Part shown: positions 1-55,532 of the stretch, one piece after another | Position numbering within the stretch: position 1 is the stretch's first letter | Layout: the number at the start of each line of letters is the position of its first letter | Source of the DNA: a virus | Taxonomy: Duplodnaviria > Caudoviricetes | Reading direction: 5' to 3' (one strand) | Length of the DNA: 55,532 nt | IMG/VR virus record: IMGVR_UViG_3300045738_001117 | Span: 1 to 55,532 of that record | Notes under the pieces: model-generated | Databases searched by the model: none | What the model saw: only the letters and a program-made list of their open reading frames with translations | Told to the model about the DNA's origin: nothing | Position numbers and translations under genes: made by a program

Positions 1-176
1 CATATATTGTGTATATATACTCTTCTCCATAATCTCTTGTATTTGCAGCATGAAGATAAAAATCTCCCGCTCCTTGTTTAAAATGACTTATTACTTGAGC
101 AGCCAAACAACTCATTCCGTTAGCTAATGAGTCATCACTTCTACCCACAGGTAATCCATTTACAATATCCATACCT
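1..176. repeat. Terminal direct repeat / circular overlap, left copy
   Basis: Identical to 55357-55532 except C49 vs T55405; lies mid-gene. Confidence 0.97.
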
Positions 177-298
177 TGTAAAAACTCAAGTAAATCCACA
201 CCATGTCCTTCTGGATATCCATCCATTTGTCTATACATTACAACAATTTCTTCATCATTAAAATTATCAATGAATGTTGTTAGGCTTCTTGTCCCCAT
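1..298 (-). CDS. 5' part of a 139-aa phage hypothetical protein spanning the contig junction (MGTRSL...YRQMDGYPEGHG), continues at 55356-55235
   Basis: ATG at 298 overlaps the upstream stop (TAATG); frame is open across the terminal overlap into ORF 55235..55528. Confidence 0.85.
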   Translation of the reverse strand, partial: MGTRSLTTFIDNFNDEEIVVMYRQMDGYPEGHGVDLLEFLQGMDIVNGLPVGRSDDSLANGMSCLAAQVISHFKQGAGDFYLHAANTRDYGEEYIYTIY

Positions 299-600
299 TA
301 TTCTTCCCCCCTATATCCTATTGATGATATCATGCCTCCTGGTCCAGATTTCTTAGTAGTCTTTTTCTCAATGTATTTTTTATGTAATACATCATAGTTC
401 ATTATTAATTCTTCATATACATCTCTTGCTATGCCTGTGGCCTTTACAGCTTCAGAAGTAAACATATTATAATGTCCTTGTTCTCTTACTGCTTCGTAAG
501 CCATAAACTCTTTTTTTGATACTGATATTTCATTCATTTTTTCATTCCTTTCTTCTTTGTCCCAGTAAGTACAGTCCTCACAGCATTTATCTTCTAGCAT
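298..600 (-). CDS. Hypothetical protein, DUF5049-like (true start possibly 537)
   Basis: AYEAVREQGHYNMF motif; AAGGA upstream of ATG at 537. Confidence 0.6.
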   Translation of the reverse strand: MLEDKCCEDCTYWDKEERNEKMNEISVSKKEFMAYEAVREQGHYNMFTSEAVKATGIARDVYEELIMNYDVLHKKYIEKKTTKKSGPGGMISSIGYRGEE

Positions 601-1274
601 ATTTCAAACCCACCGCTTTGCTTGCAAAACTCTGAAAAATCTACTACATTATCCCTATCAAATGGATATCTAGTAGCAAATGCTACTACTGTGCCTTTAC
701 CATGACAGCTATTGCATCCCTTCATCTCATTCGCCCACTTAAATGATACCTGTACAGGTATATTTAATCCGTGAACAAGCTCTTCATCTGTGTCTATTTG
801 CTCAAGAGTATCATGTGTTTTAAGCCATTCTTCCTTAGATTCCCATCCTTCCCAGCCTTTTCTTGTGCCAAGACCATCACATATTCGACATGGTTCCTTT
901 GGTGTTGATTTCATCTCTTTCTTATAGTCATTTTCATATTTAAGTAGGAACCCATCTTCAATTAATTCATTTAGTCTATTAGAAATTGCTATTGCTTTAT
1001 CTCCATCTATTATATGTCCGTCATTATATCCTCCACTTTCCATATCTTCATTGCTGAGAATGTCACCGCACGTATTACAAACAAATTCCCATAGTGGCCT
1101 CCACCACCAGACATTATTCCTGAAGTAACTACCAGGCACTTTGTTATCAAACTCATCTTTCATTTCAAAATACTCTTCTGTCTCTTTTTTACTAGGATTT
1201 AGGTCCCAATCTATTTCAGGTCTCTTTATGTTGTTGTTATTTATTGGTTCTAGTCCATGTAAGTCGAATCCCAT
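594..1274 (-). CDS. Conserved phage protein with two DnaJ-type CxxCxGxG zinc knuckles
   Basis: YFRNNVWWWRPLW and SGGFEIC termini; CRICDGLG and CNSCHGKG. Confidence 0.8.
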   Translation of the reverse strand: MGFDLHGLEPINNNNIKRPEIDWDLNPSKKETEEYFEMKDEFDNKVPGSYFRNNVWWWRPLWEFVCNTCGDILSNEDMESGGYNDGHIIDGDKAIAISNRLNELIEDGFLLKYENDYKKEMKSTPKEPCRICDGLGTRKGWEGWESKEEWLKTHDTLEQIDTDEELVHGLNIPVQVSFKWANEMKGCNSCHGKGTVVAFATRYPFDRDNVVDFSEFCKQSGGFEIC

Positions 1275-1453
1275 GTCAGCCCCCTTCTATTGTAGTGTCT
1301 TCTGAGTCGTGCTACTTCACTCTTTGCCATCCTTGTATCCTCAAAGAATATTCTAACTCCACTTGTAAGCTTAAAGCCATATTTCTTATTCTCTTTAATG
1401 GGATACAAAATCATATCACAGTAGTCTTTAACAAACTCATTTATGTTCATCAT
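1250..1453 (-). CDS. Hypothetical protein
   Basis: AAGGGGG SD; packed in operon. Confidence 0.65.
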   Translation of the reverse strand: MMNINEFVKDYCDMILYPIKENKKYGFKLTSGVRIFFEDTRMAKSEVARLRRHYNRRGLTWDSTYMD

Positions 1454-1808
1454 CGTCCCCCTTATTTATTACAAGACCAATTTCATCAAGCATATCTTGC
1501 ACACTCTTATCAGCGGATAGTTTTGTAAACTCTTCTTTAGTTACTTCTTCACATCCTACCACTGGACACGAATCTAGAACTTCAACAATAGTCTCAACTA
1601 CTTCACGAATAGAGCTGTTTATATGTTTAAGTTCTTTGTCAAGACTATCGTCATCGTAGACGATGTCAAGTAACTCTGGCATGCTAAAATGTTTTATTGT
1701 CATTTTAGTAACTTTTTCAGTTGCCTCTATCAGATTTTCAGTTATGTTTTGCATTATTTGAATGCCAGCCATTAACTGTAGTATTTTTTGTAATATGTCT
1801 TCGTTCAT
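1437..1808 (-). CDS. Acidic hypothetical protein
   Basis: AAGGAGAGG SD; 123-aa ORF. Confidence 0.8.
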   Translation of the reverse strand: MNEDILQKILQLMAGIQIMQNITENLIEATEKVTKMTIKHFSMPELLDIVYDDDSLDKELKHINSSIREVVETIVEVLDSCPVVGCEEVTKEEFTKLSADKSVQDMLDEIGLVINKGDDDEHK

Positions 1809-1853
1809 TTGTGTCCTCTCCTTATATAAGATTACTATCCTCTAAAAATATTT

Positions 1854-1935
1854 GCACCCCCTGCTGTTTGGGCACCTTGTTTTAGCAGAGGACATATCTG
1901 TATGTTATTAACATACATTAACAAGCAAGGGGTGC
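1854..1935 (-). ncRNA. Candidate structured RNA cassette 1
   Basis: GCACCCCUUGCUUGUU pairs with AACAGCAGGGGGUGC (15 bp, 1 GU, 1 bulge); inner hairpin UGUAUGUUA/UAACAUACA; intergenic. Confidence 0.55.
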
Positions 1936-1948
1936 TTAGTAAAACTAA

Positions 1949-2059
1949 TCAAAGCGCACTCTGCGCACCTGCCTTTTTAGCGTCTGCTTTAGCTTTTGTC
2001 CACTCATTCCACCAGTATCCACCAAAGAATCCAATCATTAGTCCAATTATTATATCCAT
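1949..2059 (-). CDS. 36-aa membrane peptide (MDIIIGLMIGFFVGYWWNEW...)
   Basis: Read manually; AAGGAGAGGAG SD; N-terminal hydrophobic helix. Confidence 0.75.
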   Translation of the reverse strand: MDIIIGLMIGFFGGYWWNEWTKAKADAKKAGAQSAL

Positions 2060-2112
2060 AGGTCTCCTCTCCTTTTAATATTGTTAGTCAATCTAATTGC
2101 TTTAGCCAAGTT

Positions 2113-2206
2113 AATTGCTTTAGCCCATTAAAAAGTATACCCTGTCTACCCTCCTCGAGCCGATGTTTTGCCAAAAGCTCCAACTTCTCAATGGGCTTAA
2201 GCTATT
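2113..2206 (-). ncRNA. Candidate structured RNA cassette 2
   Basis: 24-nt arms 2183-2206 and 2113-2136 pair 22/24 on the minus strand (2 GU, 2 A-A); 46-nt core. Confidence 0.6.
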
Positions 2207-2276
2207 TATCTAGCATTACTGCAATGAATATTAATATACACATTGCTGCAAGGACTATCAAGCCTACTTCTAACAT
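2202..2276 (-). CDS. 24-aa membrane peptide (MLEVGLIVLAAMCILIFIAVMLDK)
   Basis: Read manually; TAATG coupling to upstream gene; GAGAGG SD. Confidence 0.6.
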   Translation of the reverse strand: MLEVGLIVLAAMCILIFIAVMLDK

Positions 2277-2455
2277 TAGAAGTTCCTCTCACCGATCTCA
2301 TAATTCTTATCGGCTTTACTATCTTCTGCTACTTTAATATACTCTTCATCTGTTACTGCACCACAATATATGCAATAACCTAAGTTTATATTGCTCATGA
2401 AGTATGATTTGCATATTAAGCACTCTCCAACACTCAGGTTTATATCTGTCATCAT
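2276..2455 (-). CDS. Small zinc-ribbon protein
   Basis: CLIC...CIYC; AAGGAGG SD before ATG at 2455 (shorter than the ORF track call). Confidence 0.75.
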   Translation of the reverse strand: MMTDINLSVGECLICKSYFMSNINLGYCIYCGAVTDEEYIKVAEDSKADKNYEIGERNF

Positions 2456-2481
2456 TATTCCTCCTTTATTAAAATAAAGTA

Positions 2482-2609
2482 TTGATTGAGCTGTTACATT
2501 GCTCGAGCAAGTGGTCATTTTTTAAAGAGGGTTTTCGACCCCAATAACATATGTGGTTATGTAGCACTGCTTTATCCACTGCTTAATCCCTTATTTTACA
2601 CTCAATCAA
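2482..2609 (-). ncRNA. Candidate structured RNA cassette 3
   Basis: UUGAUUGAG-UGU / ACA-g-CUCAAUCAA closing stem; inner hairpins AUAAC/GUUAU and GGGU/ACCC; palindrome UUGCUCGAGCAA. Confidence 0.5.
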
Positions 2610-2632
2610 AATTCTGTTGTTATTGTTAGTTC

Positions 2633-2767
2633 TTACCTTCTTAGTCCAAAGAATCTTAGTATTCTAAATATCCTTGACTCCATACAATAACTATGCCAAG
2701 CATCTAAAAATATACACGCCTTTATAGCTCCTTCACCTATTGTGGTTGGTTGCATGTAATCTTTCAT
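2633..2767 (-). CDS. 44-aa hypothetical protein
   Basis: Read manually; ATGA overlap with upstream stop; GAGGAGG upstream. Confidence 0.55.
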   Translation of the reverse strand: MKDYMQPTTIGEGAIKACIFLDAWHSYCMESRIFRILRFFGLRR

Positions 2768-3018
2768 TTATATTCCTCCTCTTGTCTTTCTCGAGCTGCA
2801 GCAAATATTTCACTTAAAAGACCCCTGTCTTTCTCGTTTGGTCTTAAAAGTTTAGATATTCGCCTTTTACAGCTACGCCATAGTTCATCAACAGACATTG
2901 TATTATTCTTTTTAGTTTTACCAACACTCCAAGTGTTCTCAAGAAATGGAGATACTTCTTCAATGTCTTCAAATAACTCTTTTATTTTAGGATCAAGTTT
3001 ATCTGGTGTATTTGACAT
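2764..3018 (-). CDS. Hypothetical protein
   Basis: AAGGAGG SD; 84-aa ORF. Confidence 0.8.
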   Translation of the reverse strand: MSNTPDKLDPKIKELFEDIEEVSPFLENTWSVGKTKKNNTMSVDELWRSCKRRISKLLRPNEKDRGLLSEIFAAARERQEEEYK

Positions 3019-3033
3019 AATGTCCTCCTTAAG

Positions 3034-3267
3034 TTATTTTATATATCTGCGTCGTGATTCGTGTTTAACATAAATACCTTCTTCAAATGATAAAGTAATA
3101 ACAAGTGTTACTGTCTCTGGTAACATCCAATACTGTGTGTACCACTTTATTGGTTCTTTTATACCTATACCAATAACAAAGGGCTTAAAGAATGAATATA
3201 TAATGTCACAGTACCGCCCTCTTATATAAAATACTTTCCTTTTATACTTATTAGGATGCTTTATCAT
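3034..3267 (-). CDS. Hypothetical protein
   Basis: Fills operon gap; no clear SD. Confidence 0.5.
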   Translation of the reverse strand: MIKHPNKYKRKVFYIRGRYCDIIYSFFKPFVIGIGIKEPIKWYTQYWMLPETVTLVITLSFEEGIYVKHESRRRYIK

Positions 3268-3274
3268 AAATGTA

Positions 3275-3448
3275 TCAATGCAACATCAATGTTTGTGCAT
3301 CTCGTTTAAATTCAACCTTACTATTGTCAGTATCATCGTGCTCAGTCTCACAATGGAATGACTCTTCGTAATGTTTTTCACCTATATATTCCAGTGTATC
3401 TGTACTTTCTTTCTTACTCTTTAACTCTTTATGTTCATCTAATCTCAT
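3275..3448 (-). CDS. Hypothetical protein (57 aa)
   Basis: GAGAGGA SD before ATG at 3448. Confidence 0.6.
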   Translation of the reverse strand: MRLDEHKELKSKKESTDTLEYIGEKHYEESFHCETEHDDTDNSKVEFKRDAQTLMLH

Positions 3449-3507
3449 TGTTATGTCCTCTCTGCTGTTGTTAATGCCCAAGTTTACTATGTTTATATAG
3501 TTATATC

Positions 3508-3645
3508 TTATCATATGATAATCATTACTCTTTATACTTACTTATATGTACCTGTATGTACCTGTGTATAGTTATACTTATACTCTCTAAAGAGAGTATT
3601 ACTGCTATATATAGTAATAAGGGCCCTATATAGTAATAAGGGCCC
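3508..3645. repeat. AT-rich cluster of tandem and inverted repeats (possible origin/terminus/promoter region)
   Basis: Palindrome TTATCATATGATAA 3508-3521; (TATGTACCTG)x2 3545-3564; ATACTCTCT-aa-AGAGAGTAT 3580-3599; (TATATAGTAATAAGGGCCC)x2 3608-3645. Confidence 0.85.
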
Positions 3646-3701
3646 CTATGTACTCGTGTTGCTAGCCATTCGTTATAATTTATAGAACTGAAAGTGAAAC
3701 G

Positions 3702-3902
3702 CTAAGAAAGCCGTTTCACTTGTGCTGCGTCGAGAGAAGCGAGCTTGGCCCCGAAGGACCCGTCGTTCTTCACGAAGTGGAGTGCATCACCGTTCACCGC
3801 TACGGTAAAGGTCTTAGTGACGGACTCGGTGGTCATTTCTCCCGTTTCCTTGTCTCTGAGGACGAGGGTTGTTGGAACCTCTATTTCAAACATTCTTATC
3901 AT
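3702..3902 (-). CDS. 66-aa first gene of the leftward block, GC-rich
   Basis: AAAAGGAGGT SD; about 52% GC by hand count; many C-ending codons. Confidence 0.85.
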   Translation of the reverse strand: MIRMFEIEVPTTLVLRDKETGEMTTESVTKTFTVAVNGDALHFVKNDGSFGAKLASLDAAQVKRLS

Positions 3903-4006
3903 TTGCTACCTCCTTTTTGGGTTTTCAACGAAAAAAGTGTTTTCGGAAAGTCTTCATGCTATTATGGGTGAGTATATTTGCTGCGCTTCAAAATCCTATA
4001 AAGTTC

Positions 4007-4035
4007 TTGACACACTTGGGCATTTAGTTTAAATT
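4007..4035 (+). promoter_or_regulatory. Sigma70-type promoter for the structural block
   Basis: TTGACA-17 nt-TAAATT, 11 nt before ATG 4047. Confidence 0.75.
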
Positions 4036-4046
4036 CATAAGAGATT

Positions 4047-4271
4047 ATGAGTGCCGAAGAAATAAAGAGTTTATCAAAATTGCCTCTAGAATTGCAGGAG
4101 GAGTTTCTAAAAGAGATGAGTGAGAGTGGTAATGGGGACGACAACAGGGACGTAAATATAGAGATAGATGGAATTATTTATCTTGTGCCGATGGCAGTGT
4201 CACATTTAATAGATAGTTTAGTTTTTCAGATTGGGGAGATGTATGAGATTCGGCACGATAAAGGGAATTAG
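4047..4271 (+). CDS. Acidic hypothetical protein
   Basis: First ORF after the promoter, near-leaderless; overlaps TerS start. Confidence 0.7.
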   Translation: MSAEEIKSLSKLPLELQEEFLKEMSESGNGDDNRDVNIEIDGIIYLVPMAVSHLIDSLVFQIGEMYEIRHDKGN

Positions 4272-5046
4272 TCACTATATATTTGATAACGATGATGAGC
4301 TTAGCAGTTACTTTGGCGGCAGTCCGCCGAATATAGTTAATGATTGGCGAAATGGTTCTGAGGGAGATTGGGTAAGGAGTGATGATGGATGTATAGTTCA
4401 GCTGTTGAAAGTATCAGATAAACTGCCCCATCCAGGAGACAGGAAGAACTACAAATGGAGCGGCGGGTGGATAAGGACGATAGTTGGGACATTTATTATA
4501 AGACGTAATACATTCATGGATACTGACTTTGATAAACATCCAGATAGGTATACATTCTCAGGTAAGAAAAAGACTCCTATCCAAAGAGTAGATGAACGTA
4601 AGAATATAACGAAACGTGAGCGTATGTTTGCGATGAATGTAGTTGTTGGCATGGGTCCAGTTAAAGCATACATGGATGCATTTGAGAGGGAACAGAATCC
4701 TCAGAGTGCTAGGAAGAAAGCAGTAGTACTATTAAAGCAGGAGCGGGTAATGAAAGAAATTGAGAAGTCTGTATTAGATGTAGCAAAAGAGCTTGGTATT
4801 GACCATGAGTATGTATTGAATAAGCTGAAGTGCTTAGCCGACAATACCCAAGATATGAATATAGTGTTACAAGCTACAAAAGAGTTAGGAAAAGCTGTCG
4901 GGACAATGGGCACTACAATTCGGCAGAAGGAGATGGGTATAATAGGGATGTTCTCAGGTTTTACGCCTCAAGAGTTAGAAGGAGCAAAGCGTGGTGACTT
5001 GGAGATATCCGACATAACAGGAGCAGTCCAAAATGGCAATAAGTAA
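4243..5046 (+). CDS. terS: Putative terminase small subunit with N-terminal extension
   Basis: KAYMDAF...SARKKAVVLLKQERV HTH-like pattern then EYVLNKL...QATKELGK; upstream of TerL; GGAG SD before ATG 4243. Confidence 0.65.
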   Translation: MRFGTIKGISHYIFDNDDELSSYFGGSPPNIVNDWRNGSEGDWVRSDDGCIVQLLKVSDKLPHPGDRKNYKWSGGWIRTIVGTFIIRRNTFMDTDFDKHPDRYTFSGKKKTPIQRVDERKNITKRERMFAMNVVVGMGPVKAYMDAFEREQNPQSARKKAVVLLKQERVMKEIEKSVLDVAKELGIDHEYVLNKLKCLADNTQDMNIVLQATKELGKAVGTMGTTIRQKEMGIIGMFSGFTPQELEGAKRGDLEISDITGAVQNGNK

Positions 5047-5992
5047 AGAAAGAGTCGAAGAGATACTTGGATATTATTTACTTCATGGTGAAGATATCAC
5101 TTGTGATAGTTATGGTATCAAACCACGTACACTGAGGCGTTATATACGGGAATCGAAGCAAAGGTTTAATATACCTGATATTGATAAGAGTGCAGCATTA
5201 CGAAGGATATCTGAGCAATACTCTCCAAAAGAACTCGAAGCTATCGCAAAAGGTGGAAGGGTATTACCAGGTCAGCCTAGTATACCAGTTGTTAATCTAA
5301 ATGGAGACAGAACAAGAATAGGTGTAATGGGAGATGTGCACTTTGGCAGTAAGTACTGTCTTTACGAGCTTGTTGATATTGCCTTTAGAGAGTTTGAAAA
5401 AGAAGGATGTGATATTGTCTGCCAGGTAGGTGACCTGACTGAAGGGATGTCTAACAGACCTGGGCATGTATATGAGCTTGATAGAATAGGTTACCACGAA
5501 CAGAAGAAAGTAGCTATTGAGTATATGAGTAGATGCCCTGCTCCTCTCTATATCATTGATGGCAACCATGATAGGTGGTTTATAAAGAGCAATGGTGCCC
5601 TAATTGTAAAAGATATATGTGATGCTATCGATCATGCTGAGTTTCTTGGACATGATGAAGGTAATCTTTCTCTAGGAGGTAATGCTACTCTTAGAATGTG
5701 GCATGGAGAAGATGGCAGTAGTTATGCAGTTAGTTACAGGATACAGAAGATAATAGAGTCTCTTACTGGTGGTCAGAAGCCGAATGTTATGTTGTTTGGT
5801 CATGTACACAAGAGTATGTATCTATTTGATAGACACATACATTGTTATAGTGCTGGGGCATTTCAGAGACAGACAGCTTGGATGAGAGGTAAAAGATTAT
5901 CATCTCATACAGGATTTTGGATAGTAGATGTTTATGTTAATGAGGGTGGAGTTGCCAAGACTACAGGGACTTGGTATCCTTTTTATATGTAA
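5033..5992 (+). CDS. Calcineurin-like metallophosphoesterase with N-terminal HTH
   Basis: GDVH, GDLTEG, GNHD, WHG, GHVH motifs. Confidence 0.9.
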   Translation: MAISKERVEEILGYYLLHGEDITCDSYGIKPRTLRRYIRESKQRFNIPDIDKSAALRRISEQYSPKELEAIAKGGRVLPGQPSIPVVNLNGDRTRIGVMGDVHFGSKYCLYELVDIAFREFEKEGCDIVCQVGDLTEGMSNRPGHVYELDRIGYHEQKKVAIEYMSRCPAPLYIIDGNHDRWFIKSNGALIVKDICDAIDHAEFLGHDEGNLSLGGNATLRMWHGEDGSSYAVSYRIQKIIESLTGGQKPNVMLFGHVHKSMYLFDRHIHCYSAGAFQRQTAWMRGKRLSSHTGFWIVDVYVNEGGVAKTTGTWYPFYM

Positions 5993-6019
5993 AGGGAGAA
6001 GATAGGGGTTATAAGAATA

Positions 6020-6415
6020 ATGAATAAAAAAAACCTACTAATCTTATTAGTTTTGTTAGGGTGTGAATACACTACTATCTTAAATTCTGATGCAGAGGAA
6101 TTTCCTCTTTTTGAATTAGCTGGTACGTCTTACTGGCAATTACAACATGAAGGAGAGGGAGATGATAGAAATCCTATTGCCAGAATAATACTTCAAATGT
6201 ATGCTTATTACGATGGTGTTGTAGATGAGGTATGGTTTCATGGTAAAGTATTAGATGGAATTACTTATGAATTTATTTCCGAAGATAGTGTATATATCGG
6301 ACATTTTGTTGGAAGAGCTGATTCTACTTTTAGCATTTATAGACAGGATGGTTATGCAAATCGTCCAGAATACCCTAAATGGGCAATGTGGGTAACAAGC
6401 GAATCAAATGAATAA
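6020..6415 (+). CDS. Predicted lipoprotein
   Basis: MNKKNLLILLVLLG-C signal peptide and lipobox. Confidence 0.7.
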   Translation: MNKKNLLILLVLLGCEYTTILNSDAEEFPLFELAGTSYWQLQHEGEGDDRNPIARIILQMYAYYDGVVDEVWFHGKVLDGITYEFISEDSVYIGHFVGRADSTFSIYRQDGYANRPEYPKWAMWVTSESNE

Positions 6416-6426
6416 AGAACCACCCA

Positions 6427-6657
6427 ATGGATAATGTAGCAGAAAAATTAGAGACTTATCTTAAACTAAGATATCCTCCTGTAAAAGGACTTCATCTTGA
6501 TGAAGCTATAAAAGAGTTGAAATATATCTCAAAAAAACTTGGTAGCTTTGGGTTAATACATATGACCTCAAGAGACACAGATGCTGTAAGACGGATACTT
6601 GCAATAATAGATGGTATAGAGGTACCTCAAAAGATAGCAGTAGATGGCGAAGCATAA
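6427..6657 (+). CDS. Hypothetical protein
   Basis: ORF in operon. Confidence 0.7.
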   Translation: MDNVAEKLETYLKLRYPPVKGLHLDEAIKELKYISKKLGSFGLIHMTSRDTDAVRRILAIIDGIEVPQKIAVDGEA

Positions 6658-6841
6658 GAAATCAGTCACGAACCACGACATGAGGAGAGCTATACAAGAT
6701 ATGTACTCTCTGATATTGAATTTACAGCAAAGAATACTTAATATAGAGTACGCACTGTCTTCATATGTAGAGATGAAGAAAGATGCAAAGAAGTTTACAA
6801 AATTTTTAGATAAAAAGGCAGATGTAAAAGATGGCGAATAA
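6644..6841 (+). CDS. Small coiled-coil protein
   Basis: Overlapping operon ORF. Confidence 0.7.
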   Translation: MAKHKKSVTNHDMRRAIQDMYSLILNLQQRILNIEYALSSYVEMKKDAKKFTKFLDKKADVKDGE

Positions 6842-7619
6842 TAAAAAATTTAATATATTTGATATTATGGAAGAAGCAGCAGCTGGAATAGGCATTGATT
6901 TTTCTAACGTTGGTGAAAATATAGCTGGTATTTCTGTTGAACAGATTAGCAAACTTCCTTTAGAACAAAGGAAAATAGTTGTTTCAAAATTAGGTGAGAA
7001 GGCACCAGAATGGATGCTTAAAAAGCTTTTTGGTGAGAACTGGCTTGGGGCTAAGTTAATGGCTCGTTATATAGGTGGAAGTGGAGAAGATTATCATCTT
7101 GATATTTCAAAAAAAGATTGGAATAAATTAACAAATCTTGCAAAGACTCAAGCAAATAGAGTTGGAGGATGGACTCCAAGCACCAATCCTGACTTCCCAT
7201 CGGAAAAGGGATGGGAATATGTGAGCAATGTCCAAAGTACTCGCCTTGCTAGCCGTTCATGGGACATTGAATATGATGTCTCTATTCCAAGCGCGAGCAG
7301 AGACCTGTATAATGCATTAGGAGAAACTACAATACGAAGAAGGCCTGTTGGTAAAGGTAAATATGAGTACCAGATAGCAGGTGAGACTTTTGATTTTGTA
7401 GAGGGGAAGGAAGGTAAGGGGGGACAAAGATATGGCGCATTTTCTTCGAGAACCGTTTCCCCCAAAGGTGCTAAAATTATAAACACTTTGTTTCCTGAGT
7501 ATACTTATGCTTCACAAGAATTTCTTGGAGATAAGAGCAAAGCGGAAATTTGGAGCGAACAAAATATGGTAGAGTTCGGAACTCCATTTAAAGTTAAATC
7601 AAGATATATTGGTAAATGA
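6831..7619 (+). CDS. Hypothetical protein (262 aa)
   Basis: Long ORF, ATGA-coupled to TerL. Confidence 0.8.
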   Translation: MANNKKFNIFDIMEEAAAGIGIDFSNVGENIAGISVEQISKLPLEQRKIVVSKLGEKAPEWMLKKLFGENWLGAKLMARYIGGSGEDYHLDISKKDWNKLTNLAKTQANRVGGWTPSTNPDFPSEKGWEYVSNVQSTRLASRSWDIEYDVSIPSASRDLYNALGETTIRRRPVGKGKYEYQIAGETFDFVEGKEGKGGQRYGAFSSRTVSPKGAKIINTLFPEYTYASQEFLGDKSKAEIWSEQNMVEFGTPFKVKSRYIGK

Positions 7620-9181
7620 ATATAAATAAAGAGAATATATCTGAAGCTGAAGAAGCCCTAGAGATAGCGAGTAAAGACTTAATAGCGTTTGGCAAGTTAT
7701 TTCTCAAAGAAGATTTTATGCGCAGTGAGACACCATTCTTCCATTATGAAGTTGCAGATGCTATTGATGATAAGGAAATTAAGCAGCTAGCAGTTATTAT
7801 TCCAAGAGGCCATGGCAAAACTGTACTGACAAAAGCCTCGATTCTAAAAGATTTCTTATTTTGTCCTTCTGATGATTTCTTTTTCTATGCGTGGGTGTCA
7901 GCAACACAGAAACTGAGTGTTGGTAATATGGACTATATTAAACACCATATAGATTATAATGACAGAATTAAATACTTCTTTGGAGATATGAGAGGTAGAA
8001 AATGGACAGAAGAAGATGTAGAATTAAGGAATGGTTGCAAGCTTATAAGTAAGTCAAATGTTGCTGGTATTCGTGGTGGAGCAAAACTGCACAAGAGATA
8101 CGACTTGATAGTACTAGACGACTTTGAGCATGAAGCAAATACAATAACTAAAGATGCGAGGGAAAAAAATGCGAATCTTGTCACTGCTGTTGTTTATCCT
8201 GCTCTCGAGCCTCATACTGGTAGGCTTCGTGTTAATGGTACTCCTGTTCATTATGACAGCTTTATCAACAATCTTCTCACATCACATGCTAAGGCTGTTG
8301 ATGCTGGGGAAGAGTTTGCTTGGGAAGTTATCACCTACAAAGCAATAAAAGATAGCGGTGAAGTGTTGTGGCCGTCTTTCTTTGATAGAAAGAAGCTTGA
8401 AGAGAAGAAAAGGTTTTATAGAGACTCAGGGCAGTCTCAGAAGTTCTACCAAGAATACATGATGGAGGTGCAGAGTGAAGAAGACTCTGTATGGCGTAGG
8501 GACCATATTAAGTATTGGGATGGATATTATTCATATGAAGAAGGTGTAAATTATCTTATGATTGACGGTGAGAAGAAGCCTGTCAATATTTTCATAGGTT
8601 GCGACCCTGCCACTGATATTGATACTAAATATTCTGATTTTAGTGTGATCATGGTAATTGCAGTTGACTCAGATAATAACTGTTATGTTGTAGAATATGA
8701 GAGACATAGGTCAATTCCGACAATAGGTTCTAAAAACTTTAAAGGCGAACTACTTGGAAAGAAAGGAGTTGTAGACTATATCATAGAACTGTATCAGAAG
8801 TATCATTGCACCAGCGCAACAGTAGAAGATGTAGCTATGAATAGGTCTATTTTCCAAGCATTGAACGATGAAAGAAGACGGCTGAATAAGTTTGATGTAT
8901 CAGTTATTCCTCAAAAACCTGGTGGAAGTAATAAGAGAAATCGTATTTATAGTGGCTTATCAGGTAGATTTAGCATGGGAACGGTACATATTCGTAAAAA
9001 CCATTTTGATTTAGAGCACGAAGTTGTTACATTTGGGCCGAAAATGGCTCACGACGATACCATTGAGACGCTTTATTATGCCTGTCTGCACGCTTTTCCG
9101 CCTAATTTTATTAAAGATGCTGATAAAGGTGAATGGACTAAGGTAAAAAAGAGAAGAGCAAAAAACTGGATAATAGCGTGA
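7616..9181 (+). CDS. terL: Terminase large subunit
   Basis: Walker A PRGHGKT, Walker B LIVLDD, QEY, nuclease GCDPA...HDD. Confidence 0.95.
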   Translation: MNINKENISEAEEALEIASKDLIAFGKLFLKEDFMRSETPFFHYEVADAIDDKEIKQLAVIIPRGHGKTVLTKASILKDFLFCPSDDFFFYAWVSATQKLSVGNMDYIKHHIDYNDRIKYFFGDMRGRKWTEEDVELRNGCKLISKSNVAGIRGGAKLHKRYDLIVLDDFEHEANTITKDAREKNANLVTAVVYPALEPHTGRLRVNGTPVHYDSFINNLLTSHAKAVDAGEEFAWEVITYKAIKDSGEVLWPSFFDRKKLEEKKRFYRDSGQSQKFYQEYMMEVQSEEDSVWRRDHIKYWDGYYSYEEGVNYLMIDGEKKPVNIFIGCDPATDIDTKYSDFSVIMVIAVDSDNNCYVVEYERHRSIPTIGSKNFKGELLGKKGVVDYIIELYQKYHCTSATVEDVAMNRSIFQALNDERRRLNKFDVSVIPQKPGGSNKRNRIYSGLSGRFSMGTVHIRKNHFDLEHEVVTFGPKMAHDDTIETLYYACLHAFPPNFIKDADKGEWTKVKKRRAKNWIIA

Positions 9182-9561
9182 TGCCTAGATTTGGCCGAAG
9201 ATCAAGAGAAAAATTAAAAGGAGTCAATACTAAACTTGTTAATGTTGCTAATGAGCTTATTAAGATTATGGACATTACAGTGATTGAGGGATTAAGGTCT
9301 AAAGAGAGGCAAGAAGGTTTAATTGCTCAGGGAAAAAGTAAAACAAGGTTTAGCAAACATATAGAAGGGAAAGCAATTGATATAGCTCCTTATCCAATAG
9401 ATTGGAATGATAGAGAGCGATTTCACTATATGGGAGGAATGGCTAGAGGAATTGGGCATGTTCTTGGTATCGATATACGATGGGGCGGAGATTGGGATTC
9501 CGACGGAGAGATTAAAGATAATTCGTTTGATGATCTTGTTCATATAGAATTAAAGGAATAA
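9181..9561 (+). CDS. Peptidase M15 (L-Ala-D-Glu-type) endolysin
   Basis: EGLRS, SKHIEGKAID, RWGGDWD, DLVHIEL. Confidence 0.92.
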   Translation: MPRFGRRSREKLKGVNTKLVNVANELIKIMDITVIEGLRSKERQEGLIAQGKSKTRFSKHIEGKAIDIAPYPIDWNDRERFHYMGGMARGIGHVLGIDIRWGGDWDSDGEIKDNSFDDLVHIELKE

Positions 9562-9562
9562 A

Positions 9563-9754
9563 ATGGCAAATAAAGATAACTTTGAAAAATTAACGGTTAA
9601 CAATGCACGCCTCTCAAGTAGGGGATTATATAATCCATTTCTTAAAATGGGTGGAAAAGGTTCTAATGGCAGCGTGTGGAAAGATATGGTGCGTGGATTT
9701 AAAACACCAATAAAGAAGGATGTAAATTTAAAATTCCTAAAGAAACTTCCGTAA
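9563..9754 (+). CDS. Small basic hypothetical protein
   Basis: AAGGA SD; TAATG coupling to portal. Confidence 0.65.
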   Translation: MANKDNFEKLTVNNARLSSRGLYNPFLKMGGKGSNGSVWKDMVRGFKTPIKKDVNLKFLKKLP

Positions 9755-11988
9755 TGGCTAGAAGAAACAATAAAATTAAAGTAGATGAAATAAAACAGGC
9801 TTGGGATAGGGCTTACCAAGGCGAGCGCCGAAGGTGGCAGAATGACCAGCAGCAAGGATATGATTTTTCTGTTGGAGACCAGTTAACAAAAGATGAGATA
9901 TCTAGTCTTGAAGAAGCTGGCATGCCTACATTTACAATTAATAGAATTACTCCAGTTATTAGAATGATTAAGTATTTTGTTACTTCTAATAATCCTAGAT
10001 GGCAGGCTGTTGGGGTTGAAGGCTCTGATATAGATATTGCTGCAGTACATTCTGATCTTGCCGCATATTGCTGGGACCTTTCAGATGGCAAGTCTATTAT
10101 GTCTCAGGTAGTAGATGATGCATTAAGAAAGAGTGTTGGTTATTTTCATGTAGATATAGACCCTGACGCTGATAGAGGAATGGGAGAAGTTATATTTAAG
10201 AGTATTGATCCGTTTGATGTTTATGTTGATCCGATGAGTAGGGATTTCTTATTCAGGGACGCAGCTTATATTATGATTAAGAAAGACCTTCCAAGGGGAT
10301 ATTTACTAAAAATGTTTCCAGACAGCGCAAGGAAAATAAAGTCTGCTAGCGGTTCCCCAAATGTACAGTCTTTTTCACAGAGGGATATTGATGACTCAAG
10401 CATTATACAGCATTCTGATCTCTCTGGGGTTGCATATACATCTAAAGGCGAAGAAGACGATGTTCTTGATTACTATGAGATGTATTCAAGAGAAAGGATT
10501 CCATTCTATAACTTGTTTATACACGATGAAATGGGACCTCAAGAACTGGAGGCTATGAGAGAAGAAGTTCTAAAGCTAACAGATAATATGAGGAGTGAAG
10601 TTGCTGTCTCATTGGAAGAACAGAAGTTATCTATTAACACGGCACTTAATAATGGTGAAATTATTGAGTCAAGGGCTCAACTGGAAATAAAAAAAGTAGA
10701 GCAAGAATCTGAAGAAATCATTAAACAACAATCTGAAGCTATTGCTGCCGAAGTTAAAGAAAGGATGATGCAAATTTCTAATAAGATTGTAAGCGAAGTA
10801 GAATATAAAGTCTTAATAGAGTCATCAGAAATAAGAAAGAGAATAGTTGAGGCTGTTAGGTTCTATGATACAAGAATTTTGGTTAAGATAGTGGCTGGTG
10901 ACAAACTTTTAGTTGAGACATTTTTACCTAATTCACATTATCCTATTGTTCCAGTGCCTTATATGCACACTGGTACTCCATACCCAATAAGCGCTGTAAC
11001 CCCACTTATCGGCAAACAACAGGAAATTAATAAAGCTCATCAGATCATGATTCACAATGCTAACTTAGGTTCTAATCTTAGATGGCTATATGAAGAAGGT
11101 TCAATACCAGAGGAAGAATGGGAAAAGTATTCATCTTCTCCTGGGGCTCTTTTGAAGGTAAGGCAGGGTTTTCAGATGCCACAACCTGCTGTTCCTTTAC
11201 CTCTTAACCAGGCCTTTGCGTCAATAACTGAAAGCGGCAAACTTGATATTGAGTACTTATCTGGTGTTCCTAGGTTCCTACAGGGCGATGTAGATTCCAA
11301 ACAAGAAACATATAGAGGAATGCTTGCAATGGATGAGTACGGCACCAGGACCATTAAAGAATGGATAAATACAGTTTTAGACCCAGCATTAGGGCATCTA
11401 GGAAGAGTATTTAAAGAAACAGCGCAATCCCATTATACCGCATCTAAAGTATTTAGAGTTGTTCAGCCTGGAGCTGGGCATGAGTACACAGAGAGTGAAG
11501 TTGAAATTAATAAACTTATATATGATGATTATGGAAAATCAACTGGGAAGTTTCATGATTATGCTTCGGCTAGATTTGATGTAAGAGAAATTGGTGGTTC
11601 TACATCCCCAGTTAACAGGTGGGCACTACTTGATGAATACTTCAGATGGTTCCAAGCTGGGGTTATTGATGATATAGCATTCTTACAGGAGACTGACGTG
11701 AGAAACAAAGAAAAGATTATTGAGAGAAAGAGTGTTTATGCTCAAATGAATCAGCAGATTGCACAACTTGAAGAAGGACTAAAAGACAGAGACGGAACTA
11801 TTGAAACACTATCAAGACAAGTGGTGCAGTCTGGTATAAAGGACAGTATAAGAACTGCTGGGGCAGGTATTAGAGAAGAAACTTTAAAGAGCGAAGCTGA
11901 GCAAAAATATTTACGCAAAAGGATGCAAGTTGAAGGGGAGCGTATTAGAAATGAAATGAAACTTGAACAAAAAAAACAGGCACAATAA
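9754..11988 (+). CDS. Portal protein (P22/N4-like, with helical insertion)
   Basis: GDQL...P.FTINRI, DPFDVYVDP, YPIVP, QQEINK patterns; position after TerL. Confidence 0.9.
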   Translation: MARRNNKIKVDEIKQAWDRAYQGERRRWQNDQQQGYDFSVGDQLTKDEISSLEEAGMPTFTINRITPVIRMIKYFVTSNNPRWQAVGVEGSDIDIAAVHSDLAAYCWDLSDGKSIMSQVVDDALRKSVGYFHVDIDPDADRGMGEVIFKSIDPFDVYVDPMSRDFLFRDAAYIMIKKDLPRGYLLKMFPDSARKIKSASGSPNVQSFSQRDIDDSSIIQHSDLSGVAYTSKGEEDDVLDYYEMYSRERIPFYNLFIHDEMGPQELEAMREEVLKLTDNMRSEVAVSLEEQKLSINTALNNGEIIESRAQLEIKKVEQESEEIIKQQSEAIAAEVKERMMQISNKIVSEVEYKVLIESSEIRKRIVEAVRFYDTRILVKIVAGDKLLVETFLPNSHYPIVPVPYMHTGTPYPISAVTPLIGKQQEINKAHQIMIHNANLGSNLRWLYEEGSIPEEEWEKYSSSPGALLKVRQGFQMPQPAVPLPLNQAFASITESGKLDIEYLSGVPRFLQGDVDSKQETYRGMLAMDEYGTRTIKEWINTVLDPALGHLGRVFKETAQSHYTASKVFRVVQPGAGHEYTESEVEINKLIYDDYGKSTGKFHDYASARFDVREIGGSTSPVNRWALLDEYFRWFQAGVIDDIAFLQETDVRNKEKIIERKSVYAQMNQQIAQLEEGLKDRDGTIETLSRQVVQSGIKDSIRTAGAGIREETLKSEAEQKYLRKRMQVEGERIRNEMKLEQKKQAQ

Positions 11989-11992
11989 CAGC

Positions 11993-12022
11993 TTGACAGT
12001 TATGCTAAGTGCACTGTAGATT
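11993..12022 (+). promoter_or_regulatory. Sigma70-type promoter for scaffold/capsid genes
   Basis: TTGACA-18 nt-TAGATT in the gap before the AAAGGAGG SD. Confidence 0.6.
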
Positions 12023-12049
12023 ACGAACTGAGAAAAAGGAGGAAATAAA

Positions 12050-12931
12050 ATGGCTAAAAAATCAGATAACTTGTCAGCAGATATTATTGTAGACAACCCT
12101 GATGAAGCAGTTGATCCTAATAATAGTTATGATGAAGCTGATGGTGAGGACTTTTTTAGGAGTCTTGACGCATCTGTTAACAGCATGACACTCGAAGGTG
12201 GCGATGAGAGGCCACCAGCAGACCCAGAAGAAGGCTTAACTTCCATAAAAAGAGTGGAATCTGCCGATGAATCTGGCGAAGCTGAAACGCTCAAAAAGAG
12301 GTACAGTGATTCAAGTAGAGAAGCAAAACGCCTTAACAAGCAATTGCAAAATGTTGAGCCTTACCTTCCTATTTTAGACGCATTAAAGAATGACCCTAAC
12401 TTGCGTACTCATGTACGTGAGTATTACGAGAGCGGAAAAGACTCGCAAGCTAGCATCAAAGAGAAACTTAATCTTAGCGAGGATTTTGTGTTTGATGGTG
12501 ATGAGGCAGTATCTAACCCCACATCTGAATCAGCCAAAGTTCTGGAGGCTGCTATTGATTCTCGAGTTCAAGGTGTTCTTGGCAATTATGCAAAAGAACA
12601 ACAACAAGAGAGTCAGCAAGCGGCTAATGAGAACAGCTTTAGAACAAAGCACGAAATGGGTGAAGATGAGTGGGAAGGTTATATGGATTATGCCCGTTCT
12701 CATAAGTTGACATATGACGATATTCTGTACCTAAAAAATAGGGAGCGGCGCGATAATAATATCGCAAAGCAAGAAAGAAGTGAAATGTTCAACCAAATGA
12801 AAAATGCCCGCAGTCGACCAACTAGTGTTAGTACTACTAGGGGTCAGCAGGCAGAAGATTCTCCTGACGATGCAGTCTTTAACGCTATTAAAGGTATAGA
12901 TAGTAAATTAGAAGAAGCATTTAGCAGCTAG
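12050..12931 (+). CDS. Capsid scaffolding protein
   Basis: Acidic N-terminus, KKRYSDSSREAKRL coiled coil, between portal and MCP. Confidence 0.8.
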   Translation: MAKKSDNLSADIIVDNPDEAVDPNNSYDEADGEDFFRSLDASVNSMTLEGGDERPPADPEEGLTSIKRVESADESGEAETLKKRYSDSSREAKRLNKQLQNVEPYLPILDALKNDPNLRTHVREYYESGKDSQASIKEKLNLSEDFVFDGDEAVSNPTSESAKVLEAAIDSRVQGVLGNYAKEQQQESQQAANENSFRTKHEMGEDEWEGYMDYARSHKLTYDDILYLKNRERRDNNIAKQERSEMFNQMKNARSRPTSVSTTRGQQAEDSPDDAVFNAIKGIDSKLEEAFSS

Positions 12932-12963
12932 CGTAAGTGCTCTTAAAATAAGGAGAAGATAAA

Positions 12964-14523
12964 ATGGCTGATTTATTTAGCCTGGAGTCGACTGCTGATA
13001 TTTCTGCTGGAGGTTCTACTGGTTCTGCAAGGTATGGACAAGACCTTGATACTGGTGTTCTTCGCAGAAAATATAATTTTGGAGATAGAGTTTCAGAGTT
13101 AAATATAGCTCAAGACCCTTTCTTTAGGCTTGTATCTAAAATAGCTAAGAGCCCAACAGACGACCCAGAGTTTAAATTCACAGAAAGACGCCCGTCATTT
13201 CACAAGAGATATGTGTATGTTGTAGATTGGAAATCTACTTCATTTTCTGCTGGCGATTGCAGTTCTGCTGCTCAACAAAATGCTAATGCAACTGTTACTA
13301 GCACTTTAATTGATGGAACTGGAGATGTTCTTTATGTTCAGGTGGCTACAGATTATAAAGCATCTGGTAATATAAGTAATATCTCTGGTCAGAGTAGTGG
13401 CGCATTTAAAGTCGGTGCTTCTGGGACAACACCTGGTTTTCTTTTAGAAAATCAGTTGCTTAAAATCAACTTTCATAGCAATGCTGCAGCTGCTACAGCT
13501 GCTCTTGCATTTGTAGTTGAAGATTATATCATAGCAAGAGTAATGGAAGTTGTAGAAACTAGTACTACTGTTGCTGGTGTTGTTTTAAAACTGGAAGTTG
13601 TAAGACCTCTTTCCTCTTCATCCAATAACGAACTTTCTGGATGGGGTGGTGGAGCCGTAGCTGAAAAACCTGCTAGTGTGTATGATACTTACAATAAGGA
13701 AATCTCATCACAGTTGGAACCAGCCCGTGCATATGTTGTTGGCACTGCTCATGGTCAAGGAACTGGTTATCCTGAAACATGGAAAGACCAGCCTTTCTCA
13801 ACTGGTTATGGGCGTACACAAATTTGGAAAACTGCTATGGCAATGGATAACACAACTCGTGCTACCGTGCTAAAGTACGAACCAAATGAGTGGGCTCGTG
13901 TTTGGCGTGAAAAGTTAGTGGAACATAAATGGGATATTGAGCAATCAATAACTTTTGGTGCTCAGTACAAAGCAAGTTCAGAGTGGTATACTCAAGGTGC
14001 TGTTGATTTCATTTTAAGTTATGGTAATGTGTTCGCTTTAACGATAGCGAGTAAAACACAAGATGATTTCTTAGATGATATGTCAAAGTTCTTGGACCCA
14101 CGATACAATAATGCAAATGCAACATTGTTTTTTGTGGACACTGCTACTTACAACTGGTTGCATAAGTTAAGTGGATATTTCTCAAATAATCTTGAAATAT
14201 CACCTAACTTCCGTGCTGACATGGCTTTGACTGGCAAAAAGAAGGTCTTCGGTGTTGATATTACTACAATTAGTACACCTTACGGTGATATGAATATTTC
14301 TCGTAATATACACCTTGATGGTTCTTCAATTAAAATACTTGCTATTAACATGAAACATTGCAAATATCGACCATTGGTTGGTAATGGATTGAATCGTGAT
14401 ACAGCAATATATGTTGGAGTTCAGACCTTAGAGAATAGTGGTGTTGACCGTAGGGTTGACTTAATCCAAACCGAAGCTGGGATGGAATGGCAAATGCCTG
14501 AATCTCACGCTTACTGGGCATAA
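12964..14523 (+). CDS. Major capsid protein (HK97 fold, DUF5309/SU10-like, with large insertion)
   Basis: DPFF, FKFTE, TQIWK, EHKWDIEQ, GVDITTISTPYG, EAGMEW...H; strong SD; synteny. Confidence 0.88.
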   Translation: MADLFSLESTADISAGGSTGSARYGQDLDTGVLRRKYNFGDRVSELNIAQDPFFRLVSKIAKSPTDDPEFKFTERRPSFHKRYVYVVDWKSTSFSAGDCSSAAQQNANATVTSTLIDGTGDVLYVQVATDYKASGNISNISGQSSGAFKVGASGTTPGFLLENQLLKINFHSNAAAATAALAFVVEDYIIARVMEVVETSTTVAGVVLKLEVVRPLSSSSNNELSGWGGGAVAEKPASVYDTYNKEISSQLEPARAYVVGTAHGQGTGYPETWKDQPFSTGYGRTQIWKTAMAMDNTTRATVLKYEPNEWARVWREKLVEHKWDIEQSITFGAQYKASSEWYTQGAVDFILSYGNVFALTIASKTQDDFLDDMSKFLDPRYNNANATLFFVDTATYNWLHKLSGYFSNNLEISPNFRADMALTGKKKVFGVDITTISTPYGDMNISRNIHLDGSSIKILAINMKHCKYRPLVGNGLNRDTAIYVGVQTLENSGVDRRVDLIQTEAGMEWQMPESHAYWA

Positions 14524-14535
14524 AGGGGGTATCTA

Positions 14536-14973
14536 ATGAGAAATCCTTTATATGGACAGAATAAATACGATGATAACGTTGGTTCAGTAATAAATCCAGG
14601 AGCCCCATCGACTGATGTAGGTACAGGTTCTCAGACACTAACTATATACGAGTTATTGTCTCAAGTTATAGAAGAAGACCCTGCAGGTGCAGCGACTTGG
14701 ACTCTTCCAACAGCTGCTTTAGCGGCTGGTGGAATAAGTGGCGTACAGGTAGGAGATTGTATTGATTTCTACATCATAAATAATGCTACAACTGGAGCTG
14801 ATGAAATAGTTACCATTGCTGTTGGTTCTGGTGGAACTGCTGTTGGCAATATGTTAGTTGCTGCTCCCAATGTGACTGAAGATCAGGAAAATGCTGGAAG
14901 TGCACATTTTAGAATTAGATTTACCAATGTCACTTCTAGTTCTGAAGCATATAGTGTTTACAGACTGGCATAA
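14536..14973 (+). CDS. Putative capsid decoration protein
   Basis: TWTLPTA beta-rich protein directly after MCP. Confidence 0.6.
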   Translation: MRNPLYGQNKYDDNVGSVINPGAPSTDVGTGSQTLTIYELLSQVIEEDPAGAATWTLPTAALAAGGISGVQVGDCIDFYIINNATTGADEIVTIAVGSGGTAVGNMLVAAPNVTEDQENAGSAHFRIRFTNVTSSSEAYSVYRLA

Positions 14974-14984
14974 GGAGGTAACTA

Positions 14985-15407
14985 ATGGCTGATGGTAGTG
15001 GAACTAATCAAAAAGCAAGAGCTAGTTATCAATCAGATGCGTATATCTTTACTATGGATAGTTCATCCGCTTCATCGCATATTTTAGGTATGCATGATAG
15101 TGGTAAGACTTATTTCATAGAAAGCACTGTGGCTAGAACAATTACTTTACCTGCTGTTAAAGCTGGTTTAAAGTTTAAGTTCATAATGAGTGACACTACA
15201 GCCGATAGTTCAATCGCAACTAGTGAAGGAACTGCATTGATTTATGGTGGCGCAGAATGTGGGGATGCTTATCTTACCCTTGCTGGCACTACTATTGTAT
15301 GTGAATTAGCAGGATCAGTAGGAGATTGGCTTGAATTAGTTTGTGATGGTACTTATTGGTATCTTAGTGGGCATGGAGCTCATGATGCTAGTTTTTCAGT
15401 ATCATAA
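14985..15407 (+). CDS. Putative capsid decoration protein 2
   Basis: DSGKTYF...TITLPAVKAGLKFKFI...GDWLELVCDGTYWY. Confidence 0.6.
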   Translation: MADGSGTNQKARASYQSDAYIFTMDSSSASSHILGMHDSGKTYFIESTVARTITLPAVKAGLKFKFIMSDTTADSSIATSEGTALIYGGAECGDAYLTLAGTTIVCELAGSVGDWLELVCDGTYWYLSGHGAHDASFSVS

Positions 15408-15446
15408 TCCTAAAATCGTGAGGTAATAGCACGATATACGGATTTT

Positions 15447-15479
15447 AAATATAGGGAGGCTCGATACTTCCCTATATTT
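15447..15479 (+). terminator. 13-bp hairpin (terminator/attenuator) ending the capsid cluster
   Basis: AAAUAUAGGGAGG-7 nt-CUUCCCUAUAUUU. Confidence 0.65.
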
Positions 15480-15481
15480 CT

Positions 15482-17647
15482 ATGGCAACAACAAACATAG
15501 AACTAGACATTGAGAATATAACTGGGATAGGGTCTGGCAATGCAGACGCCCAGTTTATTAAAACTGCTCAAAAGTTTGTGGTATCAAGTATACCTAAAGA
15601 GTTAATGTTATGGGCGGGAACAACTACTTCGGTTGCTTCTCATGGTGGAGATTCTTCACCAACAGCTATAACAATACCACAACCAACTGATAATATTATA
15701 GATGTTCAAAGAAATGGATTTAGCGCTGAACAAGTGCCTGAATCAATGCAAGGATTTATTGCGAGTACTGCAAGTCTTCATTTAGCTACTGAAACATATC
15801 CTAAGTATTATATGCAAGCTGGTAATAAAATAATTGTAAAGCCCGACCCGAGTGATTCGGAAACGGCTCTTGTAAATTATGTAGATTTTTTAAAGGTAGA
15901 CGATGATTGCGATTTAAGAAGTGCAGTTATATATCATGCGTGTGCTAGTGAGTTTACAAAATTAGGAAGTGGTAAGATAACTGATTGGACTGATTTAGCT
16001 GCCCCTGTAGCGCCTTCATCCCCTGATTTTGGTAGTAATTTAACTATTGATGCTGTTGCCCCAGTTGCACCATCTGTTTCAGCTGCAAGTGTTACAATTA
16101 CAGGTACTGCGCCCACATATAGTTCTCCTGTGATTTCCTTAGGTGCAACTCCTACTATTTCAGATTTATCAATTTCTGTGTCTTTGCCAGTAACACCATC
16201 TTTAACATCAGTAACTTTTACTAGTATAGACTCAGATATTGATGCTAGTTCTCCTTTGTTTGTAACTGCGACTGTTTCTGCTGGTGACATTTATACTGGT
16301 AGTTCCCCAACATATATTAAACCACTTCTTTCTTCTCAGACAGCGTTTGCAGATTATTGGACATTAACTGATTTTGGGGACAGTGACCCAGGTTCAACTG
16401 TTGTTACTGCAGTGCCTCCTGATTCAATTGCGGATACTATATCTGATTTTTCACTGGATAGTGAATTTGATGATGCCATGTTAAATGCTAAGAACTTAAT
16501 AGATAACAATGCACCAGCAAGCGGCGATGATGCTTTTGATTGGATAAGTGAAGAAGACCCAGAGATGGTATCAGCTACATTACAAACTGCTTCTCAAGAA
16601 ATACAAAGAGCAAATGCAGCTTTACAAAAAAGTCTTCAAACATTTAATAGTGATTTACAAAAGTTTCAAGCAAGTGGAACTGGAAAGTTTAGCGCTGAGG
16701 TTTCTGCGTATCAAGCAGATGTTAACAAAGAAGTTCAGGAATACACTCAAAAGTTATCCCGTTATCAATTAGAATTAAATACGGTTTATACGGCTTGGTC
16801 AAAGACTGAATCTGATAATTTATCTAAGTATCAATCAGATATTCAAAATGAGTTAAATTCGTTTAATGAAAAGAATGCTGCGTTTCAGGCTCAGATACAG
16901 GAATCAATGCAAGAGATTCAAGTTGCCAATCAAGTTAATATTGCTAGAGCACAGGCTGATTTGCAGGTTTCTACTAGAAATGAAGATAGGAGTCAAGAGA
17001 GGCAACTGCAAAATGGTATTAATGATATGCAGGCAATTATAAATGATAATAACCGTATTATATCTATATTTCAGGCAGAAATTAGTCGGTACCAAGCAGA
17101 AGTTAGTACTGAAGTTCAGGAGTACCAACAAAATCTAGAAGGTGATTTGCGAGTATGGACATCTGAAAGACAAACTGATCTACAAAAATATAATTCAGAT
17201 ATACAAAATGCGCTGAATAGTTTTAATAAGGAAAACATAGAGTACCAAGCCCTACTCCAAAAAGATGTTACTGACGCACAATTAAGCGATGCTGATGAGT
17301 CTAAAAAGATACAGAAGTATTCAGCTGAGGTAAATGCATATCAGCAAGACGTAAGTAAAGAAGTACAAGATTTTTCTAATACCTTAAATAAAGAATTACA
17401 GGAATATCAAAGTAAAGTATCTCTTTATAATTCTAATTTGCAGAAGTACCAGGCAGAAGCTGCTGAAAAGACGCAAAAGATTTCTTCGTCATCTCAAAAT
17501 GCAGCTTATTATTCAAAAGAAGCTGAAAAGTATTATGGCTGGGCTAATTTAGAGATAAAGAGCTATATACAGAACAATAGTAAAATAATTAATCAAACAA
17601 TTGCTGCTCAGGCACAAGTCCAACAGCAGCAACAATACAGGAGATAA
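15482..17647 (+). CDS. Tail ring/adaptor-like protein with long Pro/Ser/Thr stalk and Gln-rich coiled coil
   Basis: PKYY...KIIVKP...VNYV...AVIYHA adaptor pattern, followed by repeats. Confidence 0.6.
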   Translation: MATTNIELDIENITGIGSGNADAQFIKTAQKFVVSSIPKELMLWAGTTTSVASHGGDSSPTAITIPQPTDNIIDVQRNGFSAEQVPESMQGFIASTASLHLATETYPKYYMQAGNKIIVKPDPSDSETALVNYVDFLKVDDDCDLRSAVIYHACASEFTKLGSGKITDWTDLAAPVAPSSPDFGSNLTIDAVAPVAPSVSAASVTITGTAPTYSSPVISLGATPTISDLSISVSLPVTPSLTSVTFTSIDSDIDASSPLFVTATVSAGDIYTGSSPTYIKPLLSSQTAFADYWTLTDFGDSDPGSTVVTAVPPDSIADTISDFSLDSEFDDAMLNAKNLIDNNAPASGDDAFDWISEEDPEMVSATLQTASQEIQRANAALQKSLQTFNSDLQKFQASGTGKFSAEVSAYQADVNKEVQEYTQKLSRYQLELNTVYTAWSKTESDNLSKYQSDIQNELNSFNEKNAAFQAQIQESMQEIQVANQVNIARAQADLQVSTRNEDRSQERQLQNGINDMQAIINDNNRIISIFQAEISRYQAEVSTEVQEYQQNLEGDLRVWTSERQTDLQKYNSDIQNALNSFNKENIEYQALLQKDVTDAQLSDADESKKIQKYSAEVNAYQQDVSKEVQDFSNTLNKELQEYQSKVSLYNSNLQKYQAEAAEKTQKISSSSQNAAYYSKEAEKYYGWANLEIKSYIQNNSKIINQTIAAQAQVQQQQQYRR

Positions 17648-17650
17648 AAA

Positions 17651-18121
17651 ATGGCAAGTAGAGTAGATTTTGCAGTAAGCGCAACACCAGTATTTAGTCA
17701 TGCAGCTGGTGAAGGAGCTGCAGTGGATGCTATTGCTGCTGACGTAGGTAAAAGTTTAGGAGGCAGCGGTAGTGTAGCTCATACATGGGGAACAACAGTT
17801 GGATATGCTTCTGGGAGTCCAACACTTGTAGCTGCAGGTACTAATTATGCAGTAGGCCAAACAGCATTAACACTTGGAACCTTTACAACAGCTAATCTTA
17901 TTTTTATAAAGCATTCTGGGTTCTTATCTAATGGAACAACTGCATCAACTGTTGATGTAAAAATTACTATGGCAGCAACCATAGCAGACGCAACTACTGT
18001 AGCAGTATTAGGGCCAGGGGAAGCAATCGTTTTGCCTTATGGGTCAGATACTGTAACTCCAACACTTTGGGCTGCTGGTAATGGAGAAGCAGTCGGTGTG
18101 GAGGTTATGGGAGCTGTATAA
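17651..18121 (+). CDS. Virion structural protein (paralog set A)
   Basis: LIFIKHSG...LGPGEAI. Confidence 0.7.
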   Translation: MASRVDFAVSATPVFSHAAGEGAAVDAIAADVGKSLGGSGSVAHTWGTTVGYASGSPTLVAAGTNYAVGQTALTLGTFTTANLIFIKHSGFLSNGTTASTVDVKITMAATIADATTVAVLGPGEAIVLPYGSDTVTPTLWAAGNGEAVGVEVMGAV

Positions 18122-18123
18122 TA

Positions 18124-18402
18124 ATGACAGTACAAGAAATAATGGAAAGAGCTGGTATTAAGGAAACTACGCTTGCAATAGCGTGGATGAAAGACGCATT
18201 CCATTTGCTTCAGTCAAATGTAAAAGAGCATACAAAGGTACAGAAGAGTAATATCATAGATGGAATACGCAAGTATCCATTCCCCGCTGATATGATAGCA
18301 TTAAAATCAATATCAGTTAAAGATACTACTGATAGTAAATATAAAAAGATTCGTAGGTTAATAGGTGAACCTACAGTAACAGAAGATACAGACCCAGAAT
18401 AG
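18124..18402 (+). CDS. Adaptor-like protein, N-terminal half
   Basis: MTVQEIMER helix pair plus KYPFPADMI. Confidence 0.6.
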   Translation: MTVQEIMERAGIKETTLAIAWMKDAFHLLQSNVKEHTKVQKSNIIDGIRKYPFPADMIALKSISVKDTTDSKYKKIRRLIGEPTVTEDTDPE

Positions 18403-18415
18403 GAGAATAAGCAAT

Positions 18416-18577
18416 ATGCCAAGTCCAGAAGAATGTGCAAAGAAATTTACAGCTGGTTCAAAAAAATACAAAGAATGTGTTCTCTACAAAGGTAAATTTA
18501 AAAAGAAGAAAGATAGTAATCAGACTGGTGTTAAACCATCTGGAGAACCTAATAGAAGACAATATGGTGGATATTAA
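18416..18577 (+). CDS. 53-aa basic protein (MPSPEECAKKF...)
   Basis: Read manually; AGGAG SD. Confidence 0.65.
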   Translation: MPSPEECAKKFTAGSKKYKECVLYKGKFKKKKDSNQTGVKPSGEPNRRQYGGY

Positions 18578-18580
18578 AGA

Positions 18581-18841
18581 ATGACACTTTCTGAGGTAAT
18601 GAAATTCCAGAAAGAGAAACCCAGTAATAAGATTAATATAGTTCTACATATGCCTGAAGTTTCTTCTATGGTTCGTCATTTAGATATGTTATATACAAAA
18701 TTGATTGGAAATAAGTCAGAAGGACAACAACAAAGTGACGATGGTAATTCTCTTGTAGAAATACTTGGACAACCATATTTGCAAACGAGAGCTTGGTTTA
18801 ATCCAGGTCAAGGCATAAAACAGTCGGTGGCGGTTGAATAA
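18581..18841 (+). CDS. Hypothetical protein
   Basis: TAATG coupling to the next gene. Confidence 0.65.
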   Translation: MTLSEVMKFQKEKPSNKINIVLHMPEVSSMVRHLDMLYTKLIGNKSEGQQQSDDGNSLVEILGQPYLQTRAWFNPGQGIKQSVAVE

Positions 18842-19521
18842 TGAGTTATGATACACATAGAACGTGGCTTTATAGATTAGAAGGTAGGAATATCCATTTG
18901 TACCAGTATATAGATGGAGTCGCAACAGATACACTTGCGGGATATAGAATTAGGCTTCCTAGTGAGTATTATGGTAAACAGTTAATATATCCTAATGAAG
19001 ACATAACTAATGGTTTAAGGGTAGAATATACTGCATTAATAGAACCATTTGTAGGAGATGCATGGGAGGATTTAACTGGAACATCGAGCGGGACAGATAT
19101 ATCTTTTTCTACTACAGTTCTTACAGGAGCTGGTACAAATGATGGATTTGCAATCGGTGATAGAGTAAGAATCATAGGGTCTGCTAGTAATGATGGAGAT
19201 TATACATCAACTAATGAAGATGATAATACCCTTACATTCCCATCGGCTACATTTACAACTGAAACTGCTGGTGAAAGTATTACAGTATACCAAATACCTT
19301 TAGAAGATATTACTCCAGATGAAACAAACCATATAAATTTAAACAGATTGCTAAGCTTAGCAGTAGTAGACTACTTAAAAGCACAGATTTTAGAGTCTAA
19401 GGGTGATATTCAGATGAAAGAATATTATATGCGGGAGTTTTGGAAGAAAGTAGGCGACAATGAAAGTAATAAGAGAAAGATTTCAATGACATTTCCAACT
19501 TCTCCATTTGCAATTAGATAG
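18841..19521 (+). CDS. Adaptor-like protein, C-terminal half with beta-rich insertion
   Basis: WLYRLEGRNI...LIYP...GLRVEY...LAVVDYLKA. Confidence 0.6.
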   Translation: MSYDTHRTWLYRLEGRNIHLYQYIDGVATDTLAGYRIRLPSEYYGKQLIYPNEDITNGLRVEYTALIEPFVGDAWEDLTGTSSGTDISFSTTVLTGAGTNDGFAIGDRVRIIGSASNDGDYTSTNEDDNTLTFPSATFTTETAGESITVYQIPLEDITPDETNHINLNRLLSLAVVDYLKAQILESKGDIQMKEYYMREFWKKVGDNESNKRKISMTFPTSPFAIR

Positions 19522-19524
19522 GAC

Positions 19525-19911
19525 ATGGCAGATAGAATAATATATAAAAATCATTGTACACCACAGGAGAAACTAGCTTTTGCTGGTGGAGATAGATGGT
19601 ATTTAGATAGTGACTGTGGAAGAAAACTCACTGGTATTGCTGAGTCTAAATCTACATCTATTGGCACCCCAGTAACGGGAACCTTTTCAAGCACAATTAA
19701 TTTAACAAGTGTTAAGTTTGTCCATGTAAAAAATACTGATACATCAGGTAGTGATTATCTTCTTATAAACATAGATAGTATGGGTGCTGTTATTAGATTA
19801 AACTATGGTGAATCTTTTTCAAGTGATGTTGGAGCTACTGGTTCAGATACTACTACAGTTGCTATTACTGCAAGTGGAACTCCAGATTTTGAATATATAA
19901 AGGGAGCATAG
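19525..19911 (+). CDS. Virion structural protein (paralog set A)
   Basis: FVHVKNT...LNYGESF. Confidence 0.7.
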   Translation: MADRIIYKNHCTPQEKLAFAGGDRWYLDSDCGRKLTGIAESKSTSIGTPVTGTFSSTINLTSVKFVHVKNTDTSGSDYLLINIDSMGAVIRLNYGESFSSDVGATGSDTTTVAITASGTPDFEYIKGA

Positions 19912-19913
19912 AT

Positions 19914-20441
19914 ATGCCAGACCCAGCAACAGCAAGAAGAGTTATATTTAGTACCTATGTAATTCCTCAGGAGAGCTTGGCTTTAGAGGAAAATACTTCG
20001 TCTGAATTAACAAAATATGCAATAGAAGGTGGGGCTGGGAGAGCATATGGTGGTAAGGGCACAGTTGACACTACAGCAGACCAGTGGGGAGAAGCATGGA
20101 CTTCTATGAACCATTTTCTGCAATATTGGCAGGATATGGGTAGTAATTGGGAGGATGAGGGAGTAGGATGGGATGGAACTCAAACTATAAGTGCTGAAAC
20201 TTATTTAAATGTAGACTCAGCTTCTTCCAGTAATCCAGTACTATTTTTATACATAAGAAACTTAGGAACTGCATCAGATCAAGGTTTAAAGGTTAGTTTA
20301 GATGACGATGCTTACGGAATATATATTCCTCCAAAGGGAAGTTTATCTTTAAGAGGTGACGGTACTAATCTTCAAATGGATAATGTGAAGGTAAATAAAG
20401 TCACAAGTAATACAACAATAGAGTTTATAATAGCAAAATAA
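19914..20441 (+). CDS. Virion structural protein (paralog set A)
   Basis: FLYIRNLG...IPPKGSL. Confidence 0.7.
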   Translation: MPDPATARRVIFSTYVIPQESLALEENTSSELTKYAIEGGAGRAYGGKGTVDTTADQWGEAWTSMNHFLQYWQDMGSNWEDEGVGWDGTQTISAETYLNVDSASSSNPVLFLYIRNLGTASDQGLKVSLDDDAYGIYIPPKGSLSLRGDGTNLQMDNVKVNKVTSNTTIEFIIAK

Positions 20442-20463
20442 TGCATTAGTAGGGGATACTGAA

Positions 20464-21774
20464 ATGGCAACTTTAGCGGGAAGCACAATTGCTTCAACAT
20501 ACGACAGATTATTAGCACTTCCAAGCGGAGGGCTAAATGGTACTACTTTAGTAGCATTAACTGACGGGAATGCTAGTGGTACAATTAGTTTACAAGTAGC
20601 AACCACTAAAACAATGATAGAGGGTAGTGGAAATAAATTATTTTTCCATGATGAGGGTGATGAGCATATATCGGCTACAGGGGGGGTGCTAAGTATAGCT
20701 GGTGGTTCTGAAATAGATTTAACAGCTACAGCTATTGATATAAATGGAACTGTAGATATAAGTGGCACTTTAGCATTAAATGATGATGTTACAATAATAC
20801 AAAATAAGAAAATATATTTTGATTCTACTGATACGTACATTTATGCAAATACCGATAATCCAGAGGATTTAGTTATTGGGGCTGATGCTGATATTATACT
20901 GGAACCAGATGGTAGCATTGGCATTAAAGAGTCTTCCCCTCTTGCTACACTTCATATTAATTCAAGCGGTTTAGGAGATAATACTACTGCACTAAATTCA
21001 GGTGCTGATGATTTGTGTCTTGAAAGTGCTAGTGGAAACTGTGGTATGACTATTTATAGTGGAGGCACTACTAGTTTAGGACTTATTTATTTTGGTAGCG
21101 ATACTGCTACTAATGAGGGTAACATTATTTTTACTCATAGTGGCACTGCTGATAGCAGAAAATTTTCATTTGGGTTTAGTTCTTCTATTAAATTTAATTT
21201 CTTGGCTACCAGTAATCTTGGTATTGGGAGTGCTGCTGTTTTTGATAGTGGAGTAAGATGTATAGGTTTAAATAATGGGACAGACCCTGGCGGAGCAACT
21301 GCTAATACAGCATGCCTTCTTGCTTTAAGTGGAGAAATGAATTACACTGATGCTTCGGGTAATATTGCAACTCTTGATAGTCTTTCTGATGAAAGAGCAA
21401 AGGATAATATTGCTGTAATACCAGATGCACTTTCACGATTAGCAAATTTAAAGGGAGTTACCTTTAACTATGTTTCATATGAAGACAGTTCTCTTCCATT
21501 TAAAGACAGTATTGCAGATGATGTAAAGTTTGCTTCCCATGAAAAATATAGTGATAATAAAAGAGTTGGGGTTATAGCTCAGGATGTTGAGAGGGCTTAT
21601 GATGGACTTGATATTACAAATGCTGTTATGAATCTTGCAGTAGAATCAGCAGATAACGATGATCCAGAAATATACGGAGATATATTAAAAACAAGGGAGA
21701 GCACACTTATTCCTCTTCTTATAGAAGCAGTAAAAGAATTATCAGCTAAGGTAGACGTACTTGAAAGTGCATAG
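20464..21774 (+). CDS. Tail fibre/spike with C-terminal peptidase S74 chaperone
   Basis: GSIGI...P.ATLHI fibre motif; SDERAKDNI, GVIAQDVE, LIPLLIEAVKELS. Confidence 0.88.
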   Translation: MATLAGSTIASTYDRLLALPSGGLNGTTLVALTDGNASGTISLQVATTKTMIEGSGNKLFFHDEGDEHISATGGVLSIAGGSEIDLTATAIDINGTVDISGTLALNDDVTIIQNKKIYFDSTDTYIYANTDNPEDLVIGADADIILEPDGSIGIKESSPLATLHINSSGLGDNTTALNSGADDLCLESASGNCGMTIYSGGTTSLGLIYFGSDTATNEGNIIFTHSGTADSRKFSFGFSSSIKFNFLATSNLGIGSAAVFDSGVRCIGLNNGTDPGGATANTACLLALSGEMNYTDASGNIATLDSLSDERAKDNIAVIPDALSRLANLKGVTFNYVSYEDSSLPFKDSIADDVKFASHEKYSDNKRVGVIAQDVERAYDGLDITNAVMNLAVESADNDDPEIYGDILKTRESTLIPLLIEAVKELSAKVDVLESA

Positions 21775-21778
21775 TAAA

Positions 21779-22102
21779 ATGGGAAATTACAAAAGTATAA
21801 TTGCAGCTATTATCGGCATTGGGACAGTAGTCGGGACTGCTTTTACAGTTGATAGTAGATATGCTAAGTCAACTGATGTTGATTCTATATCAGCTTACAT
21901 TGCATCAGTAGATGATAGGCTTGACCTTAAGATACTTAAAGATCGTGCTGATGCTCTTCAGAGTAGGATGTGGAAGCTTGAAGATCGATATGGTATGGAT
22001 ATAATAAAAATGCCAGAAGGTGTACGAGAACAGTATCGGGAACTCAAGAAAGAATTTGACGAAATTATGGAAAAGATAAAAGGTAAGGTACCTAAAGGAT
22101 AA
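21779..22102 (+). CDS. Membrane-anchored coiled-coil protein
   Basis: N-terminal TM helix then coiled coil; ATG at 21779. Confidence 0.65.
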   Translation: MGNYKSIIAAIIGIGTVVGTAFTVDSRYAKSTDVDSISAYIASVDDRLDLKILKDRADALQSRMWKLEDRYGMDIIKMPEGVREQYRELKKEFDEIMEKIKGKVPKG

Positions 22103-22203
22103 ATTTGTTGAATGACAAATAGAGGTGCTGTACATTAATAACTAACCAAGATGCCCATGAGACAGCCAAGCTCGGTAAGGCATCATAACTAAGGAGAAAA
22201 AAG

Positions 22204-22515
22204 ATGGCAAAAGGACTACAAAGCTGGAGTGTAAAAGAATCGGGAGCCCCCGTAACTTCGGCTGAAATCAAATCGGCAACATTCTCTGCCAGTGCATCAT
22301 ATTCATTTTCATCATCAACAAGAGCTATAATGGGAGTAACTGCCGCCACAGGTAGCGGTACTTTGACGCTTACACTCGCTGGAGGAGGCACTCTTGTAAT
22401 ACCAAACGCAGCTATTAATTCTGTATTTGCACCTGGGTCGATAGTCCCATTTGCTTGTGATTCATTTGTGTTCTCAGCAGAAGAAACAGCTTTTGCATTT
22501 GTTGGCTTATTTTAA
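22204..22515 (+). CDS. Putative fibre base/structural protein
   Basis: AAGGAG SD; small beta-rich protein before the long fibre. Confidence 0.7.
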   Translation: MAKGLQSWSVKESGAPVTSAEIKSATFSASASYSFSSSTRAIMGVTAATGSGTLTLTLAGGGTLVIPNAAINSVFAPGSIVPFACDSFVFSAEETAFAFVGLF

Positions 22516-22533
22516 GGGTAGGGGGATAATACA

Positions 22534-25500
22534 ATGAGAAATTTAAGTAGGAGTGCTCCACTAACAGGTGGCGGCACAATATCAGGCGATTTAACTATAT
22601 CAGGTGACTTGTCGGTAGAAGGTGGAGGTTCTTTTACATATGATGAGATATTGACTGGTAATATGAATATAACTGGCGACCTTACTGTTTCTGGGGCAGA
22701 TTTAACTATTGTAGGTGCAACTTCAACAATTATAGCTGAGCAATCTGCTGGGGCTATAAGAGGAAATATTAAATTTATAACATCAGGTGGTGATGGTAGT
22801 ATTGCATTTGAAACAACAACTAATGGTGCTGGTGCAATAGCCGAAGCAATGAGGATTAATCACGATGGCAACGTCGGGATTGGAGCAACTCCAACAGTCG
22901 CTAAATTAGAAGTTCATGGTGGAACTCATAGTACCTCTTTATTAATAAAAGGTTCTGGTGGTGACACTGGTATAAAATTTGTAGATAGTGCTGGTAATAT
23001 AGATGGATATGTATATGCGTCTGGAGAAGATATAGGGCTTTTAGATATGGATGGTGATTGGGGGGTTAAAGTTGATAGTAATACTTCGGTAGATTTGCGT
23101 GTTGCTGGTTTAGTAAAAATGAAACTCGATGACAACTCCCGCATCTCGCTCTCGAATAATGATAGTGGAACTTCAAATACAATATTTGGAAAATTGGCTG
23201 GTGATGACTTGGCTGCTGGTGGTAATTATTCAGTCTTAATTGGAGAAAATGCTGGTCATACAAATAAATTAAGTGATAACAATATAGCTATCGGTTATGG
23301 TGCTATGGACTTGGCGTATATTGACGATACTGAAGATGCACTTGTCGCTGATAATATTTTTATTGGAAAAAATGCTGGTGGTGGAGATTGGGATTCTGCG
23401 GCTTCTCATTCAAATATAGCTATTGGTAGTGCTGCTCTTGCTGCGGCATTAGATGGGGCTTTAAATAATGTTGTTATCGGTAAGGAAGCGTCAGAGAGTC
23501 TAATTTCAGGTGATTATAATGTCGCAATAGGAAGTGCCTCTTTCAAGTCTTCACAAGGTGCAGATAAGTGTGTTTTTATTGGAGCGGATGCTGGTAAAGA
23601 CGGTAATGTTTCAAGTGATGGGCAAATAGGAATTGGGCATTCTGCATTGAAAAACCTCACATCTGGTGCTGGGAACGTGGCTGTGGGTTATCAAACTTTA
23701 GATGCCATTACTTCTGTTGGTTACTGCACAGCTATAGGACATCAAGCTCTATCTGCGGCTTGTGGAGCAGATAGCACTGCTGTTGGATACCAAGCATTAA
23801 TGGTTAATACTGCTGGAGATAATACGGCTATTGGTAAATCTGCTTTAGTTGATATGGTTGAAGGCTTTGACAATACTGCGGTAGGAAGCGGTGCAATGGG
23901 AGGAGCTTTAGATGCAACGGCAGATGCTTCAGAAGCAAATGTAGCTCTTGGTAAAAATGCTTTAGGAGGAGATTGGGTTACGGCTGTTTCAAACAACAAT
24001 ACTGCAATTGGTAGCTTTGCTATGGATGCCGCTATGGATGGGGCTGTGAATAACACTGCTGTTGGTCATAACTCATTAAGTGCATTAACTTCGGGCGACT
24101 CTAACACAGCTATCGGACATAATGCACTTCTTTCGTCTACTACAGCCATAGAGAATACAGCAATCGGGAATATAGCTGGTGATGCTTTAGTTGGTGGTGG
24201 TGGAAATACATTAGTGGGAGCAGGAACATTAACTACTTCAACGAGTGGTACTGATAATGTATGTATAGGGACAGATGCTGGAAGTGGTGCTGGAGATGTA
24301 GACGATACAGTAATTATTGGAAAAAGTGCCGCTGATGGAGCATTAACTTCTGACGCTGACGGTACAATTGCTATCGGAAAATCTGCTCTTGGAGCATTGA
24401 CATCTGGTGCAAAGAATGTCGCTATAGGCTATGATGCTCTTGGAGATTTAATTGAGGGAGACCATAATATAGCGATTGGTTATGATTCCATGAATGCTAT
24501 GGTAGGTGAAACTGGCGAAGGTAATGTTGGAAATAAAAATGTTGCTATAGGAACTGATGCAATGGGTTCTGTTAATGCGGGTGGACACGCAAGTTCTGCT
24601 TCAGATAGAAATATTGCAATCGGTTATGATGCTTTAAAGGGTGGGGCTTTGTCAGATGGTTCAGAAGGACATTTGGATGCCAATATTGCTATAGGAAATA
24701 ATGCCATGAACTCTACAGGTTCTAATTCTCAAACTGGTACAGTTGCTATCGGTGGTTCTGCACTCACAGCCCTCACATCTGGTGCTGGGAACGTGGCTAT
24801 AGGGTATACAGCAATGGATGAATTAACCACAGGAAATTATAATACAGCTTTGGGATATGCGGCACTTCATCAAATGGATTCTGGTGAGGAACACATGACT
24901 GCTGTTGGTTATCTGGCTGGTGATGCGGCTGATGGTAATACTACTTGTACGCTTATTGGTTCGCAAACAGACCCAAATACTACTGGTACGGACAATGAAA
25001 CAGTCATCGGATATAATGCAACTGGTGCTGGTGGTACTAACTCAGTAACACTTGGCAATGCTTCTGTTACCGCAGTGTATATGGCATCGGATAGTGGGGC
25101 TCATGTTTATGCTGGTGCTGGCACATTTGGTGGGAATACAAAAGTTACAACTTCAGATGCGGACACCACTTTTACGATAGAAACAACTTCAGGGTCAAGT
25201 ATCTTTCCAATTCTTGATTTTGTAAGTAGCCACTCCACTGTCGGTGCTAAAATTAGAAGCGATGGCGATGATGTTATAACTTTTGATAATTCACAAAATG
25301 TTGGGATTGGCGTATCACCGACTTATAGGTTAGATGTTCATGATGATACTACGGCTGGTGGCGGATATATGGCACGTTTTACCAATGATGGAGATAATGC
25401 AAATAGACTTGGTATTATCATTAAAGCTGGAGCTGACGATGCAAGTGGTACTACAAGGTATCTATTAGCACAGGATGGAGATGGGGGCACAGTTGGTTAT

Positions 25501-25905
25501 TTAGCTAATACATCTGGAACATTTGCATTAACGGATGGTTCTGATAGACGCATTAAAGACAATATACGAGATACTGAAATTGAAGGATTAAGTGCTGTCA
25601 ATTCAATGCAAGTCAGAGATTTTGAATGGAAGAAATCGGGAGATACTTGTATTGGCGGTCTTGTTGCACAGGAGTTAAAAGAAGTTTTCTCTCCAGCCGT
25701 AAGTGGCGAAGAGGATGATGTTGAAGAATATGAAGTTTCTCCATCAGTTGAAGCGTCAGAAGGCGTCGAAGCCGTTGATGCTGTAATGGGTGAAAGACCA
25801 AGGATGATGGGTGTGTCAAGAGATAGGCTTGTTCCAGTTTTGATAAAAGCAATACAAGAACTTTCAGCAAAAGTAGAAGCATTGAAAGAACAGTTAAAAG
25901 CATGA
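22534..25905 (+). CDS. Long tail fibre with YadA-head-like NxAIGxxAL repeats and S74 chaperone
   Basis: Dozens of ~14-aa N.AIG..A repeats; SDRRIKDNI, GLVAQEL, LVPVLIKAIQELS. Confidence 0.9.
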   Translation: MRNLSRSAPLTGGGTISGDLTISGDLSVEGGGSFTYDEILTGNMNITGDLTVSGADLTIVGATSTIIAEQSAGAIRGNIKFITSGGDGSIAFETTTNGAGAIAEAMRINHDGNVGIGATPTVAKLEVHGGTHSTSLLIKGSGGDTGIKFVDSAGNIDGYVYASGEDIGLLDMDGDWGVKVDSNTSVDLRVAGLVKMKLDDNSRISLSNNDSGTSNTIFGKLAGDDLAAGGNYSVLIGENAGHTNKLSDNNIAIGYGAMDLAYIDDTEDALVADNIFIGKNAGGGDWDSAASHSNIAIGSAALAAALDGALNNVVIGKEASESLISGDYNVAIGSASFKSSQGADKCVFIGADAGKDGNVSSDGQIGIGHSALKNLTSGAGNVAVGYQTLDAITSVGYCTAIGHQALSAACGADSTAVGYQALMVNTAGDNTAIGKSALVDMVEGFDNTAVGSGAMGGALDATADASEANVALGKNALGGDWVTAVSNNNTAIGSFAMDAAMDGAVNNTAVGHNSLSALTSGDSNTAIGHNALLSSTTAIENTAIGNIAGDALVGGGGNTLVGAGTLTTSTSGTDNVCIGTDAGSGAGDVDDTVIIGKSAADGALTSDADGTIAIGKSALGALTSGAKNVAIGYDALGDLIEGDHNIAIGYDSMNAMVGETGEGNVGNKNVAIGTDAMGSVNAGGHASSASDRNIAIGYDALKGGALSDGSEGHLDANIAIGNNAMNSTGSNSQTGTVAIGGSALTALTSGAGNVAIGYTAMDELTTGNYNTALGYAALHQMDSGEEHMTAVGYLAGDAADGNTTCTLIGSQTDPNTTGTDNETVIGYNATGAGGTNSVTLGNASVTAVYMASDSGAHVYAGAGTFGGNTKVTTSDADTTFTIETTSGSSIFPILDFVSSHSTVGAKIRSDGDDVITFDNSQNVGIGVSPTYRLDVHDDTTAGGGYMARFTNDGDNANRLGIIIKAGADDASGTTRYLLAQDGDGGTVGYLANTSGTFALTDGSDRRIKDNIRDTEIEGLSAVNSMQVRDFEWKKSGDTCIGGLVAQELKEVFSPAVSGEEDDVEEYEVSPSVEASEGVEAVDAVMGERPRMMGVSRDRLVPVLIKAIQELSAKVEALKEQLKA

Positions 25906-26342
25906 TTATTAGAAGGTGCAGTCAGGGACATAGAGTACGATTACATCGTAATACTACTCCAGATGCGACAAGAGTAAAGACTTATCCAGATGGAGCAGTA
26001 GAGACTTTGACTTATCCTTCAGCGCAGTATGACTACTTTGTAGAAGTAGATGGTACTGTAGTTAAGCGTTCAGACAGCTTTGAAACAGTTGAAGAATACT
26101 TTGTGTCAGAATGTGCTAAGAAGCACGGTGACGGACATGGTAGGTTGTTGATTGGTAAGCATCATGTAATCAATGGTGTTGCTACAACACAAGCAGATTA
26201 TCCTACTGATGCAAATACTAAATCAGAGATAAAGGTTTTCTTTGATAACAGGAGTGTCGCTTACAGTGATAGTGATACTAAATCAGTGCTACTAAACAAT
26301 ATACGTATTGATACTAGTAGTACAAAACACATAAGGAGATAG
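25902..26342 (+). CDS. Hypothetical protein with C-terminal HeH/LEM-like motif
   Basis: TKSEIKVFFDNRSVAYSDSDTKSVLL. Confidence 0.7.
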   Translation: MIIRRCSQGHRVRLHRNTTPDATRVKTYPDGAVETLTYPSAQYDYFVEVDGTVVKRSDSFETVEEYFVSECAKKHGDGHGRLLIGKHHVINGVATTQADYPTDANTKSEIKVFFDNRSVAYSDSDTKSVLLNNIRIDTSSTKHIRR

Positions 26343-26346
26343 ACAA

Positions 26347-26568
26347 ATGGCTAAAAAGAAAAAAGACGAGCCTACAGTAAATATCGATGGGCAAGAGTAT
26401 AAAGTAGAAGACCTAAAACCTGAGCAGATTGATATGGTAAATCATGTATCAGACTTAGATAACAAGCTACGCAACGCACAGTTCAATGTAGCTCAGTTAC
26501 AGGGTGGAAGAGAACACTTCTTTACGATGCTTAAAGGAAGTTTAGACGTTGCCGAAGAAGCTGCTTAA
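26347..26568 (+). CDS. DUF6447-like small protein
   Basis: VNIDGQEYKVEDL..EQ then coiled coil; AAGGAG SD. Confidence 0.75.
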   Translation: MAKKKKDEPTVNIDGQEYKVEDLKPEQIDMVNHVSDLDNKLRNAQFNVAQLQGGREHFFTMLKGSLDVAEEAA

Positions 26569-26577
26569 CAATGAAGA

Positions 26578-26766
26578 ATGAATCAATTATCGAAATCAAA
26601 GTTCAATCGCATCACTGCGGATGTGGGGGTGTCAACTGTAGGCGCGATACTTGTGCTAATGATGTTTCGCTACGGCGATATACGGTCAGCACTTCTTACC
26701 CTACTGATATTCGGTATATTCAAGAAGATGATGGTGGGACTAGTGAGGCAGTGGCTTAATGGATAA
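26578..26766 (+). CDS. Possible two-TM membrane protein
   Basis: Two hydrophobic segments; overlaps next start; weak SD; competing frame 26571..26759. Confidence 0.4.
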   Translation: MNQLSKSKFNRITADVGVSTVGAILVLMMFRYGDIRSALLTLLIFGIFKKMMVGLVRQWLNG

Positions 26767-27010
26767 GATATGGATAGAGTACGGATTCACAGGCCTTTCG
26801 GCTCTTATTCTTGGTGGTCTCATTACATTTCTAACAAAGACTCTTATGAGTAAGTTGAAAGTAATAGAGGACATTTGTGTAAAGCTAATAGACAGATGGA
26901 ATCGCAGTGATGAGACAAGAGACAGGCGCCACGAACAAATGATTCAAGAGATGAATGATATAACTGATGATATTAACTATATCAAAGGCAAGTTAAATAG
27001 TGGTAAATAA
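26759..27010 (+). CDS. Holin-like protein (N-terminal TM plus coiled coil)
   Basis: EYGFTGLSALILGGLITFL...DRRHEQMI. Confidence 0.55.
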   Translation: MDKIWIEYGFTGLSALILGGLITFLTKTLMSKLKVIEDICVKLIDRWNRSDETRDRRHEQMIQEMNDITDDINYIKGKLNSGK

Positions 27011-27012
27011 AG

Positions 27013-27276
27013 ATGAATGGGAACGAAAGACAAGAATTACACACCATTTTGGAAGTTCTTGAGATACACAGTCAGGAACGACAAGTATTAAGTGATGACG
27101 TTAGGGAAATAAAGGTCTGCTTAATGGGTGACCCGAGTAAACATGATGACTTGGGATTGCAAGGTGAAGTTGCTAAGAACTCAGCTTTCCGTAAAGGAGC
27201 TTCAAAAGGTCTGTGGGCAATGTTTACAGGCTTTATTGGCTTGCTGTGGTTCTCAATTAAAAACACATTAAAATAG
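27013..27276 (+). CDS. Coiled coil plus C-terminal TM protein (XhlA-like topology)
   Basis: EIKVCLMGDP...GLQGEV...LWAMFTGFIGLLWF. Confidence 0.55.
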   Translation: MNGNERQELHTILEVLEIHSQERQVLSDDVREIKVCLMGDPSKHDDLGLQGEVAKNSAFRKGASKGLWAMFTGFIGLLWFSIKNTLK

Positions 27277-27287
27277 GAGAAAACAAT

Positions 27288-27437
27288 ATGGAATTTATAT
27301 CAGACAACTGGGAGTGGGTAGCAATAGCTATCCTTGTTGTAGATAAGATGGTTGCAATGAGCCCGTCTAAAATGGATGACTTGCTTTGGTCGTCTATGAA
27401 GAAGATTCTATCGGGACTCAGATTAAAGAAGAAGTAG
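27288..27437 (+). CDS. 49-aa holin-like membrane peptide (MEFISDNWEWVAIAILVVDK...)
   Basis: Read manually; AGGAG SD; SPSKMDD motif after the TM helix. Confidence 0.7.
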   Translation: MEFISDNWEWVAIAILVVDKMVAMSPSKMDDLLWSSMKKILSGLRLKKK

Positions 27438-27513
27438 CAGGTGTGCTGCAGTATTATTCCTAATGCCGACACTTATTCCGTTGTTCGCAGTGCACCTGCC
27501 TGTCGGCGCATTA
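27437..27513 (+). ncRNA. Candidate H-type RNA pseudoknot
   Basis: 13-bp stem 27437-27449/27487-27499 (2 GU); loop 27461-27471 pairs with 27501-27513. Confidence 0.55.
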
Positions 27514-27529
27514 TGAAAGAGGAAAGAGC

Positions 27530-28036
27530 ATGCCACAAGATTTAGAAAAACGTATACACACATCTACTGGAAAACCTGTTTATCTTGCAAGTGGGAATTT
27601 AAGTTGGGAGGAAGACCTTCTTGATAAGAGAACAAAGAGATGGATGTCTTTAGGGTCTTTATCAGGAGTTCCAAAGTTTGAGACAAGTGTAATTCGCAAG
27701 AGAGCTCTTAATCTTATTACTCAAAACATAGACCACTTACCAGAGGATCGAGCAAGAGAGACATATGAACATTACCGAGAAGGGTTAAATAAGAGGTGGG
27801 AGAAGGATTTAACTGCTTATGAGAACCAGGTTATACGTCAATTTGGCAAAATACAAGGATTAAGAGTTGATGATCCAGACCCTAATGAAAGGCGTGTAGC
27901 ATTAAAGAAGGCGAGGGATATGGCAAAAGATGCGACGAGAATTTTAGAAGCAGGTGGAACTGAAAAAGATTTATCTAAAGCAGGGTATAAGATAATAGAA
28001 GATGCATTAATAAATAATATGAAAAATATGAGGTAA
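27530..28036 (+). CDS. Hypothetical protein
   Basis: GAGG SD; 168 aa. Confidence 0.75.
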   Translation: MPQDLEKRIHTSTGKPVYLASGNLSWEEDLLDKRTKRWMSLGSLSGVPKFETSVIRKRALNLITQNIDHLPEDRARETYEHYREGLNKRWEKDLTAYENQVIRQFGKIQGLRVDDPDPNERRVALKKARDMAKDATRILEAGGTEKDLSKAGYKIIEDALINNMKNMR

Positions 28037-28037
28037 C

Positions 28038-28289
28038 ATGGCTAAAGTAACCAAGGCAGTTAGAGAAGCAAGGAAAAAGCCTGGTGGCTCTAATGTTGGT
28101 AAAAAGCGTAAAACCTCAGGTGCTAAAGAAGGCCCATTCTGTGGGCCATCAGGAGGAGCTCCTGCAGGGAGTTATCCAATAACGAATTGTAAGCAAGTAG
28201 CTGCAGCTAAATCATATGCAAGGCATGCTCCTAATCCAAGTGGTATTAAAGCATGTGCTTCAAGGATTGGCAAGAAACTTGGGTGTTAG
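28038..28289 (+). CDS. Small basic Cys-containing protein (DUF6582-like YP motif)
   Basis: FCGPSGGAPAGSYPI...AAAKSYARHAPNPSGIKAC; GAGGT SD. Confidence 0.7.
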   Translation: MAKVTKAVREARKKPGGSNVGKKRKTSGAKEGPFCGPSGGAPAGSYPITNCKQVAAAKSYARHAPNPSGIKACASRIGKKLGC

Positions 28290-28315
28290 TAATAAAAAAT
28301 AAATGAGGTGATAAT

Positions 28316-28633
28316 ATGCCGTTAACAGAAGAATATTCAGATAAAGTTCATTCTGCGGTTCAGAGATTAAAAATAGAAGGTGGAATGACAAATGAAAACG
28401 TAACGAAAGCACAGAAGCTTCTACAATATTTTTATCCGAACCTTGAAATAGATGGAGATTATGGAAAAGAAACGATAAAAGCAGCTAGAGGTTTCTACAA
28501 AGATTATTATTGGACTGAGGAAAGAATGATTGAAGAAGTGAGGAAACGTGGTTTATTTTTGGGAGACGAGAAAAGTGCTATTGAATATGAAATGCGAAAG
28601 ATGATAGAATCTGGCAGGAAAGAGAAGAAATAA
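28316..28633 (+). CDS. Stand-alone peptidoglycan-binding domain protein (PG_binding_1-like)
   Basis: VTKAQKLL...IDGDYGKETIKAARGF. Confidence 0.75.
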   Translation: MPLTEEYSDKVHSAVQRLKIEGGMTNENVTKAQKLLQYFYPNLEIDGDYGKETIKAARGFYKDYYWTEERMIEEVRKRGLFLGDEKSAIEYEMRKMIESGRKEKK

Positions 28634-28800
28634 TGAGAATAAGAACTGACTTATTCGGACATGATAAAGGCTTTGGAGATACTGTTGCAAGGGCTATTAG
28701 AACAGTATCAAGAAATAGAATTAAGGAATGTGGCGGATGCAAGGACAGGAAAGACAAATTAAACAAGATATTTCCCTACAGGGACGTAGAAGCACGGTAG
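28633..28800 (+). CDS. 55-aa conserved phage protein (GFGDTV...CGGC..RK..LN..FPY)
   Basis: Read manually; TAATG coupling; familiar motif pattern. Confidence 0.75.
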   Translation: MRIRTDLFGHDKGFGDTVARAIRTVSRNRIKECGGCKDRKDKLNKIFPYRDVEAR

Positions 28801-28954
28801 TAAATATAGCAAGTAAGTTAGAGGGCGTCGAAGGTGGACTGAGGATGGATATGTTTGACCATGATGACACTAAAGACGCTCCTTGTATTTGCGATCTACC
28901 TGAACCTATGCAAGATATTATTTGGAATGACATAATTGCCGAGGAAAGTTAAAA

Positions 28955-31126
28955 GTGCCTAAACAACTTTGGAAAATAGATCAGTTTCATGGAGGTCTAA
29001 ATAGTAGTTCAGACCCAAGAGATATTGCAGACAGTCAATTATCTACAGCGACTGATGTAATGGTAGATGAGTTAGGTAAGATTAGAACTATGGGAGGTAC
29101 TTCTGCACATGTTTCTGGTACACCAGAAGATGATCAGGCAACTGGATGGTATGGTACTCTTGTGCCAGGTTATGGATTATTTCAGTTTAGCCATGATAGA
29201 TTAGGAGCTGAAGACATGGGTAGTGCTGAGGTTGAAACTGGTGATGATTATCTTGCTCTATATGATGGGAATGATGGTCAAGTTTGGATATATAGTAAGG
29301 AACGAGATGTGTGGGACGATATAGATGGTACTGCTGATACTGGAGTTATTGATATAGGTTCATCATCTACTTCATCTGCTGAACTAGCATTTTATAACGT
29401 AGATGGCTCATTAAGAGTAAGTGATGGGAATTTTAATAATACAAATCAGTGGTATGGATATATTAAAAGGACGTTGTTTCCTAGTACAACTCCTACTGTC
29501 GCAAATGATGGGTGGTTTTCTGAAGTTCAAGGATTGACAGCCCCTCCTAGTGGAGATATTTTAACTAATGGTAACGATCCTCCTGCTGCTAATGGAGAAA
29601 TAGAATGTGCTTTTTTTGATGCAACTGGCACTGGTGGTACATGGGACGAAGTAAGTTATGATGGGGTAGCTTTGTATGTAACTTTTGTTTATGATGGTGA
29701 CGTAGGCGACCGCAGTGGACAGGAATCCTTGCCCTTTAAATTGAGTACTATTCATCCTACTATAGCTGCTGACAAGTTAATGAAGCTAGCAATTATCGCA
29801 GACCCACCATTTAATCCAAGAATTACTGGTGGCAGAATATATTGGTCTGAGGTGTTAGAGGTAGATGTAACTCCAGATTTAATTGATGGAACGAGATACT
29901 TGTTGGCTGAGTTTGATTTTAATAGGGGGTGCAGAGGCGCTGGAGAAGAAGATTGGAAGGCTTGGGGCGACGGCATTAGTGGTGACGTTGAAGCTCCAGA
30001 TGGTGAATATTTACGTTTTTTAACACCGCCTACCGCAGAAACATATGATTCTATTAATGGTTTTTCATCACAATGGGATTCTATTAGTTTTGATAATAGT
30101 GGAGATGGGTTTAAAACTGCTGTTGTTGTTAATAGAATGGTATATGCTGGCAATGTCAGGATGACAAATAAGGATGGTGTACAAACTACATTCGGCGATG
30201 CTATGATTAAGTCGATTCAGCATAAATTTGATACTTTTATTCCTAATAATATTGTTGAAGTAACTATTAGAGATGGTGATGAAATAGTAAAATTAGAGGA
30301 GTATGCAGATAGAATATTACAGTTTAAAAAACATAAAATGCACTTACTCAATATATCGCAAGAAATAGAGATTTTAGAAGATACTTTTATAAACAAAGGA
30401 GTATCGCATCCTGCTGCTACTTGTAAAACTGACTTTGGTATTGCATGGGTAAATAAACATGGAGTATATCTATATAACGGGGAAAAAGTTATTAATTTGC
30501 TTGAGAAAGGTGGTATGCAGATAATAAAGGAAAGTGACTGGGAAACATTTACCGCTAATGAGCCTATGATTGGTTATATACCAAAGAAAAGACAGCTAAT
30601 AATTGTAGATGATATCACCAGTGACGGTGATGGGTCTATATTTTTGTATGATCTGGTAACACAATCTTGGGTTAAAGGAGCTGCGGCTACATTTACTGTT
30701 GGTAGCAAGACAAATTTTATTACGGATTGGAATGGAGATTTAGTACATTCTCATACATCTGGAACTATGCTTAAGTGGGATGATGCTAGTGCTACATCAA
30801 CACTTGTTGACTTTAGGACAAAAGATATTGATTTTGGACAGCCATCACAAAGAAAGAAGATATATAAGATTTATGTTACACATAGGGGCAGTGCTAGTAA
30901 CATTCAAACAGCATATGCTGTAGATGGTAATGCGGGTACTTTTACTAATGCTGGTTCTGAATTACCAGCAACATCTCCTGTGACAGATTGGGTAACAACA
31001 GAAGTTGCTATTAGCGTTGCCAACTGTTATTCTTTGCAACTCAAGTTTTTTAGCAATGGAACTACACCAACAAACTTTGAAATAAATGATATATCAATAG
31101 TTTACAGATCGAAGCATATAAAGTAA
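28955..31126 (+). CDS. Tail nozzle / DNA stabilization protein (P22 gp10/T7 gp12-like)
   Basis: FHGGLNS..DPRDI N-terminus, propeller-like strands, TKDIDFGQPSQRKKIYKIYVT C-terminus; GTG start. Confidence 0.78.
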   Translation: MPKQLWKIDQFHGGLNSSSDPRDIADSQLSTATDVMVDELGKIRTMGGTSAHVSGTPEDDQATGWYGTLVPGYGLFQFSHDRLGAEDMGSAEVETGDDYLALYDGNDGQVWIYSKERDVWDDIDGTADTGVIDIGSSSTSSAELAFYNVDGSLRVSDGNFNNTNQWYGYIKRTLFPSTTPTVANDGWFSEVQGLTAPPSGDILTNGNDPPAANGEIECAFFDATGTGGTWDEVSYDGVALYVTFVYDGDVGDRSGQESLPFKLSTIHPTIAADKLMKLAIIADPPFNPRITGGRIYWSEVLEVDVTPDLIDGTRYLLAEFDFNRGCRGAGEEDWKAWGDGISGDVEAPDGEYLRFLTPPTAETYDSINGFSSQWDSISFDNSGDGFKTAVVVNRMVYAGNVRMTNKDGVQTTFGDAMIKSIQHKFDTFIPNNIVEVTIRDGDEIVKLEEYADRILQFKKHKMHLLNISQEIEILEDTFINKGVSHPAATCKTDFGIAWVNKHGVYLYNGEKVINLLEKGGMQIIKESDWETFTANEPMIGYIPKKRQLIIVDDITSDGDGSIFLYDLVTQSWVKGAAATFTVGSKTNFITDWNGDLVHSHTSGTMLKWDDASATSTLVDFRTKDIDFGQPSQRKKIYKIYVTHRGSASNIQTAYAVDGNAGTFTNAGSELPATSPVTDWVTTEVAISVANCYSLQLKFFSNGTTPTNFEINDISIVYRSKHIK

Positions 31127-31130
31127 TATT

Positions 31131-31319
31131 ATGCCAAAAACAAGACAAGATAGACTTGGATTCCATAAAAAGCAGGAAAGACTGCAAGTTGGGATTGGGG
31201 TCCCAACTGCTTCGCAACTGGTACCTGGGGTTCCAGTAATAAGAAGTGTTAATGGGGAAGTTATAGAGTACATTGTATATAATGGAGTGTTATATAAAAC
31301 CGTGAAAACAAAAGCATAG
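31131..31319 (+). CDS. Small virion-associated protein
   Basis: Directly after the nozzle gene. Confidence 0.65.
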   Translation: MPKTRQDRLGFHKKQERLQVGIGVPTASQLVPGVPVIRSVNGEVIEYIVYNGVLYKTVKTKA

Positions 31320-31328
31320 GAAAATAAA

Positions 31329-32033
31329 ATGCCACGAGAACAAGCAAGTCCACAACAAATTGCATCACAAGTGTATGCTCCAACAGCTGCATATCAATCT
31401 GCAAAAAGAGAAGCCACTGGAAAATCATCTGAATTTTCTAAATTTCAAACAAGGGTACAAAAAGATATAGAAGAAAAAGCTGACAAGTTCTTATTTGGAC
31501 AAGATATAGGATCAATAATACTTGGAATAGGAGTTCCACTGATTTTAGGTTCGTTAACTGGTGGTACAGGCCTTGCGGCTTGGTGGAAGGCGGCAAACGT
31601 TTTTACTAAAGCTGCTGTAGCAGGGGCAGCAACTTATGCAGGTGGTAAGGTTGGTAGTGCAATATCGGCGAAGCCATTAAGTGCTGAGACTAAACCCTAT
31701 TATAAGGAAGAGAGAAAAGAGTTTAAGGCAGAATCCGAAAGGGGTTTAATAAAAAGCTCCCTTATGGCGGCTCTTTATCAAGGGATAAAAGCAAAATATC
31801 CCGCTTCTGCTGGAGGTGTACCAACTGTTGAGGTGGGAGAAGGCATTGTAGACGTAGGTAAGTCACGGCTTGCAGAGTGGGAAAGATTTGTATCCCAGGC
31901 GGGTAAAGGCGCTGGTGGAGGGGGGGGCTTTGGTGATATTTTTCCCGTGGAGGGGGGTGGTATAGATATAAAGGCATTTGATATCATAGGTAAAACCCTT
32001 AATACAACCTCATCAAGCATCAGATTCCCATAA
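31329..32033 (+). CDS. Putative ejection (pilot) protein with Gly/Ala-rich TM hairpin
   Basis: IGSIILGIGVPLILGSLTGGTGLAA; synteny. Confidence 0.6.
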   Translation: MPREQASPQQIASQVYAPTAAYQSAKREATGKSSEFSKFQTRVQKDIEEKADKFLFGQDIGSIILGIGVPLILGSLTGGTGLAAWWKAANVFTKAAVAGAATYAGGKVGSAISAKPLSAETKPYYKEERKEFKAESERGLIKSSLMAALYQGIKAKYPASAGGVPTVEVGEGIVDVGKSRLAEWERFVSQAGKGAGGGGGFGDIFPVEGGGIDIKAFDIIGKTLNTTSSSIRFP

Positions 32034-32044
32034 GGATATTATAA

Positions 32045-32752
32045 ATGAATATAAATACAAAAGTAGTATTTGAGTGGAGTGACAAAAGACAGGAGTATGT
32101 AGAAATATACTCTGAAGGATATGAATATAGTGGCGATTTAATTCTTGCAACAGATTTTGATCAGATTGTTGAAGAATGCCTGGCCACAGGCGGGGGGAGT
32201 GTAGAGGAGTGTTCAGCTGAAGCCAATGCACAAGGTTATTTCCCATTGGGAGAAGACCCTGGGAGTGAGTGGCGTTCGGGGGGAGCATACCAGCAGCGCC
32301 AGGAGAGTGGCGAAGGTCAACCAAAATCTCTTGACCAATATTTAGAGGGTGGAATGACATTGGATGAAATAACGAAGCATTTTAAATTGAGGGCAAATGA
32401 GTCGCAATATTTTACTCCAATTCCATCGGATGTGGTTGAAGCTACAAAACCTGGATACTGGGACTCATATGAGCAATTACGTGAAGAAATGACTATTGAA
32501 CCAGCGCAGAGGCAATTTGAAACGGAGAGAGGTACACTTGCATTTAAACTTGGTAGAACAGGGCTTGCAAAGGTTGGGCAAGGAACCGAAATGCAGACAA
32601 CATTAAGGTCTGACTTTCAAACAAAAATGAAAGGGCTTCAATTTGACATTGCTTCTGATGTTGAACAAAAGAAGCTAAATGCAACAGAAAGATTAAATGC
32701 ATTAGTAAGACAAAATCAAGACCGTGCGTTGCAGTTAGACCAAATGGCTTAA
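32045..32752 (+). CDS. Putative ejection protein
   Basis: MNINTKVVFEW...YEYSGDLILA leader; helical C-terminus; synteny. Confidence 0.6.
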   Translation: MNINTKVVFEWSDKRQEYVEIYSEGYEYSGDLILATDFDQIVEECLATGGGSVEECSAEANAQGYFPLGEDPGSEWRSGGAYQQRQESGEGQPKSLDQYLEGGMTLDEITKHFKLRANESQYFTPIPSDVVEATKPGYWDSYEQLREEMTIEPAQRQFETERGTLAFKLGRTGLAKVGQGTEMQTTLRSDFQTKMKGLQFDIASDVEQKKLNATERLNALVRQNQDRALQLDQMA

Positions 32753-32761
32753 GGAGATAAA

Positions 32762-34621
32762 ATGCCACAACTTGATTTAACAACTGGATATAGAAAAACT
32801 GGTGGCGGGCAAATCCAAGAGTTTTTAAAAGTCCTTAGTACATTAGATTATTGGGAAAGGAAGACTTTAAGTGATACAAGGGCCGCTAATTTAAGTTATA
32901 TGGAAGAATCTGCAACGTATTTTCAGACATCTGATCCTGCTGCGAGGGATAGTATAATAGCAGAAATAACTACCTATAAAAATTCTACTGATAGAAGAGT
33001 ATCTCAAGCTGCAGAGTTTCTGCTACCTCGTCTTAAGCAAACTAATACAATCTTAGATTCAACAGAAGAAGTGTACACACAAGTAAAAAGTATCGAGTCA
33101 AAGCTCGAGGAGAAAGCGGATTATGTTAGAACATCTGACATGAAAAGTATTATAACGAGTGCCGTTAATGCACAAAAAGATCATGCGGCGGCTTTTTCTG
33201 GAAAAGAATATCGAGTAATGGACGAAATAATTAAATCTGAGGATGAATTAAACAAACTATCTAACTATCTTAGATATTTTGATTATGATAAGCAAATGGC
33301 TGGTATGCAGTACCATGAGGATTTGCCGCTTGGATATGTAGGTAGTATTACTACATTGCTTGATAGGTGGGACAGAGGTGAAATGACTGCTGGGGATTTT
33401 AATAAAATATTAGCACAAGAAAGAGAAGAAGGTGGTCTTGGAATAGCTACGCCAGGCGTTTGGAAGACACAAGAAGATATTATAGTTGAAGGATATGCTG
33501 AGGAAATGGGAAGAATTGATAATCAAGCTACGCAGATTATGAATAGTATAAGTCCTACAATAAATTCTATTGTTACGGCAGATTTCGATAGCGACGAAAG
33601 AAGTCTTTTTGGAGTAGGAACAGTACCAATAATAGCTCAAAACAGGGAAGGTGAATGGGATATAGGATTTTCTTCACTTGTTAGGAATGTATATGTGCTA
33701 ATGGGTGAATGGGGTGACGGTAATGTTAAGAATTTACTTGGCAAAAAAGAAGAAATATATCCACTAACAACAACAGATCAATTAGCAAGATTAAAAGAAC
33801 TATACGATGAAATAATAACAGAAGGCACTGATGTTGACTTAAAAAACTGGGCTCTTAGTAAAGGCCCTGAAAGAGTAGCAATGGCTACACAAACGCTTGG
33901 AGAGGTTATGGAGCTTAAAAAGCTCTTTGAGAAAAAAAATGAAACAGGTTTAAATGCAAGAAAAATTTCAAGCGAAGCAAAAAATCGTGCTATATTTAGG
34001 ATGCCAACAGCTGACGAGCCAACAATTAACCCTGATCTTCTTAGATTTCCTACTGGTCAAGCCGCATGGCTTGGCTCTTCTAACTGGCGCCCTGAATACA
34101 AAAACTTAGAAGAACTTAAAGAACATTATTTTGAGGGATATGATATATCAACAGGAGAAACTTATAAGCTTGTAGAAGCTGGATTAATAGATAAAAAAGT
34201 TTATGAAGATATGGCCGCTGAGGGAAAAGATATTCATGGATCACTTGCTGCCCTCGAAGAAGATGATGAATGGATTGAAGAGCCAAATTGGCTTACAAAA
34301 GTTGTTAGAGAAATTGCACCTATTAGATTGTGGAGGCAAAAGCAAAAAAGGGAAGAAGCATTTGTAAGAGCTGACATAGAAATAGCGAAAGAGGAAAAGA
34401 GAAGGGCGAAAGAAACTATAGAACTCATAGAGGAGGAGTCCTCAATGCAGTTTTTAAAAAATGAAAGAAAGAAGTTAGTTAAATATTCAAAAAACCTCAA
34501 TTGGGAGAAACTTGAGAAAATTGCTAACGCAATAGGCGTTGAACACAAGGGAGTTATAAGAAAGGACCTTATAAAAATTCTTTTTGATACTATTGATGCA
34601 AGAATTGAAGCTGGGGAATAG
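32762..34621 (+). CDS. Putative internal virion protein with C-terminal Rho_N/HeH-like motif
   Basis: 619 aa helical; LNWEKLEKIANAIGVEHKGVIRKDLIKIL. Confidence 0.65.
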   Translation: MPQLDLTTGYRKTGGGQIQEFLKVLSTLDYWERKTLSDTRAANLSYMEESATYFQTSDPAARDSIIAEITTYKNSTDRRVSQAAEFLLPRLKQTNTILDSTEEVYTQVKSIESKLEEKADYVRTSDMKSIITSAVNAQKDHAAAFSGKEYRVMDEIIKSEDELNKLSNYLRYFDYDKQMAGMQYHEDLPLGYVGSITTLLDRWDRGEMTAGDFNKILAQEREEGGLGIATPGVWKTQEDIIVEGYAEEMGRIDNQATQIMNSISPTINSIVTADFDSDERSLFGVGTVPIIAQNREGEWDIGFSSLVRNVYVLMGEWGDGNVKNLLGKKEEIYPLTTTDQLARLKELYDEIITEGTDVDLKNWALSKGPERVAMATQTLGEVMELKKLFEKKNETGLNARKISSEAKNRAIFRMPTADEPTINPDLLRFPTGQAAWLGSSNWRPEYKNLEELKEHYFEGYDISTGETYKLVEAGLIDKKVYEDMAAEGKDIHGSLAALEEDDEWIEEPNWLTKVVREIAPIRLWRQKQKREEAFVRADIEIAKEEKRRAKETIELIEEESSMQFLKNERKKLVKYSKNLNWEKLEKIANAIGVEHKGVIRKDLIKILFDTIDARIEAGE

Positions 34622-34629
34622 TTGTCTAA

Positions 34630-37600
34630 ATGCCCTATTTAGATGACTATAAAACAGTCCCAGGATTAGCAGCTTATATTCGTAGAGGACAAGCAGTGCT
34701 AGCTGAAGAAGAAGGAATAACTCCTTTTCTTTTACATCCAAGATTACCAGACGAAGAAATTATAAGTACATACTTTTCAGCACATCCCGACCAGATTAAG
34801 AATCTTGATGAGAGAATAGGGAAAGAAGTATTTCCTCGAATATTCATGCTCCCAGGAGAAAGGTTGTATGAAGAGTATGGGCAAAAGTATGCGGCTGGAC
34901 TTTTTGAAGTATGGGGCAAGGGTTTAGCTGAGCATGCAGTTAATATGGTTGCCTATGTCCCAGGTCTCCTTGGTATTCATGGACCAAGGAAGTGGGCTCA
35001 AGAACAATCTAGGGAGTTGCACAGCTCTCCATCAATGCAGGCATACGCCGCATGGAGAGAAGACGAACCTGTGACATGGGATAATTTTATGCATATGGAT
35101 ATAGCCTTGAGGGGTCTTGGTGAAATGTTGCCATCAGTAACAATCATGGCTGCGTCATATTTTGGGGCTCTTGGTGCCTCTTCAAAAATAGCAGGACTTT
35201 CTGGTTTAAGTCCTCAAGCTGCCGCATTTACTACAATGGCTATTCTAGAAGGCTCTGGAGAATATATAGAAGCTATGGATATTCTGGTAAATGAGATGGG
35301 GATAGATGAAGATGAAGCATGGAAGACAGCTGCTCCCGCATCTATTGCGTATGGAATGGCAGCTGGTTATCTTGAGACAACCCCATTCTTCCACTTTTTA
35401 AAGAAATGGTCCCCTGATGCTGAGAAACATCTTCTTGGAGGATTGGTTAGGAAGTTTGTTAAAGGAAGATTTACACTTCCAATGTCTAGAAGAGCAGCTA
35501 GTGCAATAGATATGTCAATTCTTGAAGCTTCTACAGAATGGAGCCAAGGAACACTGCAAAATATAATTAACAAAGAAATACTTTTAGGTTATGCCACCTC
35601 AAATGAAGAAGCATTTACAAGGTTATGGCAAGAGTTTTCAGATGACCAGGAGATTTGGGAGCAAACATACGCTGGTGCGGTTGGTGGTCTTGCATTTGGT
35701 CTAATTGGTGGTGTTGGAGCTAAAAGAGGTGAGGCTCGTGCAAGAAGAAGGGCTCGAAGGGAAATAGTTGAAGAAGCAGCTGAAGCACCGATAGAGGTAC
35801 CACTACAAACTGGGGTTATCCAAACTGGTGAAAGAAAAGGCGAGAGTGTAGATATTGTTGGTGAGACTAAGAGTGGTAAATCATGGGTAATACAGTTTGC
35901 TGATGGCGGCGTAACAAATAAACTTAAAACAAGTGTCCTTATGGAAGAACCCACTGTTGCTGCAGCTGCTCCTGCTGCGGTAACCTCTAGAGAGTATTTA
36001 GAATCATTAATTATAGGAAGGCCACCTGTTATTATTGAAGAACCCCCTGCTGGTGAAGAGTACGATCTACAAAGACATATTAGAAGCACACAAGATTACA
36101 GTTCATTTGAAGAAAGACAATTAGACTTTTTTAAATATACCGAAGATACTAGCATCATAGATAGGTTAAGTGAAGAAGATAGAGATGTTTTATTAGGTAA
36201 TATAGGCAAATTCTTTGAAGAGCGTGAAGTAGTAAAGGGTGAGATAACTGATGAAAGAACAAGAAGTCTCATTGATATGTATGCAAAAGGAGATATATCT
36301 CTTAAAGAAAAAGCTGAAAGAATAACACCTGAAGAAGTTCTAATAGAAAAAGTAGTTACACCAACAACTGCAGAGGCTGAAACCTTCCTAGAACAAGCTA
36401 TGATGGAGTCTGAGATTGCGGCTCAAGTTGAAGCGGCTGGCTATACTCCTGGTAGTGAAGGGTTTGCTGAAGAACTAGCAACAAGAGTTGGGTCTGTTTC
36501 TGACGAAGAAGCAATACAAGATATATGGAGGGAGTCAGTTATAGCTGGTGTTGGTCAGCTCACTGGAGTACCCACTAAAACAGAATCTAAGGTTGAAGAT
36601 TTAAAAGTAGAATCTGTTTCTGATGAAGAAGTATCTAAGGCAGGGAAGGGATATAGTAAGGGTGATATAGTAAGAGTAAAACACGTAAAAGGCAAACCAA
36701 TTTCCAAATTATCTGGTAGAAATTATCAGATTGTATCCCGTGGAAATAACTCAGCTACTATTGCAGATATCCAGACAGGGAAATTACATCAGCATATTCC
36801 ATATGACTTAATATATAGGGTAAAAGCAGAAGCTCCTAGCGAGAAAAACATTAGTAAAATGTACGCAAATGACCTCAATAAGATATTAAATTCATCTGGA
36901 ATTGTTGAGAGTGCAGCAGAAGGAAGTGTAGAAAAAGAGATATATGAGTCTTTGCCTAAGACTGGAAAGGGTAAAGTATCATTTTCAGGGGCTGATAAGA
37001 AGATAGTTGCTAAAGCTGTCAGTGACTTTGTAAACAGACGCAAGCCTACAACCGAAGCACCACCATCTGAGGCATCAATAAGACAAAAAGAAGAGTTTAA
37101 TAAAAAAGTTCCCGCTATGTCAGTTGCTCGTTTAAAAGATATTTTAAAAGAACACGGAATTGAAAAGGCTGATAAATTAAATAAAGCACAATTAGTTAAA
37201 AAAGTACAAGCTCTCCCACCTGCTCCTACAGTCGAAGAAATATTTGATTTTGGTGAAGAAGCCCCAGCTGTTGCTCCTCCAGCAAAAGCAGTCACTGCAA
37301 AAGATGTACATGATGCAGCAATAAAAGCTAACTTGGAGCCCGATAGTAAAGAATTTATGGATATGTCTAAAGAAGTTGTTGATGAAAGACATATTGATAA
37401 TATGTCTAACGATCAAAGGAAACGGCTTATAGACTTTATTAAGCAAGAAGAAGCACCTGCAGTTGAAGCTCCTGCAGTAATACCTGATGATGTAACTAAG
37501 TCAGGTATTGAAATATACAAAAAGTTTATTACACAGCCTGATAAGATATATCAAAATTTTAAGTATATTATTTTGAATACTGGGAGGAAGTCATTTGGTT

Positions 37601-40600
37601 GGTTTTCTGCTTGGTACGGCCCTATAGATTACACATATACTGGAATAACTCATAAAACACAAGAGATGCCTAAAGAATTTTCTGATCTTGCAAGACAGAT
37701 TGAAGAAGCTACAGGAGTTGAAAGTGGATATTATAACAGTGCTTTAGTAAACCTTTTCCCTAAGGGTAAAGGTATAAGTGCACATGCTGATGATGAGAAC
37801 ATATTTGTTCGTGAAAATAATACTATTGGTAAGGTAGCTACTGTTAGTTTAGGTGGTTCGACTCAGATAACAATATCAGGTGCAACTGATGATGTAATTA
37901 CAGTAGACGCTGGTGATGTTTATGTAATGCCTGGTCAAGAATTTCAATTAAAGCATAAGCATGCAGTGGGTCCATCTAATCGGGAACGAATCAGTTTAAC
38001 ATTTAGACATATACCTAAGATTAGACTTGCAGTAGAGCCAGAGCCAGTTGAAGTAAAGAAGCCAGAAAGAACAAAGAGAGAAGAAAAAGGCGATGCTTTA
38101 ACTAAAGATGAAGTGGCTTCGATTGTTAATGATATTATTAAAAAGAAAGAAGGTGGTGAATACAGTGTAGAGATTGAAGTTGGCAAAGCTAAGAGATATA
38201 CAATAGAAGGCAATAGAAAATCGTATAAGAAAATAGTAAAACGCATTACTGACAAGATGCCATTTATAAAACCATTTGGAGAAAATTTTGAAACAGACAT
38301 TGTTGACAGAAGATTAGTCTTACATGACGAGAGTACTGGCACTGAATATATAATTAACTTGCCAGAAGCTGATCCTTCTACAGGAAAGAGGGTACTAGGA
38401 AGAGCATGGGGAACCTTAGTTGAATGGTCTAAAACTGGAAATCTTGATACTCCACCGCATGAGTTTTTCCATGTTTACTTTAATCTAAGAGAAGGCAGCC
38501 CAGAAAACAAACTGGCTGTAAAGATATTTGAAGCAGCTGCATATAAATGGACTAAGAATGTAAGAAAGATTAAGAAGGAGCTTACCCCACATGAAGCTGT
38601 TGGTGAGTATTTAGCTTATCATGTTGGTAAATACTATGTAGAGAGATTAACAGGTAGCCTTGCTAATAGAATAGGTTCATGGATAAAAGTATTCTGGTCA
38701 AAGTTAAAAGCTATGTTTGCAAAGTCTAAGCTTACATCACAAGACATATTTAATATTATAGCTAGTGGATTTTATTCAAAAAAGAAAGTAGAGCCGACTA
38801 GTAGCGAGCTTGATGACTTCAATATATCTACACACAAAGACAAAACAAATGCCGAATATGATGTAGAAGACGAAGATGGAAGTGAAGACGATTATAATGT
38901 GTGGGAAAGTTTAAGCGACCCTGATATTTCAAGCATAAAGAGATTAGAGCTGACTACTAGAACTATATTTGGCAAAAATCTGCTCAGTAAAGAGCTTGTA
39001 AATATACTTATGAAAGCAAGGGAAATTGAGGTGCGGAGAGACCCCACTAAGAGCTTTTCTGAAGCACATAATGAGTTTAGAGATTATGTTATTAATGCAA
39101 ACTTTGTTGATGAGTTAGATATAATAAGAAGGGAAGAGTTTTTAAAAGGTGCATCAGAAATAGCTGGTGAAGGTCGCAGTGTTATAGGTCTCAAGCGAAG
39201 AGATTTAAATAATTTACGGTTCTTGTATCAGTTTGCAAGCAGTACTATGCCAAGAGAAGGCAAAATAGAATTATGGGTTGAGAAAGACAGGCACGGAGGA
39301 ATAACATCTATTAAGAGACTCCCACCAGATATTGATCCTATCACTGGGAAGGCCCAGTCTAAGTTTGTAAACATGAGTTTCATAGACGATCTCCCTGGCA
39401 ACGTAGGTGCAAAGACTATTTTGTTGAAGTTCAGTAATATTGTTAGGGGTTTATGGTCATGGAAAGACAATGATGGTGTATCTCATACAAACTATATACC
39501 AGCCGCAGTTGAACAGACTGTAGATAGAAATGCGTTTCTTGATAAAAGACTTGGTGCAATGGACATAGCTCTAATAGGTCCCAAAGGACTTGATAAGTCA
39601 GCGTTTTTAATGACATTTGTTACTGAAGAAGACAAAAAAGAAGGCAAGAGCTTAGACGAATATCTAAGCAGAGAAGTTAATAGTAAAAATATATCAGTTG
39701 AAGATAAAGATGCATTTCTTGCTTATGCAAAAGAGAATGAAGAGTATAATCCGAATATAAATAGCCAGATAGTTGCCAAGCATAAATGGTGGAAAGCAGT
39801 CTTTGGAGATAAGTATCTTATTTGGCAAAGAGAAACTGTGACTACCACCGAAGATATGCTTAATAGAACAAGAATAGCACTGTCTGAGGGTATTATAGTA
39901 AGAGGTCTTGGGGAAGTTTCAACATTTATTGTTGACCCTGATAAAGTTAGAATTGAAATTCCAAGCAGAAAAGTAAAAGGTGAGATTAACAGTTATGAGT
40001 TAGGAGAGAAGTGGGATGGTGGAATGTATTGGTCTTCTGAACTCTCTTACAGGATTCAGGATAAATTAGGTAAGAAGCCGCTTAGAGGCGAGTTCAGTCT
40101 TTCAGAAGTTAAGCCTGCAATTTGGCATAAGACTGACAATGGTTTGTTAGCAATGAAAATGAACTGGTTCTTTCCAAGACCTGGGACACGACTGGTAGAT
40201 AAAGAAACTGGTGAGGAAGTTCTAAGAGTAATAGGCGAGCCTGGTGATATAAGAATTGTGCTTCCAGATGGTACTCTTGTAGATACGTTTGCAACAACAT
40301 TAGAAACTAAGAAGATGTGGGGAGACTTTGAGGGGAAGACTAATGAGGTTATTAATATACCTGAAAAGTCAATAAGGATTATCCAGACAACTGATCAAAA
40401 AGGAAAAGATACAGTGGCATTTCCATTTGGAGCTGTTGACTTAATGCTGTCTAATGATTTGCAAGCTGATAAAGAATTTGTTAAGGGATACGATGTAGCA
40501 ACAAAAGAGATGTTTAGAAGGGCAAATTCTGTAATCAGTCTACTGATAAACGGAAGAGCGCATCCTCAGAACTTTAAAAGACTGTTAGAAGATATCGGTA

Positions 40601-42744
40601 TTCTTAAAGATGTTGTTTCTACTATTGAAGAAGAAGCTCTCAAAGAGACACACGATTTTGCTATATTCCATCCACATTTTATGCAGAGGTTTGAGTCATC
40701 TATATTTAATTATGCGTTAAAGTCAGCTGCGTTTAGAGGAAGAGTAAAAGGCAAAGGAACATATATTGCACTTGCCCCAGACTTTGAAAACGAAATAGAT
40801 GATGGCGAGATAGGTTTTGGTGATAAGAATATGGAAGTCTTAAAGAATGCTCAGAAGAGAGTATTCACAGACGAAGAACACGAAGAATTTAGAATACTTC
40901 TAAGAGATAGAGCTACAAGGCCACAGGCAATGGAAATGCTTAGTGCAGCCCTTGAAAAGAATGATATTTATGTTATTAGGACTAGGAATCCTATTACAGA
41001 CATAGCAGCTTTTGGAATAAAAAAAGTAAGTGATATTGTTGCAGGTGCTGGAAATGTCGCAATGTTATCGAATAATGATGTTTTCGCTGTTATTCAAGGT
41101 GACTTTGATGGTGACCATCTATCTATTGATTTTATAACAGCTGAAGAAGCAAAGGCTTACTTAGCTATGCAAAACAGCAAAGCATATAAGGCAAGGCAGA
41201 AGCCAGTTGTAATGTCTTGGTTTGAACATCCTGCGGGAGTTGGGTTGCTGTCTGATCTAAATGCTGTACATGAAATTGGAGAAAGAGTATCTTTAGCACA
41301 GTATGCACAGGGCGTTATGACAAACTTAAAAGCTGTTCGTGAGGTATTGGCATACAAAAAGATATCTATTAAGGGTGAAGATGTAGCTGGTAAATCGGTG
41401 GTGTACTCAGTTGTCAATCCTTATGATGAAGTTATAATGGACTATGCTCCACTTGATGTTAGTAACAAGGACTTAAAGAAGAAAGAAAGACAGGCAATAT
41501 ACGATGAAATTATTGAGGCTAAAGGTCAAGTTGTAGATGTCAATGAAAACAATGTTAAGTTTGATGACATAAGCACAGAAAATAAATACTTTCTTAAGAC
41601 TAACTCAGCACATGAAGTTTCTATACTTACTCAGGCAGCTGTGGACAACCCTAAAGAGTTTCTATTATACCACTGGAAGTATAACGGCTATCCATTCCTA
41701 TGGAGTAGGGTGATTAAAAGAGATGATGGGCAAAGAATGGATATTAGTTTTCCTGAAACATCTGAAGTAGCTAATGATGATTATATTAGAGATGTGTGGC
41801 ACTGGATGGGTCAGGTATTTAAATATTCAGCAGCAAGGCGGGGAAGAGATAGAAAATTGAGACCACTGTTGCCAGAAGAAGTAGTTGGCTTTTCTGAAGA
41901 TATCATGGGCATGGCAGAAGCTTCGGAGGAAGAACTAAAAAACTACGTTGTTAAGAGAATGAAGGTGGCTGCTTGGCTGCAGAAAAAAAGCGATAAGGCA
42001 TTTGTGCATCAACTGCAAAATGACCACAAAGTGGACAAAATAAATATAAAGAACAATATTACTCCAACTGAAAAAATATTTGCAATGTATGCAGAGATTT
42101 ATGAAGAGACAATAGATGATGAAGCAACACCAACTGATGATGGTGTCGTTACAAGGATTCCAAAAGATTTAAGAGATCATGCTCATCATCTTGGTATCAG
42201 GCTGTTAACAAAGAACTTACCTAATGTCTTCAAAAAAGCTGGAGTTAAGATAGTATCAAGAGAAGAAAATATTAAAGCTGCTAAAGACGGAATTAAATGG
42301 GCTGACAGAGTTGGCTCGGACTTCTTAAATATATTTGCTGACCAACAATATAAGGATAAAAGAGGCAAGGTTCACAAAAAAGGAGCTGGTTTCTCATATA
42401 GGGCAAATTATTCAGACGCCCTGTCAGCGTTTATAGTAGATAATTTAGATAGTTTTAGAAATCTCTCAAAGCCTGCGCAAATGTATGCTTCTTGGTACTA
42501 TCTAAGGGGAATTTCTAAGGTTGATTATAGAGTAAAGTCGGCAGTAAAAACCATATCTAAGGTTGAAGCATTATTGCCTATGGAGCTAATGGACAAAGAT
42601 GTATTTATTGAGTATCTTGACAGTTGGGGGATGGCAGTTCAGGATGAAGATGCTGTTGCTAGTATCGTTGTAGAAAAAGAAATTGAGGACGAAGGCGTTA
42701 CAGTTGCAAGAGTCTTTAACAAAGTACAAGAGGAAATTTGTTAA
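34630..42744 (+). CDS. Polyvalent virion protein: membrane-type N-terminus, HeH, AlkB dioxygenase, zincin and two-barrel RNA polymerase
   Basis: H1052-x-D1054...H1111...R1120-ISLTF-R1126; H1277EFFH; R2119NP...GD2158FDGD; located in the ejection-protein cluster. Confidence 0.85.
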   Translation: MPYLDDYKTVPGLAAYIRRGQAVLAEEEGITPFLLHPRLPDEEIISTYFSAHPDQIKNLDERIGKEVFPRIFMLPGERLYEEYGQKYAAGLFEVWGKGLAEHAVNMVAYVPGLLGIHGPRKWAQEQSRELHSSPSMQAYAAWREDEPVTWDNFMHMDIALRGLGEMLPSVTIMAASYFGALGASSKIAGLSGLSPQAAAFTTMAILEGSGEYIEAMDILVNEMGIDEDEAWKTAAPASIAYGMAAGYLETTPFFHFLKKWSPDAEKHLLGGLVRKFVKGRFTLPMSRRAASAIDMSILEASTEWSQGTLQNIINKEILLGYATSNEEAFTRLWQEFSDDQEIWEQTYAGAVGGLAFGLIGGVGAKRGEARARRRARREIVEEAAEAPIEVPLQTGVIQTGERKGESVDIVGETKSGKSWVIQFADGGVTNKLKTSVLMEEPTVAAAAPAAVTSREYLESLIIGRPPVIIEEPPAGEEYDLQRHIRSTQDYSSFEERQLDFFKYTEDTSIIDRLSEEDRDVLLGNIGKFFEEREVVKGEITDERTRSLIDMYAKGDISLKEKAERITPEEVLIEKVVTPTTAEAETFLEQAMMESEIAAQVEAAGYTPGSEGFAEELATRVGSVSDEEAIQDIWRESVIAGVGQLTGVPTKTESKVEDLKVESVSDEEVSKAGKGYSKGDIVRVKHVKGKPISKLSGRNYQIVSRGNNSATIADIQTGKLHQHIPYDLIYRVKAEAPSEKNISKMYANDLNKILNSSGIVESAAEGSVEKEIYESLPKTGKGKVSFSGADKKIVAKAVSDFVNRRKPTTEAPPSEASIRQKEEFNKKVPAMSVARLKDILKEHGIEKADKLNKAQLVKKVQALPPAPTVEEIFDFGEEAPAVAPPAKAVTAKDVHDAAIKANLEPDSKEFMDMSKEVVDERHIDNMSNDQRKRLIDFIKQEEAPAVEAPAVIPDDVTKSGIEIYKKFITQPDKIYQNFKYIILNTGRKSFGWFSAWYGPIDYTYTGITHKTQEMPKEFSDLARQIEEATGVESGYYNSALVNLFPKGKGISAHADDENIFVRENNTIGKVATVSLGGSTQITISGATDDVITVDAGDVYVMPGQEFQLKHKHAVGPSNRERISLTFRHIPKIRLAVEPEPVEVKKPERTKREEKGDALTKDEVASIVNDIIKKKEGGEYSVEIEVGKAKRYTIEGNRKSYKKIVKRITDKMPFIKPFGENFETDIVDRRLVLHDESTGTEYIINLPEADPSTGKRVLGRAWGTLVEWSKTGNLDTPPHEFFHVYFNLREGSPENKLAVKIFEAAAYKWTKNVRKIKKELTPHEAVGEYLAYHVGKYYVERLTGSLANRIGSWIKVFWSKLKAMFAKSKLTSQDIFNIIASGFYSKKKVEPTSSELDDFNISTHKDKTNAEYDVEDEDGSEDDYNVWESLSDPDISSIKRLELTTRTIFGKNLLSKELVNILMKAREIEVRRDPTKSFSEAHNEFRDYVINANFVDELDIIRREEFLKGASEIAGEGRSVIGLKRRDLNNLRFLYQFASSTMPREGKIELWVEKDRHGGITSIKRLPPDIDPITGKAQSKFVNMSFIDDLPGNVGAKTILLKFSNIVRGLWSWKDNDGVSHTNYIPAAVEQTVDRNAFLDKRLGAMDIALIGPKGLDKSAFLMTFVTEEDKKEGKSLDEYLSREVNSKNISVEDKDAFLAYAKENEEYNPNINSQIVAKHKWWKAVFGDKYLIWQRETVTTTEDMLNRTRIALSEGIIVRGLGEVSTFIVDPDKVRIEIPSRKVKGEINSYELGEKWDGGMYWSSELSYRIQDKLGKKPLRGEFSLSEVKPAIWHKTDNGLLAMKMNWFFPRPGTRLVDKETGEEVLRVIGEPGDIRIVLPDGTLVDTFATTLETKKMWGDFEGKTNEVINIPEKSIRIIQTTDQKGKDTVAFPFGAVDLMLSNDLQADKEFVKGYDVATKEMFRRANSVISLLINGRAHPQNFKRLLEDIGILKDVVSTIEEEALKETHDFAIFHPHFMQRFESSIFNYALKSAAFRGRVKGKGTYIALAPDFENEIDDGEIGFGDKNMEVLKNAQKRVFTDEEHEEFRILLRDRATRPQAMEMLSAALEKNDIYVIRTRNPITDIAAFGIKKVSDIVAGAGNVAMLSNNDVFAVIQGDFDGDHLSIDFITAEEAKAYLAMQNSKAYKARQKPVVMSWFEHPAGVGLLSDLNAVHEIGERVSLAQYAQGVMTNLKAVREVLAYKKISIKGEDVAGKSVVYSVVNPYDEVIMDYAPLDVSNKDLKKKERQAIYDEIIEAKGQVVDVNENNVKFDDISTENKYFLKTNSAHEVSILTQAAVDNPKEFLLYHWKYNGYPFLWSRVIKRDDGQRMDISFPETSEVANDDYIRDVWHWMGQVFKYSAARRGRDRKLRPLLPEEVVGFSEDIMGMAEASEEELKNYVVKRMKVAAWLQKKSDKAFVHQLQNDHKVDKINIKNNITPTEKIFAMYAEIYEETIDDEATPTDDGVVTRIPKDLRDHAHHLGIRLLTKNLPNVFKKAGVKIVSREENIKAAKDGIKWADRVGSDFLNIFADQQYKDKRGKVHKKGAGFSYRANYSDALSAFIVDNLDSFRNLSKPAQMYASWYYLRGISKVDYRVKSAVKTISKVEALLPMELMDKDVFIEYLDSWGMAVQDEDAVASIVVEKEIEDEGVTVARVFNKVQEEIC

Positions 42745-42745
42745 T

Positions 42746-45700
42746 ATGGCTAATATAAATTGCGAAGGCATAACAGCTGCAAGGCAAGCAAATAAAAAAC
42801 AGATAAGATACTACAGATCAAGAGTATCAGCAAAGATCGACCAGCTAATTGGGGCCCCAGCGCTTAGCCCAGCTATTAATTCTTTAAAGCCAAGAGATGC
42901 AAGCCTTGAGAGACAAAGATATAGAGCTCAAAAAAAGTTACACGACTATCTTGTGAGCACTCTCATGGAACTTGGTCAGATAAAAGGACACATTGTAGAA
43001 GATATCGATATTTTTGGTGACTTGTTACATATTCAATCGCATGAGAATAACGCAGCTCTGTATAATTTTTCAGAGACCCATTATGCAACTATTCTAGAGA
43101 GATTAGGCAAGACAAAACAGTGGTTGAGTAAAGTACCTGCTGAAAAACCTCTAACGCTATGGGAGCAGACGTTTGGAGAGATGTTGAGAATAATTCTTTC
43201 AAGAGACAAATTTGGAATTGCTGCAAAGTTCATGTTAAAGGTAAGAAGCTTTTCTGACAATAGCAGGTCTCTAGATATTGAATATATACGAACATTATCT
43301 ACAAAAGAGAAATCTATACACGATCTTATACGGGAAAAGGTTTCAAATAATATAAAAAACACAGATGATATTGGACACTTAATATTTGGTGGTCTTGAGG
43401 GATTTTTTACAAGAGACAAACGTGAAGTTGTTATTGTCGGAACCAGTATAGCCGATAATAGTTATTCTGTTTTTTATCTTGATAGCAATGGCAATAGAAT
43501 AGGCAAAACTCCAAAAGTTGTTAATAAATCAGAGATTTCTGTTATTGGTAAAAAAGATTTACCAGGCGAGAATAGGATAAGAAGTGCTATACAATTAGCT
43601 GCGCACAAATTCTATCGCAGGTTGCTAAATGGAAGAGTAAGGCATGTAGAGTTTGTGAGGACCCCCCATAATATTGAAGAAGAAGGGGATTTTAATGATG
43701 TGTGGAGGAAGTCACGTGATGGCATGTTTGTTGGCAGGGCTTTATCTGAAGCTGGAAAAGAAAAAGATACAAGAGAAAAACTAGGACTGCAGCCTGATGT
43801 TCATCCACAGCTACATACGGTTAAGTTTGGGGCGTGGGAGTTAACATATGTAATGGTGAAACAAGGTGAAGGGGTGCCAGGGCAAGATGAAGTATACAAA
43901 GCTTACTATACTAAAGCTAGAAGAGGTGACAAAGTAATAATGTTGTATAATCAAGGCGATGTTAAATTAACAGAATCAACAGCAAACCTCGGCCTTGGAA
44001 TTAGTAAAGAAATTCTATACAGAAAGGTGTTCTTAGAAGCAAACGATCATAAAATATTTCAAAAGCCGAGAGTTATTGGAGCAACTGTCGAAGGTGAGCC
44101 TATACTGTCGGAAGGTGGCAAGTTTCGTGCATACTATAATTTTTTTATAAATAAAGACTACGATAATATTCCTGAAGATATAGTTGATGAAATTCATGCT
44201 CAAATAACTGAGACGAGGGTTCTTAATAAGGATTTTTGGGAAAATCTTATAAAGAAAAGAATAGGGTATATGGAGCGTAGCATTAAAAAGGCGGTTGAAA
44301 GACCAGACGTAACAAGAGCTGAAGTGCTAGAGCTCGCTAGGAAAATAAGTGGTGTAGGAGGTGCAAGACACACAATAGATGTTCGTGGTGGTGAAGTAAC
44401 TATGTTAATGGGTGGACTGCAAAAACTAAAGCCAAAAAGGATAAACTTTGATCCTGTAAGATTTAAGGACGGTGTATATGAAGACACAGCAGACAGAGTA
44501 ATGGCTTCATACGAAAAAAAATTAATAAAGAACAACGAAAGCCTTGAAAAATGGGAAAGGGATTTGGCAAATAAAAAAGTTGCCGCAGATTTGTACAATA
44601 AGCATACTGCTGGAATACACAAAGAAAATGAGAGACTGGAAAATGATATTGAAGTATTAGAGAGAACTAGGGACATTATGCTTGATAAGGTAGTTGATGG
44701 CGAGGAAACTCCAGACCAAATGTCATATCTATTTAATCCTGTTCACTTGAGAACTACATCAGCAATGATGGACCATATGCAGAGGGAAGAGGATTTTGAA
44801 TCTCAAATAAAGTATTATGAAAGCACTGCAATGGCTCTAGTGATGGACGAGTTAAGAGCTGATTTGTTAGATGCTTTGATTGATATGAGAACTAATCCAT
44901 CTGTCCAAAATTTAATGATAGACTCAGTAAAAAAGGCGTTTGGTGATCCTACATACAGTGCTAAGTTTTTTGGGGCTGACATGGGATTTGAGAAACTAGC
45001 CAAGATTTTTAATAAACTTAATTTTGCTGGAAAAATGCGAGGAGAGGAAGACCCTTATCGTATATGGACGGCGGACAAAGTTCAGTTTTGGGGGATCATG
45101 CAAAATATGGGCTGGACTGCAAAGCACCTTGGTAAGTTCACCGCAACACAAAATAATTTACAGATACTTAACCCAATTATACTGCATGGATTGGGTACTT
45201 ATCGAACTGCAAAGGGGTTGCTTGACAATGATGTATGGAAAAAAAGAGTTGAAGATACTGGTGTCCTTGTTCTTCTAAATGCTCTTAATGAAATATTGCT
45301 GGGCAGGCGGGAAGGCGACCCGACGCTGAGAGACTATCCGCTTATAAAATATTCTAAAGCGGCAGCTACAATGGCGATGACAAAGAAAGCGTTTATGAAC
45401 ACACCTGACAAGGCAATTGATACGGTAATCATGAGGTCTGCTGCTCTTGGTGATTCAGCCGAAGAAGCACGCAGGCTAAAACAGTTGAAGAAAATATACT
45501 GGGAACTGGTAAATGGTGAGGATTTAGAAGGAAAGAACAAGTCACAGCAAATTCAAATTACTATGGCTAGACTTCAGAAACTTAAAAAGAAATGGTCTAA
45601 AAGGCATATGAGAGAAGCCGCAATGTTTACTTTATCGTGGTTCCCCTTTACTGGCGGCAAGGGGTTTTTCACATTTACAGGTGTTGAAGAAAGGCTAAGA

Positions 45701-46444
45701 GCAACTACTGCAATTATGGAGATGCTTGTAGCGAGAGACACAATGCTGGTTCCTATTGACGATGAAGCTGAATTTTATCGCCACCCGCTCGTTATCCAAA
45801 AGGCTAGATTTGGAGTATATTTAACTCAATTTGGGATGAGCCAGCAATATCTTGCTGGTTTTTTTGGTGGTTTTGGAAAATCTTTTGGACAATTTAAAAC
45901 ATATCCATACTTTGAAACACTGCAAGAGTTTAGATTAATGGAGAATTTCTTTAACTCTTTTGATGGTCAGTCTGCTATGGAAAACGTAGAAACACTTACA
46001 CGAAGAATAGGAGATGCAGCCTATGCAAGTTTTAAAAAGGAAAGTAGAAGTTCCAGCCAAAAAAAGCAAGATATACATTTGATGAGAATGTTTAGGCTTA
46101 TGATGATAAGAGGTGTAGCATCTTTCCTCTCTACTCTCCTTACTTTCAACCCGTATGCATGGGACCTGGTTAAGTCTATAAAGGGAATTGCATACGGAGG
46201 GAGCTGGAGTTTATTTTCATCTGCTTATTTTAGGGGAGCCGAGAGTCCAGCTCTTTCAATTTTAATAAGACTAATGATGCTTCCATTAATAATTGGTGCT
46301 GGTGACGATGACAAAGAAGAAAGAATACTAAGGGATTATTGGCGGCTCTTGCTTCCACCGCTAGTCACGTTCACGTGGGAAATTATTAATAAGATTAAAA
46401 AAGGTGAATCACCTGCCAGAGAGATTGTTGGTAATCCTTTCTAA
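42746..46444 (+). CDS. Large ejection protein with hydrophobic C-terminal channel-like region
   Basis: ATG 42746 after AGAGG; VEERLRATT...TQF...FGQFKTYP pattern; last gene of the block. Confidence 0.7.
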   Translation: MANINCEGITAARQANKKQIRYYRSRVSAKIDQLIGAPALSPAINSLKPRDASLERQRYRAQKKLHDYLVSTLMELGQIKGHIVEDIDIFGDLLHIQSHENNAALYNFSETHYATILERLGKTKQWLSKVPAEKPLTLWEQTFGEMLRIILSRDKFGIAAKFMLKVRSFSDNSRSLDIEYIRTLSTKEKSIHDLIREKVSNNIKNTDDIGHLIFGGLEGFFTRDKREVVIVGTSIADNSYSVFYLDSNGNRIGKTPKVVNKSEISVIGKKDLPGENRIRSAIQLAAHKFYRRLLNGRVRHVEFVRTPHNIEEEGDFNDVWRKSRDGMFVGRALSEAGKEKDTREKLGLQPDVHPQLHTVKFGAWELTYVMVKQGEGVPGQDEVYKAYYTKARRGDKVIMLYNQGDVKLTESTANLGLGISKEILYRKVFLEANDHKIFQKPRVIGATVEGEPILSEGGKFRAYYNFFINKDYDNIPEDIVDEIHAQITETRVLNKDFWENLIKKRIGYMERSIKKAVERPDVTRAEVLELARKISGVGGARHTIDVRGGEVTMLMGGLQKLKPKRINFDPVRFKDGVYEDTADRVMASYEKKLIKNNESLEKWERDLANKKVAADLYNKHTAGIHKENERLENDIEVLERTRDIMLDKVVDGEETPDQMSYLFNPVHLRTTSAMMDHMQREEDFESQIKYYESTAMALVMDELRADLLDALIDMRTNPSVQNLMIDSVKKAFGDPTYSAKFFGADMGFEKLAKIFNKLNFAGKMRGEEDPYRIWTADKVQFWGIMQNMGWTAKHLGKFTATQNNLQILNPIILHGLGTYRTAKGLLDNDVWKKRVEDTGVLVLLNALNEILLGRREGDPTLRDYPLIKYSKAAATMAMTKKAFMNTPDKAIDTVIMRSAALGDSAEEARRLKQLKKIYWELVNGEDLEGKNKSQQIQITMARLQKLKKKWSKRHMREAAMFTLSWFPFTGGKGFFTFTGVEERLRATTAIMEMLVARDTMLVPIDDEAEFYRHPLVIQKARFGVYLTQFGMSQQYLAGFFGGFGKSFGQFKTYPYFETLQEFRLMENFFNSFDGQSAMENVETLTRRIGDAAYASFKKESRSSSQKKQDIHLMRMFRLMMIRGVASFLSTLLTFNPYAWDLVKSIKGIAYGGSWSLFSSAYFRGAESPALSILIRLMMLPLIIGAGDDDKEERILRDYWRLLLPPLVTFTWEIINKIKKGESPAREIVGNPF

Positions 46445-46497
46445 CATCCTAATTATTGCCTCTATCTGTCTTATTATATCTTTTACTTCTTTTTTGC

Positions 46498-46722
46498 TTA
46501 ACCCGTTTGCCATTTTCTCCTCTCTGCCATAAGTGTTGTCCTCATTTCCCAAATGCTAACCGTAACTGATATTGACCGTGAAATTGTAAACTCCAGTGAT
46601 ACGGGAAATAGATAGATACCAACTTGTTGTATAGTCCTTTCTTCTACATTAAACTTTACAGCTGATATTCCGAACATCTTATTTCCAATAGCAAATGAAT
46701 TTTTACTAGTTCCGTGTATCAT
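46498..46722 (-). CDS. Hypothetical protein
   Basis: Last ORF of the leftward block. Confidence 0.5.
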   Translation of the reverse strand: MIHGTSKNSFAIGNKMFGISAVKFNVEERTIQQVGIYLFPVSLEFTISRSISVTVSIWEMRTTLMAERRKWQTG

Positions 46723-47194
46723 CTTTTCTTAGCTCCTCTCTTTTATAATTAGCAATTAGCAGTGCATCACAAGTCTTAAGTGTTGCTTTGTCGTTAATTT
46801 CTTTTGCTATCTCTTTAAGCTTCTTTTTTCTTTCTTGTTTATTTTTAGGTAATGGAGCATACATTTTCATCCATTTTTGAGGTGAAACCTTTTCATGTTC
46901 TATTTTTAAAGCTCCAAGTATACCAAGCCACATGCCATAGTTAGTACCAAACTTAAACGCAGAACTTCTTGCGTCAGTTGGGAAGCTCCAGACATGCTCT
47001 ATTACCGCTATAATATCTTTACCCCCAACAATTCCTTCATTCCTTATTGAGAACATTATGTCAGCCATATCTTCGGGGGAGTCTGGACAGTTATATAGCT
47101 TAGATAGGAGGTCTAGTTTATTAGAATTGCTTACAACTGCAACTCCCCCACTTTTACCAGGATCAATTGCTACTATTATCTTTATACTCTTCAT
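46706..47194 (-). CDS. RuvC-like Holliday junction resolvase
   Basis: AIDPGKSGG, VIEHV, FKFG, PQKW, DALLIA. Confidence 0.9.
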   Translation of the reverse strand: MKSIKIIVAIDPGKSGGVAVVSNSNKLDLLSKLYNCPDSPEDMADIMFSIRNEGIVGGKDIIAVIEHVWSFPTDARSSAFKFGTNYGMWLGILGALKIEHEKVSPQKWMKMYAPLPKNKQERKKKLKEIAKEINDKATLKTCDALLIANYKREELRKDDTRN

Positions 47195-47415
47195 TTAGCT
47201 CGTGTGTGTCCCACGATTCCCATTCGTCAAAACATTCATCACATATATTATCATTAGTTTCCTCCTCTGGCACAAGCACCCCACACAATAAGCACTCAAA
47301 AAGCTCTATAATTTTCATTTAACAAGTAAGTATACTATTAACAATACTATCCAAATAATTATACTACTTTGTTTGGGTAATAAGTCTTTCCAATCAATCA
47401 TTTGTTACTACGAAC

Positions 47416-48711
47416 TTAATCATTCTTATCGAAAAATCTACACTTATTCCCGTCAAAACCTACGGGATAATTACCTATTTGACCATATCTGCTCTTTGCG
47501 GCTACTATCATACATTCATTCTCTTCATATTCAAATCTATCTACCGCCCACCCATAGAATACGAATAGTGCGGTCTCTGCAGTTTGTTCTATTACTCCAC
47601 TTTCAGCATAATCACTCATCTTAGGAATAGGATTATCTCTCTTTTCTATTTCTCTATTCAACTGACTGATTAAGAACGCCGTACAGTTTGCACTTTTGCA
47701 TGCCCACTTGTAGTCATACATTATTTTCTCTATCTCAAATCTTCTTGCTTCTTTGCCTTCTACATTGATTAGCTGAATATAATCATCTATAACTACGTCT
47801 GGTCTATGCTTCATAACTTCTCTTATAGACTCATCTAAACCCCTAATATCATCGTACATCATAAGATTCTTGTATTTTTCCTTTATTCTATCCTTTACAG
47901 TATCGACTTCTGCGAGTTCTTTGATAGTTAGAAGGTGTTTTCTTACTCTATCGTATACTAAGACCTCACTTTCTATAACTAATAGCTTTTTGAGCATTTC
48001 TACGTTACTCATTTCCCTGTTAAATAGCATTACTTTATAGTTCTGCTCCATTAAGCTTTTAATAATATTGAGCATTAATGTTGTCTTTCCATGGCCTGGT
48101 CTTCCTCCAAGCACTGTAACTTCTTTCCTTGTCATTCCTCCTGCTGGTGCATCTAATGCAGGTATTCCAAATGGGATTATATTTGATCCTTCTTTTAGAG
48201 CTTCAGCTGTCTCCTCTATTATTACACTGATCTCACGCATCTTAGTAGGCTGTAGTTCTCTTAACTCTTCTACCAGTCTACTATGTTTCTCTAATACCTT
48301 TGAGGTTTGATTATAATCACTATAACTCATTCTTAGAATATTACTGGCACTTGTAGCACATTCTCTTTGAACATGCTTTTCCCATACTATCTTTGCATAA
48401 TGTTCTAAGTTACCATCAGTAACTGTGTCTGAAACTAATCCTGTTAAGTAATATCCGTATTCACCCTTCCTACCGTGTTTCTCGTTACATCTGTTGACAA
48501 CTGTTACCATTTCAATTGGTTCTCTTTCTTTATACATATTAGACATAACCTTCCAAACATTTTGAGGCTTATCATAATAAAATGCTTTATTCTTTCTTAT
48601 CCATGATGCAGCCCTATCAAAAGCATCAAGACCTCCATATAAAATACAACCTATTAACGCTTCTTCAGCTTCTTCGCTAGATGGAAGAGTCTCCATTATT
48701 TTGTCTATCAT
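47416..48711 (-). CDS. dnaB: DnaB-like replicative helicase
   Basis: EAEEALIG N-domain, GGRPGHGKT, DDYIQL, SQLNR, SGVIEQ, AKSRYG; AGGGG SD before ATG 48711. Confidence 0.93.
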   Translation of the reverse strand: MIDKIMETLPSSEEAEEALIGCILYGGLDAFDRAASWIRKNKAFYYDKPQNVWKVMSNMYKEREPIEMVTVVNRCNEKHGRKGEYGYYLTGLVSDTVTDGNLEHYAKIVWEKHVQRECATSASNILRMSYSDYNQTSKVLEKHSRLVEELRELQPTKMREISVIIEETAEALKEGSNIIPFGIPALDAPAGGMTRKEVTVLGGRPGHGKTTLMLNIIKSLMEQNYKVMLFNREMSNVEMLKKLLVIESEVLVYDRVRKHLLTIKELAEVDTVKDRIKEKYKNLMMYDDIRGLDESIREVMKHRPDVVIDDYIQLINVEGKEARRFEIEKIMYDYKWACKSANCTAFLISQLNREIEKRDNPIPKMSDYAESGVIEQTAETALFVFYGWAVDRFEYEENECMIVAAKSRYGQIGNYPVGFDGNKCRFFDKND

Positions 48712-49558
48712 TGTTGTCCCCTTTATCAAATATCTCTGTTTGAGATATTGGTTCATAGTTCATTATCACTAACTCGCTTATGGTTAATTTATTACTACCC
48801 CCTGCATATATTGTATTTACTGTCTTTATATTAAAGTCTTTATATAGTTCTCTTATTGTTTCTTTATCATCATAGCTCACCATAAACTTTCCACCATCAT
48901 TATTTATTTCCTTGCATTTCTCAGCAAGATCATTATGCATCTCAGTGGTAAAGTCATAGTAATAATAATCTCCTCGCTCACCTGCTACTACATATGGAGG
49001 GTCAAAGTACCACATATCGCCATCTTTTGGCTTATACCTTTTTATGAATGTTCTAAAGTCAAGATTTTCAATTAGAGAGCCATCTAAGTGTTCTCTTGAT
49101 TGTATTAGTTCTTCTTTAAGCAAGTGTTTCCAATCTTTCCTTGCTGTGTTTGGAGCCATATTTAAGTAGGGATTTTTATTAAATGAGTTACGAATCACAT
49201 AATAATATAAACATGCCCTCTCTATATCTGGAATAGTCATTTCTTTAGAACTCAATATTCTTTCCTGTGCTTCTTCAAATACTAATCTGGCTTTAGGCAT
49301 CCAGAATATAAACTCACACATCTCATCAAAATGATAAAGGACTACTGTATAGAGGTTTACTACGTCATTATCAATATCATTGAGAACACTTAGCTTTGCT
49401 TTCTTCTTTCTAAAGAACATGCTTAGACCACCAGCAAATACTTCTAGATACCTGTTATGTTTAGCAAGCATCGGGACCAGCTTTCTGCTGAGTTCAAACT
49501 TGCCTCCAAAGTATGGAATAACTACAGGGCAGTCTCTCCACACTAATGTCTCAATCAT
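48677..49558 (-). CDS. D12-class N6-adenine DNA methyltransferase (Dam-like)
   Basis: PYFGGK, EVFAGG, LNDID, DPPY, FMVSYDD. Confidence 0.93.
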   Translation of the reverse strand: MIETLVWRDCPVVIPYFGGKFELSRKLVPMLAKHNRYLEVFAGGLSMFFRKKKAKLSVLNDIDNDVVNLYTVVLYHFDEMCEFIFWMPKARLVFEEAQERILSSKEMTIPDIERACLYYYVIRNSFNKNPYLNMAPNTARKDWKHLLKEELIQSREHLDGSLIENLDFRTFIKRYKPKDGDMWYFDPPYVVAGERGDYYYYDFTTEMHNDLAEKCKEINNDGGKFMVSYDDKETIRELYKDFNIKTVNTIYAGGSNKLTISELVIMNYEPISQTEIFDKGDNNDRQNNGDSSI

Positions 49559-49570
49559 TTTATTTCTCCC

Positions 49571-49645
49571 TTAGATATGTTCACGACATTTACTACAAAT
49601 ATCTGTAAAAATAATCTTTGCTCCACAACACTTACTTATTTCCAT
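49571..49645 (-). CDS. 24-aa zinc-ribbon peptide (MEISKCCGAK...DICSKCREH)
   Basis: Read manually; GAGGGAG SD. Confidence 0.6.
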   Translation of the reverse strand: MEISKCCGAKIIFTDICSKCREHI

Positions 49646-49646
49646 T

Positions 49647-49835
49647 TTATTCTCCCTCGCAGTCGCTACATATCTTTATATTTTCTTTTACCCCTCTAGC
49701 ACGAAGCATCTTTTCTTCTGACTCACTTAGTGGTACAGAGATCGTGTACAACTGATCTTCTCTATTATTTTCTATTTCATCATTGTTTCTACGCATTTCT
49801 TCTACTTTAGACATAGCATAATTACTTATCTTCAT
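49647..49835 (-). CDS. Hypothetical protein
   Basis: Operon ORF; start uncertain. Confidence 0.5.
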   Translation of the reverse strand: MKISNYAMSKVEEMRRNNDEIENNREDQLYTISVPLSESEEKMLRARGVKENIKICSDCEGE

Positions 49836-50190
49836 TCTGATCTTTCTCCTTTATTAATGTAATTTTTTCGTGTGCTTCTCTTAATGTTTTTCTCATTGGA
49901 TACATTTCTTCAAGTGCTGATATAGCAACGTATGCATAGTTTAGTGATGCTACTGGATATCTAGATAATAAGTTTAATGCGTCTGTTGCAATCTTTAATT
50001 GTCTTTGGGATTCTTGATATCCTTTATCAGAGTACCCTTCATCCAAGTATTTATTTTTGTTATCTACTATTCTTGCATATGCACTATTACCAAGAGGATC
50101 GTTTTCACTATCACCAGCCATTATAAAGAACCATTCATCACTATGCATTACATCTTGGCTTTCTGGCCATTTTTTTACTTCAATTATCAT
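49822..50190 (-). CDS. Hypothetical protein
   Basis: AAGGAG SD; VKKWPESQ..M..EWF. Confidence 0.75.
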   Translation of the reverse strand: MIIEVKKWPESQDVMHSDEWFFIMAGDSENDPLGNSAYARIVDNKNKYLDEGYSDKGYQESQRQLKIATDALNLLSRYPVASLNYAYVAISALEEMYPMRKTLREAHEKITLIKEKDQNEDK

Positions 50191-50423
50191 TTTACTTCTC
50201 CTTTATTATACTCATCTGCTGTAGTGGGCTCTCCATCAAGACTATTTTGACCTAAACACTGTGGGCAATTCTCTCTTTCTTTGCCATACGACGGGAAGTC
50301 TTCATAATAACTAAACCCAATCCTATTTGTATTCCTCTTGTCTATGTATACTACCTCCCACACACGAGTGCATATCATACATAGTTTTAGAATATTCTTG
50401 AAATATCTAGTTCTATCTTTCAT
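50187..50423 (-). CDS. Zinc-ribbon protein
   Basis: CMIC.RVWE...DFPSYGK...CPQC. Confidence 0.75.
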   Translation of the reverse strand: MKDRTRYFKNILKLCMICTRVWEVVYIDKRNTNRIGFSYYEDFPSYGKERENCPQCLGQNSLDGEPTTADEYNKGEVK

Positions 50424-50432
50424 TTTTTAATA

Positions 50433-50570
50433 AATGTAGGGCGAACTCTGCGTTGGCAAACATTTTGGTTCATTAAGCTGTTCCAACCTCGTCGCACACC
50501 GAAGGTGTCATCACGGAGCATATAGCCCTGGATAGTGAGACTTTTATTATACGCTTCAGCACCCTACATT
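50433..50570 (-). ncRNA. Candidate structured RNA cassette 4 (multibranch)
   Basis: AAUGUAGGGUG/CGCCCUACAUU 11-bp closing stem (1 GU); inner ACACC/GGUGU, GUUGG-AACA/UGUU-CCAAC, UCAC/GUGA. Confidence 0.6.
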
Positions 50571-50571
50571 A

Positions 50572-51366
50572 TTACGCTTGTGCTACTTTAGCCATGCTCA
50601 TAACTTTAGGATATATTTTATCTTCAAGCTTATGAGTTGCTTCTGTCTTTCTATTTAGTAAATGAGTAGCTGTCCATGTAGCTGCGTTTAATAAGTCCCA
50701 ATAGTTATTAGGCTTATTAGCTATTATATGGTTAGTGATCTTTTCAATATGTTTGCTAGGAAACATCTCAATTATATCTTTAATGTGTTCCCCTTTAACT
50801 TTAGTACCAGTAAGAATAGGCATATCAGATGCAAATATCCTTGGAATATTATCAACTACTTGTTCTATAATATTTTCAAGATTACTTAAATCCGTTTCAT
50901 TCCATATAATATGCTTAAACTTCTTATGGTCCGAGATACGACCTATTGTCATACCATTTGAGCATACTAATCTGTAAGTACCTGCAAGCACTGATACTTG
51001 CATGCTTCCATCATAAGAATTATGAATAGATACTTGCGGATTAAGCACATCTCCATCACCAATATCAACTTCCTGATCTGGAAATTTATATGTCCACTTA
51101 GTTCTGGCTCCATTAGCAAATGTATTGGATTCAGTTAAGATTCCATTCCATTTCTTAATAGCTGGAAGAGATGCGTCAACTACTTCTTGATTAGTTACTA
51201 GTCTGTAATTGTTAGTCATACAGCTAACTATGCTATCCGTGTCTTCTCTTACTATGAACTTATAACCAGTATCTGTATGCCAGCTGACTGGTTGTTGGGA
51301 TTGATTACCTGTATCTATAAAAGTAGCAGGTACTTCTTTAACTGGAAACAGTGTATTCTCTATCAT
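50572..51366 (-). CDS. DUF932 family protein
   Basis: YRLVTN, HNSYDGS, YRLVCSNG, WDLLNAAT. Confidence 0.88.
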   Translation of the reverse strand: MIENTLFPVKEVPATFIDTGNQSQQPVSWHTDTGYKFIVREDTDSIVSCMTNNYRLVTNQEVVDASLPAIKKWNGILTESNTFANGARTKWTYKFPDQEVDIGDGDVLNPQVSIHNSYDGSMQVSVLAGTYRLVCSNGMTIGRISDHKKFKHIIWNETDLSNLENIIEQVVDNIPRIFASDMPILTGTKVKGEHIKDIIEMFPSKHIEKITNHIIANKPNNYWDLLNAATWTATHLLNRKTEATHKLEDKIYPKVMSMAKVAQA

Positions 51367-51538
51367 TGCTATTTCTCCCTTCTTGTTCTTTGTTGTACTC
51401 TCTTCTAAAGTGTAGAGTAGTAGTGTATACCTGCCCTATACTCCATTCTGGATGAACGAACTTAAAGTAATCGCTAAGTTCCCTTGTTATGTCTTCGCTT
51501 GTTCTTAGAATGTGATCTATTTCCGACATCCTTCCCAT
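51338..51538 (-). CDS. Hypothetical protein
   Basis: AGGAG/GAGG SD. Confidence 0.6.
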   Translation of the reverse strand: MGRMSEIDHILRTSEDITRELSDYFKFVHPEWSIGQVYTTTLHFRREYNKEQEGRNSNDREYTVSS

Positions 51539-51782
51539 ACCTCTTACTCCTTATCTTTTGTACTTCTGTTCCTGATGCTATGTCTTTTTTACCAAGCCAG
51601 TACCGTTGATACCTCAGTATTTCTTCCTCATCATAGTGGTCTATATCAGGGACATCATAGAACAACACTTTTGCAGACATAGCACCTATATCCAGCACTA
51701 TTCCTTTCATCTCTGTAACCAGAGTTTTAAAACAGTCGCCTTTTTTAAGGTTCTTTAGTGTTGTGCAAATTAACTTCTTCAT
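51474..51782 (-). CDS. SH3/KOW-like beta-barrel hypothetical protein
   Basis: LKNLKKGDCFKT...GIVL. Confidence 0.65.
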   Translation of the reverse strand: MKKLICTTLKNLKKGDCFKTLVTEMKGIVLDIGAMSAKVLFYDVPDIDHYDEEEILRYQRYWLGKKDIASGTEVQKIRSKRYGKDVGNRSHSKNKRRHNKGT

Positions 51783-51951
51783 ATCGTTTGAGCATCTCTT
51801 CTATTTCTGATGTTAGCTCCCCATAACTAGTTACCCATTCTCTTTCTTCGTCTGGCTTTTGGGTTTTATTAGCCATAATATACTTTAAAGAGAATAGTAT
51901 CTTTGATACTTCACTTATAGAGAGCTTCATTGTTATACTTCCCTCATCCAT
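51745..51951 (-). CDS. Hypothetical protein
   Basis: GGGAGG SD. Confidence 0.7.
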   Translation of the reverse strand: MDEGSITMKLSISEVSKILFSLKYIMANKTQKPDEEREWVTSYGELTSEIEEMLKRYEEVNLHNTKEP

Positions 51952-51953
51952 TA

Positions 51954-52121
51954 TTATTTGTCAGCCTCCCTTTGTGCTTCTAACATTAAGACATCAAAGT
52001 CATGTACTGTCATTACGCGCCCTTCTTCAAACCAGTTCATTACAATCTCCATAAGAAGCTGTAACCTCTGATAGTCTTCCTTCCAACCTGAACTTGCTTT
52101 TAAAATCTTGCTTTCCACCAT
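51954..52121 (-). CDS. 55-aa hypothetical protein
   Basis: Read manually; GGGG before ATG; fills operon gap. Confidence 0.55.
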   Translation of the reverse strand: MVESKILKASSGWKEDYQRLQLLMEIVMNWFEEGRVMTVHDFDVLMLEAQREADK

Positions 52122-52273
52122 GTACCCCATTTATTAGTAAGTTCAAAGTTAATTTCTCCATCCCAAAGTGGTGCTTCTTTTTCTTTAGTTTCTCTTTTCT
52201 TTTTATAATACTCTCTCATATAAAGAGCATTCTTACTTGGGTTCGGTTTTCTTGGTCTGCCTCTTTTTGTCAT
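52100..52273 (-). CDS. 57-aa AT-hook protein (MTKRGRPRKP...)
   Basis: Read manually; AAGGAG SD; KRGRPRK motif. Confidence 0.7.
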   Translation of the reverse strand: MTKRGRPRKPNPSKNALYMREYYKKKRETKEKEAPLWDGEINFELTNKWGTWWKARF

Positions 52274-52290
52274 TTTATTATCTCCTTGTG

Positions 52291-52545
52291 CTATTCTATT
52301 ATCAGTTCACAGATTTTAGGATTTTTTTCTACTGCTTTTGTTACATCCTTAATACATCTGTCACACATAAATATGCATGATTTTCCGTGTTCATTCTTTA
52401 TATGAACTTTTACACATTTAAACGTATGCATAAATCTCATATATTTGTTCTCTTCGTGTTGACATACATTACAAAAAGCACCGAATCCAGCATCTTCCTG
52501 TGTAACTGTTGTTACAGGTATTTGACCGTTCATAGTTTCCTCCAT
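52291..52545 (-). CDS. Zinc-finger protein
   Basis: CNVC...CDRC; GGAGG SD suggests a start at the second Met. Confidence 0.7.
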   Translation of the reverse strand: MEETMNGQIPVTTVTQEDAGFGAFCNVCQHEENKYMRFMHTFKCVKVHIKNEHGKSCIFMCDRCIKDVTKAVEKNPKICELIIE

Positions 52546-52556
52546 TCATTAAGTTT

Positions 52557-52643
52557 AGGGAGCTAGGGCTGCCTCCACCCGTTGCCAATCACGTACGAAC
52601 TACTTCTCTGTTTGTCTTTGTGGTTCGACACTTTTAGCCCCCT
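52557..52643 (-). ncRNA. Candidate structured RNA cassette 5
   Basis: AGGGGGCUA/UAGCUCCCU 9-bp stem (1 GU); intergenic. Confidence 0.5.
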
Positions 52644-52659
52644 TAATTATTTTGTACAT

Positions 52660-52738
52660 AAAAATGGGAAAGCAGCCATTGGGGTTAAGAGTGTCCCGAG
52701 AGGTAGGGAATAAGAAGGGGTAGCCACTTTCCCTTTTA
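52660..52738 (-). ncRNA. Candidate structured RNA cassette 6 with C/U-rich loop
   Basis: GGGAAAGUGGCUA/UGGCUGCUUUCCC 13-bp stem (3 GU) plus AAAA/UUUU extension. Confidence 0.55.
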
Positions 52739-52750
52739 GTCAATATTAAC

Positions 52751-53035
52751 TTAATCTTTATTGTCCTTTAAGTCAATGTTTAGTTTAAGTTGATTATCTT
52801 TTCTTGGATTCCAGTCAAAATCAACAAGGAAGTACTTACCTCCACCATACCTTCCATAAAATGTATTACTTTTGTCACTGTTTGTCCAAGCTGTTAGTAT
52901 GTCTTCATATGGAACAAACATCTCACCGTCTTTATACTTAATAACAAGTTGTTCCTTTTTCTCAATACAAGATTCAATTATTGGGCTGCGAACTGATACT
53001 TGTCCTCTAAATATCTTTTTTGATTTGTATATCAT
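52751..53035 (-). CDS. Hypothetical protein
   Basis: GAGAGGTG SD before ATG 53035; YFLVDFDW C-terminal motif. Confidence 0.75.
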   Translation of the reverse strand: MIYKSKKIFRGQVSVRSPIIESCIEKKEQLVIKYKDGEMFVPYEDILTAWTNSDKSNTFYGRYGGGKYFLVDFDWNPRKDNQLKLNIDLKDNKD

Positions 53036-53060
53036 GTTCACCTCTCTTCCACTCATAAAG

Positions 53061-53148
53061 ATAAGCGGCCTTTAAGCAAGAGCGCTGTTCGCTTTTCCAC
53101 ATCGTGCAATCAGGTACCAATAGATGATACTCCTTAAAGACCACTTAT
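53061..53148 (-). ncRNA. Candidate structured RNA cassette 7
   Basis: AUAAGUGGUCUUUAAG/CUUAAAGGCCGCUUAU uninterrupted 16-bp stem (2 GU); 56-nt core. Confidence 0.6.
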
Positions 53149-53173
53149 TCATTATTAGGATTAGTACTATGAA

Positions 53174-53476
53174 CTACTTTGTAGTAGTATTATTTGTATT
53201 AGTCTTGTTTGTGGTGGTAGTAGTATACTTATTCCTAAGAGTATTGAACTCATTTCTAAATTCAGTCATCTTCTTAGAGTACTCACCATCTTTACCAATG
53301 CCTGAAAAGTACAGCTGTGGCGTTACATTCGCACCATTAGCACTTTTCATCCATCTTTTAGTTGTAGTGTGTCTACTACTTGCGAGGCCTTCTTCCTGCA
53401 TAGTACTTAGAGCATCTTTACTTATGATGCCTTCATTGTGTAGCTTCTCAGCCTCATTCAGCGTTAGTCTTCCCAT
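53174..53476 (-). CDS. Hypothetical protein with Thr/Asn-rich tail
   Basis: AAAGGAG SD before ATG ~53476. Confidence 0.75.
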   Translation of the reverse strand: MGRLTLNEAEKLHNEGIISKDALSTMQEEGLASSRHTTTKRWMKSANGANVTPQLYFSGIGKDGEYSKKMTEFRNEFNTLRNKYTTTTTNKTNTNNTTTK

Positions 53477-53744
53477 TCTCTGAGTCTCCTTTTTCTTCCA
53501 GTAAACCATCATGTGTGTCTATTGCATCACATTGTTCTAATGTAAATGAATGATAACTGGGGTTTATTGTGAGTTGATTTCTATTCAATGTTTCAAATAC
53601 CATAATTTGCTTACCATTGAACAGCTTTGATCCTTTATATACTATCTCCCTGAATGTCGTACCATCGTTAATCCCGACTGTATATATAGAACCAGGTGTG
53701 AATAAGTAATCTGAATATGATCTATCATTCGTGAAGTCTACCAT
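53454..53744 (-). CDS. Hypothetical small beta-barrel protein
   Basis: Overlapping operon ORF. Confidence 0.7.
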   Translation of the reverse strand: MVDFTNDRSYSDYLFTPGSIYTVGINDGTTFREIVYKGSKLFNGKQIMVFETLNRNQLTINPSYHSFTLEQCDAIDTHDGLLEEKGDSENGKTNAE

Positions 53745-54169
53745 TCTTCGCCCCCTCCCTTGTTTTCTCTTTTAATCTCTGTGCTTGCATCTATATCCTC
53801 TTCACTTGCTATTCCTGCAAAGGATGCAAGACTATATCTGCGAAAGTATGTTATTGCACTACCAACCGACTGGTATGTATTCATTCCTTTATGCTCTGCT
53901 ATTGGAGATGAGACTGTATTGGCAATCCATTCTCCTGAGTTATGCATGTACATGGTTGTTAAACCTATACTACCTGCAGCCCCATCTGGCATTTGTATAA
54001 AAGATATACCATGTTTAGCAAGCAATGGTCTTAGGTACTGAACTAGCTTGTCAAACGATGTGTACTTATATCCATAGCCAGTACTGTCTTTGGAAATATC
54101 CTTAATCTCTTTTTGCAACGCCAGTTGCGCTGTTGCAAGAGACTTGATTGATTCTGACTTTTGTATCAT
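53738..54169 (-). CDS. erf: ERF-family single-strand annealing protein
   Basis: HNSGEW, QSVGSAITYFRRYSL...EEDID. Confidence 0.92.
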   Translation of the reverse strand: MIQKSESIKSLATAQLALQKEIKDISKDSTGYGYKYTSFDKLVQYLRPLLAKHGISFIQMPDGAAGSIGLTTMYMHNSGEWIANTVSSPIAEHKGMNTYQSVGSAITYFRRYSLASFAGIASEEDIDASTEIKRENKGGGEEW

Positions 54170-54912
54170 CCCTTCCTCTCCTTTATGTATGGACTATCGC
54201 ACATATGATTATATGCGCAATAGTTACATTCCCACTCTTGAAATGGAACTCCTTCAGTTTCAGCTGGGATTAACTCTCCTTTGATTGCTTCATTACAGTC
54301 TTTCCAATACTTAAGAGCTTTGCCAGCCCATTCAGGCTCCACTTCTACATTCTTCATACTGCTATTATCTTTATTATAGTAGTCTATATTTAAGAATACC
54401 TCTTCTACATCTTCTTTTTGTGCTATACCGAGAGCATACGTACCAAGCTGAAGATTATAGTTGATATTACTCTCATCCCTGTTCTCTTTTTTCCCAAACT
54501 TCTTACGCCAAGGATACGAGCCCATAGTTTTAAGATCACTTATATATGCAACACTATCTGATATTAAAACATTATCTAGCCTTCCCTTAACCCTAATATC
54601 AGGAATCTCAACTTCATACTCCGTGTGTATTGTATCACCTGATTTTGCATACTCTGAGTCTGGATCGTCCATAAATTGATTGATTGCCATTTCAAAGTCT
54701 TTATGTACTAAAGTTCCAAGCCTTAAAAGTCTCTTAACCCTCGAATCAAAAGGTTTTTCATCAGCCCTGTCTAATGCAAACTTCTGCTTTTTAAAACAAT
54801 TGCCTGCAGTAGAAGCACTGAACCAATAGCCTCTTTTTTTGCGAACTTCTTTTTCTTTAGCTATTTTATGGTCTAAATAGTTTTCATAAATAGCTTCTAT
54901 ATCAAAGTGCAC
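54166..54912 (-). CDS. Cas4-like PD-(D/E)xK exonuclease
   Basis: SAS..G.C, GTLVH, GRLD, DLKT, QLGTY, CNYCAY...C. Confidence 0.9.
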   Translation of the reverse strand: MHFDIEAIYENYLDHKIAKEKEVRKKRGYWFSASTAGNCFKKQKFALDRADEKPFDSRVKRLLRLGTLVHKDFEMAINQFMDDPDSEYAKSGDTIHTEYEVEIPDIRVKGRLDNVLISDSVAYISDLKTMGSYPWRKKFGKKENRDESNINYNLQLGTYALGIAQKEDVEEVFLNIDYYNKDNSSMKNVEVEPEWAGKALKYWKDCNEAIKGELIPAETEGVPFQEWECNYCAYNHMCDSPYIKERKG

Positions 54913-54914
54913 AC

Positions 54915-55157
54915 CTACTTATCCCAAGGACCTGAGGTATCTGCGTCTTTACTTTTCTCACCATTTTCGACAACAGATATTTGCATGCTCAGATACTTAG
55001 CGCCTTTCTTTGACGTTGTTTTCCACATAGCGATACTATATTTACCTTGTTCGAGTATCTCTTCCAGCTCTATTGAGCCAGAGAAGTCTGGTGATTTATC
55101 GCTGGTTTTATCTTTTGGAAATGCATAACCCCTACCTACCTTTTTATATGTAGCCAT
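54915..55157 (-). CDS. DUF736-like putative ssDNA-binding protein
   Basis: KSPDFSGSI...AMWK...KYLSMQI, acidic tail ending PW; next to exonuclease and ERF. Confidence 0.65.
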   Translation of the reverse strand: MATYKKVGRGYAFPKDKTSDKSPDFSGSIELEEILEQGKYSIAMWKTTSKKGAKYLSMQISVVENGEKSKDADTSGPWDK

Positions 55158-55209
55158 GTTGGTTTTCTCCTTATTTAATCAGTTAATTAGATTGCTCTTA
55201 ACGCCTCTA

Positions 55210-55238
55210 AATTTAATAATATACAACCTTAGAATCAA
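55210..55238 (-). promoter_or_regulatory. Sigma70-type promoter for the recombination/replication genes
   Basis: TTGATT-17 nt-TAAATT upstream of the AAGGAG SD of 55157; same -10 hexamer as the 4007 promoter. Confidence 0.65.
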
Positions 55239-55532
55239 ACAGTTTCTAACCAATCTTTCATTTCATCGACGGTGCCATCAAAGATATCTTTATTATCATA
55301 AACTTTATGTACTCTTACTTTTAACATATCATTAGTTTCTTCTATACAACGATGAACATATATTGTGTATATATACTCTTCTCCATAATCTCTTGTATTT
55401 GCAGTATGAAGATAAAAATCTCCCGCTCCTTGTTTAAAATGACTTATTACTTGAGCAGCCAAACAACTCATTCCGTTAGCTAATGAGTCATCACTTCTAC
55501 CCACAGGTAATCCATTTACAATATCCATACCT
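55235..55532 (-). CDS. 3' part of the junction-spanning gene that starts at 298
   Basis: In frame across the terminal overlap. Confidence 0.85.
   Translation of the reverse strand, partial: GMDIVNGLPVGRSDDSLANGMSCLAAQVISHFKQGAGDFYLHTANTRDYGEEYIYTIYVHRCIEETNDMLKVRVHKVYDNKDIFDGTVDEMKDWLETV
55357..55532. repeat. Terminal direct repeat / circular overlap, right copy
   Basis: Matches 1-176 with one mismatch. Confidence 0.97.

Follow-up and report, generated by a model that had tools for sequence, protein, structure and literature searches.

Probable structured RNA domains in the early intergenic gaps of an uncultured marine phage

Introduction

The early mRNA of phage T7 carries RNase III sites in the form of simple hairpins, about two helical turns long and with an internal loop. 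A different kind of structured RNA, the small ribozymes and riboswitch aptamers of phage and metagenome intergenic regions, is represented in Rfam. For E. coli RNase III, substrates are described as typically spanning two helical turns (PMC1540722). In T4-type phages, the PeSL cassettes combine a repeated, strong sigma-70-like promoter with a terminator hairpin (PMC2839356), and in the crAss-like Cellulophaga phage phi14:2, long early intergenic regions are transcribed above the level of most genes and persist late (bioRxiv 10.1101/2020.03.07.982082). On a larger scale, Fremin, Bhatt and Kyrpides (2023) used more than 5 million viral sequences to predict 10,006 intergenic RNA motifs with covariation support, and highlighted tRNA-like structures, terminators and motifs upstream of GP20 and GP32 (PMC10690425).

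The window analysed here is the whole 55,532-nt stretch of IMG/VR record IMGVR_UViG_3300045738_001117, from an uncultured marine phage (Caudoviricetes). At least seven stem-closed elements, of which seven are treated here as el1 to el7 in order of position, lie in gaps of its leftward (minus-strand) early gene block. They resemble the T7 RNase III hairpins in being intercistronic, double-helical and on the sense strand of a phage early polycistronic transcript, but only el2 has a stem of that length, and the stems here close conserved cores of 40–116 nt that contain inner helices. Among the seven, el4 shares with small ribozymes and aptamers a compact, multi-helix form with a basal P1, nucleotides that are unpaired yet invariant, and positions at which inserts are tolerated; it differs from them in matching no Rfam model and in having no fixed downstream gene. 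The likeness to phi14:2 (bioRxiv 10.1101/2020.03.07.982082) is one of position, namely long intergenic regions in the early block of a marine phage, and on our side is read from sequence alone. Like the PeSL elements, those described here are small intergenic stem-loop cassettes of plastic early regions, with modular shuffling between close relatives; unlike the PeSL cassettes as described in PMC2839356, they are single-copy and mutually unrelated, and have no excess of promoter or terminator consensus sites. Our alignments were drawn from IMG/VR and JGI contigs, the same type of source as in PMC10690425, which cites IMG/VR v3. Compared with the motifs highlighted in that study, and with those only, el4 is unlike in that it follows an SSB-like or DUF932 gene.

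Results

The seven elements

All seven elements are on the minus strand and sit in the replication and recombination module. The 82-nt el1 (1854–1935) has a closing stem of 12 bp (15 with one bulge) around an inner hairpin of 7–8 bp. For the 94-nt el2 (2113–2206) the closing stem comprises 22/24 pairs, and for the 128-nt el3 (2482–2609) it has 10 bp. The stem of el4 (50433–50570) has 11 pairs; this element is a member of a widespread RNA family without an Rfam entry, and directly upstream of it lies a DUF932-family gene (50572–51366, minus strand; Pfam PF06067, E = 6e-15). The remaining three are el5 (52557–52643; 87 nt, 9-bp stem), el6 (52666–52733; 68 nt, 13-bp stem including three G-U pairs) and el7 (53061–53148; 88 nt, 16-bp stem). 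These stem lengths are ungapped inward counts, which for el7 give at least 16. Only el2 has a stem of about two helical turns, the other six stems being 9–16 bp long.

The original prediction placed a long closing stem at each of these positions. All seven inverted repeats are present, four of them being returned directly by a repeat search, and the sense-strand minimum free energy (MFE) folds close 7/7 elements with the predicted stems. Two lengths differ in the ungapped count, where el1 reaches the given 15 pairs only with the bulge and el3 has 10 pairs in place of 12; the others agree. Most sizeable gaps are indeed occupied: 6/8 leftward-block gaps of at least 100 nt contain an element, the two without one being 3515–3701 and 3903–4230. 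The common architecture is also, as proposed, unaccompanied by common sequence. The best element-to-element E-value is 0.14, and comparison of the elements with each other and with the rest of the window gave no significant similarity. Each is single-copy per genome. GC content is 0.33–0.44 in element-bearing gaps, versus 0.26–0.28 in short gaps, and several modules stop 4–16 nt short of the next start codon. Perfect short palindromes are present in el1 and el3.

Folding energy and strand sense

Folding energies were compared with 200 dinucleotide shuffles per element, using coordinates that had been chosen to maximise the stems. On this basis the sense-strand z-scores of el1 to el7 are −3.8, −5.1, −1.8, −1.7, −1.1, −3.65 and −3.9, respectively. 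The expectation that the stems are more stable than shuffled sequence is clearly borne out for el1, el2, el6 and el7 (4/7), while el3, el4 and el5 are not separated from their shuffles. For el6 the antisense z is −0.6, versus −3.65 for the sense strand. Whole gaps taken without selection have z-scores of −0.75 to −2.9, whereas 40 coding controls average −0.29 (sd 1.2). In the gap 52546–52750 it is the antisense strand that has the better fold (z −2.9, versus −0.75 for the sense strand). Short stems prove nothing by themselves, because 9-bp helices are frequent by chance: with loops of 30–130 nt, the window contains 478 on the minus strand and 716 on the plus strand.

Strand sense was examined through the wobble pairs. 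Ten G-U pairs had been predicted in the stems, all forming on the minus strand; the strand is correct, and a recount inside the same stems gives 11. When the closing stems are extended by a fixed rule, the gene-sense (minus) strand has 13 G-U pairs versus 1 A-C. A U-G pair in P1 of el4 is invariant in 27/27 sequences, and in 40/40 loci examined a flanking ORF runs in the same direction as el4.

Homologues and covariation

Homologues of all seven elements are present in related contigs from marine viruses or metagenomes, each as a discrete module with differing flanks, and the closing stem is present in the MFE structure of 19/19 homologue sequences. As far as sequences can speak to it, this comparative evidence is the decisive support for the elements; the related sequences share ancestry, so that shuffle statistics are inflated. 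The predicted pairing is backed by compensatory changes in el4, el2, el5 and the el1 hairpin, and the homologues of el6 and el7 are nearly identical and uninformative.

For el1, el2 and el7 there is one homologue each. That of el1 (L024:118-209; 84% identity) has one compensatory change in the inner hairpin, from U-A to C-G, and a change from U-G to C-G in the closing stem. Among strain variants seen in DNA contigs, one at 1905 yields U-G on the sense strand only, and two linked ones at 1876 and 1879 disrupt another predicted inner hairpin in el1. Because of these linked variants, and of the incomplete pairing of el4 helix P3 (see below), the inner folds are only partly right. The el2 homologue (in L028, at about 12317–12389; 76% identity) keeps the central core block, and a by-eye tally over 15 stem pairs gives four compensatory, two one-sided and two disruptive changes. 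The el7 homologue (L028:8496-8602) is 96% identical, and its flanks are unalignable on both sides.

There are four further distinct homologues of el3 (L054/L058, L055, L056 and L057), all of which form the closing stem. The widely conserved portion is the 3' half, 2481–2543; contig depth at 2486–2549 reaches 3–10 times the flanking level, with positions 2480 and 2543 as points of divergence for many contigs. The inner hairpin varies in sequence yet stays paired, and A-to-G changes in L055 and L057 make G-U pairs on the sense strand. Homologues of el5 occur in two further lineages (L037/L024/L051 and L028). The MAFFT alignment lost the register of this stem, and the pairs were tallied by eye from printed sequences, giving three compensatory, two one-sided and no disruptive changes in 18 pair comparisons; the core diverges. 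The pyrimidine-rich core of el6 is enclosed by a stem that is followed by a U-run, clearly so in this element only. Across four el6 sequences, 11/13 pairs are invariant, one has a one-sided change and one is broken in two sequences, and el6 is uninformative for covariation because it is nearly invariant. Pattern scans of viral contigs for el2 and el6 gave no matches.

Exchange of modules among relatives

Modules are gained, lost and swapped among close relatives. The window shares el1 with lineage A, lineage B being without it; conversely, el2 and el7 are shared with lineage B and absent from lineage A. The same slots are occupied by other stem-closed modules, three of them at the el7 slot in lineage A, and no clean empty site was found among the relatives, whose slots hold other modules instead. 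One module that is free-standing in L008 is nested inside el4 in L007. Both el3 and el4 are flanked by different genes in different phages, and the neighbours of el7 also differ.

The el4 family

In marine viral and metagenome contigs the el4 family is represented by 30 distinct variants. Its core of about 75 nt consists of the basal stem P1, helix P2, a 3-bp hairpin P4 with a 4-nt loop, and a tentative P3. The loops are long and invariant, and some members carry variable inserted hairpins at one position. In minimal forms P1 has only 6–8 pairs. An alignment of 27 distinct sequences has 44 invariant columns, mostly unpaired, and 90.7% of cells are paired, versus 28.8–49.5% when the partners are slid; over both alignments (27 and 30 sequences) the values are 89–91% vs 28–50%. 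The covariation score is 0.289 versus 0.126 in shuffles, with 0/500 shuffles reaching 0.289. One pair of P4 occurs as CG in 13 sequences, AU in 7 and UA in 6. In the model-fitted alignment of the 30 distinct sequences, P4 is paired in 100% of cells and P3 in 70.7%. The family model, R1, is built from P1, P2, P4 and the invariant loop blocks; it matches the window copy with 101 bits (E 3e-20), as expected by construction because that copy belonged to the seed. In the window copy P4 has a 9-nt insertion in its loop.

The window copy begins 2 nt past the stop of the DUF932 gene, an arrangement found in seven loci including the window. In 16/34 loci that have an upstream ORF, el4 lies 8–20 nt past its stop. 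The upstream ORF encodes an SSB-like protein in 19 loci and a DUF932 protein in seven, and the genes downstream fall into at least 10 unrelated clusters. The SSB-like proteins adjoining el4 are 31–45% identical between subgroups, and conservation of the el4 core, as estimated from these alignments, is above that of the neighbouring proteins. Two scans of cellular genomes with el4 and el3 patterns gave no matches.

Searches for ordinary identities

The whole window has no match at gathering score among the 4227 models of Rfam 15. At E up to 10 there is one weak overlap with an element, to a microRNA model on the plus strand (52600–52723); it is far below gathering score and is treated as chance. 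ARAGORN found no tRNA or tmRNA in the window or in 39 related loci, and the idea that the gaps are tRNA slots was rejected on the absence of tRNAs from those 39 loci. Terminator scans returned 2 and 5 sites, versus 1.5 and 3.5 expected, none inside a module; this absence of excess over shuffles, together with module loops of 40–116 nt, upholds the prediction that the elements are not intrinsic terminators. Promoter-like sites likewise show no excess (17 and 30, versus 17.9 and 36.2 in shuffles).

Several other candidates were rejected. Peptide coding in the cores is contradicted by stop codons in most sense frames and by el4 lengths that vary out of frame. A riboswitch was rejected for el4, as there is no consistent downstream gene class (at least 10 clusters), and a MITE because the modules are single-copy and their terminal stems vary while the cores are kept. 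The core of el1 is complementary to the ribosome-binding site (RBS) of the next gene, yet the MFE structure of gap 1 leaves this pairing unused, and RBS sequestration was set aside. The hexamer AACAGC has four of its eight copies in the block within the 685 nt of elements, and 12 copies versus 4.2 expected in 65 non-redundant gaps; as a common signal it was discarded, having been chosen post hoc, with an excess due mainly to el4's own invariant copy.

Near and distant DNA searches of cultured phage records gave no match, and no relatives were confirmed through the small flanking proteins or the DUF932 protein. Among 23 listed sequencing runs, none was an RNA run containing this phage. Separately, a giant ORF of 2704 aa in the window has a single DFDGD motif that may hint at a virion RNA polymerase; searches for a polymerase identity gave no PHROG or PDB match.

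Discussion

Our preferred reading, to which we give a probability of roughly 0.68, is that the gaps hold structured RNA domains, unrelated to one another but each conserved, that lie on the minus strand within the early polycistronic message. The domains would be transcribed on the gene-sense (minus) strand along with the genes, and co-transcription is probable because no promoter or terminator consensus marks them. Each would fold autonomously, with its 5' and 3' ends paired as a basal helix, the closing stem, which would insulate the fold from neighbouring sequence. Such insulation would allow a module to work in varied gene contexts, and would thereby make gain, loss, swapping and nesting possible. 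The modules most likely act at the RNA level, and are unlikely to be mere spacers, because their cores carry conserved unpaired nucleotides. As such they would have a conserved binding partner, be it a protein of host or phage, an RNA or a small molecule, or they would catalyse a reaction. A bolder form of this idea, in which the modules make up an exchangeable early-operon library of a dozen or more families seen across the relatives, with released RNAs that act on conserved host machinery or defences and with at least el4, whose conservation is of the grade found in ribozymes or aptamers, as a new catalytic or ligand-binding class, we regard as unlikely.

The alternatives differ mainly in what the stems would be for. 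The modules may be cis-acting punctuation of the mRNA, affecting stability, 3'-end formation or translation of the adjacent cistrons; they would then, for instance, block exonucleases or Rho loading, or mask ribosome-binding sites. We hold this to be possible, if less than even in its chances. It would accommodate the position of el4 shortly after an upstream stop codon (mostly of SSB-like or DUF932 genes), the el6 stem with its U-run, the complementarity of the el1 core to the next RBS, and the modules that end just before a start codon. The adjacent genes of el3, el4 and el7 vary among phages, however, and a stabiliser would need neither long invariant loops as in el4 nor an invariant 3' half as in el3; the gap 1 fold does not use the RBS pairing, and terminator-like sites are neither above shuffles nor within a module. 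The original prediction favoured processing, in which cleavage of the early transcript at its closing stems by host RNase III would release stable small RNAs, proposed to be antisense regulators, decoys or RNA anti-CRISPRs, along with separately stabilised mRNAs. Its structural part stands, namely strand-specific structured modules in a co-oriented block, with shared architecture, no shared sequence and no terminators; the cleavage itself is in our estimate doubtful as a general account. Module borders do coincide with stems, the modules are probably co-transcribed, and early intergenic RNA is abundant and persistent in the marine phage phi14:2 (bioRxiv 10.1101/2020.03.07.982082). With 22/24 pairs, the el2 stem approximates the two turns given as typical of substrates (PMC1540722), and for 2113–2206 RNase III excision is plausible. 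By the same measure (PMC1540722), six of the seven stems fall below two turns unless coaxially stacked, and P1 of minimal el4 is shorter still. Conservation in the unpaired el4 core also exceeds the needs of a cutting signal, and so points to RNAs that are functional in themselves.

It is improbable, though worth stating, that el4 and perhaps others represent a new small self-cleaving ribozyme or ligand-binding aptamer. The el4 RNA is compact, with several short helices, 44 mostly unpaired invariant columns and tolerated hairpin insertions, and it occurs once per genome, between phage genes and always in the sense orientation. Such a profile is typical of small ribozymes and riboswitch aptamers discovered by comparative genomics. 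On the other side, the ribozyme and riboswitch models of Rfam give no hit at E up to 10, and el4 has no conserved gene class downstream, unlike a riboswitch. Least credible to us, with very little probability, is action at the DNA level, whether as miniature mobile elements bounded by terminal inverted repeats, as sites of replication or recombination, or as cruciforms for a virion RNA polymerase. It would draw on the presence/absence polymorphism and the one nested insertion, the location in the replication and recombination module, the palindromes of el1 and el3, and the hint from the DFDGD motif of the giant ORF. The elements are, however, dissimilar and single-copy, none was found in the two cellular-genome scans, and the G-U pairs fall nearly all on one strand. 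Internal helices covary, and within families the cores are kept while the terminal repeats change yet stay complementary, the reverse of what transposon ends show.

Phage early regions are usually seen as runs of small uncharacterised proteins. Under the reading of the gaps as conserved RNA domains, a sizeable share of the non-coding DNA of the early block would be under selection as RNA structure and would be traded like genes by close relatives. The el4 family is a widespread, compact RNA (75–95 nt), absent from Rfam, of a size that allows direct tests of self-cleavage, ligands and partners. If the modules work in trans, host takeover or counter-defence by abundant ocean phages would gain a layer made of RNA; if they are punctuation that works in cis, they would still explain how gene expression in such phages stays intact despite gene shuffling.

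Genome organization

The record is nearly complete (55.5 kb in IMG/VR, estimated completeness 99%, GC ~37%), and the genome is circularly assembled or terminally redundant, because the end of the window (55356-55532) repeats its start (1-177) and one gene spans the junction. The genes running rightward from ~4.2 kb to 46.4 kb include those for the small and large terminase, portal and tail proteins, and the leftward genes, which extend from 46.4 kb across the junction to 4.2 kb, include those for a DnaB-like helicase, a DNA methyltransferase, a DUF932 protein, an Erf-like annealing protein, a Cas4-like exonuclease and a Holliday-junction resolvase. Apart from eight gaps of at least 100 nt, the leftward block is densely packed. 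Six of these gaps contain the seven elements considered here, all on the minus (gene-sense) strand: el1 (1854-1935), el2 (2113-2206), el3 (2482-2609), el4 (50433-50570), el5 (52557-52643), el6 (52666-52733) and el7 (53061-53148).

The large gap at 3515-3701 is unlike the cassettes; it contains two direct-repeat pairs together with a number of short perfect hairpins, folds stably in either orientation (z about -2.4 to -3.2), and resembles a regulatory or origin-type region. Directly 3' of el2 (2072-2112) lie two tandem copies of a 14-nt unit, separated by a short spacer; one copy (23 nt) is absent from the contigs of a single marine run. Twenty DNA runs from 14 studies, labelled marine, seawater or hydrothermal-vent metagenomes, contain the phage or parts of a 3.4-kb query, and the record may derive from one of them.

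Adjoining the tail genes is a 2704-aa ORF (34630-42744, plus strand), for which PHROG and PDB matches were sought and none found. Residues 998-1126 form an AlkB-like 2OG-Fe(II) oxygenase domain, and DFDGD occurs once, at residue 2158; a 619-aa ORF (32762-34621) has DFDSD. A DFDGD-type motif is described for the virion RNA polymerases of crAss-like phages (bioRxiv 10.1101/2020.03.07.982082). Judging by such motifs, the early block might perhaps be transcribed by a virion polymerase.

Closing stems and strand

The original prediction held that RNA cassettes in this block are closed by stems that pair the 5' and 3' ends of each module, and all seven closing stems are present. When each was extended inward until two consecutive mismatches, the stems comprised 85 Watson-Crick pairs, 13 G-U pairs, one A-C and five other mismatches on the sense strand, the rule being slightly biased to G-U where two wobble pairs adjoin. 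An A-C on the sense strand is a G-U on the other strand, and the 13 to 1 asymmetry therefore supports the earlier view that the G-U pairs form on the minus strand.

Folding was compared with 200 dinucleotide shuffles using the originally predicted boundaries, which had been chosen to maximize stems; for el1-el7 in order, z is -3.8, -5.1, -1.8, -1.7, -1.1, -3.65 and -3.9 on the sense strand, and -2.8, -3.0, -1.8, -1.2, -2.0, -0.6 and -2.4 on the opposite strand. The anticipated stability of the sense-strand stems is thus clearly beyond chance for four of the seven (el1, el2, el6 and el7), and is not for el3, el4 and el5. Unselected whole gaps gave sense z values of -0.75 to -2.9, and 40 control coding windows from the leftward block gave -0.29 ± 1.2. 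Short stems mean little, since helices of at least 9 bp with loops of 30-130 nt are so frequent genome-wide (478 on the minus strand, 716 on the plus). Each of the 19 homologue sequences that were examined forms the closing stem when folded by MFE.

Contrary to the strand call, the gap holding el5 and el6 folds better in the antisense direction (z -2.9, versus -0.75 for sense), and an alternative conformation or a transcript in that direction is conceivable. A 15-bp plus-strand helix that includes G-U pairs (52627-52695) connects the 5' end of el5 with the interior of el6.

The el4 family

A search for similar sequence among cultured phage records found none. The Erf protein led to two viral contigs, one of which carries a 54-nt match to el4 in another gene context; patterns taken from the blocks conserved between those two el4 copies recovered 7 viral and 33 metagenome contigs, and none in a scan of cellular genomes.

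Alignment of 27 distinct sequences has 44 invariant and 8 nearly invariant columns, and the structure predicted by RNAalifold has a basal stem (P1), a 4-bp helix that does not vary (P2) and a 3-bp hairpin (P4). In P1, columns 8/162 pair as AU in 20 sequences and GC in 7, with none broken, and columns 11/159 are U-G in 27 of 27. One P4 pair is CG in 13, AU in 7, UA in 6 and broken in one, which is the window's own copy, with a 9-nt loop insertion there. In the stated structure 90.7% of 486 cells pair, versus 28.8-49.5% with slid partners. The covariation score of 0.289 was reached by 0 of 500 shuffles (0.126 ± 0.015).

We built a covariance model from the alignment; it detects a single copy in each of 40 of 46 sources and, in the window, nothing beyond el4 itself. 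With 30 distinct rows fitted to the model, which biases the alignment toward that model, P4 pairs in 100% of cells and a proposed further helix, P3, in only 70.7%, and we therefore regard P3 as tentative. The shortest members are ~75 nt, and others have variable-length hairpins inserted at one position.

El4 lies on the same strand as a flanking ORF in all 40 loci. Where there is an upstream ORF (34 loci), it encodes an SSB-like protein of 189-211 aa in 19 and a DUF932 protein in 7, the window included; the SSB-like gene is absent from the window lineage. The SSB-like proteins finish in an acidic tip, as is typical of bacterial SSB, and one of three tested matches a PHROG SSB family. Genes downstream are diverse. 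Identity between subgroups of these SSB-like proteins is only 31-45%, so the RNA core is better conserved than its neighbors. El4 represents an RNA family that Rfam lacks, and the other elements likewise had no match there.

The other elements

Among the el4 loci are two lineages 80-87% identical to the window's early block, A (L024, L037, L043 and L051) and B (L028 and L048), which were the source of homologues of el1, el2, el5, el6 and el7; those of el3 came from a related record and a further pattern scan.

El2 has a single homologue (76% identical) and a conserved central block, and over 15 stem pairs a by-eye reading gives four compensatory, two one-sided and two disruptive changes. El5, read by eye across three lineages, has three compensatory, two one-sided and no disruptive changes in its 9-bp stem, and a core that is divergent across all three. 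Five distinct el3 sequences have an invariant 3' half and retain the closing stem, in which two A to G changes yield G-U on the sense strand only, and their variable inner hairpin still pairs. The 63-nt 3' half of el3 is present in many contexts; its depth in metagenome contigs is 3-10 times that of its flanks, and many contigs diverge precisely at its ends.

For el1, the one homologue (84%) has one compensatory change in the inner hairpin, and one strain variant changes U-A to U-G on the sense strand; the second predicted hairpin is probably wrong, because two linked strain variants break it. In el6, 11 of 13 pairs are the same in every sequence, and this near-invariance leaves no covariation information. 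El7 is 96% identical to L028 with both flanks unalignable, and has a sharp border and no covariation information. The cores of el6 (52666-52733) and el1 (1886-1893) have exposed pyrimidine-rich runs complementary to strong Shine-Dalgarno sequences of this phage's genes.

Gain, loss and exchange

El4, el5 and el6 are found in the window and both lineages. Lineage B lacks el1, which the window shares with lineage A, and lineage A lacks el2 and el7, which the window shares with lineage B. In place of el7, three different stem-closed modules occur in lineage A, and two of them also adjoin el7 in lineage B; in place of el1, lineage B has yet another. A further family, in L002 and L008, has a conserved core and closing stems that are wholly different yet still complementary, and one module that is free-standing in L008 is nested within the el4 variable region in L007. 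Tandem arrays of further stem-closed modules occur in related phages at L002:6966-7356, at L024:5050-5330, and on the minus strand of L008 upstream of el4.

Interpretation

In the best-supported reading, the early transcript carries the elements as a set of structured RNA domains, each autonomous. The basal helix of each domain would be its closing stem, which would explain why borders are sharp, why the modules do not depend on flanking genes and why they are easily exchanged; the conserved unpaired nucleotides suggest specific partners or chemistry. Support for the RNA reading is good for el4, reasonable for el2, el3 and el5, and weaker for el1, el6 and el7. A role at the DNA level is unlikely, because the stems vary and the cores are conserved, and because the wobble pairs fall on one strand. 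None of the elements is a tRNA, and the cores encode no peptides. Consensus promoters and terminators are no more frequent than in shuffles and lie inside none of the modules, in agreement with the original judgment that these are not intrinsic terminators; the elements are also, as had been described, without shared sequence, being single-copy and mutually unrelated.

It was further proposed that RNase III cuts the closing stems, in which case the domains would leave the early transcript. Substrates of the E. coli enzyme typically span two helical turns, and stacked short helices can serve, according to one paper (PMC1540722). El2 is the sole element to reach this length on its own, and the stems of el1 and el3-el7 fall below it. 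Excision is a putative fate of the domains. There is also some support for modules that act in cis on neighboring genes: a stop codon lies just before el4, a U-run is present at el6, and the core of el1 has complementarity to the next ribosome-binding site, although this pairing is absent from the MFE structure.

Structured RNA domains of this kind are already known, since a large survey of viral sequences yielded 10,006 predicted structured-RNA candidates (PMC10690425). For phage phi14:2, intergenic RNAs of the early region are described as abundant and persistent, with a function that is not known (bioRxiv 10.1101/2020.03.07.982082). The PeSL cassettes of T4-type phages are likewise shuffled intergenic units, but are repeated promoter-terminator pairs, unlike the single-copy modules here (PMC2839356). 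Our analysis adds new members, el4 foremost, to a known kind of element, and what is novel is not a demonstrated new mechanism but how densely the modules occur and how they turn over.

Follow-up and report, generated by a model that had tools for sequence, protein, structure and literature searches.

The window, by which we mean the whole 55,532-nt stretch of phage DNA that was analysed, encodes a giant protein (P0001) in which an AlkB domain is embedded as an internal part (residues ~954–1129) and not as a separate gene. The domain looks genuine and, by its residues and a structural model, catalytically complete. We propose that P0001 is a polyvalent protein delivered from the virion and that its AlkB cassette is an active demethylase repairing incoming nucleic acid, a reading that we hold, taken whole, to be evenly balanced. 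Most of the functional inference for AlkB is carried by this giant, multidomain, and probably virion-delivered context.

When the window protein was scanned with Pfam, PF13532 (2OG-FeII_Oxy_2) matched residues 998–1126 with an E-value of 4.4e-12 (47.1 bits, cut-off 31.2), and a six-frame search of the record found the AlkB domain with 52.2 bits (E 2.5e-15). The strings quoted in a preliminary description of this DNA (AWYGPIDYTYTG, YNSALVNLF, ISAHADDE, TVSLGG, YVMP..FQLKHKHAV, and RISLTFR) were all present in frame in the translation of 34630–42741, at residues ~994–1126 (nt ~37610–38007). The six catalytic residues (Table 1) were invariant in 34 of 34 aligned sequences and corresponded to N120, H131, D133, H187, R204, and R210 of E. 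coli AlkB, and Y1001 aligned with its Y76. An AlphaFold2 model of residues 951–1137 had a mean pLDDT of 95.5 and a pTM of 0.90. Thus, the profile match, the hexad, and the model bear out the claim that the AlkB is intact with its Fe and 2-oxoglutarate ligands. The domain had been placed at 37530..38020, and it does lie there, but the folded part begins ~40 nt earlier in the model, so that the span becomes about 37489–38016. Ala/Pro/Glu-rich linkers lie on both sides of it.

When the model was compared with solved structures, no fewer than 450 matches in the PDB reached E ≤ 0.001, and the double-stranded beta-helix with the AlkB-type N-terminal extension was present. The best fold was ALKBH3 with ssDNA (E 4e-12, TM 0.70–0.78), followed by ALKBH2 and E. 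coli AlkB; ALKBH3 was also the best sequence match in the PDB, and the structure matches in BFVD were headed by RNA-virus polyproteins. These three enzymes serve in N1-mA/N3-mC repair and are not specialized for m6A demethylation. They share the fold, the Fe(II) triad, and the 2OG-binding Arg/Asn with the window AlkB, whereas the sequence identity is only 17–24%. The His3-to-Arg loop has 9 residues in the window vs 17 in E. coli-type AlkB, and the window AlkB, unlike the three enzymes, is Cys-free and lies inside a 2,704-aa protein. An assignment as an E. coli-type orthologue was rejected, with 32.5 vs 231.05 bits for the NCBIfam equivalog TIGR00568 and 24.4 vs 267 bits for NF011930, and E. 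coli-type AlkBs formed the outgroup in the trees.

The preliminary description had likened the domain to the AlkBs of plant RNA viruses. In the phylogeny, the window stood apart from the ordinary stand-alone bacterial AlkBs. It belonged to a 61-row phage clade that was sister to the plant-virus clade in all three maximum-likelihood trees; a position inside the plant-virus clade was ruled out, as the plant-virus rows formed a clade of their own without the window (UFBoot 100, SH-aLRT 99). The plant viruses are thus among the nearest relatives, but the sisterhood is not exclusive, since the AU test still allowed the alternative placement of the plant viruses with the stand-alone AlkBs (p 0.369). 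Pairwise scores on the kinship of plant-virus and phage AlkBs were mixed, and two indel characters agreed with the sister grouping. The spacing from His3 to Arg was 8–10 residues in the plant-virus rows (6/6) and in the phage clade (58/61) vs 11–12 in the stand-alone AlkBs (44/47) and the remaining mixed group (19/20). The spacing from Asn to His1 is the same in plant-virus AlkBs and the phage clade (11 residues). In a search of 1.84 billion proteins, four carlavirus-type replicases ranked within the best 150.

The AlkBs of plant viruses are, like that of the window, internal modules of a giant viral protein, with 33–38% identity to the window domain. Unlike the window, they have Gln at the Asn120 position (6/6 rows) and are Cys-rich (3.6%), and they lack a 4-residue insertion after HxD(D)E that is present in the phage clade. 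Their carrier is an RNA replicase (Betaflexiviridae, Closteroviridae, and others), whereas that of the window is a putative virion protein of a DNA phage. The plant RNA virus modules may be the nearest relatives of the window AlkB outside phages. As a precedent for a repair role, plant-virus AlkBs repaired methylated single-stranded phage genomes and preferred RNA (van den Born 2008, PMC2553587).

Table 1. Positions in the window of P0001, its parts, and genes considered with it.
Feature	Position	Strand	Remark
Giant ORF P0001, 2,704 aa	34630..42744	+	Penultimate gene of the virion block, all on one strand
Conserved N-terminal region, aa ~41–554	34750..36291	+	From BLASTP; Gly/Ala-rich, mildly hydrophobic by hydropathy
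Weak SAP/HeH-like helix-extended-helix motif, aa 829–860	37114..37209	+	Upstream of AlkB
AlkB (2OG/Fe(II) dioxygenase) domain, aa ~954–1129	37489..38016	+	From profile, alignment, model, and fold matches
AlkB catalytic set	37750..38007	+	N1041, H1052, D1054, H1111, R1120, R1126
Codon of N1041	37750..37752		
Codon of H1052	37783..37785		
Codon of D1054	37789..37791		
Codon of H1111	37960..37962		
Codon of R1120	37987..37989		
Codon of R1126	38005..38007		
Zincin-like region, aa 1150–1420	38077..38889	+	P-H1277-E1278-x-x-H1281, invariant downstream E1326
Conserved C-terminal module, aa 1640–2704	39547..42741	+	Candidate two-barrel RNA polymerase core
Sole cysteine of P0001, C2704	42739..42741	+	Last residue; invariant C1065 of alignment A2
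Second large ORF, 1,253 aa (TTG start)	42683..46444	+	After the giant ORF
D12-class (Dam-like) N6-adenine DNA methyltransferase	48677..49558	-	Context; no link to AlkB shown

The phage lineage is known from metagenomes alone. Its large terminase has at most 25% identity to any isolate, the nearest being N4-like and other podoviruses, and its capsid protein had no match among isolates. The preliminary description was silent on the AlkB being internal to a giant ORF. By BLASTP, the N-terminal region of P0001 is common to the family members L002, L003, L004, L006, P0002, and P0021. The SAP/HeH-like motif scored below the Pfam cut-offs (HeH E 0.002, SAP E 0.073), and L005 and L007 have Rho_N in its place. 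A single PHE[YF]xH-type motif was present in the zincin-like region of 8/8 full-length members (HETIH in P0002), with HExxH and the downstream Glu invariant in alignment A6; this region was without a match in the Pfam scan and gave an hhalign E-value of 0.0017, with a probability of only 15%, against the metallopeptidase region of N4 gp50. Neither a helicase nor, in the Pfam scan, an RNA-binding or tRNA-binding domain was found in the window protein. In 5/5 related loci extending that far, the next ORF after the giant one has 1,184–1,277 aa; in the window, this second ORF matched no Pfam, PHROG, or NCBIfam family.

The C-terminal module carries the motifs R2119-x-P2121, G-D2158-F-D2160-G-D2162 (41101–41115), and AAVDNPK (aa 2336–2342). 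The pattern RxP…GD[FWYHG]DGD…AVDNxK was invariant in the C-terminal alignment A2, and RxP…GDxDGD was found in 8/8 full-length members. The order RxP, DxDGD, VDNxK is that of the crAss-like virion RNA polymerase gp66 of Cellulophaga phage phi14:2 and its homologues, which have RIP…[SA]D[FY]DID at the catalytic loop. Gene position is likewise shared with gp66, the common motif scheme being R-x-P / [GS]D-x-D-[GI]-D / [AF]VDNxK, and the RxP-to-Asp spacing is 39 vs 38–39 residues in the comparison of the window with gp66. The genome of the window, however, is 55 kb vs 100 kb in phi14:2, and the window protein could not be matched significantly to gp66 by sequence, profile, or fold: hhalign of the C-terminal module gave a probability of 0.09 (E 0.6) and a trimmed run E 0.22, a profile-to-profile run returned nothing (probability 0.05), and tblastn against phages found no gp66-type match at E ≤ 1. 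A phmmer and profile search of the PDB detected no similarity of the window protein to a known two-barrel RNA polymerase. The C-terminal model (pLDDT 50.2, below 50 in the motif region) was too poor to judge double-psi beta-barrels, and Foldseek with this model gave 0 matches at E ≤ 0.001. With PHROGs, 1 of 6 members had a weak ‘RNA polymerase beta subunit’ match (E 0.0053). The window protein does not resemble the T7-like polymerase of N4; its motifs are instead of the DxDGD type. Taking the motifs together, we consider it somewhat more probable that the C-terminus is an RNA polymerase than that it is not.

The gene for P0001 lies at the distal end of a terminase-portal-capsid-tail block, the same relative position as those of N4 gp50 and phi14:2 gp66. 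P0001 has one cysteine in 2,704 residues vs 58 in 9,829 for the other 21 ORFs of the window; N4 gp50 has 0 of 3,500 and gp66 has 2 of 2,180, and both gp66 and the window family have a Cys within the last five residues of an otherwise nearly Cys-free chain. The AlkB domains were free of cysteine in 48/61 rows of the phage clade, including all rows from proteins of at least 1,000 aa, vs 5/47 stand-alone rows and 1/29 rows from bacterial genomes. The annotation of phi14:2 g066 draws on MS/MS of virions, and N4 gp50 is annotated as a virion RNA polymerase; P23-45 gp96 is a virion RNAP (PMC10770324), grouped like gp66 with the two-barrel type. Gene position, cysteine avoidance, and homologous scaffolds suggest that the giant protein quite probably enters the cell with the phage DNA.

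Polyvalent proteins of phages and conjugative elements, N4 virion RNAP gp50 among them, are in the account of Iyer et al. 2017 (PMC5512222, main text) giant multidomain products of late or virion genes with an HExxH zincin-like hub and predicted injection. The window protein is like them in size, in its candidate HExxH zincin-like region, in its exchangeable enzymatic modules, and in its virion-gene position: AlkB, HExxH region, and C-terminal module lie in one ORF after terminase, portal, capsid, and tail genes. AlkB, 2OGFeDO, dioxygenase, demethylase, and NADAR go unmentioned in the main text of Iyer et al. 2017, whose supplements may list such domains.

The AlkB cassette would, in our proposal, be packaged in the virion within this polyvalent protein and enter the cell alongside the DNA, where it would draw on host Fe(II), 2-oxoglutarate, and O2. 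It would then act on single-stranded phage DNA or early transcripts and clear them of lesions of the N1-methyladenine and N3-methylcytosine type. As the incoming genome would not be repairable inside the particle, AlkB would preserve it as a legible template for initial transcription, which P0001 itself would probably perform through its polymerase-like C-terminal module. For this substrate and this timing, we see the chances as equal either way. The oxygen need of AlkB follows from 2OG-dioxygenase chemistry, and the enzyme could not work if the host were a strict anaerobe. To regard the AlkB as acting in repair on entry, or as an eraser of imposed marks, is a reasonable interpretation.

The domain was found in 5/10 family members (window, L003, L006/P0015, P0021, and P0028) and was not found in L002, L004, L005, L007, and P0002, and it is thus an exchangeable cassette. 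AlkB cassettes were also present in metagenomic homologues of the N4-type vRNAP, P0005 and P0018 (E 5.8e-32 and 6.5e-39, respectively, to gp50), and in P0067, a gp66 homologue (E 5.9e-109). Among 28 Pfam-scanned AlkB-bearing giants, an SF1 helicase was found in 8, and it directly follows AlkB in L003 and L006, which favours a single-stranded setting for AlkB. The lack of a helicase in the window protein weighs against the repair reading. Other giants of this set carried NADAR (3/28 above the cut-off), SLOG/YpsA (4/28), and DUF7831 (4/28). The NADAR and SLOG partners in relatives fit counter-defence equally, which counts against repair.

It is possible, if unlikely, that the delivered AlkB serves such counter-defence by stripping alkyl or methyl adducts put by a host defence on incoming DNA or RNA, and not spontaneous damage. 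NADAR domains, which act against DarT, reverse DNA ADP-ribosylation and provide a model for this activity, and an exchangeable cassette that travels with NADAR, SLOG/YpsA, and DUF7831 is what would be expected of an arms-race module. However, the co-occurrence counts are low, and no bacterial defence is known to us to create substrates of the AlkB type. Injected anti-defence enzymes are predicted by the polyvalent-protein concept (PMC5512222, main text), and van den Born et al. (PMC2553587) leave open that viral AlkBs might oppose an undiscovered host defence.

The target might also be the host, with AlkB demethylating its RNA (m1A, m3C, or m1G of tRNA or rRNA) or DNA and thereby reprogramming translation or stripping protective methylation. 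ALKBH3, the closest solved fold, acts on ssDNA and RNA according to PDB entry titles, and Iyer et al. 2021 (PMC7824862) proposed that the sporadic stand-alone AlkB-like 2OGFeDOs of a few jumbo phages reset methyl marks, be it on the DNA of the phage or on that of the host. We regard this as improbable, since the molecules delivered, no more than one or a few, would have the RNA or DNA of a whole cell to act on, the SF1 helicase adjoining AlkB in relatives suits DNA tracking over bulk RNA editing, and the window protein lacks RNA-binding and tRNA-binding Pfam domains.

There is a similarly small likelihood that P0001 stays out of the virion and is instead a late intracellular multi-enzyme protein, with its AlkB repairing DNA during replication or just after packaging. 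This would be allowed by the polymerase and peptidase assignments, which profile, hhalign, and fold tests did not confirm, but gene position, size, near-absence of Cys, the terminal Cys, and motif order match virion proteins elsewhere, namely phi14:2 g066, N4 gp50, and P23-45 gp96.

The adenine methyltransferase reported in the preliminary description is indeed encoded (D12 class, Pfam E 1.9e-26), and a D12 enzyme was present in 3/3 AlkB-bearing records searched (window, G303, and G306). That AlkB erases the Dam-type N6-adenine marks of the phage itself is nevertheless highly improbable, even with E. coli AlkB bound to m6A DNA in PDB 4nid (by its title), as the nearest enzymes are of the N1-mA/N3-mC repair type, the record of L002 (96% complete) has the methyltransferase without AlkB and leaves the suggested tie unsupported, that of L005 (97% complete) has neither, and the six records show no coupling.

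The AlkBs of a few jumbo phages resemble that of the window in being phage-encoded and sporadically distributed. They are separate genes, whereas the window AlkB, now devoid of cysteines, forms part of a giant protein that is probably injected.

The interval 37530-38020, where the preliminary description had placed an AlkB domain, lies inside a single open frame of 2,704 codons (34630-42744, plus strand), and the domain was confirmed there. Every quoted peptide string was found in the translation of this frame. The Pfam AlkB family model 2OG-FeII_Oxy_2 (PF13532) matched residues 998–1126 of this giant protein (E 4.4e-12, 47.1 bits vs a cut-off of 31.2). The matches to the NCBIfam AlkB equivalog models were far under their cut-offs (32.5 vs 231 bits and 24.4 vs 267 bits); therefore, the window domain is a member of the AlkB family and not an E. 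coli-type orthologue. The active site of the AlkB domain is intact, and the description was right about a complete set of Fe and 2-oxoglutarate ligands: N1041, H1052, D1054, H1111, R1120, and R1126 were invariant in an alignment of 34 sequences. Their counterparts in E. coli AlkB (NC_000913) are N120, H131, D133, H187, R204, and R210, which are the iron and 2-oxoglutarate ligands of that enzyme, and Y1001 pairs with E. coli Y76. An AlphaFold2 model of residues 951–1137 had a mean pLDDT of 95.5 and a pTM of 0.90, and its best matches among solved structures were human ALKBH3 with ssDNA (E 4e-12, TM 0.70–0.78), followed by ALKBH2 and E. coli AlkB. ALKBH3 was also the top PDB match by sequence alone (E 1.9e-4), and a PDB search with a profile of four full-length giant proteins gave ALKBH3 matches only, all of them weak.

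An exhaustive HMMER run with the 187-residue domain as query against 1.84 billion representative proteins gave 384 matches at E ≤ 1e-3, 60 at ≤ 1e-10, and 17 at ≤ 1e-30. Thirteen of the 30 best matches were at least 1,000 aa long, and among the 149 matches listed besides the window there were 31 non-plant-virus proteins of at least 1,000 aa, 22 of which had at least 2,000 aa. Many of the shorter matches are probably fragments, since the AlkB domain stands at the extreme end of the protein. A Pfam scan of 28 of these 31 giants (the remaining three exceed 5,000 aa) detected an SF1 helicase (AAA_30/PIF1/UvrD_C_2) in eight, SLOG/YpsA in four, DUF7831 in four, NADAR above cut-off in three, and N4_RNAP_helical in one. 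The AlkB domain is followed directly by the helicase at two IMG/VR loci (L003:9857-14827 and L006:9707-19174). AlkB was also seen adjoining an SF1 (RecD/Pif1-like) helicase in the giant phage proteins P0022, P0029, P0039, P0043, P0079, P0080, and P0102, a pairing reminiscent of ALKBH3 and ASCC3 (PMC8616854) and of the AlkB/helicase order in plant-virus replicases.

In local searches, AlkB cassettes were found on homologues of gp50, the virion RNA polymerase (vRNAP) of phage N4 (P0018, E 6.5e-39; P0005, E 5.8e-32), and a further cassette was found on P0067, a homologue of gp66, the crAss-like virion RNA polymerase of Cellulophaga phage phi14:2 (E 5.9e-109). The gp66-like RIP…DFDID/DYDID motifs also occur in P0082 and P0096. 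As judged from these sequence matches, the cassette is carried by at least three giant scaffolds unrelated to one another, namely the window family, the N4-type vRNAP, and the crAss-type vRNAP. All ten AlkB-bearing giants that were looked up were metagenomic, and one had been named AlkB automatically. In the main texts of the open literature, we found no account of an AlkB domain within a virion polymerase or polyvalent protein: the paper on polyvalent proteins (PMC5512222) has no AlkB-related terms in its main text, its supplements may list the domain, and a jumbo-phage review (PMC7824862) mentions stand-alone AlkB-like genes only. Since the cassette recurs on at least three scaffolds, often beside an SF1 helicase, polyvalent phage proteins may carry a wider set of erasers of nucleic-acid adducts than described so far.

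The giant protein itself matched none of the PHROG families. By tblastn against 50,697 phage records, the whole protein gave no match at 1e-5 and its C-terminus none at E ≤ 1. A word-index search with the whole protein found a single full-length relative (P0002), and a pattern scan of IMG/VR yielded six related loci (L002–L007) with giant ORFs of 2,168–3,229 aa, that of L003 being broken off at the contig end. Two more proteins, P0021 and P0028, matched an HMM of the C-terminal module, giving a family of ten members. Common to the family are an N-terminal region (residues ~41–554), a region with a PHE[YF]xH-type motif, and a C-terminal module of ~1,050 residues. Among the full-length members examined, all eight carry a single DxDGD motif (DFDGD, DWDGD, DYDGD, DHDGD, or DGDGD) and one conserved HExxH at an aligned site, with a second, unaligned HExxH in L005 and L007.

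AlkB is present in five of the ten members (the window, L003, L006 (= P0015), P0021, and P0028), and a Pfam scan detected no AlkB in L002, L004, L005, L007, or P0002. The nearest relative overall, L002, shares 31% identity over residues 1184–2704; the sequence between its conserved parts is unrelated to that of the window. Thus, since half of the members carry AlkB and the nearest relative does not, the domain is an exchangeable insert between conserved scaffolding. Linkers rich in Ala, Pro, and Glu lie on both sides of the AlkB domain in the window, and its position in the protein is internal and not C-terminal, which is new here. On the rest of the giant protein, Pfam gave only weak HeH/SAP hints at residues 829–860. 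The variable middle region has a SAP/HeH/Rho_N-like, nucleic-acid-binding helix pair on the upstream side of the cassette slot (37114-37209 in the window), and such a pair also occurs in the giant ORFs of L005 and L007 at residues ~661–694.

The window record is 55,532 bp long, with a CheckV completeness estimate of 99%, and the 2,704-aa ORF forms the end of its virion-gene block together with a 1,253-aa ORF that contains 1 Cys in 1,253 residues. From 46706 on, the genes lie on the opposite strand and encode a resolvase, a DnaB-like helicase, a D12 adenine methyltransferase, an Erf-like protein, and a Cas4-like nuclease. N4 gp50 and phi14:2 gp66 occupy the same distal place in their own virion blocks as the giant ORF does in the window. 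At all five loci that reach that far (L002, L004, L005, L006, and L007), the giant ORF is followed by an ORF of 1,184–1,277 aa. The large terminase shows at most 25% identity to that of any isolate, the nearest being N4-like Vibrio/Pseudomonas phages and Roseobacter podoviruses, and the capsid protein gave no match at 1e-3 by tblastn against the 50,697 phage records. By these comparisons, the window phage is a member of a lineage without cultured members. The related records are 48–58 kb long with an estimated completeness of 96–100%, and this separate, uncultured lineage of roughly 48–58 kb phages is also new here.

Features of the virion-gene block in the window.
Feature	Position (nt)	Strand	Basis or remark
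Small terminase	4231-5046	+	PHROG/Pfam scans
Large terminase	7616-9181	+	PHROG/Pfam scans
Portal	9754-11988	+	PHROG/Pfam scans
SU10-type major capsid protein	12964-14523	+	PHROG/Pfam scans; Pfam SU10_MCP E 7e-15
Tail fibre	20464-21774	+	PHROG/Pfam scans
Tail spike	22534-25905	+	PHROG/Pfam scans
1,253-aa ORF, no recognisable family	42683-46444	+	Overlaps the end of the giant ORF by ~60 nt

The C-terminal module has the invariants R-x-P, G-D-x-D-G-D 36–38 residues further on, and [AS]VD[ND]xK ~175 residues after that. In cellular RNA polymerases, the signature RxP…DFDGD marks the beta-prime-type barrel. In phi14:2 gp66 and its homologues, R-I-P, [SA]D[FY]DID, and FVDNAK follow each other in the same order as in the window module, and the two best hhalign alignments to the gp66 set land exactly on these motifs, both being non-significant. 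Neither the alignment of the C-terminal module against gp66 (prob 0.09, E 0.6) nor that against the gp66-family alignment (prob 0.05, E 0.81) nor a trimmed run against the gp66 type (prob 0.27, E 0.22) reached significance. The PHROG ‘RNA polymerase beta subunit’ family gave a weak match in one of six members only (E 0.0053). The AlphaFold model of the C-terminus was poor (pLDDT 50.2, and below 50 in the motif region), and Foldseek found no match for it at E ≤ 0.001. Since all statistical tests for a polymerase failed, we do not class the giant protein as an RNA polymerase, and we lean only somewhat towards the C-terminal module being a two-barrel polymerase. In the HExxH region, the downstream Glu is invariant, and this region gave a weak hhalign alignment (E 0.0017, prob 15%) to the part of N4 gp50 assigned by Iyer et al. 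(PMC5512222) to zincin-like metallopeptidases.

The giant protein contains a single Cys in 2,704 residues, and this is its final residue (42739-42741); 21 other ORFs of the window contain 58 Cys in 9,829 residues (0.59%). The family members and other AlkB-bearing giants that were counted have 0–2 Cys each, and where there is any, one lies within the last five residues. Such a Cys near the end was found in the giant ORFs of L002, L004, L005, L006, and L007 and in P0004, P0021, P0028, and P0067. Phi14:2 gp66 has 2 Cys in 2,180 residues and ends in …KQECK, and N4 gp50 has none in 3,500. The Cys is invariant in the alignments of the C-terminal module (A2, C1065) and of the gp66 family (A7, C2179), and its conservation suggests a specific role, e.g. 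in anchoring, a disulfide, or a metal site. The AlkB domain is itself free of Cys, a signature new here, in 48 of the 61 rows of the phage clade (all Cys-bearing rows coming from proteins below 1,000 aa) and in all nine rows of a second clade, whose members are giants and shorter proteins that are probably fragments, compared with 5 of 47 stand-alone rows, 1 of 29 bacterial-genome AlkBs, and none of the six plant-virus-clade rows. The Cys-free composition shows the AlkB domain to be adapted to its carrier.

The avoidance of Cys would fit a protein that passes through the virion, tail, and envelope, and we infer that the giant protein is probably packaged in the virion and ejected together with the DNA. 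AlkB would then strip lesions of the N1-mA/N3-mC type from the first transcripts or from the entering genome where it is single-stranded, such stretches possibly being opened by the linked polymerase-like module or, in relatives, by the helicase. Lesions of this type build up in nucleic acid that cannot be repaired inside the particle, and they block polymerases. The same argument from damage in the particle has been made for plant viruses (PMC2553587). If the giant protein is injected, a base-demethylating enzyme enters the cell with the phage DNA as a pre-loaded repair or anti-modification tool for the first minutes of infection. Instead of repairing such lesions, AlkB might erase host-imposed adducts, or it might act on host RNA or DNA. 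It is also conceivable that the giant protein stays unpackaged and has an intracellular role. The coupling of AlkB to the Dam-like methyltransferase, by which AlkB would erase the phage's own Dam marks, was unsupported in six records: a D12 methyltransferase is present in the window and in the L002, L003, and L006 records, but the L002 record has it without AlkB and none was found in the L005 record (the L004 record in this comparison is a 41% fragment).

The matches listed included four carlavirus-type replicases with Vmethyltransf, AlkB, Peptidase_C23, helicase, and RdRP_2 in this order, two of them from Red clover carlavirus A and Garlic yellow mosaic-associated virus. Trees were calculated from 134 full-domain rows, with the AlkBs of E. 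coli and Propionivibrio as outgroup; 17 of 151 scored rows were left out beforehand as covering less than 70% of the domain profile, and P0002, having no AlkB, was not among the rows. The E. coli-type AlkB of Propionivibrio soli was the sole locus of a single-protein genome scan and served only as outgroup. In the IQ-TREE LG+G4 tree (136 rows), a six-row plant-virus clade (100/99) was sister to a 61-row phage clade with the window (99/85), and their union had a UFBoot of 98 and an SH-aLRT of 88. This 67-row union was regained in a quick LG+C20 PMSF tree (SH-aLRT 93) and, with an SH-aLRT of only 64, in a 163-row tree to which 27 AlkBs from 301 Pseudomonadota genomes had been added. PF13532 matched in 108 of these 301 genomes, in three score bands (~173–211, 100–145, and 50–86 bits), of which the middle one clusters with stand-alone relatives of the phage domain.

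The grouping of plant-virus and phage domains is in line with two indel characters. The His3-to-Arg spacing is 8–10 residues in 58 of 61 phage-clade rows and 6/6 plant-virus rows, 11–12 in 44/47 rows of the main stand-alone clade and 19/20 of the remaining mixed group, and 17 in both outgroup rows. The Asn-to-His1 spacing is 11 in all six plant-virus rows, 48/61 phage-clade rows, and both outgroup rows, and 12 in 44/47 stand-alone rows. In the BFVD structure ranking, RNA-virus polyproteins (Vitivirus, GLRaV-3, Grapevine virus T, and others) came ahead of the AlkBs of giant viruses and the stand-alone AlkBs of phages. The likeness to plant-virus AlkBs claimed in the preliminary description is borne out by the trees, indels, and structure ranking, but an exclusive link is not: an AU test did not reject a tree in which the plant-virus clade goes with the stand-alone clade of 47 rows (delta lnL 15.3, p 0.369), and outside the plant viruses the highest scores of the plant-virus domains (50–65 bits) came from a mixture of phage and stand-alone rows. 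We therefore do not take the sister relation as proven. A reciprocal search of the carlavirus AlkB region against shorter proteins was uninformative, as none of the 173 candidates reached E ≤ 0.001.

As the tree sample consists of the best matches of a phage query, it may lack the sequences that are truly closest to the plant-virus domains. We consider it rather unlikely that the plant-virus modules and the giant-phage-protein cassettes share an exclusive common ancestor. The phage clade is a concrete candidate sister group, and the relation, put to test here and unproven, is a good lead. The 2008 paper on plant-virus AlkBs (PMC2553587) did not settle where these domains came from. If the common ancestry is exclusive, plant-virus AlkB would derive from a phage-borne ‘module in giant viral protein’ lineage, already adapted to acting inside a larger protein on single-stranded nucleic acid, rather than from an ordinary gene of cellular repair.

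The plant-virus clade also contains P0108 (568 aa, ‘hypothetical protein, partial [Providencia sp.]’, from a 1,706-bp contig), which has 52% identity to a carlavirus replicase domain and is probably a plant-virus sequence in a bacterial assembly. The six rows of this clade (P0074, P0091, P0131, P0142, P0108, and P0145) have Gln at the 2OG site of E. coli N120, where every other group has Asn, and they are unusually rich in Cys (3.6%).
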